Shown here: positions 1 through 64,000 of the stretch, one piece after another
Numbering within the stretch: position 1 is the first letter of the stretch
Layout of the letters: the number at the start of each line of letters is the position of its first letter
Source: Dictyostelium discoideum
Lineage: Eukaryota
Direction of reading: 5' to 3'
DNA: 64,000 bases
Assembly: GCA_000004695.1 (NCBI GenBank)
Contig: CM000153.2
Span: 672,001-736,000 of the forward strand
The notes under the pieces: generated by a model
The model's database searches: none
What the model saw: the letters and a program-made list of their open reading frames with translations, nothing else
Told to the model about the DNA's origin: nothing
Translations under genes and position numbers: made by a program

Positions 1-53
1 TTTATTTTATTTTAATTTATTTTATTTAAAACTGATTTCATTTTCAAAAAATA

Positions 54-93
<40 letters not shown>

Positions 94-170
94 AACTATA
101 AATAAGAGTTTTTTAATTTTTATTTCAAAACAGAATTCTATCTCTTTTTACTAATAAATTAACTTCTAAA

Positions 171-430
171 ATGTTATTCAGTATGTAAAAAAATTTATAT
201 AAAAAAATAATTAATAAAAATAATATAGAGAACTAATAATAAAAACTATAATTTTTTTTTTTTTAGAATCATTACAATCAATCACAAGTGTTAATTCAAT
301 CCAAAAGAATCAAATTTCTTCAATTTCAGTTGGAAGTTCTCAATCAAATAATAATGCCTCTCTCTTAGATGCTGCAGCACTTGTTGTAATTCCAGGTTTA
401 TTAACTGCTGCTGCTGTAGCTCATATTTAA
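171..430 (+). CDS. Small 57-aa protein, family copy 1 (MLFKSLQSITSVNSIQKNQISSISVGSSQSNNNASLLDAAALVVIPGLLTAAAVAHI). Two exons, 171-180 and 267-430; the intron is 181-266 (GTATGT...TTTTAG).
   Basis: ATG followed by a canonical GTATGT donor and a poly-T/AG acceptor. The frame is clean to TAA. Two further near-identical intact copies lie at 1055-1316 and 62816-63193. Upstream there is a poly-A tract followed by AACTATAAATAAGAG (TATA-like). Confidence 0.6.
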
Positions 431-655
431 ATTATTGAATTCACTAATAATTCATATATTAATTTAAAAAATTATATGAATATAAAATTGTACATTTAAT
501 AAATAAATAATTATATTTGTTTATTTTAAAAAATTAATATTTTCATTTTTATTTTCATGTTTTTTTTTTTTTTTTTTAATTTATAAAATTTTTTGTTATT
601 TGTTTAATTTTTTTTTTTTTTTTTTAAATTTATGATCAAAGTGTGTGTTTAGGCA

Positions 656-690
<35 letters not shown>

Positions 691-764
691 GTCACAAAAA
701 ATTTTTTTTTTTTTTTCCCCCTTTGGGAATTTTTTTTTTTTTTTTTTAAACCCTTTGATTATAA

Positions 765-806
<42 letters not shown>

Positions 807-1054
807 GGTTTTTGTTTTATATTAATTTAAAAGATTTATTTTAAAATGTTATCAAAATTAATCATTTATCTATTTAGATAATCTGATTAAATTTATAATA
901 AATAAAATAAATGTATAAATAAATAAATAAAATAATTAATAAACAAAATTAAATAAAAAAAAAAAAAAAAAAAAAAAAACTATAAAAAGAGAAAATATTT
1001 TTTTTAACAAAACAGAATTAAATTAGCTCTTCTACCAATAAATTAAATTAAAAA

Positions 1055-1316
1055 ATGTTATTCAGTATGTAATTAGTTATTAAAATATAAATATTTTAAA
1101 AGTAGTTTAAAAAATAAAGAACTAACAAAATTCCAAAATAATTATTTTATAGAATCATTACAATCAATCTCAAGTGTTAGCTCAGTCCAAAAGAATCAAA
1201 TTTCTTCAGTTTCAGTAGGAAGCACACAATCAAATAATAATGCAGCACTCTTAGATGCCGCAGCACTTGTTGTAATTCCAGGTTTATTAACTGCTGCTGC
1301 CGTTGCTCATATTTAA
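1055..1316 (+). CDS. Small 57-aa protein, family copy 2 (MLFKSLQSISSVSSVQKNQISSVSVGSTQSNNNAALLDAAALVVIPGLLTAAAVAHI). Exons 1055-1064 and 1153-1316.
   Basis: Same two-exon architecture as copy 1, with the same split codon (A|AA = Lys). Differences from copy 1 are conservative and the ORF is intact. The upstream poly-A plus AACTATAAAAAGAG element is conserved. Confidence 0.6.
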
Positions 1317-1445
1317 ATCTTTAAAAGATTAAATATAACACCATTTAATTACCTATATTTCATATAAACTATATTTAACACTTTCAATTTTATATGAATA
1401 TTAAATTGTATATTTAATAAATAATTTATTATATTTATTCACTCC

Positions 1446-1485
<40 letters not shown>

Positions 1486-1742
1486 TTTTTGTTGTTGTCA
1501 ACGGAACCATTTTTCATTTTTTTATTTTTATTTTTGTTTTTTTCATTTAATTTTTATTTTTAAATTTATTTTTTTTTTTTATTTTTTTTTTTGTAATTTG
1601 TTTTTTCCACTTTTTTTTTTTTTTTCTCTTTTTTTTTTAATTCACGATAACCATCTAATAAAATTATTATAATAATTTATTTTATATTTATTTAATTTTT
1701 TGTTATTTTATTTTATTTTATTTTATTTCCTTATTTTATAAT

Positions 1743-1773
<31 letters not shown>

Positions 1774-1781
1774 AACATCAA

Positions 1782-6359
<4,578 letters not shown>

Positions 6360-6401
6360 AATAAAATAAAATAAAAATAAAATAAAAATAAAAATAAAAT
6401 T

Positions 6402-9162
6402 TTATTTTTGTTTTATTCTTAAAAATGATTTTAAATAACTTTTTTCTTTTCTAATTAAATGTAATTCTTCAAATAATAATGTATAAGATTCAACGAAATC
6501 ACGAATTGATAGCATACCTGAATTGAATTGAATCATTTCAGGATATAAAAAATGAAATACACTTTCATTTAGTAATAATATACGAGTACTTTGAAAGCAT
6601 TGATCAATTTGAGTTAAAGAATTTTTAATTAATAATGAGGTTTCAATAAATTTTTGATTTGCTGAAGATTTCTTATTATCACCACCACCACCACCACAAC
6701 AACTACCACCACTACTACCACCTGAGGAAATTAATTGTTTTAATAATAATTTTGAATGATTTAATTGTTGAAATAATAAATTTAAAGGAAATACTAATTG
6801 AAATGTTGTTAATTTTAAAATATCACTAAAAATTGGATTAAATGAATTTTCTAATGCTACTAAAGTTGTTAAACAGTCATCCATTTTCTCAACTATTGAA
6901 AAGTATCTATTAGCTTTAGATGGTGATACAAACCACATTTCTGATCTAATATCATATAGTGATGCTTTAATTTGATCAATACCAACTCTAATTGATCTAA
7001 TTGATTCAAGTGATTGTTTCTTTTTATTTTCTCTTTCAATTGATATTAAATTTTCATTTGACTTTGTTGTTATCAAATTATTAATACCATTTTGATCATT
7101 TGCAATTAATTTTAAAATTATTTTATTCTTTTCTTCGATTTTATCATTAGAAAAACTATTATGATTATTATTATTTTCATTTTCATTTTCATTTTCATTT
7201 TCATTTTGATTAAATATTGATAAATTATTTTTTAAATCTTTAATTGGTTCTTTTAATCTTAACCCATTTTCAATAATATTTATAAAAGTATCTGATAAAT
7301 TATTGGTAACTTTAAATATTTTAATTCTTGTTGCTTTATAAGTAAAAAATGGGAAAATAAATAAACTAATAAAAATAACCCATACTACACCCATTACTAT
7401 ATGGAATGCTCTAAGTACTGCATACATATATTCAAACTTTTTACTAAGATTTTGACCTAATACAATGATTAAAAAAGTTACACCTGAAACTGCACCAGCA
7501 TATGAATAACGTACATCTTGTTGTGGAAATGATATTATATAAGTGAATATGAAAATTATAATTAACATTACAATTTCTTTACCCGGTGTTGGAATAATAC
7601 TACAAAGTAGTGATGTTAAAAATCCAATAAATGCTCCAAAAATAGTTCCAATAATTCTATTTGTTCCTATTTAATTTTTTTAAAAAAAAAAAAATTAATA
7701 TTTGGAATAAATATTGGTAATAAAGGATTATCTATAGTTATTGATACTAACCACGAGTTATTGTTGCTCCTACTGATGGTACCATTACTAGCATTACGGT
7801 TGCACAAGTCCAAATACCATGAATTACTAAATCACCATGACTTCTGCCTTCAAAATAATAAAATGCAATAATTGATGACATTAAACCAAATGCAACTTTT
7901 AATGGATATCCCCATTTTTTATCTCTTATACAATTAAATTCAATCCATTTAATACATCTTTTAAAATAATTATTTTTTTTTTCTTTTTTAATATTTTGAT
8001 TATCAAATGGTTGTTGTTGTTGTTGTTCTTGTTGTTGTTTTTTTTCTTTTTCTTTATGATTTTTAATGAAATTTATTAATTTCTTGAATTTATTTATAAA
8101 GAAAATTGGTAGACCAGTTAATATAAATAGTAAACCATTTCTTATCAACTCCCATCTACATGATTCTTTATGTTGTTGTTTTTTAACTTTTATAAGTAAA
8201 TCAGCTAGTTGACGTTGTTGTAAAGTAAATGTCATAATATTATGAAAGAAATAACAAACTGAAGTAATTTCAGGAAAACTTAAAACTTGATGACCATAAC
8301 TTTCAAATTCTTCAACCGAATTTCTAAATGCACCTCTAACTCTTTTTACTAATTCTTCAGATTCATCAAATGATTCTTCTAAAATTGAACTAACAATATC
8401 AATTAAATTATTATTTTTTAAATTATTATTATCATTATTAATTATAAAATTTGGATTATTTGAAGATAATATATCAATCATTAAACCCATTTGTAAATAA
8501 ACTTCTTCAACTAAACATTCAATGAATGGAATTAATGGATAAATTAATTCTTGACTTGCTAGAGGTGTAAAACCATTCTTTATTGCTTGTTTAATTGAAA
8601 TTAATTGTTTTGATGATAATTCAAATAATAATACTAATTTATTATAATTTGAAATTAAATCACTATTCCATCTTTCTAATTTTGCTTCATTATATAGTGC
8701 TGTCATTCTTAAAATTTCATTTGTTAATCTACTTTCTAATCTTTGAAATTCTTTTTCATTAAATTGAGTTTTACTTTCTTCTATAGTTTTTTTATTTTCT
8801 TTTTTTGTTTTAATTTTTTCAATTTCTATAATATTATCTTTACTATTTCTTTTATTTTTATTTTTATTTTCATTATTTGTATTATTACTACTACTATTAT
8901 TATTATTAATACTACTATTATTATTTGTATCAATGTCTATAACTTCAACATTACCATTAAGAATCATTGAGTTAGAAAAGGTTGAATCATTAACAAATAA
9001 ACTTGAATTATTATCATTTAAAGTTATTGGATCTGTATTATTATTTGTGTTATTTGTAGCTACCATTGGTATGTCTATTGATAAAGGTGATACTGAATTT
9101 TTTTCAATTAAAATAGATCTTGTCAATGGTAATTTTAATTTTAATCCTTCAAAAATTTCTTC

Positions 9163-9209
<47 letters not shown>

Positions 9210-10191
9210 CATTATTTTTTTTATTAATATTATTATCATTATTATTATTACTATTGTTATTATCATTATTATTACTATTATTATTATTATTATTTTTATT
9301 ATTTTCATTAATATTATTATTATTTTCAATATTATTATTATCATTATTAATAGTTTGAATTAATAAAGAAGAAGATAAAGTTGGTGAATTTAAAATAATT
9401 GGTGGAAATTGATCAATTTGAGATTTTTTTAATTGTTGTTCTTTAATTAATTGATTTTCAACATTTTCAAAAGTATTTGGTGAAAATGCATCGTTTGAAT
9501 TTTTAAAATTATTATTATTATTCCTATTATTATTTTTATTACTATTATTATTTAATATATAACCACTATTAAGATCTAATTTATATTGTAATTGATGACC
9601 AATTGCTCTAAAATAAATTCTAGTTGTTTTTAAAGTTTTTAAAGTTTTTTTAAATAATAAACGTGATGCTAAAGTTGGAAAACAAATATGACCAATTATA
9701 ATTGAAGAGAAAACATAACATGCTCCAAGTATATTTTGCCAACAATTAATTCTGACAATTTCAACTGGTGTGAAATATAATATTACAATGATATCTAAAA
9801 ACATTTTTTTCATAAATAATCCACCAATCCATTTCCTTGATGGTAAACTAACACTGGTGGCAATTAAATATGAAAATAGAAATGTTGTTATAAAAGTTAT
9901 CCATACAATATCTCTTGTAATTAATATTATAAGATAACTATATAAACTTGCAATCAATGATCCATAGAAACTAGTGGCTCCTAAATGAATACTCGTAAAT
10001 GATGAAATATTACATGACGCCATTATACAAAATACTGGAACTAGACATAAAGTGCTTGAATTAAATATAAATCCATATGGTATAAATGAATAAATAGAGG
10101 ATAGCATTGTAATTGCTGCTTCTACTAATGCTATCCTACTCTTTAATCCAAATTTTTTATATGGTTTTGGTATTATATTTTTTAAAAACAT
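6402..10191 (-). CDS. FUSC/ArAE-type (aromatic-acid exporter / ALMT-like) integral membrane protein of about 1234 aa. It has two membrane domains separated by a long Asn-rich linker. Exons 10191..7752 and 7666..6402; the intron is 7751..7667.
   Basis: The two minus-strand ORFs (814 aa and 388 aa) join in frame through a GTTAGT donor and an ...AATAG acceptor. The junction reconstitutes the FUSC/ALMT signature ...PSVGATITRG|TNRIIGTIFGAFIGFLTSLL (GATxxxGxxRxxGTxxGxxxG). Hydrophobic helix clusters flank both ends. Confidence 0.7.
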
Positions 10192-10210
10192 TATTTATTA
10201 TTTATTTCAT

Positions 10211-10243
<33 letters not shown>

Positions 10244-10333
10244 TTTTGGTTTATTTATAAGGTATTGTTATTTTTATTTTTTAAAATATAGATATTAATT
10301 TTTTTTTTCTTTTATTTTATTTTTATTTTAAAT

Positions 10334-10364
<31 letters not shown>

Positions 10365-11014
10365 CCCTTATTAGTATGGATTTTAAGGTGGGGTGAGATT
10401 TTTTAATTTTGATTTCTTGCCCAATGAAAATAAAAAAAAAAAATTTTAAAATTAAAAAATTAAATTAAAATTAAAATTTTTCCAATTACCTTTAAATAAT
10501 ACAACCTGGGTAAACAAATAAAAAATTATTAAAATTATTAAAATTATTAAAAAAAATTAAAAATTAAAATTTTTTAAATTAAATTAAATTAAATTAAAAA
10601 AAAAAAAATTAAAAAAAAATTTATTTTAATTAATTTTTGCTGGTAAGAAATTTAAAATTGCAGATTTGCGACTTTTTTGGAGTCCATTCGCTATTTTTTT
10701 TTTTTTTTATTAAATTAATTAATTTTTTTTTTTTTTTTTTTTTTTTATTTTTTTTTTTTTAATCACTGGGTGGGAGCAAATTTTTTTTTTTATTTTTATT
10801 TTAAAATCAAAAAAAAAAATATCTCACTCCACACTCCGGTTTTACATATTTCCACAACCGATTGATAACTTTTGAAAAATAAGCGCACAATTGTTTTTTT
10901 TTTGTTTTTTTTTTTTTTTTAGTTTTACAAACAAATAAAAATGAGATTTGTACTGGGAAAATACACGTTGGAGAGAGCGAGCGAGAGAGAGGAAAACTTA
11001 CACTTATTAATATC

Positions 11015-12724
11015 TTAAAATTTACTGACAGATTTTTTATAAATTTTGGATAAAGCTAAATCCTCATCGTGGTCATAATATTCTTCACCATTGACACTTT
11101 CTAAATAAGATTCAAACACAGTGTCATATTCATAATTATCATAAACAAAACTGTGTTTTAATATTAATGTGATGGTTTCAATTGCACTTTCAAAATCTGT
11201 AATATCATTAAGAATGATTTCTTTTAATACTCTATCGAAATCTAATATAGCTTCGTCAACTTCATTAAAATTTTCCATAACACTCCATGCCAATTCAACT
11301 TGTTTTTCTCTTTTAACTTGCTCATTTACATTTTGATTTTTTCCTTCTTCTCCTTCCTCTTCTTCTACTTCTACTTCTTCTTCTTTTTCTTCCTCTTCAT
11401 TTTCACTATTATTGTTGTTGTTGTTGTTGTTTTGATTGATATTATTAAGTAATGAATTTTTATGAATATAAAATTGATTGAATAGTTCTTCAGTGGTGTA
11501 TTCTTGTTCAGTTTGGTCCAGGCTATCAGTAATACCATAATTTTCAAAATCTTGTTTAACCTTTAATTTAGTTTGGATCATTTCTTTTAATTTCATTATA
11601 TCATTCTTTCTTTTTTCTTTTTTAGAACAACAAAGTGATTCTTTATTATTTTGATTATTAATTTCATCTTCTTCATCCTCATCTTCTTCTTCTTCCTCTC
11701 CTTTTTCTTTTTCTTCTTGGTTTGGTAATTGGGGATCTTGAATAAAAGTTTCAAAAATTGAATGAGTTATAAAGATAGCTTCATTATTTAAAATTTCATT
11801 TGAATTTTTAATTTGACCACCATATAGATTATATAATCTAATTTTCTTTGAATCATATTCAATTTGGTCATTTCCAATTATAGTTTTATTTAATAGTGAA
11901 ACGATTTCTTCCTTAAATTGGTGGAATTGAGAATTTACAAATAATTTAAATAATGATTTCTTTGATCCATTCAAACAAATTGTAACTGATAATGAATTAA
12001 CTAATTTATTATTATCAATATTATTATTACTATCATTATTATTATAATTCTTTATGCCATAAATTTCTCTATAAAATGATTTAACAATTGGAAATAAAAT
12101 TTTTTCATTTGGATTTGAAATTGGTGATAATAATTTTTTAAAAATTTTTTGAGTTGAAAATAAATTTGATTTCTCTTCAAGTGAATTTGCTTTTGAATTT
12201 ACTAAATTGAATAAAGATAAAACTAAAGTTTGAAGAGATTTCAAGTGATCTTTATTTGAAAATTTACCATCAGTAATTGTTGTAATGAATGAATTATAAA
12301 TATGAGAAACCACTGAATCACCACAATGAAATGAACCATGAGTTAAGAATGTCTCTAAAAATTTAATTTCGAAATCATTAGTTTTCGTTGAGAAAATTTC
12401 TAAAAAACTAACAACACCATTTTTTAATGTACAATTAGTCACGGTGGTTTTGGAATGTTTTAAAAAATCTTCACCACAAACATAACAAAATTGAAAATAA
12501 CATCTTGAACAAGTCACATGATTACAACCACCATTCTTTTCAATTGGATATTTACATCTTTTACAAATTGTTGTATTATTTATAATCCATGAATAATTTA
12601 ATAGCTCATTATATAAATCTACACTTTTATTACATGCTGATGGCCAATGTAATCCAGGTTGTTTACAATATAAACAAAATATATGGTTATCATTACATTG
12701 AACATATGGTGAATAATAACAACA

Positions 12725-12757
<33 letters not shown>

Positions 12758-14194
12758 TCTATTATTATTTCTATAATTATTATTATTATCTCTATCAAGT
12801 AATAATAATCTATTACAATTTAATTCTGGACATTTAAATGTATTTGGTCTAGAATAAATTACATCTTTAATAAAATTATTTAAACTCTTTTTTAAATAAA
12901 TTTGATTGTTTTCTTTTTTACCATTATTTTCAATTAAGATTGTTTCGATGGTAACTTCATCGATACAATTATTTAAACATTGAGTTTGTGGACACTTTAT
13001 TTGATTCATTGCACCATTACCATCTTGAATTGAAATTTTGAAATAATTATTCATACAATCTTTACAAAATCTATGACCACATATTAATTCAATCATCATT
13101 TCATCTTTTGGTGAATATTCACAATAACAAATTGAACATTCAATATCAACAATTGGGTCTTCCTCTTGATATTGTAATGAATTAAATTTAACTAATGAAA
13201 TATCTTTAACACGATGTGCACAACTAAATGATTTAATATTTAATAAATTCTTTTCTTTATCTTTTAAAATTCCAATGATTTGTCTTTGTTTCCATTGATT
13301 TTGAAATAATAATTTTCTAGATAACGATATTGGTATATCATAATAAGTTGAAACTTTTGAAATACTTGAATAACATTCATCCAATAATTTATTTCTAGTT
13401 ACTGTTTTACAATTTTTAAAATCTTGAAATAAATCATTTGAAAGTTTTCCATATTTATTAATTGGTTTTTTATTATTTTTATTATTATCTTCATCTTCAT
13501 CAATAAAATTTATTAAATTAGATTTATAATAATTTTCTAAATATTCTACTATCTCTATAACATTTTCTTTATTTTCAATTAAATGAAAGAGTTCTAAACT
13601 TTTCATAAATAAATTCAGTTCACTATTTGTATCATTTTTCAATTCATCATTTTCAACTACAATTTCAATTTTAAATCCTTTAATTGATGATGATTCTTCA
13701 ATAAAGTATACCCATATTCTTGATGGATTATTTATTTCTGAAATTAATACTTTACAACGATATGGATATGATTCTCCAATTATTAAAAATGTTTTTAATT
13801 TATTATTAGGTGATTCCATTATTGCTGCTGCTGTTGTTGTAGATGGTTCTCTATTATTATTATTGTTATTTTGTAAAGGAGGAGGAGAAGTATATGTTAT
13901 TAATTTTGTAATCACATTATTATAAAATAAATTTTGATTTTCATTTGTATGACTAAATAATTTTAAATAATTTAATTGTGATTTCTTTAAGAATTCAGAT
14001 TTTTCTAAAATTTCTTGAGCATATTCTTGTGATTTTGTTAATAGTTTATTTGTTTTCTCATCTTCTGGATCTTCATCTGATAATGTTGAAATTTTAAAAT
14101 TAATTATTTGGTTATTGTATGTCTTTTTTAAAGATTTAATTCTACAGCCATCGTCTGTGAATACTCTAATATATGATTTTAATGATACATCCAA
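11015..14194 (-). CDS. RBR (RING-between-RING, Ariadne-type) E3 ubiquitin ligase, 1059 aa, with acidic and Asn-rich tails.
   Basis: RING1 is CSICYCEY...CGHRFCKDCMNNYF...CPQTQC. An IBR follows (...FKCPELNCNRLL...CLYCKQPGLHWPSAC) and then RING2 (ICKRCKYPIEKNGGCNHVTCSRCYFQFCYVCGEDF). The ORF is uninterrupted. Confidence 0.8.
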
Positions 14195-14335
14195 TTTAAA
14201 TCTATTTAATAATAATCCTAAAAATCCTATAAACGATAATGTTTCTTGTATAATTAAAACACAACTTTCTTTTTCAAATTCATTCTATATAAAATAAATA
14301 AATTAATATATAAAATAAATAAATAAATAAAATAA

Positions 14336-14386
<51 letters not shown>

Positions 14387-14884
14387 CCTTGTGATAAAAA
14401 ATTGTAAATCTTTTTCGGTTATCAGGATTTTCTACAAGCACATATAAATCAGCTTCATTCTTTGCTGAACATGAATGTTTCATTTAATCTTGTTTTAAAA
14501 AAATAATGGTATAATAAAATATAAAAATATATTAATTCTATAAAAAAAAAAAAGAAAAATTTCAATTTAAATTGGTCTGTTAAAAATATTTTTTGGGAAT
14601 TTTCTAAAAAAAAAAAAAAAAAAAAAAGTGAGATTTACATTTTATTTTTTGATATTAAAATTGATCAATTATTTCTTTGAATTTTAAAAATATTTAAAAA
14701 TAAATAAAAGTAAAGAAAATTTATTCAAAAAAAAAAAATATATAATTCAATAGTTTTTTTTTTTTTTTTTTTTTATTTAAAAAATTAAAATGAAAAATCA
14801 CTTTGTCTATTATATTTATTTTTTATATTTTTTTTAATTATATTTAATTTATATAGGTTCATAAACTATAAGTCAGGTGCAGAT

Positions 14885-14925
<41 letters not shown>

Positions 14926-15596
14926 ACAATAAAAAAAAAAAATTATTGTATAATAAATACTCATAAATAATCAAATCTAAAAATGATAATTTTTACCATA
15001 AAAAAAAAAAAAAAACATACAAAATACAATAGTTTTAATAAAAAATAAAAACTTGTTGTAGAAAATAATAAATAATTGGAATATATTAAAGAATTAATTT
15101 AATATTAACACAAATGAAAATAGTAACTAAATTGAAATCAATTTATTATTTTTTTTATTTATAAATTGTTGAAAAAAAATATAAAAAATAAAAAACAATG
15201 TCACCCATGCAAACCCAAAACACCTTTTTTTATAAACCTAAATTATTATTATTCAAATTTTTTTTTTTTTAAAATGTGTAAATAAGTTTTACTTTTTTAA
15301 ATTTTTTTTTTTTTTTTTTTTAATTACACTTAAAAAAATATATTTTCTATACTTAATAAGAAAAATATTAAAAATATGGGAGTATGTTTATTAGAGAAGA
15401 TGAATAAGTGATACTCAAATAATAATGTTGGGAAATTACTAGATATATCAGTAATAAGAGGAACAATGAACAAGATTCATTATTTTGATGAAGTAAAAAT
15501 TATTTTATAGACAATCTGAAGTACTAGTTGTTACAATATAATATTAACAAAATATAATTTTAAAATTATATTATGATTCATTAGTTTTTACAAGAG

Positions 15597-15980
15597 ATGT
15601 TTGCAGAGGAAAAATTGGATGGTGTTATAATAAAGAGAAATCTTAGCAAAGAAGAGTTTGAAAATTTTGAGAACAAATATGAGGAATTTCAATTTGAATA
15701 TGAACCAAATGATGGCTTGTTTATTATTTTTCAAAATTTGACAACAGGTTGTGGACATTCAACATGTGTATCTGCTCTTGCCACTATTTTCTTTGTTGCT
15801 ATCAGTCATTATCAAGGAGGTGATGTAATAGATCAATATTTTAAAAGTTCAATTCGTCTTGAAGGTGATGTAATACAAATTTTTTTATTGCCATATAAAA
15901 AATCATGTGAGCATAAAAAAGAAGGTCTGCCAAATTTTAAAAAATTTAAAACAAATTTAATTCAAAAAAAAATAAATTAA
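15597..15980 (+). CDS. Hypothetical 127-aa protein (MFAEEKLDGVIIKRNLSKEEFENF...). The gene structure is uncertain and it could be a partial or relic gene.
   Basis: A non-low-complexity ORF with ordinary codon composition. No recognisable domain. No convincing upstream exon was found. Confidence 0.3.
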   Translation: MFAEEKLDGVIIKRNLSKEEFENFENKYEEFQFEYEPNDGLFIIFQNLTTGCGHSTCVSALATIFFVAISHYQGGDVIDQYFKSSIRLEGDVIQIFLLPYKKSCEHKKEGLPNFKKFKTNLIQKKIN

Positions 15981-16704
15981 AATAAAAAAAAAAAATTAAA
16001 AAAAATTAAAAAAAAATAAATTTAAATAAAAAAAAAAAAAATTGCTCCACAAGAAAAAAATACAAAAACAAATGAATATATATTTATTTATTCATTATTA
16101 TTATTATTATTTATTATTTTGAGATTGTTTTCTTTTTAATTTTCCTAATTAGGATTTTTTTATTTTTTTATTATTTTTTTATTTTTTTTTTGATTTGGGA
16201 GATAATAATAAATTGAAAAATTGGTCTATCTTTGCCGATTAATTAAAGTAGATTTAAGAAATGCAAAAAAGAAAAATAAAATAAAATAAAACAAAACAAA
16301 ATAAAATAAATTAAAAGAGATAGACAATATTGAAAATAAATAAAAAAAAAAAAAGATAATTCTAAAGTGGACCAAAATCGTTTATTTTATTTTTATTTTT
16401 ATTTTAAATTTGATTAGGCAGTAAATAAAATTTATCTCACTCAACATTTAGTTTTTGAATAGTGAAATCACAAGTGACAAAACCATTTCTATGGTTGTAT
16501 TTGAATACGATTGAGGTGTATCTAACCAATCTCTAATAAAAATAAAATAAAATAAAATGAATGAAAATGAAAAAAAAAAAAAAAAATGGAAATTTTCAAG
16601 AGCCCACATGGGTGTTAATTTTTTTTTTTTTTTTTTTATTGATTAATGCACCCTCTTGAAAAATTAATGTTAAAACAAAAATAGTAATTAAGAAATAAAA
16701 AGAA

Positions 16705-18094
16705 ATGGAAAAGGAATTATTTTTTAAAGTTTTTAATAATATTTTTTTAAAATCAAAAATTAAATATTATTTAAAAAAAGAATTTAGAAATGGAGTTTAT
16801 GAATGGGAAGAATTGAAATCAACAGAATGGTTAATAGAGAATGGTTATTTAAATGTATTAAAAGAGAAAATTAAAAGAAAAGAAGAATTATCATTCTATT
16901 GTAATGGTAAAAAAAAAGCAAGACTTTTAACAAATCTAAAATATGATAATAATCCAAGTGGTGATACAATTAAAACAAATAGCATTCCAAAAGCAATAAT
17001 CTATTATAAGAATTCAATATTTAACATTTTTCAAGAAAATACTCTTGAGAATTTTAATTTCTTTTCAACATTATTTAATAATTATAAGTCAAGTTTTGGT
17101 TATATGTTAACAGAATCGTTGAAAGATATAATTAGAATTTCAATTGAATATGATAATGTTTCATCAATTAGAGTAATACTTGAACAATATAATTTCAACA
17201 TTGACTCAAATATTGATACATTAATAGTACACTCGATTGATATTGGTTCATTTCAAATTTCAAATTATTTATTATCAATTAAAAAATTAAATAATAATAA
17301 TAATAATAATAATGAATTTAATTTATCAGATTATCATATTCAAAGGGTTTGGGAAAGAGCTATAAGCTTTAAAAATATTGAAGATGAAATTGAATTGGTA
17401 ATTAAAAAAATTGAATATTTAGCAATTGAATTAAATATTAAACCACCAATAATATTAAATGGTGTAGAATTAATATTTTTAAAATTAAATATTGAGATTT
17501 ATAGACAACCATTATCAATTGTAATTGGATTATGTAAAATTTGTATATTATTAAAAGACCATTTAAAACCATACTTGGACCCATCATCATTAATAAAAAC
17601 TAAACATTTTAATAATGTTTATTTCTTTCCAACAGATTTAAAATTAAACTTTATATCAGATTTAGATCATTTCTCAACAATTTTAAAAATTGAAGAATTA
17701 AATAAAATCATTGAAAATTTTAATAAAGAGAAATTAAAAATTCCAATTTTTAAATTTAATAAATCAAATGAAAGTATAAGAATATTAATTAATATATTAA
17801 TTAAATTATCACCAACAAGTAAATTAAATTCAAATTATGTATTTTATAAAGTTAAATTTCAAAATCAATTATTAAATCAAAAATATCTATTACTATGTGA
17901 TATGAATGATTATCATGAAGAAACTGGTCAATTAATAATTAATGATCAAATTGAATGGGATATTAGTAATTTCAATTGGTCAAATAGTCATTTACCTTAT
18001 AAATCATTTTATTCAAGTCAAAGTTTTCCAAAAGATGATAAAAAATTGGTTTTTAAATATTTTAAAGATTTAAAACCACCATATATAATTGGTG

Positions 18095-18171
<77 letters not shown>

Positions 18172-19281
18172 CCAATTTATTTTCAAAAAGATTTAACAGA
18201 ATTTTTATTATTTTCAATTAAAAATGATAATTTTGAATCACTTCAATTATTATGTGAAAGATTTAAACCAAATTTTCAAGAATTTTCAAGACCTTCACCA
18301 TACTTTTTTATGAAATCAATTGAATCATTTGATTTAGTTTATAGTTTAGATATTTTAAAAAGTAGAGCATTAATGGAAATTAAATATAATTATAAATTAG
18401 CAAGCCATTTTAAAGAAAATTATAGAGATGATTATTATAATCAATTAGAGAATCATTTACCTGAAAATTCAATTCATTCACCTTATGAATTTAATCTATC
18501 AAAATTTCAATTCATTTTTGAAAATTGGTTAGATTTTAAAAAGTATCATAGTAATTTCCTTGAATTAATTTCAGATACAATTAAACATGGTTCACCATTA
18601 TCATTAAATGATTATATTGGATTTATTAAAATGTTTCCAATTGGATATAATAATAATAATCCACCAATTTCTAATAGAAATAATATCGATCAACAACAAT
18701 GTGAACAAATTTATTATTGTTTAAAAAATAGAGCAGATTTTCAATTTTACATTGTTTTAATTTTACCTTCAATATTATTAGTAGAGTATTTATCAACCGA
18801 TTCAGAAAAATTCATTTATAGACATTTCATTCATACAACTTTATTATTAAAAACAAATTATAATTTAATTTTAAATGAAATTTCAAATAGAGGTGATACT
18901 AATTTTATTTCAACTTTTTTAACAATACTAAATAATAATAATAATAATAATAATAATAGTTTTCAAATAGAATTAAAAAAGGATATGTTTATTAATGATT
19001 TATTATTTAACTCTATAAAGCATGGTAGTTTCATGAAATTTATAACATTTTTATCAAGTTTAAATTATTCTTTAAATTTAAAAGATCCTAATGAATTTAT
19101 TATTGAAGGAATAAACTCAAATCAAATTAATGTTGTAATTTACTTTTTAAAATCAAAAGGATCAATAGATTTTTCTTCTTTATTAGCTAAATTCAATAAC
19201 AATAACAATTATAATAACTATTGTTTTTCACTTAATTATTTATTAAGTAATATTAATAATTTATTAGAAATAAAAAATTAA
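16705..19281 (+). CDS. Intronless Asn-rich hypothetical protein (858 aa). Its N-terminus is paralogous to the 1782-6359 protein.
   Basis: A long ORF. Its N-terminal motif MEKELFFKVFNNIFLKSKIKYYLKKEF matches EILFWNVFHNKFLRCLIIHHI of the first large ORF. Poly-N tracts are present. Confidence 0.7.
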
Positions 19282-19391
19282 ATTAATTAATTACTAAATT
19301 ATCCCTACATTGGTAATAAATTTTTTTTATTTTTTTTATATGTGTGTTGTCAGTAGTTATAAAACAAATATAAATTGTTTATAAATGTTTT

Positions 19392-20231
19392 TTAACCTTG
19401 GTGTTGTTTTACTAATTTGGCGAGTTTTTTCTTTAAATCTTTATCATTGGATACACAAATTAATTCTTGAATATCAGCAATAAAGTCATGTAATTTATTA
19501 CCTTTTGGAGCCAAATCTACATAGATTGTATTATTTTTACCCATTAAACCATATAATAGACCCATTTCGAAAATCAAATTAAATCTTGGGTAATAATGTT
19601 CTTCATATTCAGGGTCGTGGGATTCTAGATCATAAGTGACAAATACAAGGCAAAAATCACATCCATCAATTATTTTTTCAAAGTTTTTAATGTCGGTTTT
19701 ACCATTCTTACTTTCCAATAATACTATTGAAATGTTCATATCTTCGAGCATTTTAGAATACTTTTCTTGAATTTCATTATTACCGTTAACTACTAAAGCT
19801 TTTAGTTTTTTAGGTGTCTGTTGAGTGGTGTTTGCACCATCTGCATCTTTTTTATCTACTTTTTTTGTTTCTAAATCTGTAGCTTTTGAGAAAGAATTTT
19901 CAATATTATTATAATTCTTTTGGTGATTCTTTTGAATTATTTATTTTTTTTAAAAAAAAAAAAAAAATTAATAAATGATTTATTTATCTATATTAGTTTA
20001 TATTAAACATACCAATTCCATTAAAAGATTCTTAATTTTTACACGTTCTTCTTCTTGACAACCTTGAATTTGGATATTATTAGTTGAGTGGTAGAAAGTA
20101 ATAGTTAATTTTTTTGCACCTTCTTTTATTTTAAAATAATCTTTTGTTGGTTCATCTTCGAAAATTGTATACTTTGTGCCCAATTCTTTATTAATGCATT
20201 GAACTGCTTCCAATCTTGTTATAGCAATCAT
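19392..20231 (-). CDS. Two-exon gene encoding a 251-aa protein. It has a small N-terminal domain of about 73 aa and a C-terminal TIR-like domain of the bacterial COG4271/PF10137 type (Cap12/PycTIR/STING-associated). Exons 20231..20013 and 19928..19392; the intron is 20012..19929.
   Basis: Exon 1 (MIAITRLEAVQ...KNLLMEL) ends at a GTATGT donor. Exon 2 starts after ...AAAAG in phase 0 and runs 179 codons to the stop. Exon 2 carries the characteristic motifs KALVVNGNN, TDIKNFEKI, DFCLVFVTYD and YPRFNLIFEMGLLYGLMGKNNTIYV, which correspond to vFIvHGhd / TiIEKfE / fAvvLlTPDD / RARQNVifElGyFiGkLGRerV of the COG4271 TIR-like family. Confidence 0.6.
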
Positions 20232-20577
20232 TATTATTATAATAGAAATTATATATAATTATTTTTAAACTAAAAATTGATTTCATTTTAAAATACTATT
20301 AAAATGAATTTAAGTTATGGGTTTTGAATTAATAATATTAAATCTTAATATAATAATTTATTGGACTTAAAAAAATAGGTTTTTTGTTCCAAAAAAAATA
20401 AAAAAAATTTAAAAAAAAAAAAATTAAAAAATTTTTTGGATCTCAGATTTAAAAAAAAAAAAAAAAAAAAAGAAATTAGATTGAAAATTGGTTTGAATTT
20501 AATTGAAAACTCAAAATAATTTTTTAATGGTTCTTTTTTCAAATTTAATACTGTAAGTTGAATTTTGTGGGAGAATA

Positions 20578-20800
<223 letters not shown>

Positions 20801-20806
20801 ATATTT

Positions 20807-20837
<31 letters not shown>

Positions 20838-22039
20838 AATTATAGAAAATTAAATAAATTAAAATTTTTTATCAGTATTTTTTAAATCAATTTTTTATTT
20901 TGGAAATAATTAAAAGTGATTTTTTTAGGGGACTTGTTTAATCGGGAAAAAAAAAATTTTAATTTAAATTTTTTTTTTTTTTTTTTTTTTTTGTAAGAAA
21001 GAGTGTTCTCGAACCAACTCAATTACATTTCTCGAATTACAAATCGATTCGGTATCAATGAAGCTTCTTGTTCCCAAAGAAAAGAAGAAAAGTGTCATCA
21101 AATCTGATTAGGAATTTTTTACTTTTTTTTGGTTTCTCCAAATCTGTTCAGATCTTTTAATCAAAAAATTCAATTTTATTTTTAGTATAAATAAGAAGTC
21201 TTTTTAAAAATAGGTTGTTTTATTTCAATGTGGGTTTTTTTTTAATAGATATTTTGTTTATTAGTTTATTTAGTATTAATTGGTACTAATCCAATTGCCA
21301 GAGTATCAAAGGGTTTTATTCTTTTTTTATAAGATAAATCTTTTAATTCTCGGGCATTGTTGATAGGTTGATTGTATATTAAACAGCTGTTTCACTAAAT
21401 AATTTATTTTTTTAATAAATAAAAAACTTTTATATACACTAAACACAGAATGAAATATGGAAATTTTTTAATTTTCAACCAAGGTAAATTTTAAAATACT
21501 TTTAATCTTATAATAATAATAATATTTAATAATGTTAATTTATATTATAGTTTGATTGTTATAAATTAAAATTAAAAAATCGAAGTTAATTAAATTTTGC
21601 TGATATCCCAAACAAAATCAGAAACATAAACATAACAAAACAAAAAAAAAAAATAAAACAAAACAAAATAAAATAAAACAAAATAAAACAAAATAAAACA
21701 AAATAAAATTTATAAAATTAAAAATAAAAAATTAAACAAATAAACAAAAAAAAAAAAAAACTCTATTCCTTTTTTTCATTTTTATTTTTTTTTTATTTTC
21801 TTTTTTTTTTTTTTTTTTTTTTTAATTCTTAATTTTTTCAATTATTTATATTTTTTTAAATTATTTATTTGATAATTTTTCATAACGAGTTTTCGAATTT
21901 AATATAATTTGAATAATTGTTGTTGTTTTAATTTACATTCATTTGATAATAACACACTTAATATTATTAATTAATCAATTCAATTTGTGTTTATAAACAG
22001 ATAAAATAAATCATATATTAAAAATTATTATAATCAAAA

Positions 22040-23560
22040 TAAATATGATAAAAACTATTTAATTTCTAATAGTAATGAATATGCAGATGGTTATACTTAT
22101 AATAAAGAGTTTTCAATTATAAAAATTAAAGAATCAATATTCAATCATTATTTTAAATTCAATTTATTTTTACATTATATTACAATTGATGATTTTAAAG
22201 AAATTAAAATGAAAATAATCAATTAGTTTATAAAAGAATTGTAGTTGATGTAGATGTTTATGTTGATACTGATGAATCAGGTTATGATGACAATAGTAGT
22301 ATTTTATTTAAAATTCATGAATATATATCAAATGAAAATTCGGAAATCATATCAAATTTATTTAAAATATTAGAATTAAATGATTTTATAATAGATGGTT
22401 ATTATCCATACTCTGAATATGATGAAAGTAAGAAATGCGGTGAATTATATTTTAATAATTTATCAATTGCTGGTCATGATATAGAAGAAGGTGAAGATAG
22501 AGAATCATTAAAGATATTGAAATTTTTCAAAGGTAAAAATATAATTTATGATGGATCAGATGTTGCTAGTGATTTTCCATCACATGTCAATTATTCAGCA
22601 ATATTAGACCTAGATAATTCAGGTCAACAAGTTGAATCAATTAAAGTACAAAATGGGCATAGATATGCTGATTTTGTTGAAGCACATCATTTAATCAAAG
22701 TTAATCAATTTGAAAATTTACATTCAATTACAATACCAATTAATTCATTTCAAATATTATCAAACTTATCGAAAGAAATGGGATATTTTAGTTTTTATGG
22801 AATTAATTCAGATTTTGGTAATTCAGATAATATGAAATTGGAATTAAATCAAATGATCAATTCATTCATTAACAGTAAATCTTCAAAGAATTTAAAAATA
22901 ACATCCGTTAATACAACAGAAGATCCAATTGATTATTATGATTATTATGATGGTGGCAATCTTCAAACTTTTATTAATAAAATAAATGAAAGTAAAGAAT
23001 CATTTTCAAATTCATTTAAACCATTATTTTCAGAGAATTGAATTAGATTGTATGGGCTTATTAAAAATCAATACATTTTCAAATTTATTTAATAACAAAT
23101 CAATTAAATATTTATATTTATATGATAGTGATTCATTGTTTACTCATCAAAACCAACTAGTGGTGGTGGTGTTGGTGGTGTTGGTAAGCAAGTCAAGAAA
23201 TTATTTCAACTAATCAATATTTATTTGATAATATATTTTCATCACCATTAACATCAATTAGACATTATAAAATTAATTTCCAAGAATCTAATGAATTAAA
23301 ATTAATATTTAATTTAATATTAAATAACATTTTTAAATTACAATTATATTCATTAATATTTGTACTTAACGAAAACGAATTAGTTGATGAATTTGTTAAA
23401 CAGTTTAAAAATTTAATTAATAATATTTCAACTCAACAACAATGATCAATTAACATAAATTTAAAAGAAATTATAATTAAAATATATGATTATGATTATG
23501 ATGATGACCCTTTCTATTACCTTTTTGAAGAATTGAGTAATATTTCAAAATAATAATAAA
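22040..23560 (+). pseudogene. Decayed gene. Several ORF fragments on different plus-strand frames are interrupted by stops and frameshifts (e.g. NEYADGYTYNKEFSII..., VDVDVYVDTDESGYDD...KPLFSEN*, LKINTFSNLFNNKSIKYLYLYDS..., HYKINFQESNELKLIFNL...).
   Basis: Coding-like composition runs for about 1.5 kb. Frame continuity is repeatedly broken without usable GT...AG introns at the breaks, and there is no single start codon. Confidence 0.4.
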
Positions 23561-23654
23561 GTAAAAATAATAAATTAAAAAATAAAAATAAACCCAAATC
23601 ATTACACTTTGATATTTTATAAATAACTCTTTTTTATTTCATTTACAGAAAAGC

Positions 23655-23773
23655 ATGAAAAGAAAGGAATTTTTTGTTAATTTATTTTATTTTATTTATT
23701 TTAAAAAAAAAAAAAAATTCCATATGAAAAGAAAGGAATTTTCACATATTATATATGAAAAGAAAGGAATTTT
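23655..23773 (+). promoter_or_regulatory. Three direct copies of the 19-bp element ATGAAAAGAAAGGAATTTT (23655-23673, 23724-23742, 23755-23773), about 270 bp upstream of the 24044 ORF.
   Basis: Exact triple direct repeat within 120 bp of otherwise simple AT-rich intergenic DNA. Confidence 0.4.
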
Positions 23774-24043
23774 TTTTTTTTTTTTTTGAAATTTTTTTTT
23801 TAAGTAAGGAACATTTAAACAAAAAAATAATAAAATTTAGTATCCAGGGTAATAATTGTTTGGAAGATATATTTAATAAAAAAAAAAGAAATTTTTTAGA
23901 AACATCTAGATGGGTGTTAATTTCGAGGTTTGGTTGAAAAAAAAAAAATAAAAAAATGAGAAAAATAAAAAAAAAAAAATAAAAAATAAATTCGCTGTGC
24001 ATAATTAAAAAAATAAAAAATAAAAATAAAAATAGAAATAAAA

Positions 24044-24790
24044 ATGATAACAAATACAAATATTAATGTAAAACCACCAATTAATCCTCAATCAATTTAT
24101 GATTTATTAAATAATTTTATTGAACAGATTAATATTACATATGATGAAATTTTAATATTACAAGAATATAAAGGATTAATTACAAAATTAGTTACATTAA
24201 CATCTTCAATTAAATATTATTTTAATGATTATGAAATTGATAAATTTCAAATTTTACCAACAAAAGATATATTATTCGATAAAGTGAAATTATTTATTGA
24301 ATCATTAAAACAATCAATTGAACAACAAATTAATTCCTTTAAAAAAGTTATAATAATAACATCACCATCAACAATAGCATCATCATCATCATCATCGACA
24401 ACTACAACAACTACTACTACAACAACTACAACAACAGGTGTACTATCAGAAATTGAAAATTTAAAATCAAATATTAATCATAATTTACATAATAGTCAAA
24501 CACAATTATTTATATTTCAATTAATGATTATACAATCATTAATAAATTTATTAAAATCAATTGAAATATTAATTCAAAATAAAAAGAATAAAGAAATAAA
24601 TGTAAAACAAATTAAAGATTCTATTAAACAATTATTAATTCTATTAAATAGCTATTACCAAAATAAACAATTTAAAAATAAAGATGAAATCATTGAAAAA
24701 TTAAGAAATTTAAATTTTCAATTTTCAACTGATTTATTTATATCTCGTTTAATAAATGATATTATTTATTTTACAAATATAAATAAATAA
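24044..24790 (+). CDS. Hypothetical 248-aa protein with a Ser/Thr-rich middle (poly-T).
   Basis: A clean ORF with no recognisable domain. Confidence 0.55.
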   Translation: MITNTNINVKPPINPQSIYDLLNNFIEQINITYDEILILQEYKGLITKLVTLTSSIKYYFNDYEIDKFQILPTKDILFDKVKLFIESLKQSIEQQINSFKKVIIITSPSTIASSSSSSTTTTTTTTTTTTTGVLSEIENLKSNINHNLHNSQTQLFIFQLMIIQSLINLLKSIEILIQNKKNKEINVKQIKDSIKQLLILLNSYYQNKQFKNKDEIIEKLRNLNFQFSTDLFISRLINDIIYFTNINK

Positions 24791-25658
24791 TTAAAATAAA
24801 TTAAAAAAAATAAAAAAAAAAAAAAGATAAACATAAATTTATTTATTTATTTAATCCATTAGTTAATCATTTATTTACTTTTTTTTTAAATGTGTTTGGA
24901 TCATACCATCCATTTCATTTTTTTATTTTTCCTAAATTATTAAATACATAAATAAATAAATAAATAAAATAATAATAAATAAATAAATAAATAATAAAAA
25001 ATAATAAATAAAAAATAAAAAATAAAAATAAAAATAAAAAATATATATGTCAAAGTTTGGTATCTATATTTAAAATAAATTAATTTCAATCACAATCATA
25101 GCCAATTGTTGCTAATTTTTTTTTTTTTTTTTTTCACCAAATTCGATATATTTTTAAAATAAAAAAAATAAAAAAAAGAAAAAAAAAATAAAAAATAAAA
25201 ATTAATGAAATAAAATTATTTTTTTCCCATTGTGGAAAGTATTACACAAAATACAAACACCCCTCTTACTCTGTTGTGGGTTATTATTTTTTAAAATAAA
25301 AAAAGAAATGAAATTATTTTTTATTTTTTTAAATTAAATTTTTTAAATTAAATTTTTTTTTTTAATTTTTTTTTTTTTTTTTTTGTATTTTTTTTTTTTT
25401 GTCTTTGGGTATAAATTTTATTTTTCTTTATATTTCCACATAAAATATTGTAATAATTTCAATCATTTTTTTTATTTTTTATTTTTTTTTTATTTTTTTT
25501 TTTTATTTTTTTATATCACTACAACCAGCCAACCAACCACCCATCGGACAATAATTAATTAATTAAAACAGTAATATTGATCATCCATACCCACCACCAC
25601 CAACTACCCACTACCACTCTCATCCATATTACATACAACACAATAATAAAATAAAGAA

Positions 25659-26518
25659 ATGAGTCGTTCAACATCTTCAACTAAAGCTACTAAAGAAATG
25701 GTTGCCTATTGTTTCGATTCTTTAATATTCCATTTCGAAAATAAACCAATTTATAAACCAAAATTTTCAAATGAATCATCGTATGTACACCAAAATATTA
25801 AATAATATATATATATATAACATATTAATATTTTAAATAAATACTAATATGTATATATATATATATTAAAAAAATATTTGTATGTACATATGCATAAAAT
25901 TTTTATTATTATTTCCCTTTATTTTTTTTTTTTTTAAAAAAAAAAAAATAAATAATTTTAAAAAAAAAATAAAAAAAATAAAAAAATAAAAAAAAATAAA
26001 AAAATAAAAAATAAAAAAGACCATTATTTGTAACATGGAAAATAGATAATAAAAATTATGATGAACCAATTTTAAGAGGGTGTATAGGTACATTTGCAGA
26101 GAAGAATTTAGTTGAAGGATTACATAAATTTGCATTAACTAGTGCATTAAAGGATTCAAGATTCTCTGCTATCACAAAAAAAGAATTAACAAAGTTACAT
26201 TGTGCCGTATCATTGTTGGTAAAATTTGAAACTGTAGATTCAGTTTGGGATTGGGAAATTGGAACCCATGGAATTTGGATAGAATTTACTGATCCAAATA
26301 CAAATCAATCTTCAAATTCAACTTATTTACCAGATGTAATACCAGAACAAGAGTGGACAAAAGAAGAGGCAATAAGATCATTAATTAAAAAGGCTGGTTA
26401 CAATGGAAAAGTTGATGATAATTTCTTTTCCCTAATTAAATTAACTCGTTATCAATCTTCAAAAGATTCATTATCATATTCTGAATTTTTAGAATATAAA
26501 AAAGCTACATCATTATAA
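25659..26518 (+). CDS. AMMECR1-family protein (206 aa). Exons 25659-25780 and 26020-26518; the intron is 25781-26019 (GTATGT...AAAAAG).
   Basis: Exon 1 is MSRSTSSTKATKEMVAYCFDSLIFHFENKPIYKPKFSNESS. Exon 2 is PLFVTWKI...ILRGCIGTF...LTSALKDSRFSAITKKEL...DWEIGTHGIWIEF...STYLPDVIPEQEWTKEEAI..LIKKAGY...KLTRYQS. This is co-linear with human AMMECR1 (YPLFVTWKI..LRGCIGTF..ALKDSRFPP..DWEVGVHGIRIEF..ATYLPEVA..QGW). Confidence 0.85.
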
Positions 26519-26545
26519 TTGAAATAATAATTAATAATAATTATT

Positions 26546-26587
<42 letters not shown>

Positions 26588-27252
26588 TAATAATAATATC
26601 TTAAAACAGCAACAGTTTTAAAAAAAAAAAAAAAGAAAGCATTAAAAATTCTTGTAAAATAAATGTAAATAACTTCTTCTTCTATATTGATTCAATTCCT
26701 TCCTTTATCTCAACAAAATAATATGCAAAAACAAAAATAAATAAATAAAAAAAAAGAATGTAAAAAAAAAAAAAAAAAAAGTTATTTATAACCTTTAAAA
26801 AGTTCTTTTTTTCTTTTTTGTTTTTTTTTTATAGAATTCAAATTTCCAAAAATTAAATTTCATTCTTTTTTTTAGCAATCGAATTTGAAGATATTATTTT
26901 TGAGTCATGGAATTTTGATTCGTAATGTAAAAAAATATTCCAAGATATTTTATTGATCAAAATTAAAAAAAAAAAAAGCAAAAATAAAAAAAATAAAAAT
27001 AAAAATAAAAAAAAATAATAAAAAAAAAAAAAAAAAAAAAATGTCGTTTTTTTTTTTTTGTTTTAAAAAAAAAAATTTTTTTTTTTTTTTTTTTTTTTTT
27101 TGTGTGTTAATAAAAATACCAATATTAAAATAATAAATTTTTTATATATATTCAATTTGAATAGTCATAGTAATAAAATAAAATAAAATTTTTTTTTTTT
27201 TTAAAAAAAAAAAAATCTAACACAACAAAACATATAAATATATATATATAAA

Positions 27253-28496
27253 ATGACAAACAGAGATGAATATTCACCATTAGTTGATATAACAGAAACA
27301 TCAAAAGCACCATTAGATAAAGTAATAAAATTAAATATATATACATACATATAATTGATTTTTTTAATTTTAAAAAACTAATTTCTTTTTTAAATTAATT
27401 AAATAAAATATAATATATAATAGAATGGTTTAGCATGGATTTGTTTTTTAATTTTAGGTGTTGGATTATTATTCCCATTCAATTGTTATGTAGCAGCATC
27501 AGATTATTTTTCAGATTTATATGGTGATTCATATTCATTTTTAATGTCATTAGCATATAATTATATTCAATGGTTATTATTATTTGTATCGATATTTGTT
27601 ATGCCAAGATTTTCATTCAAATCACGTACGATTTTATTTTTATTAGCAGGTTCATTGATTTTATTCTATATGCCATTCAATAATATGATATTTGGTAGAA
27701 ATGAAAAGGTATCAATGGGTATTAGTTTATTGTGTACCTTTGCATCAGGTTGTTTAGCTTCATTGTTGTTTGGTACTGTTTTAGGCTTGGTAGCATTGTT
27801 TCCAGGCGAATATACAGGTGCTGTAATGAGTGGTAACGGTGTTGCCGGTATGATTGCAATGGCGTTGCAAATCATTACCAAGGTATCCGTGCCTGCAACT
27901 GCACATGGCAATCAAGAGAGTGGCTTGATCTTCTTCTTTTTGGCAGGCGGTGTATTAATCATTTGTTTACTATGTTTCTTGGTTTTATTGCAGTTACCAA
28001 TTACAAAGTACTATTTAGCAAATTTCGAAGCTTCAAAATTGAAGGAGAATGGTAGTGTCAACGGCATCGAAAGTGGTGATGGTGATGCCAAACCAAAGAA
28101 ATCTGCACGTCAATGGATGGGCGAGCTTTTAAATATCCTCAAAAAGGTTTGGAGAGAGGCATTGGTTGTTTTCACAGTTTTCTTTACTACACTCTCAATT
28201 TTCCCTGGCTTAACTCAACTTATTCAAACAAGTAATGAACATCAGTTATCATCCGATTGGTTTATCATTGTTTTCTTTTCAATCTTTATGGTTGGTGATT
28301 TCATTGGAAGAACCGTTCCAAAATGGTTTATCATTTTCACTCCTTCAAATCTTTGGATTCCAACTTTCCTTCGTCTTGCCTTCTTCCCATTATTTGCACT
28401 TTGTATTAAACCTTTAGTATTTAATAATAATGCTTGGTATTTCGTTTTTATGTTTATTTTTTCAATTTCAAATGGTTATTGTGGAAGTAATGTGTA

Positions 28497-28536
<40 letters not shown>

Positions 28537-28845
28537 ATTTATTTACTAATTTATTTTTTTATTTTTTATTATTATTAATATAGCACTTGCAATGATTTTT
28601 GGTCCAACAAAAGCTGAAGAACATGAAAAAGAATATGCAGGAATTATTATGGTATGTTTATTTGAGAAATTTTTTTTTTTTTTTTTTTTCATACAATTTT
28701 TTTAAACTTCAAACTAACCTTTTATTATTTTTTATTATTTTTATTATTATAGTCATTCTTTTTAAATTTTGGTATTTGGGTATCAACTCATTTTGCATTT
28801 TTATTAAGTTATTTAGTAACTGGATCCACTGGTATTAATTTCTAA
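27253..28845 (+). CDS. Equilibrative nucleoside transporter (ENT/SLC29 family), 430 aa. Four exons: 27253-27321, 27424-28486, 28584-28651, 28753-28845.
   Basis: Donors are GTAATA, GTAATG and GTATGT; acceptors are AATAG, ATATAG and TTATAG; all phases are consistent. Motifs include NGLAWICFLILGVGLLFPFNCYVAASDYF, 11 predicted TM segments, and the C-terminal ...SNGYCGTLAMIFGP...AGIIMSFFLNFGIWVSTHFAFLL, which matches the ENT C-terminus (SNGYL.SL.M.FGP...AGAIMAFFL.LGL). Confidence 0.8.
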
Positions 28846-29280
28846 AAAAAAAAAAAAAAAATTTTAAAAAAATTGTAGGAAAAAAAAAAAAAAAAAAAAA
28901 AAAAAATCAATTTAATTATATTAATTATACACACGACTCTCAAACATTCAAAATTAATAAAAAAATAAAAAAATAAATAAATAGATAACAATAATAATAA
29001 TAAAATAAAATAAAATAATTTTAAATTTAAATTAAAGTTGTTGATTATTAATATTTTATTTTATTTTTGCTTTTTTTTATTTTCGAAGAAAAAACAAAGA
29101 AAAATTATCAGGCAAACCATCACTTTTTTTTTTTTTATTTTTTTTTATTATTTTTTATTTTTATTTTTTCAATTTTATTATTTTTCGTTTTTTCACAAAA
29201 ATTTGTTGATCAACACCGAAATTTGGGAATATTCATCATCATAATAAATATAAATTGTATAAATATAAATTAATAATAAA

Positions 29281-30008
29281 ATGGAGAATGAAAATAAAAT
29301 ACTTATAATAAGAGTTATTAGATCATTTGAATATAGAACTATAAAGAATCTCATTTTAAAGGATATAGATTTAAATACAAATGTTTCTGATTTTAAAAAA
29401 CTGGTCGCTGATAGTAAGTCAAAATAGTATTTTAACACACACATCTTTTTTTTTTTTTTCTCTCTCTCCGAAAATTAGTTTTTTTCTTATACTTATTAAT
29501 AAATCTTTTTTTTTTTTTTTTTTTTCTTATTTTTAGAAATTCAAACTACACCAGGATTTACACCATTTAAAACAAAACAATATGGTAATGTTAATATTAA
29601 TATTAATATGAGACACAAACACATCTTTCACTTTTTTTTTATTTTTTTTTTAAATAAAATAAAAATGATAATAAATAATAAATAGATAATAATAATTAAC
29701 AATTTTTTTTTTTTTTTTTTTTTTTAGACTCAATGAAAATATTTTTTGTGCCACATGGTCAAAAACCAAATAATTTAACTATAAATATTGAAAATGATCA
29801 TTTCTTTTTAAATAATAATAAATCTTTAGCTGAAAATGGTGTTGGTAAGTTATCAATAAATAAAATTAATTAAAAATAATAATAATAATAATAATAATAA
29901 TTATTAACAATTCGATAAATATATAAATTTAGTATATGAAACAGAGATTTCATTTTTTGTAATGGAGGATTATTTAAAATATAAAGAAAACCCAGAAAAT
30001 AAATGGTA
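29281..30008 (+). CDS. UPF0538 family protein (C2orf76 homolog), 124 aa. Four exons: 29281-29413, 29537-29584, 29728-29844, 29932-30008.
   Basis: All donors are GTAAGT or GTAATG. The product is MENENKILIIRVIRSFEYRTIKN...KQYDSMKIFFVPHGQKPNNLTINIENDHFFL...GVVYETEISFFVMEDYLKYKENPENKW. This parallels human C2orf76 (VRLIRSFEHRN...YDALKII...ETEIAFFCEEDYKNYKANP). Confidence 0.75.
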
Positions 30009-30156
30009 ATATTATTTAATAAAAAAAAAAAAAAAAATTGTTTTATTTATTACTATCATATATATCAAAAAAGCCTGGAATATCTTTATTTTTTTTTTTT
30101 TTTTTTCCAAAAAGTGTGATTATTTGAATGATTTCTTTTTTTAACCCATTAATTCC

Positions 30157-30187
<31 letters not shown>

Positions 30188-30263
30188 AAATAAATAAATA
30201 AATAAAGAATTTGTAATTAATCTAATCGAGAAAGAATTTTTAAACAAACATATTTGTTATTAT

Positions 30264-30298
<35 letters not shown>

Positions 30299-30516
30299 AT
30301 AATTTTGTAAGATGATAAATAAAATTATGTGTAAATTTAATTTTATTATAAAATGGAGTGATTAATTAATCTTATTCGAAAAAAAAAAAAAAAAAAAAAA
30401 AAAAAATTCTTTTGGGAACATTATTCAAAAACCAGCCAATTAATTTTTTTTGGGTTTTAATTTAAAAATTTTATACAAATCTTTGATTAAAAAAGAATTT
30501 TAAAAATTAATTTTTG

Positions 30517-30547
<31 letters not shown>

Positions 30548-30582
30548 TTTTTTTTTTAATTTTTGTTTTTTTTTTCTTTTTT

Positions 30583-30614
<32 letters not shown>

Positions 30615-30818
30615 TTATTAATTTTTGCATATTGTAATATTACTTTGCGTACAAAAACCCACACTTAATTTATTTTTTTAATTTTTATATATTTTTTTAT
30701 TTTTTTAATTATTTCTGTAATAACATCTATATCAATACTATTTATAATAATACTTAATAAAATAATAATATAAATAAAGAGGTAGAAGAAGAAGAAAATA
30801 ATAATAAAATAAATAAAA

Positions 30819-33800
30819 ATGGCACCACCTACTAAAAGTAAAGATAATTTATTATTATGGTGTCAAAAAGTTATAAAATCATATGATGGTGATGATAATG
30901 ATGAAAATAAAGAATTTAAATTAAAAGAAATTAAAGATTTTTCAGAATCATGGAAAGATGGTAAAGGATTTTTAGCGATTGTTCATTATGTATTTCCAAG
31001 TGAAGAATTTAATTTCAAAGAGAAATTAATTGAATTGAAAACACCATTTCAACGTACAAAATTTGCATTCAACTATGCACAAGATAAAGGTATTTCAAAA
31101 TTATTAGAAGAAGATCAATTTAAAGATGACAATGATGATAATCAATTAAATTCATTGGAATCTGAAAAATTATCAATTGAAACTTATTTATCATGTTTTT
31201 ATCATGATTATAATAAAAAATTAGAAAATGAAAAGATTGAATTAAAATTAAAAGAATTGTTAGGTAATATTGATCAAATAGTTGAAACTTCTGTAAATAA
31301 TTTAAAAGAAAATAATAATAATGATGATGATGATTTTGAAATTAATGGTAAAGTATTAATAAAAAAAAAAAATATATTTTTTAAAAAAAAAACATATGTT
31401 TTTCACTCCCTCCCTCCCTCCCCCCTTTCCCCCACACAAATTTATTTATATATTAATCATTTTTTATTTTTTTTTATTTATTTTTTTTAATTAGATTTTT
31501 CAATTGAAAAAGAAATGGAAAAAATTGAATTAATTAAAAATAAATTAGTTGAATCAAATAAAAATGTAGAGAATAAAAAGAATGAAAGTTCAATAACTAA
31601 ACAGAAATTAATGGATTTAGAAACAATGATTCAAAGTGTTCAAGATGAGTTGGTTGAGAATGAGAATATTAGTAAAAAGTTTAGACAAGAGATAGAAAAG
31701 AGAGAAGAGGATTTAAAGAATAAAATTGAGAAAGAGAAAGAACAATATGAAAAGCATATTCAAGAATTACAATCAAAAATCAATAAATTGAAAGAGAATG
31801 ATATTAAAGAGAGAGAAGAATTGAAAAAAAGATTAGAACAAGAGAGAAGAGCTAAAGAGGAGATATTGAAAAAGAAGAAACAATATGAGGATGAAATTAA
31901 GCAATTGAAATTGAATTTGGAGCAAGGTATAAAGGATAAACAGTTATTGGAGGAGAAAGAAATTAAGATCCAAGAAGAGAAATCCGAGGCACAGCTAAAG
32001 CATCGTGAGGAGATGAAAAGGTTGCGTGAGGATCTATTGAATGCCTCATCAAGGAATGAGTATCTCTCTATAGAGTTGAATAACGAGCAAGCTTTGAAGT
32101 CGGATTTATTGGAGAACCGAAAGAAGATACAAACCAATGTGAACCAATTGGAGAGGGATGTCGATAGTGAGAAGAGGGATTTAAGCCAAATCCAAAAGGC
32201 AAAGGACAAACTATCAGCATCGGTCAAGAAGACCTTAATGGAACTAGAACAAGAGACAAAGACCTACAATTTACGTGACAAGACTAAAAAAGAGATTGAG
32301 CGTGAGAAGGAGATACTTCGTCAAGAACGTGAGAAAGAGCAAATGGAGAAGCTTCGTGTAGAGAAAGAGAAAAGAATTGCACAGAATCAATTGGATGGGT
32401 TGAAGGATGATCATGATAATGAGCGTGTTAAAGTTAGAGAATTGAAATTCACAATTGCAGATTTAGATAGAAAGATTGATGTCACTGAAACTGATATAAT
32501 CGATGAAACTAAAAGAACCAATAAATTGATAGATTATTTCGAAGAGAAGGCAAAAATTCAACAAGATAAAGTAAAACAAAGAAACGATCAACGTGTAAAG
32601 AAATTAGAGGATTTGAAAGGCGGATTCGCAAGACAGAATTCTCACAATTCCGAGCAGTTAAAGAAAGAGATGGAACGTATGTCTAGTTTAAATAAAGAAA
32701 AGATTGAGCTATCTTCAAAAGATTCAGATTTACAACACCAATATCAACAAGAGAGAAAAGAAAAGAAGAATAGTGAAAAGTTGAAAAGAAATTTAGATGA
32801 TCAATTAAATCAAGTGAAACATTTACTTAATCTTGAGAATAAGGGTAGAGTTGCAAGAGAGAATTCTAAAACCAAATTAGAGATTGAAACTAAACAAATG
32901 AAATCCACACTCTCTGATGAACATCACAAGAGGGAACAAGCAAAAGAAAGAAATCAAACATTACAAAATGATACAGAATCGGTTGAAAAGAAATTACAAC
33001 AATCAAAACAACAATTTGATCAATTAAAAGAACAACGTGAACAATTGAAATTGGAAGCAATCTCATTGGATAGTGAAATCACCAATGTCGTAACAGAGAA
33101 AATCATAGCTCAATCTGAAGCGGATTCACGTATTCGTGAGAATATTGAAAAACTTGAAGAAAAGTATAAATCAGAGATTAAAGCTAGAGAAGAATCCAAA
33201 TTACAATTGGAAACTAAACAATTCTTGGCAAATCAAAAACTTCAAGATAGAATTGACCAACAGAAACAATTGGAACAACAAAGAATTGATCGTGATAAAG
33301 AGTTGAGATTATTGAATGAGAAATTGGAGCAATTGGAAACCGACTCTGAAATCTCTGATACTCCACTACAAAAACTTCGTGAAGAAATTAGATCTTTGAA
33401 AATTCAAGCTGAAAAAGATAAAGAAGAATGTGAAGATTCCCAAGAATTAGTACAACAGATGGAATCTGATATCAAAAGATTAGAATATGAAGTATTGGAT
33501 GAATCAAGTGAAGCCTCCTTACATCAAAGACAACTTGAAATACTTGAAAAGAAATTACGTGAGGCTGAAGATGAATTACACTCTCATAATTTACAATTAC
33601 AACAACAACAAATAGAATTTGAACAAAAAATTCAAAAAGAAAAAAGAAGACAAAAAAAAGAAGCTGCAAAACAAGAAAAAGAATTAAAAGATTCAATGAT
33701 TGAAGAACACCAAAGAAAATTAGATCTTTTAAATTTAAAATTTAATCGTTCAAAAGCAACAATTGATGATGAAAATAAAGAATCTGATAAAAAAGTTTTA

Positions 33801-33881
33801 GAAAAAAGAAAATTATTAATGAATTTAATGGAATTAAATAATAGTAATAATAATAGTAATAATAATTTAAATAATAAATAA
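30819..33881 (+). CDS. Calponin-homology (CH) domain plus long coiled-coil protein, 971 aa. Exons 30819-31347 and 31495-33881; the intron is 31348-31494.
   Basis: The N-terminal CH-domain signature is LLLWCQKV...FSESWKDGKGFLAIVHYVFP. A GTAAAG donor and TTAATTAG acceptor join it in phase to a 795-codon charged heptad-rich ORF (E/K/Q/L-rich). Confidence 0.7.
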
Positions 33882-34024
33882 ATAAATAAATAATTAATGT
33901 ATATCTTTTTTTTTTTTTTTAATTTAAATATATTTTATTTAATTATCACCCCCTCTCCTCCCCCCTGTTCATGTTTTTTAAAAATATTGAAAGTTGGCAT
34001 TTTCTTTTTTTTTTTTTTAATTAA

Positions 34025-35206
34025 TTAATTATTAATTGGTTCTTTCCAATGACAAAAATTACAAATTCTTTGAATTTTGTTGAAAGGTGGTAAATATAAA
34101 ATACCAGTACATTTAATTGATTGATTTTTACAAGTGTAATTTTCAATTGTTTTTTCAATTTCTAATGATAAATTTGATAATGGTGGTAGTGTACATCTTT
34201 TACATTTACATTCAAAATAATAAATTTCCTTTAAATGTAAAAGTCTATCATTTTTTGACATTCTAATATCAATATATGAAATTGATAATTCATCACCTTT
34301 TTTAATTGGAATTAAACTATAAATACTTATTGATTGATTTTCTTGTACTCTAACACAATTTGGAAAACAACTATGATTAAAATATGATATACTAATATTA
34401 TCATCTTTATCATTATTATTATTATAGATTGTTTGATTACCATACATACTTAGTCCAAAACATTCATCACTATTTTTCCAAAGTCCAAATGAATTTCTTT
34501 GAGATTTTGCATATAATTCTTCAATAATAACTTTATCAATATTAAAAAAGAAATTATTAAATAATTTTCTTAAATTAAATGATTTATTTTTTATATTCTT
34601 AATTTCATTTAATGATAATGTTTGATTATTATTATCATTATTAAAATCACCAATAAGTTGATTCATTTCAATTAATAATAATTTAAATTTATTATTATTA
34701 TTAGTTGAATATGCAATTTTTGATAAATAATTTATAATCATTCTATTTTCAGTTTGATCATGTAATGTATTTATTTTCGGAGATATGGTTTGGTCATGAT
34801 AATTTGATAAAATTAAACATTCTAATGGTGTATGAATATTTGTTGAGGTTGAATCTTGAAATGATTCTATTGACATTACTTTTTCAAAACATTCATCTGA
34901 ACAAAAATAAATTAATTTACAATTATTACATCTAATTATATAGTTTTTATTAATATCAACTTTAAATTTATTAAATTTTGCATTGTTGATTTCATGAGAA
35001 TTTGAAAAACAATTAAAACAAAATTGGTTAACTAAATGTTTATGAAAACTAAAACACATTGGTGATTGGACTTTTATAATTAATTCACCAAGTTTCATAT
35101 CAATTTTACTTTCAATAAATTTACCACTTTCTAATGTTTCATTAATTTCAATTTTTTTAAAATTAATTTCATTATCATTTTTATTATTATTATTATTATT
35201 TTCCAT
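34025..35206 (-). CDS. SET and MYND domain-containing (SMYD-like) lysine methyltransferase, 393 aa.
   Basis: A MYND-type Cys cluster (CFSFHKHLVNQFCFNCF...CNNCKLIYFCSDECFEKV), the SET signatures NHSCFPNCV and GDELSISY, and a post-SET Cys cluster CKCKRC. Confidence 0.8.
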   Translation of the reverse strand: MENNNNNNKNDNEINFKKIEINETLESGKFIESKIDMKLGELIIKVQSPMCFSFHKHLVNQFCFNCFSNSHEINNAKFNKFKVDINKNYIIRCNNCKLIYFCSDECFEKVMSIESFQDSTSTNIHTPLECLILSNYHDQTISPKINTLHDQTENRMIINYLSKIAYSTNNNNKFKLLLIEMNQLIGDFNNDNNNQTLSLNEIKNIKNKSFNLRKLFNNFFFNIDKVIIEELYAKSQRNSFGLWKNSDECFGLSMYGNQTIYNNNNDKDDNISISYFNHSCFPNCVRVQENQSISIYSLIPIKKGDELSISYIDIRMSKNDRLLHLKEIYYFECKCKRCTLPPLSNLSLEIEKTIENYTCKNQSIKCTGILYLPPFNKIQRICNFCHWKEPINN

Positions 35207-35431
35207 AAACTATATTATTTAATACCAAATTTTTTTTTTTTTTTTTTTTAGATATTATGTTTTCATTGTGGAATTTATTTTTTTTTTTCTTTTTTTTTTT
35301 TTAATTTTTTTATTTTTATTTTCATTTTATCAAAAAACGACTTTTTTTTTTTTTTTTTTTTAATTTTTATTTTTAATTTTTATTTTAATCAAAAACGATT
35401 CTGTTTTTTTAAAAAAAAAAATAAATAAATA

Positions 35432-36214
35432 ATGTCAACATTTAAAATTTCTGATAATAAAGATGAAAAATGTCGTGTTGGTACAATAGAAATTGGTGAA
35501 AAGAGTTATTCAACTCCATCATTTTTGTTATATACTAAAGAAGGTAGTCCAATCAATTTGACAAAAGATCTTTTAAATCAATTACCACATGAAAAAACTC
35601 ATTCATTACAATTATTATTTTCAGATTTGTAATATATTAACACTTTTAAAAAAAAAAAAAAAAAAAAAGAAAAAGTTCTAATTTTTATTTATTATTTTAA
35701 AAAAAAAAAAAGATTTCAATTTACAGATGTTTTAGAAAAATTTGAAAAAGGTGTACATAAATTTTTAGCATTACAAGATCATTTATTATTTTTATTAATT
35801 AGAGATTCAAGTAGTTTTGTTGAAGCAGAATTTAATGATGATTCAATTTCAGTTACAACTAGAAAAGGTAAAACAAAAATAACAATTCAAGATTATGTAA
35901 AATTGGTTAAAATTATTAAACCAGATTTTGCAACATCTCTATCTGTTGATATTGCATGGGAAACTTCAAGAAAGAAAGCAACTAAAATTGTAAATTCTTC
36001 ATCAGTTTGGTTAGAGAAATTCTTGGATTCAAATACCACCACTGCTATCAATACATTTGGTGTTATTCAAGGTGGTAAATTTGATGATCTTAGAATGAAA
36101 TCACTTCAAGATTTATTAAAACATAAAGATAAATTATTTGGTACAATTTTAAGTGGTTTTGGTACTGGTGAAACAAATGATGAAAGAAATCAAATTATTA
36201 AAAAATTAATTGTA

Positions 36215-36295
<81 letters not shown>

Positions 36296-36851
36296 TTTAT
36301 TTTTATAAATATATTAATTAAAATTGATTATTATTTATTTATTTATTTAGGATGAATTACCAAAAGAACATGTAAAATTAATTAGTGGTGTTGGATCACC
36401 TGAAGAAATTTTAAATTTAGTTGAATTAGGTGTTGATTTATTTAGTACAAATTATCCAAATTTAATGACAGAATGGGGTAATGCTTTAACATTTAATTTT
36501 AAATTTGATGATAAATTAAAAGAAGAATCTGATGATAATGTTGAAAATAAAATTAATTTATGGGATAGTAAATATGTAATTGATGCAACACCAATCATTA
36601 AAGGTTGTGATTGTTTCACTTGTATTCAACATACTAAAGCATATATTCATCATTTATTAAATACTCATGAAATGTTGGCTGAAGTATTATTAACAATTCA
36701 TAATGTTTCTCATTATCTTGGTTTCTTTGAAGAAATTAGAAGAGTTATTAAAGATTCTAAATTTCCAGAATATAAAAAATTATTTTTAGAAAAAAGAATT
36801 CAAATAAATGATAATAGTAATAATAATAATAATAATAATAATATTAACAAC

Positions 36852-36918
<67 letters not shown>

Positions 36919-36938
36919 GTAATAATAATGAAAAGTAA
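35432..36938 (+). CDS. Queuine tRNA-ribosyltransferase accessory subunit 2 (QTRT2/QTRTD1-like; TGT family), 427 aa. Exons 35432-35628, 35713-36211, 36351-36938.
   Basis: The N-terminus ...STPSFLLYTKEGSPINLTKDLL is like QTRT2 (IPGCLLYTKTGSAPHLT). The zinc motif is CDCFTCIQHTKAYIHHLLNTHEMLAEVLLTIHNVSHYLGFFEEIR (human QTRT2: [41 protein letters not shown]). Introns have GTAATA and GTAATT donors, and the second carries an (ATT)n tract. Confidence 0.8.
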
Positions 36939-37016
36939 TAATGAAAAATAATAATGAAAAATAAATTAATAAATTAATTTATCTGAATATTTTTTTTATT
37001 CAATTTTTTGATTTTT

Positions 37017-37069
<53 letters not shown>

Positions 37070-37168
37070 CATTTTTTTTTTTTTTTTTTCATTTTTTATT
37101 AATTAAATTAAACTTCACTTCAGCTATATATATATACACCCACACACAATATAAATAAATACACTCCA

Positions 37169-39416
37169 ATGAGTAGTGGTACCAACCCGTCATCAATAAA
37201 AAAATCAGAAACTAGAGTTAATAATAATAATAATCAATATTTGACGTCACCACTAACTAAAGATACTCCTACTAGGAAATTATCATCAAAAAAACAAGAG
37301 CAACAACAACAACAACCTGTAAATTTTATTTAAACAAAATAAATTATAGTGGAATAAAATTAAATAATAACTTTTTTTTATTTTTTTTATTTTTTTATTT
37401 TTTTTTTTTTATTATTTTTAATATTTTCATTAAAAAAAAGGATTCAACTGTACATATAACTAAAGTTTTATCAAAAACTTCAATTCAAACACAACCACAA
37501 CAACAACAATCACAACAGTCTCAACAACAACAACAGCAGCAACCACAACAACAACAACAACCACAACAACCACAACAACAGCAGCAACAACAACAGCAAC
37601 AACCATCAACAACCTCAACTTCAACAAACTCAACAGTAACCTCAACTTCAACAACATCACAGATTAGAGATAATAAATATTTATCAAAAACTCCAATTAA
37701 TAATGAACCAATTAAAATATTATCAAAACAATTAAAATTTCAAAACTATGAAACTGTATATAATATATTAAGTAGATCTAATACCCAATTCACTGTTATA
37801 GGTGTAATTGGTGGTCAATCTTGTGGTAAATCTACATTACTATCATCTTTAATTAAAAGATCACATGATAATAGTCAAACTCAACAACAGCAACAACAAA
37901 CGAATGATTCAACAACAACAACAACAACAACATCAAATACTACTTCAACTACTACAACACCATCATCATCATCATCAACAACAACAGTATCAAATAATAA
38001 TGCAAAATTATTTGAAATTCAAACTGATAATAACTTTGGATTAGGTAAACATCAAACAATTGGTATTGATTTATTTGTATCAGAAGAAGAGAGGATTATT
38101 TATTTAGATACTCAACCACTTCAAAGTTTATCAATTATTTGTGAAATGATTGAAGACAATTTTCATTTACCCAATCAATTCAACTCATATGAACAATATC
38201 ATCATATGCAATGTTTAAGATTAATAGTTTATCTTTTATCAATTTGTAATGTAGTATTGGTAGTTCAAGAGAATAAATCATTGGATATACCGTTTTGTAA
38301 ATTATTAAGATCAGCTTCTCTAATCTTAAAAAATAAAACACCCGATATTTCTAATCCATCTCAAACTGGTTTACCCTATAATTTTGAAAATGATATTTTA
38401 GAATCAACTGCTAGACAATGTAATGTATAATAAATAATAATAAATAATAATAAATAATAATAAATAATTATTATTTTTACAAAAGTACTCTTATTAATAA
38501 TTATTTTATATTAAATTAATCAATAGTATTTATTTTTAATAAATTAACAGAGATAGATACCAATGAAACTTGTTTTGATAAATCATTATCAGTTTTATTT
38601 TCAAATCCAAAGAATTTATATCAATCATTTATATCAAATTTATCAAATAATAATAATAATAATAATTCCACAAACAGCAGTAATAATTCGAATATGAGTG
38701 GTAGTGGTAGTGGTAGTGGTGATCAACAACAACAAAATACAATAGGTAGTAAATATCAATTAATGAATCATTTTGATAGTTTTTTCATACCAGACAGATA
38801 TTTACAAGAGATAGCAAATAATGCCACCACTGAAATATTAGGTGTTAATAGTTCAGATATTAATCCAAACACTATTAATGGTACAAAGAAAAGACAACAA
38901 CAACAAACCAATACAAAATTACAACCTACTTTTAATGAATCCATTGAATATCTTCATAAACATTTACTACTAATGAGATCAGTCTCCAAATTCACTCATG
39001 AAATCTCTGAAAGACAATGGCTTGAAAACGCTCAAAACCTTTGGAATTACCTTCAAGATTGTGATCTTTTATCATCTTATAACCATCAACTTTCAAAATC
39101 AAAATTTAGTATTAATAATACTCAACAAATTAATAAAAAAAGTAATCAACATCAACATCAACATCAACATCAACAACATCAACAACATCAACAACATCAA
39201 CAACATCACCAACATCAACATCAACAACATCAACATCAACATCAACAACATCAACATCAGAATCAAAATCAACATCAACAACATCAACATCAAAATCAAC
39301 ATCAACAACATCAACACCAACATCAAAATCAAAATCCAAATCCACATACACACCAACAATATCAACAACATCAAAATCCACATTCATACCAACAACAACA
39401 AAACCAATATAAATAA
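37169..39416 (+). CDS. SMG9 homolog (nonsense-mediated decay factor), about 665 aa. Exons 37169-37318, 37441-about 38424, about 38553-39416. The second intron boundary is ambiguous. The C-terminus has a poly-His/Gln tail.
   Basis: P-loop-like segment FTVIGVIGGQSCGKSTLLSSL, then GIDLFVSEEERIIYLDTQPLQSL and LLSICNVVLVVQ...ARQCN. These match human SMG9 (VVGVLG.QG.GKS, SGIDFFITQERIVFLDTQPILSPS, LFTVCHVVIVVQD, LQCNVFPG). Exon 3 is in frame with the 38694 ORF. The alternative donor and acceptor pair is T|GTAATG...GATAG. Confidence 0.7.
39140..39400 (+). repeat. (CAACAT)n-type hexanucleotide repeat encoding poly-(His-Gln) at the SMG9 C-terminus.
   Basis: The direct repeat caacatcaacat... is visible. 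Antisense ORFs over it are artefacts. Confidence 0.85.
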
Positions 39417-39482
39417 AGATTATAGTTTTTTTTTTTATTTTTTTATTTTCTAAATTTTAAAGTTTTAAAGTTTTAAATTAAT

Positions 39483-39818
39483 TTATTTCCATTTAGCTGT
39501 ACCACTTCCTGAGCCACTTCCTGAACCACCTGTTGATCCTGAACCACTTCCTGATCCGCTGTAACTTGAACCCTATTTATTATTTAAAAAAGATAACCAA
39601 AAAATGTGTTAGTTTTATGTGAAAAAAAAAAAAGATAAAATAAATAAAAATGTAATAATTACAGTATTGATTGAACTATCTGTTCCACTTGTACCACCAC
39701 TAGAGCTAGTAGTTGTTGTGGTTGAACTAGAGTGGAATAAATGAGGATCCTCAGCTGAACAAAGAACTGAAGCAATTAATGCAAAAATTAAGAAAATAAT
39801 TGATAATTTCTTATTCAT
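39483..39818 (-). CDS. Small secreted Ser/Thr/Gly-rich protein, 81 aa. Exons 39818..39663 and 39572..39483. It has a signal peptide, then an S/T run, then (GS)n; the product is ...GSSYSGSGSGSGSTGGSGSGSGSGTAKWK.
   Basis: MNKKLSIIFLIFALIASVLCSAEDP... is a signal peptide. A GTAATT donor and AAATAG acceptor keep phase 0 into a Gly-Ser repeat exon ending in TAA. The flavour is that of the HssA/2C/7E-type small proteins of Dictyostelium. Confidence 0.5.
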
Positions 39819-40042
39819 TTTTATTTTTATTTTGTTTAGTATTATAAAATAAGAAAATGGTGATTGGGAAAAAAAAAAATAAAATAAAAAAAAAAATAAA
39901 AAAAAAAAAAGTGAAAATGACTGAGTTTTTTTTTGGAAATATCTCAAAAAAATATCTTGGGCCTAGCAATGGTTTGATTTTTTTTTACAACAAAATTTCT
40001 TTTTTTTTTTTCATTTTTTATTTTTTATTTTTTATTTTTATT

Positions 40043-41657
40043 TTATTTTTTATTATTTATCTTTTTATGATGATTTTGATTAATTTCAAATAAGAAAGGA
40101 TTTTCAGATAAAAAGTTCTCTTCATATAATTTACAATTTGAATAAGAGTTACCAGTTACATTTACAAAACCATAAGTATCACAACAAGTATTGTATTGTT
40201 CTTTGGCTTGTGGTAAATGAGAGGAAGGAGTGATTTCAGTTGAACCATCATCAAAACGAAGATAAGTTGAGATAGAGAATGGATTAGCTGTGATTTCTAA
40301 AACACGAGCACCATGTTTCCAACCAGTTGGGGGACCATAACCACCATAACCCGATTTTCTACCATAACCTAATTGAACACCATTGTATTCACCAATGAAA
40401 TCATTGTCGTGGTCATGACCACAATGCATTGAAATGATGTCACCCATCTCTTTGAAAGCTGCGAATAAACCAGTGTTTACAGAGAAACAGCAAACACCAG
40501 TATCGTATAAACTACCATTTACAGGATAAAAATTCCACATATCCATGTACTCTGGAATTGGGATGTGCATGAAAGCAATTGCAGGTACTACACGACCATA
40601 CTTTTCACGTAGTCCCATTGAGACTGTACGATACCATTCGATTTGGTCTGGGTAAACACAACCCCAGCCTTCGACACCTTGGCAATTATCATCACCACTA
40701 TCGAAAAAGTAAAGTATGGTTGCAACCTCTCCACTTGAAGGATCAGTAATTGGTAAATAGTAGTTGGTTGCACCTCTAATATCTGATGGACCTCTTTGAG
40801 TTAAACTTAAATTAAAAGTATTATCCAACTCTACGATTTGAACACGATCTAAATCAGCTTCATCATCATGATTACCCAATGTAAATGCCCAACGTATATT
40901 ATGTTTAATCATTGGTTCAACCAAATGAATCCATTTTTCAATGAACCAACCCTCTGTACCATTCCATGCATATCCACTAACTGAATCACCTGTCATTACA
41001 ACTAAATCACCATCTGGTTCTGCTGTTAATACTCCATTTTGAACTTGATTTGATAAATCATCTTTATAATCTGCTTCACCATAATGTAAATCTGTGAATT
41101 GAATTATTTTAAATTTACCATTTGAATTAAATTCTAAATCTCTAATAATTAAAATAATATTAAAAAAAAAAAAATAATAATAATAATAATATTAAAAAAA
41201 AAAAAATAAATAATAATAATAATATTAAAAAATAAAATAATAATTAATTATTTATTTATTTATTTATAATATATGTATTAAATTTTTATTTTTATTATTA
41301 TTTTTTTTTTTTTTTTTTTTTTTGTTTTTTAATTAAAAAATTTATTATAATTGAAAACAAGTTAATATCTGAATTTTATTTATTTTTATTTATATGTCTA
41401 TTTAATTATTAAATAAAAGTGTTATTTCTATTTATTATTATTGTTTTTTAATATTAATATTTTCACATTATAACAATCATCCAACAAATTATTTGTTTAT
41501 TTATAATAATGAGTTATGGTGATGATGATGATGTATTTATTTATTTATTTAAATTTATTTAAATTTATTTATTTAAATTTAAATTTATTTATTTATTTTT
41601 ATATTTATTTAATTTGTTTGATTGGTGGGATGTATTGCTGGTTTTTAAATTTTTTAA

Positions 41658-41696
<39 letters not shown>

Positions 41697-41824
41697 TATG
41701 CTTATTACTTTTGAATAGGTTGAGGGGTATTAGGTCCAAAGATTACTTTGGATAAAACACTTTCATAAAAGATTGTTAAAATTAAAATTATAAAAATAAC
41801 GGTATTGTTTTTTATCTTATTCAT
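40043..41824 (-). CDS. Secreted calcineurin-like metallophosphoesterase (purple-acid-phosphatase/Dcr2-like), 404 aa. Exon 1 is 41824..41709 (signal peptide) and exon 2 is 41141..40043. The intron is about 567 nt and AT-rich.
   Basis: The exon-2 frame extends upstream of the listed Met: ...KDLEFNSNGKFKIIQFTDLHYGE...DGDLVVMTGDSVSG...AFTLGNHDDE...MHIP...GHDHDND. These are metallophosphoesterase motifs (DxH, GDxx, GNH[DE], GHxH). Exon 1 (MNKIKNNTVIFIILILTIFYESVLS...) ends with AA|GTAATA, which matches the phase-2 acceptor TTATTAG|A. Confidence 0.65.
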
Positions 41825-42041
41825 CCTTTTCTTTTTTCAAAAAAAAAAAAATAAAAATAAAATAAAAATATATATATATATGCACAAAAATATAATACCA
41901 AATTGATTTGTTATTACAACAATTAAACTAACCTAATAAAAAAGAAAAAAAAAACAAAAACAAAACAAAATAGATTAACTGTTAATGTGTGAGAAAATAT
42001 ATAAACAAATGGTGAACATTTTTTTTTTTTTTTTTTTGGCC

Positions 42042-42084
<43 letters not shown>

Positions 42085-43202
42085 CATTCCGAGCTAACCG
42101 CAGTAGTATTTTAACATTTTTTTTTATTTTTAGTCATCAAAGCACAAATAAACAGATCACGTGAAATTTTTTTTTTTATTATTTTTTTTTTTTTTTTTTA
42201 TTATTTTTTTTTTTTTTTTTATTATTTTTTATTTTTTTTTTATTTTTTTTTATTTTTTTTTATTTTTTTTTGGCTTTAAAAAAATAACAATAATTACACA
42301 ATTACAAGCAACTTGTTAACAATCACCCACACACCCACACACATTTAATATCGAATGAAAACAATAACAACAACAAAAAAAAAAAAACAATTGTTGGTAA
42401 AAATAGCTCTATTTGTGCAAATCAACAAAAGTCTATTGTTTTGGATATCCAAAATTTATATGGTTTATTTTTTCTTTAAAAAATGAAAATAAAAATAAAA
42501 ATTTTTAATTGAGTAAAGACTTATACAGTAACCTTGTGTATAAATATAGATTACTATTTAAATGGATAATTAATATTAATTAACCTACTTACAAAGATAG
42601 ATTAAAAAAAATTTATTGTTATTATTTTTTACAGTTATTATAATAGTAATTTTTATTATTATTATTATTATTTTTGTCTTTTCTTTTTTTTTTTTTTTTT
42701 TTTTTTTTGGGTCTTTTTTTTTTTTTATTTTTTGGTCAAAAAAAAAAAAAAAAAATAATTCAATTGAAGTTTCAATAAACCATTAGTGAGAAACTTTTTA
42801 TATATATGGGTAAATAATAGAATATTAATAATATTTGAATTTAAAAAAGGACAAACCACACCACACATACACTATATATAGTTATTTTGGTGTGGTTTGT
42901 GTGTGTGTATGTATGTAATTTATGATGATAGGTACCTCTTTTGGAAATTTAATCTCTTTCAATCTATCCTTCCTACCCATCAAAGATACCAAGTAATTTT
43001 AAAATAATAAAAAAAAAAAAAAAAATAATCAAATAAAAAAAAATATTCCTGAGGATTATGATGTATTATTTATTAAAATAAAATATTTGTTTAATAAATT
43101 TTTTTTTTTTTTTTTTAATTATTTTTAATTTTATTTTTTAAAATAAAAAAAAAAAAAATAAATACAAATAATATTTTTAATATAAAAACAATCATTTCAT
43201 TT

Positions 43203-43235
<33 letters not shown>

Positions 43236-43264
43236 TTTTAATTTTTATTGGGGGGGGAAATTTT

Positions 43265-43303
<39 letters not shown>

Positions 43304-43528
43304 TGGGAAAAGTATGATTCTAAAAATAATAATAATAAAACCACACAAATAATACCACCAAATATAAATATACCTTATAATCCCACAAAACCACCTTTTG
43401 GATATTCAAAAAATGTAAAAAAAAAAAAAAAAATCCAAAGTATAATGATGATAATAATACAACATAATTAATTATTATTTTTTTATAATCATTTTTTTTT
43501 TATTTATGTATTTATTTAATTTTTTTTT

Positions 43529-43581
<53 letters not shown>

Positions 43582-43639
43582 TTTCTTTTTTTTTTTTTTT
43601 TTAAAAAAAAAATATATATTTATATATTTAAAATTGAAT

Positions 43640-44583
43640 TTAATTTTTTTCAAATTCAACAACATTTATTTGACTAATTCCTTTTTTCATTTGATACATT
43701 TTTTCATCGGCAGATTTAATAATTGAAGAAACTTTAGTTTCAGATTTTTTAAAGACAACACCACCATATGAAAAGAAAATTGGAAGAATGGTTGAACTTG
43801 ATTCACCGTCGACAGTGAAGCTACTTGAAGAGACGTTTTTAGTGAATTGTGAAATGAAATGATCAGCATGATCAACATTTTCAACACCTCTTTTAATGAT
43901 TAAAAATTCATCACCACTTAATCGAATTGGAAGAACATTGGAATCCTTTTGTGCTTTGAATTGATTGGAAACATGTTTTAAGACCAAGTCACCGACTTCA
44001 TGACCATAGGTATCATTGATTGATTTGAATTTATTTAAATCCATGAAATAGAGTGCACAAAGATCAGTTTCAGATTTGTTACAAAACTTTTGAATCTTTT
44101 CATCGAGACGATAACGATTTGGTAAACCAGTTAATGGGTCATGAGCCAAAATGTATTTCAATTTCTTTAATTCAGATACTTCTTCACTAATATCCAAAAC
44201 CAATCCTCTAAATACTGATTTATTACATTTTCCAGAGAAACGATATTTCTTGGTACCATCAATTGATTTCAATACGATTCCTTTGGAATTTTGAATATCT
44301 TGTTCATCATTATTACTATTATTATTTAATGCTAATACAAAATCATTTGGATCAATATTTAATGATTCACAAAATGATTGGATACTAAAATATTTATCAG
44401 ATGTTGTTTGTGTTTGTTCAATATTATTATTATTATTATTTGAATTATTATTATTATTATTATTAAATTCTTCGGTAGAATTATTATTATTATTATTTAC
44501 AATTTTAACACTTTTATTTAAAATATTATTATTATTTAAAATATTAATATTATTACTACTACTATTATTATTATTATTACTAC

Positions 44584-44614
<31 letters not shown>

Positions 44615-45001
44615 TATATTATTATTATTATTATTTTCATTATTATTTGTATTTGTATTTGTATTTGTATTTGTATTTGTATTTAAATATTGAGTTAAAT
44701 TATTTGATGAATTTGATTTTGTCAAAACTGGATTGATGGTATTTACAACTTTTTGAGCAAAATTAATTTCTAATACAATAAGAGTTGGTGTATAATTTAA
44801 AATTTGTTTGAAAGTGTTTGTTTCGGATAACATTTTTCTTTCTCTTTGAATAAAAGTATATATTAAAACAACTACAATTAAAAGGAATAACATATTATCT
44901 TTTGTAATATACAAATTACTATTATTATTCATTTGATTATATTGCATATAATTATTATTATAATTATAATTATTATTATTATTATTATTATTTATATAGT
45001 A

Positions 45002-45057
<56 letters not shown>

Positions 45058-45205
45058 CATGATTATATGTAGTGGAATCAATTGTATCATTAACTTTATT
45101 ATTCGAAATTTGTGATTTATATAAAGTTGAAGTTGGATTACCACTATTAATATATGAATAAATATTTAATGTTGATAAAAATAATTCTTGAATTGATTTT
45201 TCCAT
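43640..45205 (-). CDS. dgcA: GGDEF-domain diguanylate cyclase (521 aa), probably Dictyostelium dgcA. It has an N-terminal Asn-rich region and one TM segment.
   Basis: GGDEF-domain motifs are DPLTGLPNRYRLDEKI, ALYFMDLNKFKSINDTYGHEVGDLVLKHV, the active-site loop IRLSGDEFLII (an SGDEF variant of GG[DE]EF), and SADEKMYQMK. D. discoideum is known to make c-di-GMP through a single GGDEF protein, DgcA. Confidence 0.7.
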
Positions 45206-45319
45206 TTTTTTTTATTATTTATTTTTTATTTATTATTATATTTTTTAATATTATTTTTTTTTGTACTTGTTATTTTTTAATATTTTATTATTATTATTAT
45301 TTTTTTTTTTTACTTGTTT

Positions 45320-45358
<39 letters not shown>

Positions 45359-45983
45359 TACTTGTTTATGCTTAAATTGATTGAAAAAAAAAAAAAAAAA
45401 TAAAATAAAATAAAAAATAAATAAAAATATTATTTGGGTTTATTTTTTTGGTTTTTTTTTTTTTTTTTGATATGTATAAAATTGTACAATTTAATTATTA
45501 TATTTAATATTATAATTAGTATTATTATTATTATTTAATTTTAATTTTTTTTTTTTAATTGCTGGTGATTTAGTTGTGATTTAAAAAATTAAATATTATA
45601 ATGTTGACGATTTTTATTTTATAATCAGTGATTGAGTTGGTGTTAGATCTTATATAGATTAAAAACTAATTTTTTTTTTTTTTTATTTTTATTATTATTT
45701 TTATTATTATTATTATTATTATTTTAATCTTATCTATTTAAATGAAAAAAAATTAGTATAAATTGATCAGTTTAAAAAAATAAAATAAAAAGTTGACGAT
45801 AAAATAATTTTATGTTTAAACAAAAAAAAAAAAAAATAAAAAAAAAATAAAATAAAAATTAAAATTTTATTTTAAAAAAAAAAACAAAAAAAAGTGTAAT
45901 GTAAAAAAAAAACAAAACAAACAAATTAATTTAAAAGTTTAATAAAAATAAATGATGATTACTAAATTGAGATTAAATGTGGT

Positions 45984-46016
<33 letters not shown>

Positions 46017-46233
46017 AAATAAATTTAGTTGTTTTGGTGGATATTTTATTTTTAAAATCTTAATCTTTTAAGATCTTTATTGAAAAAGAAATAATTGTTA
46101 ACCACAAATATTGAACAGATTTAAAAAGATAGAATGTATTTGTGTAAAAAATTATGATTGATGATGTTTTTTACTGTTTTTTTTTTTTTTTTTTTATTTA
46201 TGTTTTTCATTTTTTTTTTCATTTTTTTTTTTT

Positions 46234-46271
<38 letters not shown>

Positions 46272-46344
46272 CCGGGAGGGGGGGGATTTAAATTTTTTAT
46301 TTGAACGGAATCAAAACAACCGTTCAAATATCAATCAAAAACCC

Positions 46345-46383
<39 letters not shown>

Positions 46384-47458
46384 TTTTATTTTATTTTTTT
46401 TTTTTTTTATTTGGGTTGCCGATTTATAATAAAAGTGGGCGAAAAAATGGTAAATTACCGTTGCAATTTTACATATTATAAAATACAAAAAAAAAAAAAA
46501 ATGTAATTCAGTATTATTTTTACTATTATTAATTACAAAATTAATAAAATATGTAATTCAATATTATTATTAATTATTATTATATTTAATAATAAAATAT
46601 AAAAAAATGTAAAAAATTCATTTGAAAAAAAAAAAAAATAAATCGGAAAAAGAGAAAAAGATATAAAGGTGAAAATTATTTTTTGGGAGAGTGATTTTTA
46701 AAATATCTTTTTTTTTTTTTTTTTCGTTTTTTTTTTTTTTGTCGTTTTTTTTTTTTTTTTCTTAAAAATAAAATCGAATTTCAAAAAAAAAAAGTGGTGA
46801 ACATGAAAAAAATTGTAAATACTTTTTTTTTTTTTTTTAAACAAATTATTATTGTTTTTTTTTTTTTGTTAACAAGTTATTATTTATTTTTTTTTTTTTT
46901 TGATGGTTGTGATGATGATTAAAATTATAAACTTTTTAGAAATTATAAAACAATTATATATTTAAAAAAACAAACATACACAAAAATGATTGTTTATTGG
47001 AGAGGAGGAGTTTTTATTTTTTATAGTAGTATATATATATTAATATAAATATAATAAAATATAAATATGAATATATATATATATAAATATAACAATATAT
47101 TGTTGGTTTTTTAAATACTTTTTTTGGTTTTTTTTTGTTTTATTTGGGTTTTTAGGTAAATTTAAATTAATGGTTTTTATTTTTTTGTTTTTTTAAAAAT
47201 GATTAATCTTTGGATTTTTATAATTGCAAATGGTTATCAATATAAACCAATATATATAAATGTATATAAATGTATATAATATAATTATCAAAGAATAAAA
47301 GGTGTTCTTTAAGCGACCGATAGTAAATAAAGTGATTATGTTACTCTTATTTTAATGGGGCAAACAGTGTGTGTGAGTGTGAGTGTGAGTGTACATATTA
47401 GATTAATTTATGAAAAAAATTATTTCCATAACCTTTTCATTATTATTTTATATATATT

Positions 47459-47507
<49 letters not shown>

Positions 47508-49651
47508 AAAAGAATGTAGAGAATATAAATTTGTAATTTACAAAAAGGTTTTTTTATTTTTTTTTAAATTTAATTATAATGATTGTTAGGTTGGGTTATT
47601 TATTTAATTCTTTTTTTTTTTTTTTTTTTTATTTTTCAAAAAATAAAATCAAAAATGGAATCCAGAAAAATCTCCCCAACTGAATTAGAGTAAATAAAAA
47701 AAAAAAATCCAATAATAAATGAAACCAAATAAAAACAAAAAAATATTTTAATTAAATTAACTCCACAAAGGTAACGAGCTTAATCTTTTTTTTTTTTTAA
47801 AAATAAAAAAACAAAAAAAAAATATGATGATACTTACTCTTTATTAGTATAGTTTTTATTTAAAAAACTAGATATTTTATGTTTAATCTTGTTTTACTTT
47901 TTTTAAAATAAAGAGTTTAAATAATTCAAACTATTCGGAACTATTTTTATTTTATTTTTAAAAGGTAATAAATATATGTATAGGTATAAAAAAAATAAAA
48001 TAAAATAAAATAAAATAAAATAAAATAAAATAAAATAAAATAAAATAAAATTAAATAAATAAAATAAAATAAAATTTTTTAAAAATAAAAAAAAACTTTT
48101 TTTAATTTAAAAAAAAAAAAAATTTACCATGGCCATTTCCTGACTTTTCATAATTTCAAAACCATTCTCAAACACACATACACACACACACACACATACA
48201 CACATATATGCACATTTATATACATAGACACCATATTTAAATTTAGTTCTATATTTATAACAATAAATTGAATATTAAATTTACAATAAAATTTTACTCG
48301 TTTTAAAATAATTAATTACAATATGAATAGGTACATCATTTTTTGATTTAAATTTACTATTTCCCAATAAATCACCTTTGTTTTTAATTTTATTTGTTTA
48401 AATAGAAACAAAAATAAAATTAAAAAAAATTTGGAAAAATTGTTTGTGCTCTACATATTAATTTCGAGTGTGGGTGTGTTTATGAAAAAATAGAGTGGTA
48501 GTGGTGTGCGTTGTGAGTGAGTGGTATAAAATATTAATATTAAAATTTAAAATTTAAAAGTAGGTAGTTGGTGTGAAATATTTAAAAAAATAAAAAAAAT
48601 ATTTAATCTTTAAACTATTTAATATTTTTTTGAATTAGATCTCTGTGAAAAAGGCAAGATTAATGTGGGTGTGGTAATGACATTTAATAATAATAATTGG
48701 TGTAAGTATTAATAAAATTAATACCTCCTCTTTGTGTAAACACATACTTAAAAATTCTCAAAATAAATTAAATAACCATATATATTTTTATATGTTTCCA
48801 CATAAAAAAAAATTATAATTTATTTATAAAATAAATAATAATTTAAAAATTTAAAAATTAATTATTAATTACTATAACTACCTACTATTATTATTATTAT
48901 TATTATTATTATTTATTATTATTACTATTATATTCTGGTATAAAAAAATTTAAAACCTAGATATAAATTAAAATATTAAATAAGGAATTGATTATTATAA
49001 ATTTTGGGGGGTGGGGTTATTTGATCTTTTTATTTAGCTTTTAATCGACTACCCTTTTATATTTTAAAATTTCATTATTTTTTCAATAATTGTTTTTTAA
49101 TCTTACATTTTTGGTTTTTTATTATTTTTTGGAAAAAATAAAACAAAAGAAAAACTAAAAATATAATATATTACCCCCAATATTTATTCGATAAAATATA
49201 TAAAAAAAAATAGATGACACTATCGATTTATTATTTTATATATTTTTATAAAGAAAAGAAGTATTTGAATAATATCTTGGGAATTATTATTAATTACAAT
49301 AATTGGTAAAATGGACGATTCATTAAATTTAAAATTAGATAATAATAATTAATGATACCCATCAATCTTTAATTTTCGATTTTTCGTTTTATCATAAAGC
49401 AAAACAAAAATAAAAATAAAAAATAAAAATAAAAACTAAAAACAAAACAAACAACAATAACAATAAATTAAGAAATAAAAAAAAGAAATAAATACAAACC
49501 CATAATAATTATATCAATAATAACAACCAATATATATAATTTTAATAGAGAATACAAAAAATATATTCTTACATTCCATTTGGTTTTTTTCCCGATCTAT
49601 AGGTTTAATTCTAAAATATTTTAGTTAACACAATAATAAAAATCTATAAAC

Positions 49652-49688
<37 letters not shown>

Positions 49689-49899
49689 AAAAAAAAAAAA
49701 AAAATAATTAAATCTGATTTTATCAAAGGTTATTAAATAAAAACAAATTTATTTTTTATTATTATTATTGTTAAAAAGATTAGAAAAATGAAAAAATGGT
49801 AAAAAGATTAAAAAAAAAAAAATATGATGTAACATTTTTTCCAATGGGTGACATTATAGATGTTAAGTTTTCCATTATAATTTTCAATTCCATTTTATT

Positions 49900-49965
49900 G
49901 TGTTTGTGTGTGTGTGTCTGTGTGTCTGTGTGTCTGTGTGTTTGTGTGTGTGTGTGTTACAAGTT
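49900..49965. repeat. (TGTGTGTC)n / GT-rich microsatellite.
   Basis: Visible in the sequence. The overlapping 76-aa ORF is an artefact. Confidence 0.8.
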
Positions 49966-50603
49966 AATCAATTTTTTACGTATTCCAAATATAGAAAAAA
50001 AAAAAAAAAAAAAAAAAAAGTTTTAATTTAAAATAAAAAAAGAATAAAATCTTACAAATATGGTAGATTTTAATATTATTTTTTTTTAAATTAATTATTT
50101 GTAAAAGCTTTGAATTTTTTTTTAATTATTTAATTTTTTTTTCAATTAATTATTTTGTAACTACTAAATTTTTAATTTTTCCAAAATTGTAAATGTGAAA
50201 TTAAAAAAAAAAAAAAACAAAAAAATTTTTACTAAAGATTTTACAATTAATGGTGTATGATTGATATTTTAAAAAATTAAAAATATTTTTAAAACCCAAA
50301 TTAAGTAATTCCAATGAGATAATTTATGAAAATTCTACGTAAGGTAATTTGGTCGGCTAATTTTTTATTTTTTAATAATTTTTTTTTTTTTTTTAAAAAA
50401 ACATTTTTATTTTTTTAAGTTAATTATTATTTAAAAATAACACAACAATAATAATGTGGTAATTTTCAACAATAAACACAATTTTTTAATAAATAAAAAA
50501 TTTTTAAATAAAAAATAATTAAAAAAATTTCCAATTTTAAATAATCTAAAAACGACATTATGTCATCCTTTATATTTGAATGAAAATTTGACAATGATTA
50601 ATT

Positions 50604-50642
<39 letters not shown>

Positions 50643-52417
50643 TAAAAAAACAATAGATTATTAAAAAAAAAAATTTTAATATATTTAAATTAAGAATTGA
50701 TATTATTAATAATAAAAAAAAACTGATTGGGTACAATTTTATTTTTTAGAATTGATCCATAAAAAATAAAATTAAATCACGTGGTTTTAGATTTATATAA
50801 AACTAAAATAATAATTTCCACGTGATTTAGAAAAATAAAAATAAAAAAAATAAAATTTGGCCTTAAAAATAAAAAATCGAATAAAAAATAATTTAAATAA
50901 AATTGGCATCGAATCATAAATCCAAACGATTTAAAAGTAAAATTCTGGCGCCATCAACTTTTTACAAATGGATCATGTGAAAAAAAAAAAAAAAAAAAAA
51001 TTTGTGGTTTTTATAAAAAATAATAACATCATTATTATTTATCTATTTTTATATAAAATAATTTATTTTATTTAAAAAAAAAAAAAAAAATAATAATATT
51101 AAGATCTTCAAATTTTTTTCATTTTCTAATTTTTATTTTTATTTTTATTTTCATTTTTATTTTTATTTTTTTTTTTTTTGGCTACCTCTCTCTTTGGTAT
51201 TATTTTATTTTATTTATTTTATTTTCTTTTTAAATTCAATTATTTTTAAAAATTCAAGTCAAATTAAATATAAAAATGGTTAAAAAAAACAATTATTTTT
51301 TTTTTATTGGGTAAAAAAAAAAAAAAAAATTAAAGATTATTAATTGGTTTGTACAAGTTTTTAGTTTTTTTAATTTTGGGAAGATTTTACAATTTTATTG
51401 TAAGTAATGAGTTTATAGAATTTATAAAAAAAACTTCACAATTCATAACATTAAAAAATAATTAACTTTGTAAAAAAAAAAAAAAAAAAAAAAAAACATA
51501 GAATTATAAAAATAATAATTTGTAATAATATATCCTGAAAATTAAAAAAATTTACCCAAATGGGTATAATTTGATGTGATTAATTGATGGCTCAGGAAAA
51601 TAATTGATATTAAAGTGGAAATAAAAAAAATTGAATTTGTAGATTTTGTTTTTTTTTTTTTTTTTTAGTTTTAATTGGTTGGATTGATAATATTTTTCAA
51701 ATAAAATATTATAATCTATATAAAGAAGTTATAAGGGGTGTCCAAAACACAGCATTTTTTTATTATTTCTATTATTAAAATATTTTAAGATAAAAATATT
51801 TTTATCTTTTTTTTTTTTTTTTTTAAACATTTTCAAAAAAAAAAAATAATAAATTTTTTAGATTATAATAATAGAAATAAAAAAACAGTAAAAATTAGGA
51901 ACATTATAATAAATGATTGTTTTTATTTTATTGTTTTTAGTTTGATAAATGAGCGGTTATTGCTTATCTTTCTTTGATAAAAATAAAATTAATAATATTA
52001 AAATATTGGTTACCTGATATCTGTATTATATATAGAAAAAAAATAATAAAAAAATTTAATAAATAAATTAATTAATTTAGATTTTTTTTTTTTTTAACAA
52101 TTTCAAAATCCAGATTAACTAATCGGCATAAACACACAAACACATTTCTAAAATTACATCAACATCAAAAAAAAAAAATTAAATAAAAAAAAAATAAAAA
52201 AAAAATTGGTGTGCAAGTGAAAGGTTATGGAAATAAGTAAGATAAAAAGGTTTTTTTGTTTAAAAAAAAAAAAATATTAAAGATTTATTCTTTTGTTTTT
52301 TTTTTTTTTTTATTTAATTTTTTTTTTTTTTTTGGAAAATATGTAATGTATACATATTGGTTTTATTTGAATATTAATCATAATAGTTTATAAATTTTTG
52401 AAATTTTTTTTATAAAA

Positions 52418-52472
<55 letters not shown>

Positions 52473-52619
52473 TTTTTTTTTTTTTTTTTTTTTTTTTTAT
52501 TTTTTTAAAAAAATTATTTACAATTGGATAAATATATATGAATATATATTTTTAAAAAAAAAAGATGGGAAATGTTATTATATTACTAATATATGAATTA
52601 TGTTGAAAATAAATTATTT

Positions 52620-52830
52620 TTAATCAAACTGTTCAACATCTTTTGGAACCATCTTTTTGATTTTTTTTTGAGCCTTATGGATATTTGCTGCCCCTTCAGT
52701 TTCAATTGAACTTAATCCATGTGTCTTTTGTTTTTCAGCTTGTTTGATTATTTCATTAACTCTTTCATCAGGAAGATCTTGTTTCTTTATTTTATCTAAT
52801 TTTTCATTACTTTTATAATATCTTTTAAAG

Positions 52831-52867
<37 letters not shown>

Positions 52868-52960
52868 AGTTTACAATGATTATTTTTTTTAAAAAAATAA
52901 AAATAATAATTACCCTCCAGTTGAAACAGATCTAACAGTAGTTCCTCTCAATGAGAGCAT
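52620..52960 (-). CDS. Small 82-aa protein with a predicted mitochondrial presequence. Exons 52960..52914 and 52821..52620.
   Basis: The product is MLSLRGTTVRSVSTGG|YYKSNEKLDKIKKQDLPDERVNEIIKQAEKQKTHGLSSIETEGAANIHKAQKKIKKMVPKDVEQFD. A GTAATT donor and CTTTAAAAG acceptor join in phase (GG|A = Gly). The N-terminus is Arg/Ser/Thr-rich and amphipathic. Confidence 0.5.
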
Positions 52961-53650
52961 AAAATTCTTTGTTGTTGTTTTATTCTAATAAAAAGTAATT
53001 TAAAAAAAAAAAAAAAGAAATTATGTTAATAATAATAATATATAAAATAAAAAAAAGAATAATTCTTTAATTAGTAAATCAACCAATGATTATTATTTTA
53101 AAATTGTTTTTTTTTTTTTTTTGATGTTATTATTATAATATTAATTATAATAATTAAATTAACTAACTTACTAATTGTCTAAACATATTAAAATTTTTGA
53201 AATTATTAATTATAAAAAAAAAAGTTATATATTTCTATAAATGTATTTTTTAATTTTTGTTTATTGATAAAAATGAAGTGAAAAAAAAAAAAATAAAAAT
53301 AAAAAATAAAAATAATAAATGGTGTTGGAATTCGGTGTGTGAAAAAAAAAAAAAAAAAAAAAAAAAACCAAAATAAAAAAAATAAAAATAAATTTTTAAT
53401 ATAAAAAAATAAAAAAAAATATTATTATAATTTTTTTTGATATAAAGATTTGAAGGGGATAATCATTGTTTTTTTCTATTTCCTTCTCACAAAATTTTTT
53501 TGGATATTTTTTTAATTTTATTTTTTTTTATTTTTATTTTTATTTTTTTTTTAAAAATTTTTTTTTTTATTTGAAAAATAGAGATCTTAGTATCATTGAC
53601 ATTTTAGGATATTTTTTTTGTGCCCAATATAGTTATGAATATAAATTCAC

Positions 53651-53681
<31 letters not shown>

Positions 53682-54005
53682 ATTTACCCCAAGTTTGATT
53701 AAAAGGTTATATTGATATTTTAATTTTGAACATTGTTATAAAAATGATTTTTTTTAAAATAAAAAAAAATAAACAATTAATGTGAACAAGCATATTTTTT
53801 ATTATTATTATTATTATTATTATTTTTGTTTTTCATTGATGGTTTTTTTTTATTTTGACTTCTTTTTTTGGTATTTTATTATTTAATTAATTTTATTATT
53901 TAATTAATTTTTTTATAAAGATTTCTTTTTTTATTTTTATTTTTTTTATTTTTATTTTTTATTTGTTGGTATTTACATTTTTTTTACTTTTTAAAGTAAT
54001 TAATT

Positions 54006-54042
<37 letters not shown>

Positions 54043-54059
54043 TTTAAATTAATTTTTTT

Positions 54060-54872
54060 TTAATTTTTAATAATATAAATTTTATCACCAAATTTTTTCC
54101 AATTTGAATTAATTTGAAAATTTGAATTCTTTGGAAAATAATAAAATTCTATTGAATTATGAACAGACCAAAAAATTACTAAATTTGAATTTTGACAAAT
54201 TTCATAATCTTTTAACCAAGTTTCGTATAAAATTTGAAATGGTTTCTTTGATTTAAATATTCCAGAATTAAAATTACTTTTATTATGGTCAACAACATCA
54301 AAATGAGCATTACTATAACCACTATTAAATTGAAATACAGTATCACCATAACAACCATAAAAAGAAAAATCTGGACATTTTGATTGATTAAAAAAGCAAT
54401 TTACTGATAAAAATTGTTGTTTTTTTAAATTATTATTTGAATTATAATTTGAATTTGAATTTAAATTTGTTTTAATTAATTTATATTCAATATCATTTAA
54501 TTTATTAACATAATGAAATGAATTTTGAAATTGTATTGGAATTAATGATTCTAAGAATTTAAAATGTTGAAATGAAATTCTTTTTGTTTCTAAATTACAC
54601 ATTGAACAAATACATTCAGTTTTTATAATTGTTAAACCATAATAATCAATCTTTTCAATTACTGATTTTAAATTCTCTTGAAAAATATTACCACTCTCTA
54701 AACAAACAAACCATAAAACTTTATTTGAATCAAAATTATATTTATATAAATCATTTTCATTATATAAATATAATTTTAAAATTGGATATTTTGAAATTAA
54801 TCTTTTATCATTTTCATTTGGTATAATATTAATAACTAAACTATTATTTAATTTTAAATTTAATTCTTCCAT
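54060..54872 (-). CDS. Hypothetical 270-aa protein (MEELNLKLNNSLVINIIPNENDKRL...).
   Basis: A clean ORF with no recognisable domain. Confidence 0.5.
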   Translation of the reverse strand: MEELNLKLNNSLVINIIPNENDKRLISKYPILKLYLYNENDLYKYNFDSNKVLWFVCLESGNIFQENLKSVIEKIDYYGLTIIKTECICSMCNLETKRISFQHFKFLESLIPIQFQNSFHYVNKLNDIEYKLIKTNLNSNSNYNSNNNLKKQQFLSVNCFFNQSKCPDFSFYGCYGDTVFQFNSGYSNAHFDVVDHNKSNFNSGIFKSKKPFQILYETWLKDYEICQNSNLVIFWSVHNSIEFYYFPKNSNFQINSNWKKFGDKIYIIKN

Positions 54873-55118
54873 TTATTATTAAAATAATAATAAAAAAAAT
54901 AAAGAAAATAAAAAATAAAAAAAATAAAAAAAAAATATTTATAAATGTTAAAAAAAATAAAAAAAAAAAAAAAATAAAAAAATGTATAGATAATTGGCCT
55001 CCCCCCATTTCCTTTTTTTTTTTTTTTTTTGGTTTTTTTTTAAAAATGAATATTGAAAATAATGTAAAAAATCAAATTAAAAATCTATTTTAAAATTTTA
55101 TTTTTATTTTTATTTTTT

Positions 55119-56207
55119 TTAAATTTTTAAATTATTTACTAAATTTTTACAATATTTTTCTAAACGATCTGCGTTATCATAATAAGGTGAATTTTCACCA
55201 TTAAATTCTCTACAATTATTACACATTCTTTTAAGATCAGCTAAAAAGATATTTTTAGTGATATAATAATTTCCAGTTGCTAAACGATCAGAGATCATTT
55301 GAAGGTCGACAGGATCTTTGACAGTTGTATAATAGGTTGGTACTTCTTCAATTGAAACTGGTTGAAGAAAAGGCCATGAATCATCATGATTTTTAATACT
55401 TTGTAATACAACTGCCAATTGTTGTTGAAGTGAATTTATTTGTTGTTGTTGTTGATCAACATTTCCAACATTATTAATCCAACCAGCTTCTAATATACCA
55501 GGTATCTTTTCAATGGGTATGCGTCTTTGACCATGATTAAAACATTGTAAACCTGAATAAACTAAATGTGAGGTACTAATAGTACGAATCTTTTCATTCA
55601 ATGCATTTCTCTGCGCTTTTACCATAGTCGGTATATCTAAATAGGTTACATTTGGGTGTACAACACACTCCATTAATGAACCACCATCATACTCTTGGAT
55701 GAAACCTTTCCATTTCTCTTTTAGCAATGTTATATCATGAGTGAATCCTTGTTTTTGAAAATATTCAATTGCAAAGTTATCTGCAAACGTTAGGAAATGG
55801 TAAATTCCAACTTTTCTATTATGTTCTTTTAAATGAGTCATTAGGAATGAACCATAGCCTTTCACTTGTTCACTGCTTGTGATTGCACAAAATGCAATCT
55901 CTATGAAACCTTGTTGTTGAAATGGTCTAAAACAAATACCACCAATTACATTGTTATTTTTAATAATCAATAATGAATGATGAAATCTATCAAACATTAA
56001 TCTAACAATATATTCTCTTGGCATCTTTGGTAATTGTTTAGAGAATACATTCTTTAAATTCATTAATAATTCTAAATTCTTTGAACTACTATCATTTGTT
56101 ATAACTTCAAATCTTAATATACCTCTTTCTTTCTCTTCTTTTGCTGTTATACCTCTTGAATTATCAATTTGTAAACCATCTTCTGGTCCTAATAATTGTT
56201 GTGGTGG

Positions 56208-56244
<37 letters not shown>

Positions 56245-56357
56245 ATTTGTGGTGGATGTTGATTCACTATATCATTATTACCTATATTTAAATTATAATT
56301 ATTATTATTATTATTATTGTTATTATCTTGTAATAATGTTGGTTGTTGTGTTTCCAT
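55119..56357 (-). CDS. gcn5: GCN5-type histone acetyltransferase (GNAT domain plus C-terminal bromodomain), 412 aa.
   Basis: The HAT core is IVRLMFDRFHHSLLIIKNNNVIGGICFRPFQQQGFIEIAFCAITSSEQVKGYGSFLMTHLKEH. The bromodomain is WPFLQPVSIEEVPTYYTTVKDPVDLQMISDRL...YYITKNIFLADLKRMCNNCREFNGENSPYY. There is an N-terminal poly-N/Q tract. Confidence 0.85.
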
Positions 56358-56856
56358 TGTACATTGTTTTAAATTTTATTAGTGAAAAATGAAAAAAAAA
56401 AAAAAATAAAAAAAAAAAAAAAAATTATTTTCACTTTTTTTTTTTTTATTTTTTTTTTTTTATTTTTTTTAATTTGTTTTAAATTTTTTATTTTTTTTTA
56501 TTTTTTTAAATTTATTTCTAAAAATAAAATTTCTTTTTTTAATAATAAAATCAATTATTTTGATTTTTTTTTTTTTTGATTTTTTTGGCAATAAAATTTT
56601 AAATGTATGAAATATCTTATAAATGGTAAATTAGATTTTAAAATATAAAAAAATTTAAAAAATAGAAAAAAAAAAAAAAAAAAAATAAAATTATAAGTTC
56701 ATTTGTATTAAAATGGTTAAAATCGTTTTTTTAAAAAAAAAAAAATAATCAAAAAAAAAAATAAAAAAAAATAAAAAAAAAATCCAAATAGAAAAAGTGC
56801 TCGAAAATCACCTACTCACTTTTTCTGAAAAAATTTTGTTTTTTTTTTATTTTTTT

Positions 56857-56893
<37 letters not shown>

Positions 56894-57166
56894 GAATAAA
56901 TAATAAATAATAATAATATTACCCACATTATCACATTATTTAATTTATTATCACATCAACAACAAAAATTATTTTTTTTAAAAAATAAGAATATCTTAAA
57001 TATTATAACTTTTTTTTTTTTTTTATTTTTTAAAAAGAAACACTTAACTTTTTTTTTTTATTTTTTTTTAATATATTATTATATTATATTTTATATCACT
57101 AAAAACATCATTATCATTAGATCACAATTCAAAAATTACATAAATAAATAAAATATTACATATAAA

Positions 57167-58191
57167 ATGAATTTTTTCGAATCTATTATAAATTTTTTTA
57201 AAAGTTTGTTTTGGAAACAAGAAATGGAGTTGACACTCGTTGGTTTACAAGGTAGTGGTAAAACTACTTTAGTCAATGTTATCTCTGTACGTATTTTTTA
57301 AAATTATATGAGATCAACATTAAATAATAGGTTAAAATGATAGTAATAGTAACAATATCAATTTACCCAATAGCTAATAACAATCAATAATAATATTAAA
57401 CTAACTTTTTTTAAAAATTTAAAATAATAATAATAATAATAAAGAATGGTGGATTTATTGAAGATACTATTCCAACTATTGGTTTTAATATGAAAAAAGT
57501 TACAAAAGGAAATGTTACTATAAAACTGTGGGATATTGGTGGTCAACCACGTTTCAGAAGTATGTGGGAAAGATATTGTAGAGGTGTTAATGCAATTGTG
57601 TAAATATCATATAGATATCTTTTAATTAAAATAGATAAATACATTCTGATCATTCAATTATAATCATAATGATCATAATCCAATCAATATCAATTAATAT
57701 CAATTATTGATTTAATCAAATCATGATTATTTATATTTTATTTTATTATTATTATTATTATTATATAGTTTTGTAGTAGATTCAGCAGATAGAGAGAAAT
57801 TTGAACAATCAAAACAAGCATTACAAGATTTAATTAATAAACCACCTTTAGCAAAAATTCCACTTTTAGTTGTTGCAAATAAAAATGATTTACCAAATTC
57901 TGCTGGTGTAGATGAAATGATTCAAAATTTGTATGTAGTAATTACAATAATAATAATAATAATAATAATAATTAATAATTTTTTAGATTTGGTCACCTAC
58001 CTACATTTTAGTTATTTTATTTGTTATATTGCTAACACTCACAATCATTTTTTAAAAATAAAATAAATAGGGATTTGAGAGGTATCGTTGGCAGAGAAGT
58101 TTGTTGTTATTCAATTTCTGCAAAAAATAGCGTTAATATTGATATTACTTTAGATTGGTTAATTAAACATAGTTCATCTGTTAAAAATTAA
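57167..58191 (+). CDS. arl8: ADP-ribosylation factor-like GTPase Arl8, 185 aa. Four exons: 57167-57286, 57444-57598, 57769-57930, 58071-58191.
   Basis: The product is [40 protein letters not shown]|[52 protein letters not shown]|[22 protein letters not shown]...VVANKNDLP...|[35 protein letters not shown]. It is nearly collinear with human ARL8A/B. Donors are GTACGT, GTAAAT and GTATGT. Confidence 0.85.
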
Positions 58192-58239
58192 AAAAATAAA
58201 TAAATAAATATAAACCATGAAATATAAAAATAAATAATG

Positions 58240-58278
<39 letters not shown>

Positions 58279-58679
58279 TTGAATTAATTGCAATTTATCT
58301 TGATATTTTTTACTTTGAAATCATCAAAGGTTGGTTTTTAAATTCTAAAAATTAAAAATCTGGAAAATATCAGTTTTTTTTTTTTTTTTTTTTTAAGTAT
58401 ATTTTATTCCTATTCTTAGAAAAAAAAAAAAAAAAAAAATTAAAAAAAAAAAAACTGTTAAAAATTTTAGTATAAAAATGAAAAGTTTTTTTAAAATCAT
58501 TACTTATAATCACAACATTGAATAAGTTTATATTTTTTACAAATAAAATGGGTAAAAATATTAAATTAAGAATATAATGACAAAAAAAAAAAAAAAAAAA
58601 AAAAAAAATAATAATAATAAATAAATAAAGATACTGATTTCCTAAAAAGATACAAGTATTATTGAGTGAAATGAAACAA

Positions 58680-60055
58680 TGGGTAAGTTTCATTACCTCT
58701 TTTAATATTTTTAAACTTAATAGATATATTAATAATAATAATAATAATTATAATACTAACAATAATAATATTATTAACATATTATAATTAGTAAAATTAA
58801 TGAAGGAAACAGAAGGTACTATGAATTGGGTATTTGTTTAAGATATAGAGTCGTTGATAATGTCCATACATTTCAAATAAGATCGTCTAAGGTAAAATAT
58901 CTTGATGAAAGATATGTTTTCGTGTATTTATTAGATGGTCATTTTGTAGGTCATGGATTTTTTATGAATATCAAAGATTTGGAGATATAAGATTAAATCA
59001 AGGTGTCTATGTATGGATTATTACTAATTTTATAATTTAATTTTATAATTTAATTTTAATAAACCAATAAACTAACATATATTATTAAACATCTTTTTTC
59101 ATAAATTTAGGTTGTCAAAGGTTTCATAGTTGATTTCTTATAAAAAGAGGTGATTCAAAATCATTTATTCTTTGCACTTGTTGTTTGAAATGGTTACATA
59201 TGGATAGCTTTAACGATACAAAAACTGGTCATCCTTCCCATTATCAATTTTGCTTTGATTGTATTACAGAAATAAAAATAAACACCAAATTTCTGGCTGG
59301 ATTTTATAACATTAATTTAGAGTACTGTTGCAAATTGCTCATAATTTATAAATACAGATGTGCCACAGTCAATGCAATTTTTTCATTTAAAAGGTTAAAA
59401 AGCTTCGAGCTCAGATTCGATAGAATTTCAAGCCTTGAACATATATGGTTGGGAATATTCAACTATTATCACATGAATTAAACAACCCTCAAGATATAAA
59501 GAAGATGAGGAAATTATTAGACAGAGGGCAAATAGTATTATGTACGACAAAAGATTCCCTCGAAATACCACAACGAATATTCAACTTTTCTATCTTTAAA
59601 AAATCAATATTTCACAAAGATGGAGATGTTTTATAACAAATAAATTACTTTTTAAGATAATAATGGATCAAGTAAAAAGAGAAAGAGAGAAGATTATGAA
59701 AAGAAAAAAATAAGTTATGGAATATCAAAAAATAGATTAATGGGTTGGGTTGGTTATTTCAAAAATAACACAGTTTTTACATGTAGTTTTATTAAAGTCA
59801 GTGATTATACTGCAAAAAGATTCGAAAAGAATAGTGAATTGTCATATGATGAAAATAATGATGTCCACAAGCTACTATCAACATATTGGTTATCAAGATA
59901 TTTCAGTTTCAAAGTACAAATACATTTGTGACCCAAAAGATAAAGTTATTTTAAATAGTGTTTCTTGGGAAGAGTATAAAGTAAAAAACAACATCAATAG
60001 AATTAATGACTACATCAATCCTCATTATCCTATTCATAAACTTTTAGAATAGATA
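58680..60055 (+). pseudogene. GC-richer block of mutually frameshifted ORF fragments on the plus strand (MKWLHMDSF...HIWLGIFNYYHMN* overlapping MVGNIQLLSHELNNPQD...; MGWVGYFKNN... overlapping MVISKITQFLH...). Probably a transposable-element or other degenerate gene relic.
   Basis: Codon usage is atypical for Dictyostelium (GAGCTC, TTCGAT, TCG and similar). Adjacent ORFs overlap in +1/-1 frames without GT..AG introns. There is no recognisable domain. Confidence 0.3.
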
Positions 60056-60881
60056 TTTATTTTAAATTATAGTTTTTGTTTTCTTTACAAAAAAATAATA
60101 AAAAATAAAATAAAATAAAAAAAGTGTTATAAATTTTTTATAGCTTGGAATTATCTTAATTTTTGCTTTACCTAAACTTTATTTTTTCTGATATCTTTAT
60201 CTTTACTTTTTTTGACTGCTATTTTTTTTTTTTAAAAAAAAAAAAAAAACATAAAATAAACAAATTATATTACTATTATTATAATATATTATTATTATTA
60301 TTATATAATGCAAATAATTTATTTTGCACGCAAATTGATGCATTCTTTTATATAAACTTATTTCAGTACACTCTAAATTGCTTTTTGATTTTTCTTTATT
60401 TTACTATTTTTGATTTATTATTAATACTTTAAAAATTTAAATTAATTACCGGATTTGTAGTTTTAATTTCTTCTTAATTCTCATTTAGATTAAATCCTGT
60501 ATTTCGATTTTTTTTCTAATACAATTATTATTTAAATTATTTATTAAATTGGTTGAATTATTTTCATCCGGTAATTATTAAATTTTCTTGTTGCAGTTTT
60601 TACCTAACCTGTGTTTGATTATATGCACGATATCCAATACATAGATTGTTTGTACCAAATCTACCAATTGTTTAATTAATATAGTGATTTCATAATATTA
60701 TAAATTTTTTTTTTTTTTTATTATCAAAAACTATTTATTAAAAAAAAATAACTAGTTATTTGATTGTTTAAAAATTAAATAAAAATTTACTTTGAAGTTT
60801 GCTCCAAATATTTTTTTTTTTTTTTAATAAATAAACTATTATTATTTTTAATTAAAATCTATAGATTACTTTTACTTTTTA

Positions 60882-61105
60882 TTGAAATACCACTATTACT
60901 ATTATTACTATACTATTTACTATTACTATTTATTACTATTACTATTACTATTAATTATTACTATTACTATTACTATTACTATTACTATTACTATTACTAT
61001 TACTATTACTATTACTATTACTATTACTATTACTGTTACTATTACTATTACTATTACTGTTACTATTACTATTACTATTACTATTACTATTACTATTACT
61101 ATTCT
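60882..61105. repeat. (TATTAC)n hexanucleotide microsatellite, about 220 bp.
   Basis: Visible in the sequence. The poly-(IT)/(IV) ORFs over it are artefacts. Confidence 0.9.
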
Positions 61106-61479
61106 TTCCAATTGGTGTTATCATCTGAAGTTAAATTTCTATTGAATCCATAACCTATCTCTAATTTAGTAACTGATTCAAGTTTTAACATTTAAAATAG
61201 AGTGTGTAAAGTTAAATAATCTGTTGTTGATGTTGTTGCTGTTGTTCCTGTTTTTGTAGTAGTTGTTGCTATTGTGGTGTTGTTGCTGTTGTGGTGGTGT
61301 TGTTGTGGTGCTTTTGTCGCTTTTGTTGTGAAACATGATTAATAATTCATCTAAAGTTAGAGAGAATGGTGAATCTTATGATGTGTGTTTTTAAAACATA
61401 TAAAAAAATCAAAAAAACAAATGATTACATTCATTTTTTTTATTTTTTATATCATTTTGTTTGTGTATTTTTGAGTGCT

Positions 61480-61690
61480 CTCCTATCTACACTAAATTAA
61501 TATTAAAATAAAAAGAGACCTCGTAGTCAATTTGACTGTTAAAATACGATTTTTCAGAGAATGGATCAACTTTATTTTCGTCATTTATGTCGGTGACTAT
61601 GGTTAGGAGGCAAAGAACTCACCTGGATCCCTCTGATAGTCGCCAACCTAGGAGACTCAAGTTGCGATATTCATTTCATCATAAATATAA
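61480..61690. other. Short GC-richer island embedded in AT-rich DNA, with stem-loop potential. It is a candidate ncRNA or TE fragment.
   Basis: GGTGACTAT...ATAGTCGCC is imperfectly complementary around a loop of about 45 nt. The palindrome TAGTCAATTTGACTG is present. There is no ORF and no tRNA cloverleaf. Confidence 0.25.
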
Positions 61691-62815
61691 CAATTAAAAA
61701 TATAATTTCAACTTTTGTTCGTTCGGTTTTATTATATTTTTTTTTTTATGGGACATTTGCAAAAAATAGTTATTTTTTTTTTAAAAATTTTTAGTTTAAA
61801 ATTAAAATTTATTTTCCAAAAATTTCATTTTATTAATCAGAATTTAAATCTCATTTTCCAACAACACAATAATTTTTTCAAAGTGTGGAAAAAACATAAT
61901 TCCAACACACCCAGATTTTTTTTAAAAAAATAATAAAAAAAAAAAAAAATTAAAAAAAAAATAATAATAAAAAAGATAAACATTAACTTTTTTGTAATTT
62001 CATTTTGTGAAGAGATGAATCATGACCCTACAACTGATAAACAGTATCATCATGCAATGTTACAAATATTTCAAATGAAAAAAAAATAAAACAAAATTCA
62101 CTTTTTTTTTTTTCAATAATTTTCATTTTTTTTTTTTTTTCGTTTTTTTGATATTTCAAGATATTTTCAAAATATGATTTTGATTTTTTTTTTTGATTTT
62201 TTTTTTTTTTTTTTTTTAAATAATAAAATAAATAACCATTATTATTTATTTATTTTAATTTTTAATTAATTTTAGATTCGTTGCTTTTAATAGGTCTGAT
62301 ATAAAATCATAATAAATCTTATGATCTTTTTTTAAATTTTTTTCATTTTTTATTTCATTTTTTTTTTTATCTCAAAAAAATATCTCATAATAAAATTAAT
62401 TCAAATTCTAAAAATAATATATTTGTTTCCGTACTTTTAATTTTTTTTTTTTTTTTAAAAAAAAAGTTTTAGTTTGTTTCAAAAAAGTTAAGTTATTTTT
62501 TAGAAAGTTTATACTTGAAAAAATATATCTTATCTATAATTTTATTAGATTCCCTTTTATTAATTTATTTATTTATTTATTTTTTTTATTTTTTTTTTTT
62601 GCCCCCATCATGATTGTTTAATTTGACAATAATTTTTTTTTAATAATGAACCTATTAAATGTGAGTGGGTTTTTATTTTAAACTGATTTTGTAAAACATT
62701 AAAATAAAATTAAAAAAACTAAAAAAAAAAAAAAAAAAAAAACTATAAAAAGAAATTTTTTTTTTTTTTAAAACCAGAATTCTCTCTCTTCTTACTAATT
62801 AATTAAATTTCAAAA

Positions 62816-62836
62816 ATGTTATTCAGTAAGTAATTT

Positions 62837-62935
<99 letters not shown>

Positions 62936-62976
62936 TAATATTTAAAATAGTAAAGGGTATTAATAAAAGTATAATA

Positions 62977-63016
<40 letters not shown>

Positions 63017-63193
63017 AAAATTATTTTAGAATCATTACAATCAATCACAAGTGTAAACTCAATTCAAAAGAATCAAATTTCTTCAATTTCATTAGGAAGC
63101 TCACAATCAAATAATAATGCAGCACTCTTAGATGCAGCAGCATTTGTTGCAATTCCAGGTTTATTAACTGCTGCTGCTGTTGCTCATATTTAA
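62816..63193 (+). CDS. Small 57-aa protein, family copy 3 (MLFKSLQSITSVNSIQKNQISSISLGSSQSNNNAALLDAAAFVAIPGLLTAAAVAHI). Exons 62816-62825 and about 63030-63193. The intron carries a long (AAT)n tract.
   Basis: Same exon-1 sequence ATGTTATTCA followed by a GTAAGT donor. Exon 2 is intact to TAA. The same upstream poly-A plus AACTATAAAAAGAAA motif is present. The exon-2 start is uncertain by ±1 nt because of the poly-A run in the printed line. Confidence 0.55.
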
Positions 63194-63334
63194 ATTTTTA
63201 AAGATTTAATTATGAATTGTTTATTATAATTCATAAATTAATTATTAAAAACACACACAAACAAAATTATATGAATATTAAATTGTAAAATTAATAAATA
63301 AATAATTATATTCATTCATTTTATAAAAAAAAGT

Positions 63335-63370
<36 letters not shown>

Positions 63371-63552
63371 ATTAAATCAATTTTTTATTTTTTATTTAAA
63401 TGATTGTTATAAAAGTTGTTATTGTTATTATTGCTTTATGATAATTTTAGTGCTATTGTTATAGCTCTTATATGAATGTCAATATCTATTGATCACGATT
63501 GTAAGTTTTTAATAGAAACTACCCACAAAAAAATACTACCACGATAAATTAA

Positions 63553-63710
63553 TGATGTTGATGTTGATGTTGATGTTGATGTTGATGTTGATGTTGATGT
63601 TGATGTTGATGTTGGTGTTGATGATGTTGATGTTAATGTTGTTGTTGATGTTGATGTTGATGTTGATGTTGATGTTGATGTTGATGTTGGTGTTGATGTT
63701 GATGGTTCAT
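63553..63710. repeat. (TTGATG)n hexanucleotide microsatellite.
   Basis: Visible in the sequence. Confidence 0.9.
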
Positions 63711-64000
63711 TTGCTCATACTAGGCCACTGCCCACCAGTTGGTGACAGACTGCCGTTTGCCAATAATAGGTAAGTGTCAGCTTAATGTTCGCAGACTGGG
63801 GTTTGCCCATGCTATACAAATGACCGCTAACTGGTGGCAGATGGTCATTTACTCATACTAGGCCATTGCCCGCTAGCAGCCAGAAGACGGCCAGTGGTCT
63901 AGTGTGAGTAAACTGAGGTCTGCCAGCAATTAACGACCACTTATATAGTATAAGCAAACGGAAGTCTGCTACCAGCTATAGGGCACTGACCTATTATTGG
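63711..64000. mobile_element. GC-rich complex sequence that looks like a terminal fragment of a transposable element (LTR/ITR-like). It continues off the window.
   Basis: There is an abrupt composition change to about 50% GC. A duplicated internal motif, TTACTCATACTAGGCCA(C/T)TGCCC, occurs at about 63715 and about 63850, and a second repeat GTTTGCC..TGCC is present. There is no ORF. It directly abuts a microsatellite. Confidence 0.4.

Follow-up and report, generated by a model that had tools for sequence, protein, structure and literature searches.

A tandem array of prestalk 57-residue mini-genes and its dispersed paralogue on Dictyostelium discoideum chromosome 4, a probable divergent branch of the hssA/sigN superfamily

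How are intact copies of a gene of only 57 codons arranged on D. discoideum chromosome 4, and for what product are they kept? The question is raised by a stretch of 64,000 nucleotides (hereafter the window), in which three such genes are located on the + strand, at 171-430, 1055-1316 and 62816-63193. Exact string and translation checks uphold the initial annotation in describing them as intact, spliced, two-exon genes. In each of them, ATGTTATTCA is followed directly by GTATGT or GTAAGT (starting at 171, 1055 and 62816), the intron ends with TAG, and exon 2 comprises 164 nt, giving a spliced coding sequence of 174 nt, or 57 aa and a stop codon. In copy 1, coding exon 1 (171..180) takes in only the first base of Lys codon 4 and is followed by an 86 nt intron (GTATGT...TAG, 181..266) and by coding exon 2 (267..430, including the TAA stop). 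The same succession of exon 1, intron and exon 2 is found in copy 2 at 1055..1064, 1065..1152 (88 nt, GTATGT...TAG) and 1153..1316, and in copy 3 at 62816..62825, 62826..63029 (204 nt, GTAAGT...TAG) and 63030..63193. A (TAA)34 microsatellite and an A36 run account for the greater length of the copy 3 intron. Differences among the three peptides are limited to T/S, N/S, I/V, S/T, S/A, V/L, L/F and V/A. A tblastn search over the whole window disclosed no further copies, and neither degenerate copies nor other micro-exon mini-genes were found in it beyond these three.

The protein of copy 1 is identical to XP_639062.1 (DDB_G0283517) and that of copy 3 to XP_639092.1 (DDB_G0283465). Copy 2 is probably DDB_G0283519, as assigned by position and identifier order only. 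Its protein has no exact match in the protein collection, and the same is true of the 68-aa product that would result from an in-frame alternative AAG acceptor 55 nt into its intron. Exon 2 lacks its own ATG, and in all copies examined (15/15) none can reach its ORF unless the intron is removed; splicing is thus obligatory. The predicted exon junction joins ...TTATTCA to AATCATTACAA. Only 2 nt of a qRT-PCR primer published in PMC3640940 extend over the exon junction, and the primer was not counted as proof of splicing. Missing intron-spanning transcripts, or an ORF belonging to a larger gene, had been named at the outset as grounds for giving up the gene model; published transcripts of these genes are abundant, and all relatives are stand-alone genes encoding 57-65 aa. 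A tRNA scan of the window and an Rfam scan of copy 3 with its surroundings and downstream region gave no matches.

The apparent triplication is an artefact of the window edge. The window start falls inside a tandem array of chromosome 4 which continues upstream, copies 1 and 2 being its last two units. On a contig from another strain, positions 15001-20261 correspond to window positions 1-5277 with 99.5% identity. This contig carries 12 ATGTTATTCAGTA starts spaced ~870 bp apart, and 12/12 give intact 57-aa products. Units with proteins identical to DDB_G0283503, 505, 507, 509, 511 and 517 come in that order, and colinearity with unit 12 identifies copy 2 as the final unit of the array. Several unit proteins of the contig have no exact match in the protein collection. 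In the AX4 reference, ten genes are annotated at the array, DDB_G0283501-519, where array membership of DDB_G0283501, 513, 515 and 519 is based on identifier order, published size class and expression profile. The locus is a head-to-tail array of 10-12 units with a period of ~870 bp, accompanied by a dispersed paralogue, copy 3.

Alignment of 13 units reveals which segments have been retained. The match in exon 2 is 0.92 vs 0.48 in shuffled controls, and in the region -110..-1 it is 0.81 vs 0.56, far more than expected by chance. Introns and outer flanks differ little or not at all from the shuffled controls, and within introns only the splice sites can be aligned from one unit to another. Averaged dS and dN are 0.224 and 0.041, respectively (dN/dS ~0.18), with 12, 5 and 27 variable sites at codon positions 1, 2 and 3, respectively, and all ORFs (13/13) are intact despite decayed introns and flanks. 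The peptide is under purifying selection. Selection has also acted on the core promoter and leader, and other sequence between units has decayed. Since only the peptide, core promoter and leader are kept, the array looks like a set of old duplications retained for the dosage of one product.

The proposal that the promoter was duplicated together with the gene is borne out by this conservation of positions -110..-1. Upstream of every copy, a poly(A) run and a TATA box are followed by a T-run and a conserved leader. The TATA box, AACTATAAA(T/A)A..., is located at 91-108, ~978-992 and ~62741-62755 in copies 1, 2 and 3, respectively. In copy 1, the core promoter and 5' leader (56..170, + strand) comprise poly(A), tataaata at 97-104, the T-run and a leader ending with ...AACTTCTAAA before the ATG. 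The same elements make up the corresponding segments of copy 2 (955..1054, +, TATA box 981-988) and copy 3 (62717..62815, +, TATA box 62744-62751). In the 13-unit alignment, the A-run, (C)TATAAA, the T-run and AAACAGAATT..CTACTAATAAATTAAATTATAAA are conserved. The upstream motif string given in the initial annotation is right only in rough outline; its letters do not hold for copies 2 and 3, which read AACTATAAAAAGAGA and AACTATAAAAAGAAA. A bacterial-type promoter and terminator scan, a method unsuited to a eukaryote, returned fewer promoter-like sites than shuffled sequences.

In addition, G-rich boxes are located further upstream. One of them, GGGGGTTTTT (804..813, +), lies ~250 nt before the copy 2 ATG and is a candidate GBF-type G-box; another, GTGGGTTTTT (62665..62674, +), lies ~150 nt before the copy 3 ATG. 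The motif GKGGGTTTTT occurs four times in the window (0.43 expected), and GGGTTTTT is present upstream of 9/13 units (0.35 expected). GBF-like G/C-rich boxes have been reported in sigN promoters (PMC2257962), and a GBF-type function may be suggested for the boxes described here. Every unit is self-contained as a transcription unit, consisting of a G-rich box, poly(A), TATA, T-run, leader, 10-nt micro-exon, ~85-nt intron and exon 2.

Published data provide the expression pattern. These genes are silent in growth, come on later than 12 h and have their maximum at 16 h, in the slug/finger stage; expression is almost only in prestalk cells. As an illustration, the values for DDB_G0283517 at 0-24 h are 0, 0, 0, 7.5, 1014, 585 and 289, with 4179 in prestalk vs 8 in prespore cells (supplement of PMC6198379). 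Summed over DDB_G0283501-519, prestalk expression is ~123,000 vs ~1,500 in prespore cells, an ~80-fold difference (supplement of PMC6198379). These genes are listed as "small proteins (57-59 aa), prestalk specific" in Table 3 of PMC3640940. According to the same study, removal of the MADS-box factor Mef2A raises expression of the genes 10-100-fold, and reads in mef2A- vs wild-type cells are 356 vs 3 for DDB_G0283465 and 950 vs 17 for DDB_G0283519. The genes thus already have dictyBase and NCBI identifiers, and their size class, specificity for prestalk cells, timing of expression and dependence on Mef2A have been published. Taken together, the 57-aa genes are among the most abundant prestalk transcripts, and many copies are kept under purifying selection.

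The N-terminus had been likened to the HssA/2C/7E and sigN small proteins, and three lines of evidence speak for this affinity: a sub-threshold Pfam similarity, a profile-profile alignment and a homologous intron position. The Pfam family PF05710 'Coiled' matches the three window proteins with 13.5, 16.0 and 15.5 bits (E 0.02-0.13), in residues 2-35 only and below its gathering threshold of 21.4 bits; among the close relatives, only DDB_G0283493 gives a match (14.1 bits). Aligning the 57-aa family with the UPF0512/hssA family by hhalign gave a probability of 70.9%, E 3.8e-5 and a score of 28.1 over 40 columns. This score was reached by 0/200 fully column-shuffled and 0/200 N-terminal-half-shuffled controls (maximum 16.7), and the similarity is confined to the N-terminal 40 residues. 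The genes described here have the structure ATGTTATTCA/GT..AG/AATCA, in which the intron splits codon 4 behind its first base; in a verified hssA/2C/7E gene, ATGACAATTTTTA/GT..AG/ATTCA, it is codon 5 that is split at this point. In the hhalign alignment, residue 2 of the 57-aa family is paired with residue 3 of the hssA type, and the introns fall in the same column and in the same phase. According to the literature, a micro first exon with 13 nt of ORF and a phase-1 intron characterize 89/96 sigN-like genes, and a 10-nt exon 1 is present in three of them.

Further features are shared with the hssA/sigN class. Both consist of tiny stand-alone genes, commonly in tandem clusters, in which a phase-1 intron separates a coding micro-exon from the rest of the gene and splits the codon next to a conserved (I/L)F. 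The proteins start with M-x-(I/L)-F-x-S-(I/L)-x-S-I and continue into a Ser/Asn-rich stretch, G-rich GBF-like boxes are found upstream, and published expression is post-aggregative and mainly prestalk. Differences are nevertheless clear. Exon 1 has 10 instead of 13 coding nt, leaving one residue fewer before the intron, and the proteins have 57 aa instead of ~75-100 aa. Ala, Val and Leu are frequent in their C-terminal half, the whole protein has 0 Cys and only 2 Gly, and the C-terminus is LLDAAALVVIPGLLTAAAVAHI; the Gly/Ser/Cys-rich C-terminal half of the class, termed 'cysteine-knot-like' in SigN, is absent. The chromosome 4 array is not in the set of 96 sigN-like genes of Vicente et al. 2008, and PMC3640940 states "no significant similarity to hssA". 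Judged from sequence comparison, we regard the 57-aa family as a branch of the hssA/2C/7E/sigN superfamily by ancestry, and a divergent one. What is added here is this connection, made by the homologous intron position together with a composition-controlled profile match, and the finding of a structurally identical homologue in Acytostelium subglobosum. In the latter, exon 1 likewise comprises 10 nt and breaks off within the same Lys codon, and the protein is 40-44% identical; the family therefore extends beyond D. discoideum and the species nearest to it.

The nearest paralogues are DDB_G0281189/191/195 (59 aa, chromosome 3), DDB_G0281615 (58 aa) and DDB_G0283493 (62 aa). They share with the 57-aa family the MLFKS(L/F) start, a length near 57 aa and 39-60% identity. 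The mid-protein NNN is kept in all of them except DDB_G0283493, and in DDB_G0281189/191/195 it is part of SQSNNNAALL. The genes DDB_G0281189/191/195 are likewise prestalk-specific and de-repressed in mef2A- (PMC3640940). Tails of the nearest paralogues contain His, Asp, Glu, Lys and Arg and do not resemble transmembrane segments.

A strongly hydrophobic C-terminus, as initially annotated, is confirmed by a Kyte-Doolittle mean of 2.14 over residues 36-54. Means of 19-mers range from 1.96 to 2.40, where the usual cut-off is 1.6, and the segment ends three residues before the C-terminus. For the best 19-mer, the Wimley-White octanol scale gives about -0.6 to -0.1 kcal/mol, and the Hessa biological scale +1.7 to +3.2 kcal/mol, so that the scales disagree. 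The segment includes Asp38 and Pro46-Gly47. The predicted propensity of the tail for membrane insertion is at best marginal. All tail substitutions in the 13 copies are hydrophobic-for-hydrophobic or Thr/Ala, and four to five charged or His residues occupy the tail region in the distant relatives (DDB_G0281189, DDB_G0281615, DDB_G0283493 and the Acytostelium gene). An N-terminal signal peptide is not recognisable by a crude test, the maximal 8-residue Kyte-Doolittle mean in the first 20 residues being 0.8-1.1. An N-terminal amphipathic helix or coiled coil was considered and rejected, as the hydrophobic moment is not above that of shuffled sequences (1327/5000 reach it). AlphaFold2, run with an 11-sequence alignment, gives two nominal helices with pLDDT 60 and pTM 0.23, which is uninformative, and a profile search of PDB yielded no usable matches. 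DDB_G0283505 is labelled "transmembrane protein" in the supplement table of PMC6198379.

As a whole, these data are accounted for best, with a little more in favour than against, by a chromosome 4 prestalk family of 57-aa proteins, organized as an array with a dispersed paralogue, forming a divergent hssA/sigN branch and encoding a putative membrane micro-protein. The biochemical part of this explanation is tentative when taken separately: the product might be an abundant prestalk micro-protein held on or in a membrane in a tail-anchor-like way, or self-associating there. Tail-anchored proteins likewise have no N-terminal signal and possess a lone hydrophobic stretch, here ending three residues from the C-terminus, but hydrophobicity of the present tail is marginal and Asp and Pro-Gly lie inside the segment. 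The comparison is one of analogy and not of homology. In such a scheme, the invariant tail LLDAAALVVIPGLL..AVAHI would be inserted or held post-translationally in the membrane, or would self-associate there, and the Ser/Asn-rich N-terminal half would be exposed. The question of biochemical role is common to the whole hssA/sigN class of ~100 genes, in which a 13-gene deletion and six single knockouts gave no phenotype.

A less probable explanation, which still deserves attention, is that the product is an extracellular structural component, exported by an unconventional or N-motif route into the slime sheath or stalk tube, with the array providing bulk. Matrix is made by prestalk cells, and very high prestalk transcript levels from dosage-amplified genes would suit such a product. 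Sheath proteins that are urea-insoluble, Ser-rich, Lys/Arg-poor and smaller than 15 kDa have been described, and vesicle staining was observed for SigN relatives (PMC2257962); in the 57-aa peptide, Ser makes up 25% of the residues and Lys occurs only twice. Against this, the Kyte-Doolittle profile reveals no N-terminal signal peptide, the peptides have no Cys, even SigN itself gave no matrix or surface staining (PMC2257962), and transcripts of DDB_G0283517 are nearly gone in the mature stalk, with a value of 7.6 (supplement of PMC6198379). Five UniProt accessions of the family were not found in the accessible part of a 2026 life-cycle proteome supplement; with about one usable tryptic peptide per protein, this is uninformative.

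Rather unlikely is a role as a proteostasis factor similar to SRCP1 (DDB_G0293362), in which the Ser-rich N-terminus and a beta-prone "pseudo-amyloid" tail would bind to, or co-aggregate with, Q/N-rich proteins in prestalk cells. SRCP1 is also a small Ser-rich Dictyostelium protein, its hydrophobic C-terminal segment is functionally essential, and it is among the hssA-related genes in PMC3640940. Furthermore, Val, Ile and Ala are frequent in the tail examined here, which has Pro-Gly at its centre, and tails of the relatives alternate polar and hydrophobic residues. SRCP1, however, has 88 aa and is regulated in mef2A- in the opposite direction to the 57-aa genes. Expression limited to one cell type and stage is difficult to reconcile with the ubiquity of Q/N-rich proteins, and AlphaFold2 gives helix, not strand, although with low confidence.

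Comparably speculative is a reading by analogy, in which the superfamily of ~100 hssA/sigN genes would be built like toxin or bacteriocin precursors. The micro-exon "leader" with the above N-terminal motif would route varied C-terminal "cargo", and the 57-aa array would supply an abundant hydrophobic, self-assembling, amyloid-like (SRCP1-like) peptide to the prestalk surface, sheath or stalk tube through a common non-classical export or vesicle route. Acytostelium makes its stalk tube without stalk cells. If the precursor-like reading were true, the Acytostelium homologue would fit a role in tube making over one in stalk-cell fate.

It is very improbable that the transcript rather than the peptide is the active product, as reported for hssA. 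Conservation of the leader and core promoter would agree with an active transcript; the low dN/dS, the excess of variation at third codon positions, ORFs that are intact in all units while introns and flanks decayed, and conservation of the Acytostelium homologue at the protein level argue for the peptide.

Finally, practically nothing favours the 62-kb interval as a mobile or segmentally duplicated block with the gene copies marking its ends, and this was rejected on array context and interval gene content: copies 1 and 2 do lie in direct orientation to copy 3 at a distance of ~62 kb, but the left "flank" is merely the end of the 12-unit array, copy 3 is similar to array units only within the gene unit itself, additional relatives exist elsewhere on chromosomes 3 and 4, and the interval genes are unrelated and of housekeeping type. 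The impression that three copies flank a block arose from the position of the cut, and the interval carries ordinary unrelated genes, including ALMT-like, RBR E3 ligase, nucleoside transporter, SET and GGDEF genes.

A string search for ATGTTATTCA followed by GTATGT or GTAAGT returned exactly three occurrences in the window, all on the plus strand, at 171, 1055 and 62816, and the strings and coordinates proposed in the initial annotation are thus correct. Copy 1 (171-430, +) has an intron of 86 nt, copy 2 (1055-1316, +) of 88 nt, and copy 3 (62816-63193, +) of 204 nt. All three introns end with TAG and are followed by an exon 2 of 164 nt, terminating at 430, 1316 and 63193, respectively, and the spliced CDS of 174 nt encodes a 57-aa protein in each copy. 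The intron of copy 3 owes its excess length to a (TAA)34 microsatellite together with an A36 run (62838-63014). A tblastn search using the family and related proteins as queries found no further family copy in the window, and a scan for other micro-exon mini-genes was likewise empty.

The protein of copy 1 is identical to DDB_G0283517 and that of copy 3 to DDB_G0283465, both located on chromosome 4 of D. discoideum AX4, where DDB_G0283503, 505, 507, 509 and 511 are annotated as further paralogues. Another D. discoideum assembly (GCA_054883475.1) was fetched at the locus of one annotated paralogue (L001). Window positions 1-5277 represent the same DNA as L001 15001-20261 (99.5% identity), and ten additional units, each carrying one 57-aa gene, are located upstream of the part that matches the window start. 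In total, L001 comprises 12 head-to-tail units spaced by ~ 870 bp, with the 57-aa ORF intact in 12 of 12. In L001, units whose proteins match those of 503, 505, 507, 509, 511 and 517 exactly are found in this order, which makes DDB_G0283519 the most probable identity of copy 2, the final unit. Ten genes with consecutive odd numbers, DDB_G0283501 to 519, share a single expression profile in a published table (PMC6198379 supplement). The locus is a tandem array of 10-12 units accompanied by a dispersed paralogue. Because array units extend upstream of the window start, both the triplication and the flanking of a 62-kb block by three copies, as initially described, are artefacts of the window cut; the left copies are the end of the array, and the arrangement that had been called unexplained vanishes once the upstream sequence is seen.

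The 12 intact units (L001 6543-16305) compare with ten identifiers in the AX4 gene list, indicating either that copy number varies between strains or that AX4 contains unannotated units. The annotation of GCA_054883475.1 itself recognizes just 3 of these 12, and one of the three is given as a fused model of 123 aa. The copy 3 intron is more than twice as long as in the other 12 units, its splice sites being undisturbed by the (TAA)34 and A36 tracts. In copy 2 (intron 1065-1152; unit 12 of L001), splicing to another in-frame acceptor (AAG, 55 nt inside the intron) would yield a 68-aa product (MLFKLTKFQNNYFIESLQ...), and an analogous case in unit 9 of L001 would yield one of 63 aa; neither is present in the protein collection.

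Over the 13 distinct loci, dS averages 0.224 and dN 0.041 (ratio 0.18), with 12, 5 and 27 variable sites at codon positions 1, 2 and 3, respectively. Broken down by segment, the match is 0.92 in exon 2 (0.48 in shuffled controls), 0.81 in the 110 nt that precede the ATG (0.56), and 0.74 in introns (0.65); the introns, the 3' flanks and all sequence beyond them stay at the chance level or close to it. This distribution of conservation shows that the duplications are old and that maintenance is confined to the coding sequence and to the core promoter and leader. The exon 2 ORF is without Met in all copies, an in-frame stop being found 8-26 codons upstream with no ATG between, so the conserved peptide can be obtained only from the spliced message.

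The core promoter has the same layout in every unit, composed of an A-run, (C)TATAAA, a T-run and a conserved leader of ~ 50 nt, with the first three forming the classical Dictyostelium core promoter. Further upstream, a G-rich box, G[G/T]GGGTTTTT, persists amid otherwise decayed sequence. GGGTTTTT precedes 9 of the 13 units (0.35 expected), and GKGGGTTTTT occurs four times in the window (0.43 expected), including sites 804 and 62665 upstream of copies 2 and 3. CA-rich runs are also present upstream in several units. By analogy with sigN promoters, in which similar G/C-rich, GBF-like boxes were described (PMC2257962), the 57-aa genes may be GBF-dependent.

The feature is a gene family already annotated and already described. 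Family size and developmental co-regulation, suggested for checking at the outset, are answered by published tables (PMC3640940, PMC6198379). Table 3 of the Mef2A paper (PMC3640940) defines a category "Small proteins (57-59 aa) (prestalk specific)", which includes G0283465, 501, 503, 505, 507, 511, 515 and 519, and every one of these genes is strongly raised in 16-h structures of the mef2A- mutant. Read counts are 356 in mef2A- and 3 in wild type for G0283465, and 950 and 17 for G0283519 (16 h); G0283503 was confirmed by qRT-PCR (PMC3640940). The PMC6198379 supplement reuses the time course of Parikh et al. together with prestalk/prespore data. There, G0283517 gives 0, 0, 0, 7.5, 1014, 585 and 289 over 0-24 h, 4179 in prestalk vs 8.0 in prespore cells, 7.6 in stalk, and ~ 0 in vegetative cells, spores and the mature cup. 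Values for G0283519 resemble these (811 in prestalk, 5.7 in prespore), and genes 501-519 sum to ~ 123,000 in prestalk vs ~ 1,500 in prespore. Since the paralogues are near-identical, some reads may be mis-assigned between units. These are genuine genes under selection at the protein level, and they form a dosage-amplified, prestalk-specific, protein-coding array.

Affiliation with the hssA/2C/7E/sigN families, initially suggested from the Ser/Asn-rich N-terminus, proved a good guess. The 35 N-terminal residues match Pfam PF05710 below threshold (13.5-16 bits vs 21.4), and since the formal threshold is missed, we class the family as a relative of PF05710 without counting it a member. In an hhalign comparison between a profile built from the 57-aa family plus its relatives and an alignment of genuine hssA/2C/7E proteins (UPF0512 W, K, P, Q, C and related sequences), the probability was 70.9%, E 3.8e-5 and the score 28.1 over 40 N-terminal columns. 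Column-shuffled controls (n = 400), including shuffles restricted to the Ser/Asn-rich half, did not exceed 16.7, so the match is not merely compositional. Residue 2 of the 57-aa family is paired with residue 3 of the hssA family. A verified hssA-family gene has ATGACAATTTTTA (13 nt) as its exon 1 coding sequence, with the intron after base 1 of codon 5. In the 57-aa family, exon 1 has 10 nt and the intron follows base 1 of codon 4, so that both codon and phase agree in the alignment. According to Vicente et al. (PMC2257962), 89 of 96 sigN-like genes have the 13-nt exon structure and three have an exon 1 of 10 nt; their list does not contain the chromosome 4 array. Based on the N-terminal profile match and the shared intron codon and phase, we conclude that the 57-aa family is a divergent branch of the hssA/2C/7E/sigN superfamily, having in common with it the N-terminal module and gene architecture, but differing in a distinct C-terminal half without Cys and without a Gly-rich tract.

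Exhaustive profile search through 1.84 billion representative proteins matched only six clusters: the 57-aa family, the 59-aa chromosome 3 genes DDB_G0281189, 191 and 195, an old fused gene model, DDB_G0281615 (58 aa), DDB_G0283493 (62 aa, chromosome 4), and a 65-aa protein of Acytostelium subglobosum. The Acytostelium gene (10001-10264 of its locus L003), single-copy at this locus, has a 10-nt exon 1 (ATGTTGTACA), a GTAAGT intron and the same split Lys codon, and its protein contains an IIPGLLT motif. Because of this shared structure, the family and its gene organization extend beyond D. discoideum and its closest relatives. A. subglobosum builds an acellular stalk without stalk cells, and a homologue of the D. 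discoideum "prestalk-specific" family, with identical micro-exon structure, is present there.

In the C-terminal tail, Leu36, Leu37, Asp38, Ala39-41, Pro46, Gly47, Leu48, Leu49 and Val54-Ala55-His56-Ile57 are invariant, and substitutions elsewhere in the tail are restricted to exchanges between hydrophobic residues or between Thr and Ala. Kyte-Doolittle hydropathy over 19 tail residues (1.96-2.40) is above the usual transmembrane cut-off, and no N-terminal signal-like segment was detected by hydropathy in the 57-aa proteins. These two points would fit a tail-anchor-like micro-protein, one of the options suggested initially, but the evidence on membrane insertion is mixed. Against it count the Hessa scale (+1.7 to +3.2 kcal/mol), the marginal Wimley-White octanol values (about -0.6 to -0.1 kcal/mol), Asp and Pro-Gly inside the candidate membrane segment, and the charged tails of more distant relatives. 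AlphaFold2 prediction was uninformative for the 57-aa protein, and a literature search found no functional studies of this subfamily. Our tentative preference is for a membrane-associated or self-associating prestalk micro-protein; gene identity and this mechanism, taken jointly, are considered slightly better than an even call. Next in our ranking is a secreted matrix component, which we consider unlikely, followed by a still less probable SRCP1-like pseudo-amyloid factor, suggested by SRCP1 being of the same class and acting via such a tail. Function as RNA only, as reported for hssA, is highly improbable, the dN/dS ratio counting against it.

Genes between the array and copy 3 are unrelated, coding for an ALMT-like transporter, RBR-type E3 ligase, nucleoside transporter, SET-domain protein and GGDEF protein. 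The gene list of L002 additionally places an Arf-type GTPase a few kb upstream of copy 3. Two neighbouring ORFs of 388 and 814 aa (6402-10191, -) each cover a different portion of the profile for ALMT (aluminium-activated malate transporter) and are probably two exons of one gene. The 521-aa ORF at 43640-45205 (-), in the interval that separates the prestalk array from copy 3, has a strong GGDEF diguanylate-cyclase domain (E 2.6e-30), and we take it to be most probably dgcA, the Dictyostelium enzyme making the stalk-inducing signal c-di-GMP. Directly after (TGATGT)26 (63553-63704), a long inverted repeat begins (63701-64000) and runs past the window end, the full element occupying 10879-11237 of the region surrounding copy 3 (L002). 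Its GC content is 48% against a background of 18.6%, its 172 nt arms are 76% complementary around a 15 nt spacer, and the predicted RNA hairpin has -212 kcal/mol over 359 nt. Rfam gave no match, and neither the window nor L001 contains a second copy. We regard the repeat as a candidate MITE-like element or hairpin-RNA locus.

What the first reader, a model, noticed from the sequence alone, without database searches (positions are those of the whole stretch)
19392..20231. Amoeba gene with a bacterial-immunity-type TIR-like (COG4271/PF10137, Cap12/PycTIR-like) domain
Exon 2 of a canonical two-exon Dictyostelium gene encodes a domain whose motif order and spacing match the prokaryotic TIR-like nucleotide-binding family. 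The motifs are KALVVNGNN...TDIKNFEKI...DFCLVFVTYDLE...YPRFNLIFEMGLLYGLMGKNNTIYV...PKGNKL. In bacteria this family occurs as the NADase or nucleotide-hydrolase effector of CBASS/Pycsar and TIR-STING systems. It is fused here to an unrecognised N-terminal module of about 73 aa (MIAITRLEAVQ...TITFYHSTNNIQIQG...), which could be a ligand sensor. TIR/STING-like effectors are signalling and immune NADases. Dictyostelium also uses c-di-GMP as a developmental signal, and a diguanylate cyclase gene lies 24 kb away in this window. A horizontally acquired or anciently shared cyclic-nucleotide or NAD-based effector in an amoeba would be new biology.
Basis: partly seen in the sequence, partly recalled or inferred. 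Interest (0 to 1): 0.75.

Follow-up and report, generated by a model that had tools for sequence, protein, structure and literature searches.

The report
Dictyostelium tirB, a bacterial-type TIR gene
This is the already named amoeba gene tirB, a bacterial-type TIR immune gene that a 2026 preprint shows came from bacteria; the one new point here is that its small N-terminal domain is also bacterial in type.

Summary
Window 19392..20231 (minus strand) is a two-exon gene for a 251-aa protein. Its C-terminal half matches Pfam PF10137 (CAP12/Pycsar TIR) at E=3.9e-12.

It is not new. The protein is identical to D. discoideum AX4 DDB_G0283429, which is tirB. TirB has been cited as a TIR protein since 2007. 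Culbertson et al. (bioRxiv 2026, PMC13142454) studied it in depth. They showed that TirB/C/D derive from prokaryotic CAP12/Pycsar TIRs by horizontal transfer. They validated the tirB intron. They found no NADase activity for TirB, whereas TirC was active. They also made knockouts.

I add three points.
- The 73-aa exon-1 domain, which the preprint calls "partial KH-like" and attributes to shuffling within amoebae, is homologous to the N-terminal domain of a widespread bacterial and prophage two-domain family (PADLOC candidate PDC-S35). The bacterial HMM gives E about 5e-8, hhalign gives 96%, and TirD matches independently.
- TirB has lost several residues that are invariant in the bacterial family and kept in TirC, but it keeps the catalytic Glu.
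- tirB evolves almost neutrally (dN/dS 0.8-1.0), far faster than its neighbours.

There is no STING, SAVED or cNMP-binding sensor, and nothing links the gene functionally to dgcA, 23 kb away.

The parts
19392..20231 (-). tirB (DDB_G0283429) coding region from ATG to TAA. Two exons, 251-aa product.
   Evidence: Sequence and translation. Exact match to XP_639069.1/Q54R22. Named tirB in Supp. Table 2 of PMC13142454.
20013..20231 (-). Exon 1 (aa 1-73), which is the whole N-terminal alpha/beta domain. Predicted order: helix 6-17, strands 22-26, 32-37, 40-47 and 52-56, then a helix from 60. It is homologous to the N-domain of bacterial PDC-S35 (PDLC05003-type) proteins.
   Evidence: AF2 single-sequence model, pLDDT 82.8. 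HMM of 119 bacterial N-domains scores it 19.0 bits, E=5e-8, with 0 of 20,000 shuffles reaching 15 bits. hhalign probability 96.3%, E=1.6e-9, against 0.5% for the reversed control.
20061..20105 (-). Core N-domain motif TITFYHSTNNIQIQG (aa 43-57). It matches the bacterial consensus I.NW..STGTIQ.QG. Q56 and G57 correspond to the near-invariant bacterial Q and G.
   Evidence: Alignments.
19929..20012 (-). Intron, 84 nt, GT..AG, 8% GC. It lies exactly at the boundary between the N-domain and the linker. The position is the same in the orthologues in L001 and L003, and in paralogue tirD.
   Evidence: orthologue introns of 93 and 90 nt after codon 73. (tirD exon 1 ends ...LEGL|GTATGT). RNA-seq and cDNA PCR validation reported in PMC13142454.
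19806..19928 (-). Low-complexity linker (aa 74-114). Predicted disordered and the fastest-evolving segment.
   Evidence: pLDDT below 50. 0 synonymous against 13 non-synonymous differences between AX4 and L001.
19395..19805 (-). TIR-like domain (aa 115-251). The Pfam PF10137 match covers aa 123-226, which is window 19470-19781.
19566..19568 (-). GAA codon for Glu194 in the FEMG motif. This is the conserved TIR catalytic glutamate, equivalent to E162 of TirC and to the E of the RDNVVFEFG motif in SfSTING.
   Evidence: Alignment columns. PDB alignment. The preprint states that the catalytic Glu is conserved across TirBCD.

Best explanation
The locus is tirB of Dictyostelium discoideum AX4. It is a domesticated descendant of a prokaryotic anti-phage-type TIR protein.

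The 251-aa cytosolic protein has three parts:
- a 73-aa N-terminal alpha/beta domain, which is exon 1;
- a disordered linker of about 40 aa;
- a C-terminal PF10137 (CAP12/Pycsar-type) TIR domain.

Shown here or in the cited preprint:
- The TIR domain belongs to PF10137.
- TirB's TIR is a paralogue of the TIR of TirC, an active amoeba NADase.
- The N-terminal domain is homologous to the N-terminal domain of a large family of 220-260-aa bacterial and prophage proteins. These proteins have the same two-domain order and correspond to PADLOC candidate single-gene defence system PDC-S35, models PDLC05003 and 05006.
- TirB therefore has the complete architecture of that bacterial family, not just a captured TIR.

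Inferred mechanism: in the bacterial proteins the N-domain is the sensor or regulator and the TIR is an oligomerisation-activated NAD+ hydrolase. In TirB the Arg/Asn/Glu/Gly core of the active site survives (R188, N190, E194, G196). Several residues invariant in the bacterial family are gone, although the active paralogue TirC keeps them. The gene evolves almost neutrally. Purified TirB has no NADase activity.

My best guess is that TirB is a latent TIR that needs a trigger. It would fire, or act as an adaptor, only when its N-domain engages a ligand, possibly a nucleic acid. I think this more likely than a constitutive enzyme. A catalytically dead regulatory paralogue is nearly as likely.
For: Identity:
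- Exact match to DDB_G0283429.
- Named tirB, with identical protein and CDS, in the preprint supplement.

TIR domain:
- PF10137 E=3.9e-12.
- PADLOC PDC-S35 E=4e-13.
- The catalytic Glu and the R-x-N motif align with the bacterial family and with SfSTING, Cap12 and PycTIR.
- TirB's TIR is closest to TirC-like P0006 (62.5 bits). The best bacterial score is 45.4 bits.
- TirB and TirC share the derived YPR(F/L)N motif in place of bacterial RARQN.

N-domain homology:
- The bacterial family covers 97-100% of query P0037 and comes from many phyla.
- Family members match PDLC05003 end to end, for example 1-245 of 245.
- The best of 20,000 composition-matched shuffles scored 14.1 bits.
- Among 357 six-frame ORFs from the window and L001, only tirB exon 1 scores.
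- TirD exon 1 matches independently at 20.2 bits, E=2e-8.
- hhalign gives 96.3% probability and E=1.6e-9 over 65 columns. The reversed control gives 0.5%.
- The reciprocal amoeba HMM hits 26 of 120 family members and gives no false hits among 637 bacterial ORFs.

Latent or degenerate enzyme:
- Motif changes in TirB are HGHD to NGNN, TIIE to TDIK, TPDD to TYD-, and PSD..G to IAD..E. TirC keeps these motifs.
- dN/dS is 1.02 against L001 and 0.77 against L003. Neighbouring genes give 0.04-0.54.
- TirB and TirB(K113-end) were inactive on NAD+ in vitro, while TirC was active (preprint).

Bacterial context:
- Family genes sit in prophages, temperate phages and variable islands as single genes.
Against: - The TIR-only similarity of TirB and TirC is no higher to the N-domain-bearing bacterial proteins sampled here than to PDC-S35 subtypes with unrelated helical N-termini. 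The donor is therefore unresolved, as is whether the N-domain arrived in the same transfer as the TIR.
[quoted passage not shown] This makes an ancestral N-domain less parsimonious unless TirC lost it early.
- No fold search gave a significant match for the N-domain, so its biochemical role is a guess.
- My full-length AF2 model was single-sequence and of low confidence across the TIR domain.
- PDC-S35 is only a candidate defence system. I found no experimental paper on it.
- Mixing TirB with TirC did not change TirC activity, and tirB knockouts showed no phenotype of their own (preprint). Neither result supports a simple regulator role.
Confidence: 0.75

Rival explanations
1. TirB is a catalytically dead pseudo-enzyme. 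On this view it is a TIR scaffold or adaptor, or a decoy, that works only through protein-protein or nucleic-acid binding, as animal adaptor TIRs do.
For: - There was no NADase activity for full-length or TIR-only TirB, even with a crowding agent (preprint).
- Many residues invariant in the bacterial family are lost, while the active TirC keeps them.
- The D. cf. discoideum orthologue P0005 has even deleted the YYPRFN (R-x-N) segment next to the catalytic Glu.
- dN/dS in the TIR domain is 0.55-0.65.
Against: - The catalytic Glu194 and G196 are kept in all three orthologues, and R188 and N190 in two of them.
- The HGHD motif is specific to the PDC-S35 type. It is not aligned in the active NADase SfSTING, so losing it need not abolish catalysis.
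- The ORF and the intron position are kept over dS of about 0.4.
- Many TIR enzymes are inactive until oligomerised by a trigger (established knowledge of TIR-STING and TIR-SAVED).
Confidence: 0.35
2. One reading: TirB is a cyclic-nucleotide-gated effector like TIR-STING, Cap12 or PycTIR. It would be possibly tuned to the amoeba's own c-di-GMP made by DgcA, with the N-terminal module acting as the cyclic-nucleotide sensor.
For: - The TIR belongs to the same Pfam family as Cap12 and PycTIR.
- The preprint places SfSTING near TirBCD in its tree.
- A GGDEF ORF lies in the same window at 43640..45205.
Against: - There is no STING, SAVED, CARF or cNMP-binding domain by Pfam, NCBIfam or PADLOC.
- The N-domain belongs to a different bacterial family whose members are stand-alone genes with no adjacent cyclase.
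- PDC-S35 models score far better than the CBASS TIR effector or PycTIR models.
- A distance of 23 kb in a eukaryotic genome is not linkage evidence.
- The preprint found no bacterial operon remnants near tirB.
Confidence: 0.04
3. The preprint's reading of the N-terminus: only the TIR was transferred. On this view the N-terminal domain is a partial KH-like module recruited by domain shuffling inside amoebae, and its resemblance to the bacterial N-domain is chance or convergence.
For: - A few bacterial family members give weak KH-type Pfam hits.
- TIR-only similarity does not tie TirB/C to the N-domain-bearing bacterial subgroup.
- tirC, the oldest paralogue, lacks the domain.
Against: - The profile evidence is strong and reciprocal.
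- In bacteria the domain sits in the same N-terminal position, ahead of the same TIR family and at similar total length.
- Two divergent paralogues, TirB and TirD, each match the bacterial profile independently. TirD's STGTIQTQ is nearly the bacterial consensus.
- PADLOC model PDLC05003 aligns TirB 8-247 to model positions 9-226 of 245.
Confidence: 0.15
4. tirB is a decaying duplicate on its way to becoming a pseudogene and has no function.
For: - dN/dS is about 1 between AX4 and L001.
- The gene is restricted to the D. discoideum clade, with one reported loss.
- There is no biochemical activity and no knockout phenotype of its own.
Against: - The ORF is intact, with the same start, splice sites and stop region, in three lineages separated by dS of up to about 0.4.
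- The TIR domain's dN/dS is below 1 (0.55-0.65).
- The N-domain core motif and the catalytic Glu are conserved.
- Expression is developmentally regulated and the transcript is correctly spliced (preprint).
Confidence: 0.08

Closest known systems
Dictyostelium discoideum TirB (tirB, DDB_G0283429, UniProt Q54R22)
   Same: It is identical in protein, CDS and intron.
   Different: Nothing differs. This is the gene itself.
Dictyostelium TirC and TirD, the TirBCD family of Culbertson et al. 2026 (PMC13142454)
   Same: - All are paralogous PF10137 TIR domains.
- They share the derived YPR(F/L)N-x-x-F-E-x-G motif.
- TirD shares the N-domain and the intron position with TirB.
   Different: - TirC has an N-terminal hydrophobic helix instead of the N-domain. 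It keeps the HGH, TIIE, PD and PSD..G motifs and is a potent, spontaneously oligomerising NADase.
- TirB lacks those motifs and was inactive.
PADLOC-DB candidate defence system PDC-S35, subtype models PDLC05003 and 05006. These are bacterial and prophage 'TIR domain-containing / nucleotide-binding proteins' of 220-260 aa, for example from Bartonella, Achromobacter, Burkholderia, Salmonella and E. coli temperate phages.
   Same: - The two-domain order and overall size are the same.
- The N-domain is homologous, with an STGTIQ.QG-type motif.
- The TIR is PF10137 with the same catalytic core.
   Different: - TirB has an intron, a longer low-complexity linker and AT-rich codon usage.
- TirB has lost many invariant residues of the family.
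- The bacterial proteins are intronless single genes in mobile elements.
- The defence role of PDC-S35 is itself only a candidate.
TIR-STING (SfSTING, PDB 7UN8), Cap12 TIR-SAVED and Pycsar PycTIR (PDB 8JSJ)
   Same: They share the Pfam TIR family and the R-x-N-V-x-F-E-x-G catalytic motif. They are the mechanistic precedent for oligomerisation-activated NAD+ hydrolysis.
   Different: - Those proteins carry a cyclic-nucleotide sensor (STING, SAVED or cNMP-binding) and sit next to a cyclase. TirB has neither.
- The similarity is weaker than to PDC-S35.
N-terminal TBP-like domains of the RnlA/LsoA toxin (Pfam PF15935) and of RNase HIII (PF11858/DUF3378). This is a lead only.
   Same: Weak signals recur across several searches:
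- PF15935 at E=0.016 on TirB aa 25-59, and in 4 bacterial family members.
- DUF3378 in 3 members.
- RNase HIII chains 3VN5 and 4PY5 hit at their N-domains, E about 1.
- A phage RnlA/LsoA-NTD protein at probability 0.92.
   Different: No single hit is significant. Other small alpha/beta folds (IntS9 CTD, BPI half-barrel, KA1, BamC) score as well or better. Membership is unproven.

Membership tests
Pfam PF10137 CAP12/Pycsar-effector TIR domain | Profile match above the curated gathering score | tested here: met
   46.7 bits against a cut-off of 24.7, E=3.9e-12, aa 123-226 matching profile positions 9-109 of 119.
Pfam PF10137 CAP12/Pycsar-effector TIR domain | Conserved catalytic glutamate in the (R)-x-N-V-x-F-E-x-G motif | tested here: met
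   R188, N190, E194 and G196 align with the invariant R, N, E and G of 120 bacterial homologues and with SfSTING RDNVVFEFG.
Pfam PF10137 CAP12/Pycsar-effector TIR domain | Flavodoxin-like alternating beta/alpha TIR fold | tested here: inconclusive
   The single-sequence AF2 model gives a beta-alpha-beta-alpha-beta-alpha-beta-alpha order, but pLDDT is below 50 over aa 80-221. The preprint reports an AlphaFold TIR fold with a beta-hairpin like SfSTING.
Pfam PF10137 CAP12/Pycsar-effector TIR domain | NAD+ hydrolase activity | not testable with these tools
   Published test: TirB and TirB(K113-end) were inactive in vitro, with or without PEG, while TirC was active (PMC13142454).
Cyclic-nucleotide-gated TIR effectors (CBASS Cap12 TIR-SAVED, TIR-STING, Pycsar PycTIR) | Fused cyclic-(oligo)nucleotide sensor domain (STING, SAVED or cNMP-binding) | tested here: not met
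   No such domain appears in the Pfam, NCBIfam or PADLOC scans. The only other domain is the PDC-S35-type N-domain.
Cyclic-nucleotide-gated TIR effectors (CBASS Cap12 TIR-SAVED, TIR-STING, Pycsar PycTIR) | Adjacent nucleotide cyclase (CD-NTase or PycC) in one operon | tested here: not met
   The neighbours are eukaryotic genes of unknown function. The only cyclase, a GGDEF ORF, is 23.4 kb away. The preprint found no bacterial genes at the locus.
PADLOC PDC-S35 (PDLC05003/05006 subtype) two-domain proteins | Full-length profile match | tested here: met
   PDLC05003 E=1.7e-11, aa 8-247 matching model positions 9-226 of 245. PDLC05005 E=4.2e-13. Bona fide members match PDLC05003 at 1e-60 to 1e-105, so TirB is a divergent member.
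PADLOC PDC-S35 (PDLC05003/05006 subtype) two-domain proteins | N-terminal alpha/beta domain with the G.I.NW..STGTIQ.QG motif ahead of the TIR | tested here: met
   HMM at 19.0 bits, E=5e-8, with 0 of 20,000 shuffles reaching 15 bits. hhalign 96.3%. TirB has LTITFYHSTNNIQIQG.
PADLOC PDC-S35 (PDLC05003/05006 subtype) two-domain proteins | Family-invariant TIR residues (F-V-H-G-H-D, T-I-I-E, T-P-D-D, R-A-R-Q-N, P-S-D..G) | tested here: not met
   TirB has L-V-V-N-G-N-N, T-D-I-K, T-Y-D-gap, Y-P-R-F-N and I-A-D..E. It keeps only T151, D173, R188, N190, E194, G196 and D225.
PADLOC PDC-S35 (PDLC05003/05006 subtype) two-domain proteins | Anti-phage defence function | not testable with these tools
   It is only a candidate system. 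No paper in the library mentions PDC-S35. Members lie in prophages, temperate phages and islands.
RnlA-NTD / RNase HIII N-terminal (TBP-like) domain superfamily, for the N-domain | Significant sequence or structure match to PF15935 / PF11858 or their solved structures | tested here: inconclusive

The most novel reading that the evidence does not exclude
TirB and TirD did not merely capture a bacterial TIR. They preserve the whole sensor-plus-effector architecture of a phage or prophage-borne bacterial candidate defence protein (PDC-S35). On this reading the N-terminal domain was co-transferred from prokaryotes, not assembled by domain shuffling in amoebae as the 2026 preprint infers. The N-domain would be the missing trigger-sensing module, possibly an RnlA-NTD / RNase HIII-N-like nucleic-acid binder. 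Its ligand would explain why purified TirB and TirD look inactive.
Probability: 0.45. Interest if true: 0.5.

Novelty: already known. Interest (0 to 1): 0.3.

Why it matters
The headline is a bacterial-immunity TIR in an amoeba. It matters for how eukaryotic innate immunity was seeded from prokaryotic defence systems, but it has already been found, named and tested experimentally.

What is left is narrower. If the N-terminal domain of TirB and TirD is the same module that precedes the TIR in hundreds of bacterial and prophage proteins, two things follow.
1. The transfer brought a sensor-effector unit, not a bare effector. That changes the domestication story.
2. The bacterial family (PDC-S35) and the amoeba proteins become mutually informative. 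Finding the ligand of one N-domain predicts the trigger of the other, and it gives a concrete experiment for the unexplained inactivity of TirB and TirD.

Tried and rejected
1. Most of TirB's top bacterial phmmer hits are PDC-S35 subtypes PDLC05004/05/07, which have helical N-termini that do not match the TirB N-domain. The N-domain homology is specific to the PDLC05003/05006 subtype. It was found through hit P0037.
2. The word-indexed protein search with the N-domain alignment returned nothing.
3. Sequence searches of the PDB with the amoeba or combined N-domain profiles gave nothing significant.
5. The search for related loci with the N-domain alignment failed because the alignment was too diverse. 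I could not ask whether the N-domain is fused to other effectors in bacteria.
6. I tried to place the amoeba TIRs by TIR-only scores. TirB's TIR is closest to TirC, then to bacterial proteins without the N-domain. TirC's best bacterial matches (P0048 and P0069, 106 bits) also lack it. The donor lineage is unresolved, as is the choice between one transfer and two. I did not build a tree, because the domain is short, TirB sits on a long branch, and no ML software was available.
7. The TirD full-length protein was not retrievable from the held supplement text. Only its exon 1 could be tested.
8. The full-length single-sequence AF2 model was too poor over the TIR domain to use for a fold search.
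9. The c-di-GMP / dgcA linkage idea was rejected. There is no sensor domain, the gene is 23 kb away, and there is no operon logic in this genome.
10. The 1870-aa hit P0007 (E=5e-11, six stretches) is a bacterial Ca-binding repeat protein. I treat it as an artefact of the repeats and did not pursue it.
Full report
**Observation.** On the minus strand of the window an ATG at 20231 opens a 73-codon exon (20231..20013). An 84-nt GT..AG intron follows (20012..19929, 8% GC, against 27% GC in the exons). A second exon runs to a TAA at 19394..19392. The Pfam scan gives PF10137 (CAP12/Pycsar effector TIR) at E=3.9e-12, 46.7 bits against a cut-off of 24.7, over aa 123-226. The only other hits are sub-threshold: DUF2325, and RnlA_toxin on aa 25-59 at E=0.016. 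NCBIfam finds nothing. PADLOC finds the candidate system PDC-S35 (best E=4.2e-13). One of its models, PDLC05003, aligns aa 8-247. Weaker hits go to the CBASS TIR effector and PycTIR models.

**Identity.** The 251-aa sequence is an exact match to XP_639069.1 / EAL65699.1 / UniProt Q54R22, which is DDB_G0283429 of D. discoideum AX4. [quoted passage not shown] A full-text search for Dictyostelium plus PF10137 found Culbertson et al., bioRxiv 2026 (PMC13142454). Its Supp. Table 2 lists DDB_G0283429 as tirB with exactly this protein and this exon join. The spliced CDS shown there (399 nt) is identical to mine. The primers the authors used to validate the intron and to genotype the knockout all map inside the window: ECO98 at 20206-20232 (-), ECO100 at 19816 (+), plus NG64 and NG65. 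Reviews have cited TirA and TirB as the two known cytosolic TIR proteins of Dictyostelium since Chen et al. 2007.

The preprint makes these points about TirB and its paralogues:
- TirB, TirC and TirD are paralogues nested within prokaryotic CAP12/Pycsar TIRs, which implies horizontal transfer.
[quoted passage not shown] - tirB is up-regulated in development.
- TirC is a potent NADase, but TirB, TirD and TirB(K113-end) showed no NADase activity, with or without a crowding agent.
- Mixing TirB with TirC changes nothing.
- Knockouts of tirB, tirBC and tirBCD were made.
- The TirB N-terminus "resembled a partial KH domain". [quoted passage not shown]

**The TIR domain.** A full HMMER scan of 1.84 billion representatives with TirB found only 92 proteins at E<=1e-3:
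- TirB orthologues from the D. discoideum complex. P0005 is 59% identical. P0001, is 80% identical.
- A TirC-like amoeba protein (P0006).
- Bacterial proteins at E of 5e-7 or weaker.

Most of these bacterial hits are strong PDC-S35 members (1e-50 to 1e-80) rather than CBASS or Pycsar effectors. TirC-like P0006 scores 136 bits on PDC-S35 models, 63 on the CBASS TIR effector and 54 on PycTIR. TirB scores 47.6, 27.6 and 14.7 on the same three. The nearest prokaryotic relatives are thus short stand-alone proteins, not cyclic-nucleotide-gated effectors.

I aligned TirB with 120 bacterial homologues. TirB keeps T151, D173, R188, N190, E194 (the catalytic Glu, codon 19568-19566), G196 and D225. The other residues invariant in the bacterial family are replaced:

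| Bacterial motif | TirB |
|---|---|
| F-V-H-G-H-D | L-V-V-N-G-N-N |
| T-I-I-E | T-D-I-K |
| T-P-D-D | T-Y-D-gap |
| P-S-D..G | I-A-D..E |

TirC-like P0006 keeps HGHN, TIIE, PDN and PSD..G. TirB and TirC share YPR(F/L)N in place of bacterial RARQN, a derived character that supports a single amoeba TIR lineage. TirB's TIR is also closest to TirC (62.5 bits, against at most 45.4 for any bacterial protein). The solved relatives of the bacterial family are SfSTING (7UN8, E=1.4e-8), another Cap12 (9LMQ) and PycTIR (8JSJ). They align only from the "ivLlTpDD" strand onward. The HGHD motif is therefore a feature of the PDC-S35 type, not a universal catalytic requirement. My full-length structure model was single-sequence and unreliable over the TIR (pLDDT below 50), so for the fold I rely on the profile match and on the preprint.

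**The N-terminal domain: what is new here.** Exon 1 folds confidently even without an alignment (pLDDT 82.8). The order is helix 6-17, four strands and a long C-terminal helix.

One weak hit of the deep search, P0037 (228 aa), matched TirB in two separate stretches. One of these was ITINFFKSTGNIQIQGN against TirB LTITFYHSTNNIQIQGC. P0037 lies on a 39-kb contig of prokaryotic gene density, with a phage sheath-initiator gene and an IS1595 transposase immediately upstream.

Searching with P0037 found 4,435 PF10137 proteins. The 119 best other than P0037 itself are 219-275 aa, and most cover 95-100% of P0037, so they include its N-terminal domain. The named ones come from Bartonella, Achromobacter, Burkholderia, Salmonella, Providencia, Acidocella, Parasegetibacter, Bacteroidales and a mollicute. 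Eight of them were scanned against PADLOC. All have PDLC05003 as their best model, and four match it over essentially its full length, for example 1-245 of 245 at E about 1e-100. Their N-domains share the consensus KF.G..EeLk....G..G.W......qFkT..G.I.NW..STGTIQ.QG.

The tests of homology were these:
- An HMM of the 119 bacterial N-domains, with P0037 left out, scores the TirB N-domain at 19.0 bits (E=5e-8 for a single comparison). The two TirB orthologues score 18.3 and 17.8.
- Of 20,000 composition-matched shuffles the best scored 14.1 bits.
- Of 357 six-frame ORFs of this AT-rich window plus L001, only tirB exon 1 and its orthologue score (18.6 and 18.1 bits). The next best is 5.9.
- TirD exon 1, taken from the preprint's supplement, is MKKIFITPESAYEHLKTIFSQVIFLNSNEQPNKIFFKILIDYQKITITLYLSTGTIQTQPKNIEIEKILEGL. 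It matches the bacterial profile independently at 20.2 bits (E=2e-8). It is followed by a GTATGT intron at the same position as in tirB.
- Profile-profile comparison of four amoeba sequences against the bacterial set gives 96.3% probability and E=1.6e-9 over 65 of 73 columns. The reversed-sequence control gives 0.5%.
- The reciprocal amoeba HMM finds 26 of 120 family members at E<0.01. It gives no false positives among 637 bacterial ORFs or among the TIR proteins that lack the domain.

I conclude, at about 85% confidence, that the TirB/TirD N-domain is homologous to the N-domain of PDLC05003-type bacterial proteins. TirB therefore has the full architecture of that family.

**What the N-domain is.** This remains open. 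Fold searches gave only generic small alpha/beta matches:
- Foldseek against the PDB: nothing below E=0.2, with RnlA at TM 0.5.
- BFVD: nothing below E=0.03, with an RnlA/LsoA-NTD phage protein at rank 6.

Sub-threshold sequence signals point repeatedly, though never significantly, to the N-domains of RnlA (PF15935) and RNase HIII (DUF3378; PDB 3VN5 and 4PY5, hit at their N-termini). From memory, those two are TBP-like nucleic-acid-binding or regulatory domains. I treat this as a lead only.

**Bacterial context.**
- The Salmonella member sits between phage replication genes (PDDEXK/DUF2800, Enc34 ssDNA-binding, Bro-N, DNA polymerase A, SNF2).
- Three E. coli temperate phages carry a 55%-identical copy annotated "TIR-like domain-containing protein".
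- The Achromobacter copy lies in a variable island near an ImmA/IrrE-type peptidase.

In each case it is a lone gene, as PADLOC's single-gene label implies. The defence role of PDC-S35 is a candidate assignment, and no paper in the library mentions it.

**Evolutionary rate.** The locus is syntenic in two other "D. discoideum" / "D. cf. discoideum" assemblies (L001 and L003), and the intron stays after codon 73 in both.

| Comparison | Gene or segment | dN/dS | dN |
|---|---|---|---|
| AX4 vs L001 | tirB, whole gene | 1.02 | 0.095 |
| AX4 vs L001 | N-domain | 1.9 (2 synonymous, 16 non-synonymous) | 0.096 |
| AX4 vs L001 | linker | 0 synonymous, 13 non-synonymous | 0.143 |
| AX4 vs L001 | TIR domain | 0.55 | 0.081 |
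| AX4 vs L001 | flanking genes | 0.04-0.54 | 0.003-0.046, plus one outlier of uncertain orthology at 0.15 |
| AX4 vs L003 | tirB, whole gene | 0.77 | 0.28 |
| AX4 vs L003 | flanking genes | 0.06-0.48 | 0.008-0.08 |

The L001 figures are and the L003 figures. The ORF is nevertheless intact in all three lineages. The counts are too small to separate relaxed constraint from positive selection.

**Mechanism.**
- Shown: the architecture, the ancestry of both domains, retention of the catalytic core and loss of other invariant residues, the fast evolution, and (from the preprint) the lack of in-vitro NADase activity.
- Inferred: by analogy with TIR-STING, TIR-SAVED and TirC, the TIRs of this family act when oligomerised. 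In the bacterial two-domain proteins the N-domain is the only candidate for the trigger-sensing or autoinhibitory part.

I therefore favour TirB as a latent, trigger-dependent TIR, at about 45%. A catalytically dead adaptor or regulator is close behind at about 35%. A decaying duplicate is unlikely (about 8%), and a cyclic-nucleotide-gated effector very unlikely (about 4%).

**Comparison and novelty.** The gene is TirB itself. It is a member of PF10137 and a divergent member of the PDC-S35 (PDLC05003) architecture. It is not a member of the CBASS, Pycsar or TIR-STING effector class, because it has no sensor domain and no cyclase partner. The GGDEF ORF at 43640..45205 is simply a distant neighbour.

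As submitted, the finding is already known. The residual novelty is the bacterial ancestry of the N-domain and what it implies for how the gene was acquired and how it might be triggered. Whether the N-domain came in the same transfer as the TIR is unresolved, because TIR-only similarity does not tie TirB/C to the N-domain-bearing subgroup sampled here.

Noticed in passing
window 43640..45205 (-): A 521-aa ORF with a GGDEF-type diguanylate cyclase signature (…LTGLPNRYRL…RLSGDEFLII…) and long poly-N tracts. It lies 23.4 kb from tirB, and I found no evidence of a functional link.
   Followed up: partly
L001 (GCA_054859385.1) and L003 (GCA_054859235.1) compared with window 12000-30000: Assemblies labelled 'Dictyostelium discoideum' and 'D. 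cf. discoideum' are syntenic with AX4 here. L001 is only about 89-91% identical in DNA. Synonymous divergence from AX4 is about 0.03-0.15 in L001 genes and up to about 0.3 in L003 genes. That is far more than expected within one species, so these look like cryptic sister lineages.
   Followed up: partly
L001 14505-17783 compared with window 14727-15876: L001 has two tandem genes of about 326 aa, and both align to a single stretch of the window at 76% and 90% identity. This is a copy-number difference next to the tirB neighbourhood.
   Followed up: no
L003 6001-6822 (protein P0005): The D. cf. discoideum TirB orthologue is 59% identical. It has a deletion that removes the YYPRFN segment (the R-x-N motif next to the catalytic Glu) and reads ...TYGGGKVEDYSKVFEMG.... 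It keeps the Glu and the N-domain motif, so active-site erosion has gone further in this lineage.
   Followed up: partly
tirD exon 1 (sequence from Supp. Table 2 of PMC13142454): TirD's N-domain reads ...ITITLYLSTGTIQTQP..., closer to the bacterial consensus than TirB's. Its first intron (GTATGT) falls at the same domain boundary as the tirB intron. This suggests that the N-domain and the intron predate the tirB/tirD split.
   Followed up: partly
protein P0052 (360 aa): A protein with dictyostelid-like composition. Its TIR is of the TirC type (AYPRLNVVFEFG). Its N-terminal region is about 200 aa, Cys-rich and N-rich, and starts with a hydrophobic leader. This would be another N-terminal variant of the amoeba TIR family. 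Its source organism was not looked up.
   Followed up: no
protein P0007 (1870 aa): A bacterial Ca-binding repeat protein of RTX/hemolysin type. It matched TirB aa 29-99 in six stretches at E=5e-11. This is probably a score inflated by its repeats rather than homology, but I did not explain it.
   Followed up: no
L004/L005 (Salmonella) 4477-5301; phage records ON470582.1, ON470588.1 and ON470579.1: The bacterial two-domain TIR gene is carried inside phage or prophage genomes. In Salmonella it lies between replication genes, and it is present in three E. coli temperate phages. A phage-borne copy is a plausible vehicle for transfer into a bacterivorous amoeba.
   Followed up: partly
window 20546..21101 (-): The upstream neighbour on the same strand has a very long (AAT)n / poly-Asn tract (about 20590-20840). 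It ends only about 315 bp before the tirB ATG, so the tirB promoter must lie in a very short, 14%-GC intergenic region.
   Followed up: no

Follow-up and report, generated by a model that had tools for sequence, protein, structure and literature searches.

A 64,000-nucleotide stretch of Dictyostelium discoideum DNA (hereafter the window) contains an open reading frame (ORF) with a GGDEF (diguanylate cyclase) domain, which raises the question of whether this ORF is a resident gene for a working enzyme, and how the activity of such an enzyme may be controlled. To our knowledge, no eukaryotic diguanylate cyclase gene other than dgcA has been established, and dgcA serves as a textbook example of how a bacterial gene came to be used in multicellular development. 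Based on the annotated length, published primers, and a second genome assembly, we identify the ORF as D. discoideum dgcA (DDB_G0283453), an already known gene. We give a probability of about 0.9 to the reading as a whole, in which dgcA came from bacteria and codes for a diguanylate cyclase that is anchored in the membrane and works by the mechanism proposed below.

In the literature, c-di-GMP synthesis is attributed to DgcA. Dictyostelid genomes contain single diguanylate cyclase genes (PMC4686194). The dgcA-null mutants of D. discoideum arrest at the slug stage and do not culminate (PMC4686194, PMC4325836). [quoted passage not shown] The prestalk region is the site of dgcA expression, and c-di-GMP acts as an inducer of stalk genes (PMC4686194). 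In the preliminary description of this DNA, c-di-GMP was called a stalk-inducing morphogen of D. discoideum. c-di-GMP takes effect through adenylate cyclase A and PKA (PMC10559540, PMC10399225). A tip-enriched c-di-GMP FRET signal seen in the wild type is absent in the dgcA mutant (PMC10399225). The signal is confined to the tip whereas dgcA expression is wider, and a possible post-translational regulation of DgcA has been put forward by the authors (PMC10399225; likewise PMC4686194). The features of the locus are listed in Table 1.

Table 1. Features of the dgcA locus, with positions in the window and amino acid (aa) positions in the encoded protein.
Feature	Position	Strand	Basis
dgcA coding sequence (CDS), single exon, 521 codons plus TAA stop	43640..45205	-	ORF list; three published dgcA primers inside; 1566/1566 nt identical in GCA_054883475.1
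N-terminal region, aa 1-104, predicted disordered; Asn-rich tract aa 50-100 at 44906-45058	44894..45205	-	Asn content, pLDDT
Predicted single transmembrane helix, aa 105-119 (MLFLLIVVVLIYTFI), followed by basic QRERK	44849..44893	-	Hydropathy, AF2, conservation
Predicted PAS-like fold, N-terminal part, aa 129-163 (helix and strands 142-148, 153-156)	44717..44821	-	Predicted
Asn-rich low-complexity insertion, aa 165-276, D. discoideum-specific, predicted disordered	44378..44713	-	Gaps in orthologues, pLDDT
Hexamer array (AAT-ACA)6.8, encoding (Asn-Thr)n, inside the Asn-rich insertion	44644-44684		Tandem Repeats Finder, period 6, 100% matches
Predicted PAS-like fold, C-terminal part, aa 277-343 (helices 275-298; strands 310-313, 320-328, 331-338), ending in DISEE	44177..44377	-	AF2, hhalign
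Predicted linker helix from PAS-like part to GGDEF, aa 342-353 (EVSELKKLKYIL)	44147..44182	-	AF2, BLASTP
GGDEF (diguanylate cyclase) domain, aa 354-508	43682..44146	-	Pfam PF00990, PDB sequence matches, Foldseek
Active-site motif S430-G431-D432-E433-F434	43904..43918	-	Aligned to PleD G368-F372
Position of the allosteric I-site (PleD R359-x-x-D362), here D421-S-N-V424	43934..43945	-	Alignment with DgcR RKSD (6zxm) and PleD RAID
Primer dgcKO1rAS	44721-44746	-	Exact unique match
Primer dgcKO2f-AS	44390-44419	+	Exact unique match
Primer DgcA-1549-AS	43657-43688	+	Exact unique match

The ORF runs without interruption from ATG to TAA and encodes 521 amino acids. At ~19% G+C, stop codons are expected to make up ~0.097 of random codons, and the chance probability of a 521-codon open frame calculated from base composition is ~1e-23, a figure that is separate from the domain E-values given below. 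The ORF is therefore not a chance open frame. No tRNA, no Rfam family, and no second GGDEF-coding stretch was found in the window. The elements named in the preliminary description were all recovered, and they lie on the minus strand, which had been left unstated.

Several lines of evidence identify this ORF as dgcA, the locus that the preliminary description had expected. The annotated dgcA product, DDB_G0283453, is 521 aa long (Gloeckner et al. 2016, supplementary table; PMC4931340), the same length as the product of the ORF. This agreement is telling because a quarter of the protein consists of length-variable Asn repeat. Three DgcA gene primers that were published for D. discoideum (Song et al. 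2015; PMC4325836) match the window exactly, each at one site. The primers dgcKO1rAS and dgcKO2f-AS span 357 bp in the window, compared with a published 0.35 kb (PMC4325836). The 5' end of primer DgcA-1549-AS (43657) corresponds to CDS nucleotide 1549, in agreement with the primer name. The domain content is also that of DgcA, including the catalytic acidic residues, and the comparison of length, primer sites, and domain content revealed nothing that sets the ORF apart from DgcA. In two very large protein searches, the closest relatives of the encoded protein are exclusively dictyostelid GGDEF proteins, including P. violaceum CYY_002456, H. album PPL_07541, T. lacteum DLAC_01150, C. fasciculata DFA_05717, and several EukProt models, and generic bacterial GGDEF proteins score far below them. 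The orthologue set used here was drawn from protein searches and is without D. purpureum.

NCBI assembly GCA_054883475.1 contains a chromosome-scale contig of 5.58 Mb that codes for an identical protein. The dgcA CDS is identical between the two assemblies at all 1566 nucleotides, and its flanks share 98.97% identity, with differences mostly in homopolymer length. Because the flanks differ, the window and GCA_054883475.1 represent independent sequences of the same species.

The GGDEF domain was predicted with high significance. Pfam PF00990 (GGDEF) matches aa 354-508 with an E-value of 2.6e-30 (105.7 bits, cut-off 23.8), and TIGR00254 (GGDEF) gives an E-value of 1.4e-29 (102.9 bits, cut-off 37.4). 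Several NCBIfam diguanylate cyclase equivalogs match the domain part only, far under their full-length cut-offs. The PDB sequence matches of the domain are diguanylate cyclases, with E-values down to 4.6e-21. The domain is confidently predicted in the full-length AF2 model, and its structure matches PleD, WspR, DgcZ, and DosC in Foldseek at E-values of 1e-9 to 1e-12. The signature I-R-L-S-G-D-E-F, which had been reported together with a complete domain, is located at aa 427-434 (43904-43927).

To map individual residues, the protein was aligned with four orthologues, PleD, DgcR, and PA0575. The PleD sequence was taken from PDB entries and its native numbering was checked against PDB 9g85. In this alignment, D389 corresponds to PleD D327, N397 and D406 to PleD N335 and D344, and K507 to PleD K442. 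From PleD structures, we take D327 to be a metal-binding residue, N335 and D344 to bind guanine, and K442 to bind phosphate; K442 and R446 are counted as the phosphate and transition-state residues. R428 is conserved as the equivalent of PleD R366. The residues D432, E433, and F434 align to PleD E370, E371, and F372, so that loop positions 3-5 carry what a GGDEF loop requires, and the acidic pair and the Phe of the bacterial enzymes are retained. Two PleD positions differ. PleD R446 is not kept in DgcA, being replaced by S511, and the orthologues have K-K instead. PleD D329 corresponds to N391, and Asn is found in 8 of the 9 orthologues covering that column. Judging from these residues, the dgcA ORF encodes an apparently intact catalytic GGDEF domain of the SGDEF type that lacks an I-site. 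The locus belongs to the GGDEF diguanylate cyclase family, and the only defining feature that it lacks is the first Gly of the motif.

At loop position 1, which is Gly in the canonical motif (PleD G368), DgcA has S430 (AGT). This substitution had been pointed out as noteworthy, but it is fixed in the dictyostelids: RLSGDEF is invariant in all ten DgcA orthologues. Moreover, ECA3270 from Pectobacterium and MbaA from V. cholerae are SGDEF enzymes that synthesise c-di-GMP (PMC3974145, PMC8079147). Because these two enzymes are active with SGDEF, Ser in place of Gly does not exclude membership in the family. We conclude that the Ser is characteristic of the family, in which it goes with a functional enzyme, and does not indicate degeneracy. 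Both ECA3270 and MbaA are membrane-associated; MbaA, unlike DgcA, has an additional EAL-type domain and a periplasmic sensor. No relationship of DgcA to ECA3270 or MbaA was found beyond the shared domain.

The allosteric I-site was sought as an RxxD motif five residues upstream of GG(D/E)EF. The preliminary description had left the presence of this motif to be checked. No RxxD was found at this position in DgcA, which has D421-S-N-V424, or in any of the ten aligned dictyostelid sequences. PleD R390, which corresponds to Q453 in DgcA, is not conserved either. DgcA is thus probably not subject to allosteric product inhibition, as far as can be judged from the alignment. A feedback-free output through I-site absence would fit a secreted morphogen, with enough c-di-GMP being made to act between cells.

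Two other explanations of the ORF itself deserve attention. GGDEF genes are overwhelmingly bacterial and are frequent contaminants in eukaryote assemblies (PMC4931340), and the ORF could be bacterial contamination or a recent assembly insertion instead of a resident eukaryotic gene. The G+C content of the CDS (21%), however, is near that of the window (19%). Asn makes up 24.4% of the residues, is encoded by AAT 124 times and by AAC 3 times, and forms long poly-Asn tracts. The start context is A-rich (AAAAAAAA-ATG) and the stop codon is TAA. The identical CDS is embedded in the 5.58 Mb contig of the second assembly, orthologues of the same architecture occur throughout Dictyostelia, and transcription and function of dgcA have been documented (PMC10559540, PMC4686194, PMC4931340). 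Given the composition, codon usage, Asn tracts, and chromosomal context, we attach practically no weight to contamination. In published work, dgcA is taken to be a true case of lateral transfer from bacteria (PMC4931340). 

The other explanation accepts a resident gene and holds that the SGDEF domain is degenerate and catalytically dead, acting as a c-di-GMP receptor or scaffold like PopA, PelD, and FimX. Roughly one GGDEF domain in four is degenerate, with a receptor function in several cases (PMC3974145), and in DgcA the first Gly of the motif is replaced, PleD R446 is not kept, and the D329 position is Asn. Yet apart from R446, DgcA has every residue that the binding of metal, guanine, and phosphate is known to require, and the receptor-type GGDEF domains bind c-di-GMP at the RxxD that DgcA lacks. 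DgcA reportedly synthesised c-di-GMP in a GTP-dependent manner. The activity of other SGDEF enzymes (PMC3974145, PMC8079147), the rescue of the dgcA-null phenotype by c-di-GMP (PMC4686194, PMC4325836), and the loss of the tip-enriched signal in the dgcA mutant (PMC10399225) also argue against a dead domain, which we consider very improbable. A resident gene for an active diguanylate cyclase is the reading that we follow below.

The part of DgcA preceding the GGDEF domain was described earlier as a transmembrane helix with Asn-rich linkers, and both components are recognizable. The N-terminal region (aa 1-104) is poorly conserved among orthologues; aa 1-99 have a pLDDT of <50 in the full-length AF2 model, and aa 50-100 are 69% Asn. 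The hydrophobic segment MLFLLIVVVLIYTFI reaches a Kyte-Doolittle 19-residue maximum of 1.87, is covered by an AF2 helix at 98-137, and is conserved in most orthologues as a predicted transmembrane helix. The second Asn-rich stretch (aa 165-276) is 54% Asn and is gapped in all nine other orthologues, and aa 163-269 have a pLDDT of <50 in the full-length model. It includes the (TGTATT)n-encoded (NT)n tract reported before, which proved to be a perfect hexamer array. The array reads TGTATT/TATTTG on the plus strand and AAT-ACA on the coding strand, and encodes NTNTNTNTNTNTN at aa 175-187.

From the membrane helix up to the GGDEF domain, the sequence is conserved among the orthologues, with the juxtamembrane consensus TFKxIL..TPTLIxLEINF..VKT..NP .. 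FCE .. KKYRFSGK.D...F.G...DISEE. The residues I135, E146, I147, V154, F278, C279, and G325 are invariant across taxon groups. The Asn-rich insertion of ~110 residues interrupts this region in D. discoideum alone. The corresponding compact segment of P. violaceum was modelled by AF2 from a six-sequence alignment, giving a model of medium confidence (pLDDT 73.7, pTM 0.64) with a helix, two strands, a disordered loop, helices, three strands, and a C-terminal helix in this order. In the full-length D. discoideum model, the same elements are placed on both sides of the disordered insertion, with strands at 142-148 and 153-156, further elements at 272-338, and a helix at 342-353. The block mean pLDDT is mostly 64-87 over the PAS-like elements and ~55 at 301-310.

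Structural comparison relates this predicted fold to PAS domains. Almost all of the top 50 Foldseek matches are PAS or LOV domains, but with weak TM-scores of 0.3-0.4 and only one match below E=1e-3. In the PDB, the full-length model is matched best by PA0861, a PAS-GGDEF-EAL protein, with 239 aligned columns. With hhalign, the alignment to bacterial PAS-GGDEF proteins covered the last 39 columns, comprising their final strands and linker, at a probability of 86%. The BLASTP alignment to a bacterial PAS-GGDEF protein likewise starts at DISEED/DITEQD. No Pfam PAS match was found in the window protein (maximum E-value 0.1) or in five orthologues (maximum E-value 10). A profile of the sensor region had no match in the PDB, the only hit being a chance glycosyltransferase at E=1.2, and a sensor-only HMM scored <=10 bits on bacterial PAS-GGDEF proteins. 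The PAS-like region showed no cofactor motif of a known kind, and the limited literature that could be searched contained no report that connects Dictyostelium DgcA with a PAS domain. A bacterial metagenome protein (P0134) was considered as a donor-type relative. It consists of a transmembrane segment, an uncharacterised region, a GGDEF domain of the AGDEF type, and an EAL domain, and HMMER aligned the whole profile to it. It was rejected, as its upstream region gave an hhalign probability of only 19%.

Based on these models, a PAS-like fold appears to be the most likely structure of aa 129-343, and we favour it with some reserve. It is also possible, although we do not prefer it, that aa 129-343 form a spacer or dimerisation stalk without a PAS fold or a sensing role, in a constitutive enzyme under transcriptional control only. 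The expression of dgcA is itself developmentally regulated (PMC10559540, PMC4686194), and a spacer would agree with the missing sequence-level PAS signal in the Pfam, PDB profile, and sensor-only HMM searches and with the modest statistics of the fold matches. D. discoideum also tolerates a 110-residue low-complexity insertion within the region, and one orthologue model (P0002) is without the middle of the juxtamembrane region. On the other hand, conservation of the region extends across the taxon groups and includes invariant residues, and two independent AF2 runs gave the same beta-beta-helices-beta-beta-beta topology. Furthermore, the restriction of c-di-GMP to the tip, set against the expression of dgcA in the entire prestalk zone, is suggestive of post-transcriptional control (PMC4686194, PMC10399225). 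A more specific proposal goes beyond the fold: a cryptic PAS-like sensor, divergent in sequence and with an invariant Phe-Cys in the helical part, could lie between the membrane helix and the GGDEF domain in all Dictyostelia, split by the ~110-residue Asn loop in D. discoideum. We regard this proposal as speculative and rather unlikely in its full form.

Among known systems, DgcA is most similar to its dictyostelid orthologues, which likewise contain a transmembrane helix, the juxtamembrane region, the linker, and a GGDEF domain with RLSGDEF and no RxxD. They share 42-64% amino acid identity with D. discoideum DgcA over the aligned parts and range in size from 272 to 438 aa, compared to 521 aa in D. 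discoideum. The long Asn-rich insertions (aa 50-100 and 165-276) are present in D. discoideum only. With PleD, WspR, DgcZ, and DgcR, DgcA has the GGDEF fold in common and keeps equivalents of D327, N335, D344, R366, E370 (as Asp), E371, and K442. Compared with PleD and canonical bacterial enzymes, it has Ser for the first Gly, has no RxxD, and does not keep R390 and R446. The input part of DgcA is a transmembrane helix with a predicted PAS-like region, whereas canonical bacterial enzymes have receiver or zinc-binding domains. Its product is a secreted intercellular signal, whereas that of canonical bacterial enzymes is an intracellular messenger. The bacterial PAS-GGDEF proteins (PA0861/RbdA 5xgb and LOV-GGDEF 8c05) have the order that is predicted for DgcA, in which a PAS-like part is followed by a helical linker ending in DxLTGLxNR and then by the GGDEF domain. 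In contrast to these proteins, DgcA has no Pfam PAS match, and the sequence likeness is limited to the last strands and the linker.

A mechanism can be proposed from these features. The single transmembrane helix (aa 105-119) would anchor DgcA in the membrane. The C-terminal catalytic part is probably cytosolic, since this is where GTP is required and since the helix is followed by basic residues. By analogy with bacterial enzymes, two GGDEF domains may pair in a homodimer, each contributing one GTP to the synthesis of c-di-GMP. The geometry of this pairing may be set by the predicted PAS-like module and the linker helix (aa 342-353). The Asn-rich tracts would form disordered surface loops, so that the ~110-residue insertion would leave the PAS-like fold intact. 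Lacking an I-site, the enzyme would produce c-di-GMP without feedback inhibition. According to the literature, secreted c-di-GMP activates adenylate cyclase A and PKA and in this way brings about stalk differentiation.

Recognising dgcA in the window adds no new biology. The predicted PAS-like module and the absence of the I-site in all orthologues, however, offer a hypothesis for a question of the field, the tip-confined activity of DgcA. If the PAS-like module senses a ligand or redox state, this could explain why c-di-GMP is found only at the tip despite the prestalk-wide expression of dgcA, and the missing I-site would let DgcA run without feedback once it is switched on.

The neighbours of dgcA (DDB_G0283453), namely GCN5-like, SET-domain and metallophosphatase genes, are ordinary eukaryotic genes (see table below). 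The ORF scan of the 8.8 kb lying 5' of dgcA detected no ORF of at least 80 aa, and the G+C content across this stretch is 10–18%. A gene-free stretch of this length is unusual here, as the rest of the window is ORF-dense. In the second D. discoideum assembly (GCA_054883475.1), the corresponding 5 kb upstream of dgcA is also without any called gene. This upstream region may represent an extended dgcA promoter, or it may be merely unannotated sequence.

Features in and around dgcA (positions in the window)
Feature	Position	Strand	Remark
SET-domain protein ORF	34025-35206	-	
Metallophosphatase gene	about 40091-41872	-	Directly downstream of dgcA
Difference cluster	42035-42049		Window versus GCA_054883475.1
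Difference cluster	43250-43308		Window versus GCA_054883475.1
T-rich run, 111 nt	43492-43602		Directly 3' of dgcA stop codon; poly-A on the coding strand
N391, GGDEF domain	44033-44035		PleD D329 position; second Asp of the 'DxD-FK' segment
F278-C279	44369-44374		Helical part of predicted PAS-like region
Stretch upstream of dgcA	45206-54059		
Difference cluster	46263-46345		Window versus GCA_054883475.1
GNAT acetyltransferase and bromodomain ORF, GCN5-like	55119-56357	-	

Comparison of the window with GCA_054883475.1 revealed no difference within the dgcA coding sequence. The two assemblies disagree by 20 nt on the length of the T-rich run that follows the gene. The differences are unevenly distributed, being grouped in short G/C-containing islands adjoining long homopolymers, and the clusters contain numerous C-to-A and G-to-T changes together with small indels. 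These clustered differences look like assembly or polishing effects rather than ordinary polymorphism.

Several dictyostelid DgcA orthologue models from loci outside the window appear defective. Model P0006 is a single 655-aa protein in which the GGDEF part is fused to G-alpha and to a dual-specificity phosphatase, internal pieces are absent from P0007 and P0043, and P0002 is without the middle of the sensor region. These four models are probably merged or mis-spliced gene predictions. The D. purpureum cell is blank in the dgcA row of a published orthologue table (PMC4931340, supplementary file 2), and no D. purpureum protein was among the matches of the protein searches with DgcA, which returned no D. 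discoideum protein either. The D. purpureum gene may be absent, lack annotation or have been withheld from the databases.

Two positions of DgcA were examined in the alignments. In the GGDEF domain, the position of D329 in the Caulobacter diguanylate cyclase PleD is occupied by Asn in D. discoideum and most dictyostelid DgcAs, and by Asp in all three aligned bacterial enzymes and two dictyostelid sequences. In the predicted PAS-like region, which lies between the TM helix and the GGDEF domain, the Phe-Cys pair F278-C279 is unchanged in 10 of 10 dictyostelid DgcA sequences. The pair could mark a functional or cofactor-related site.
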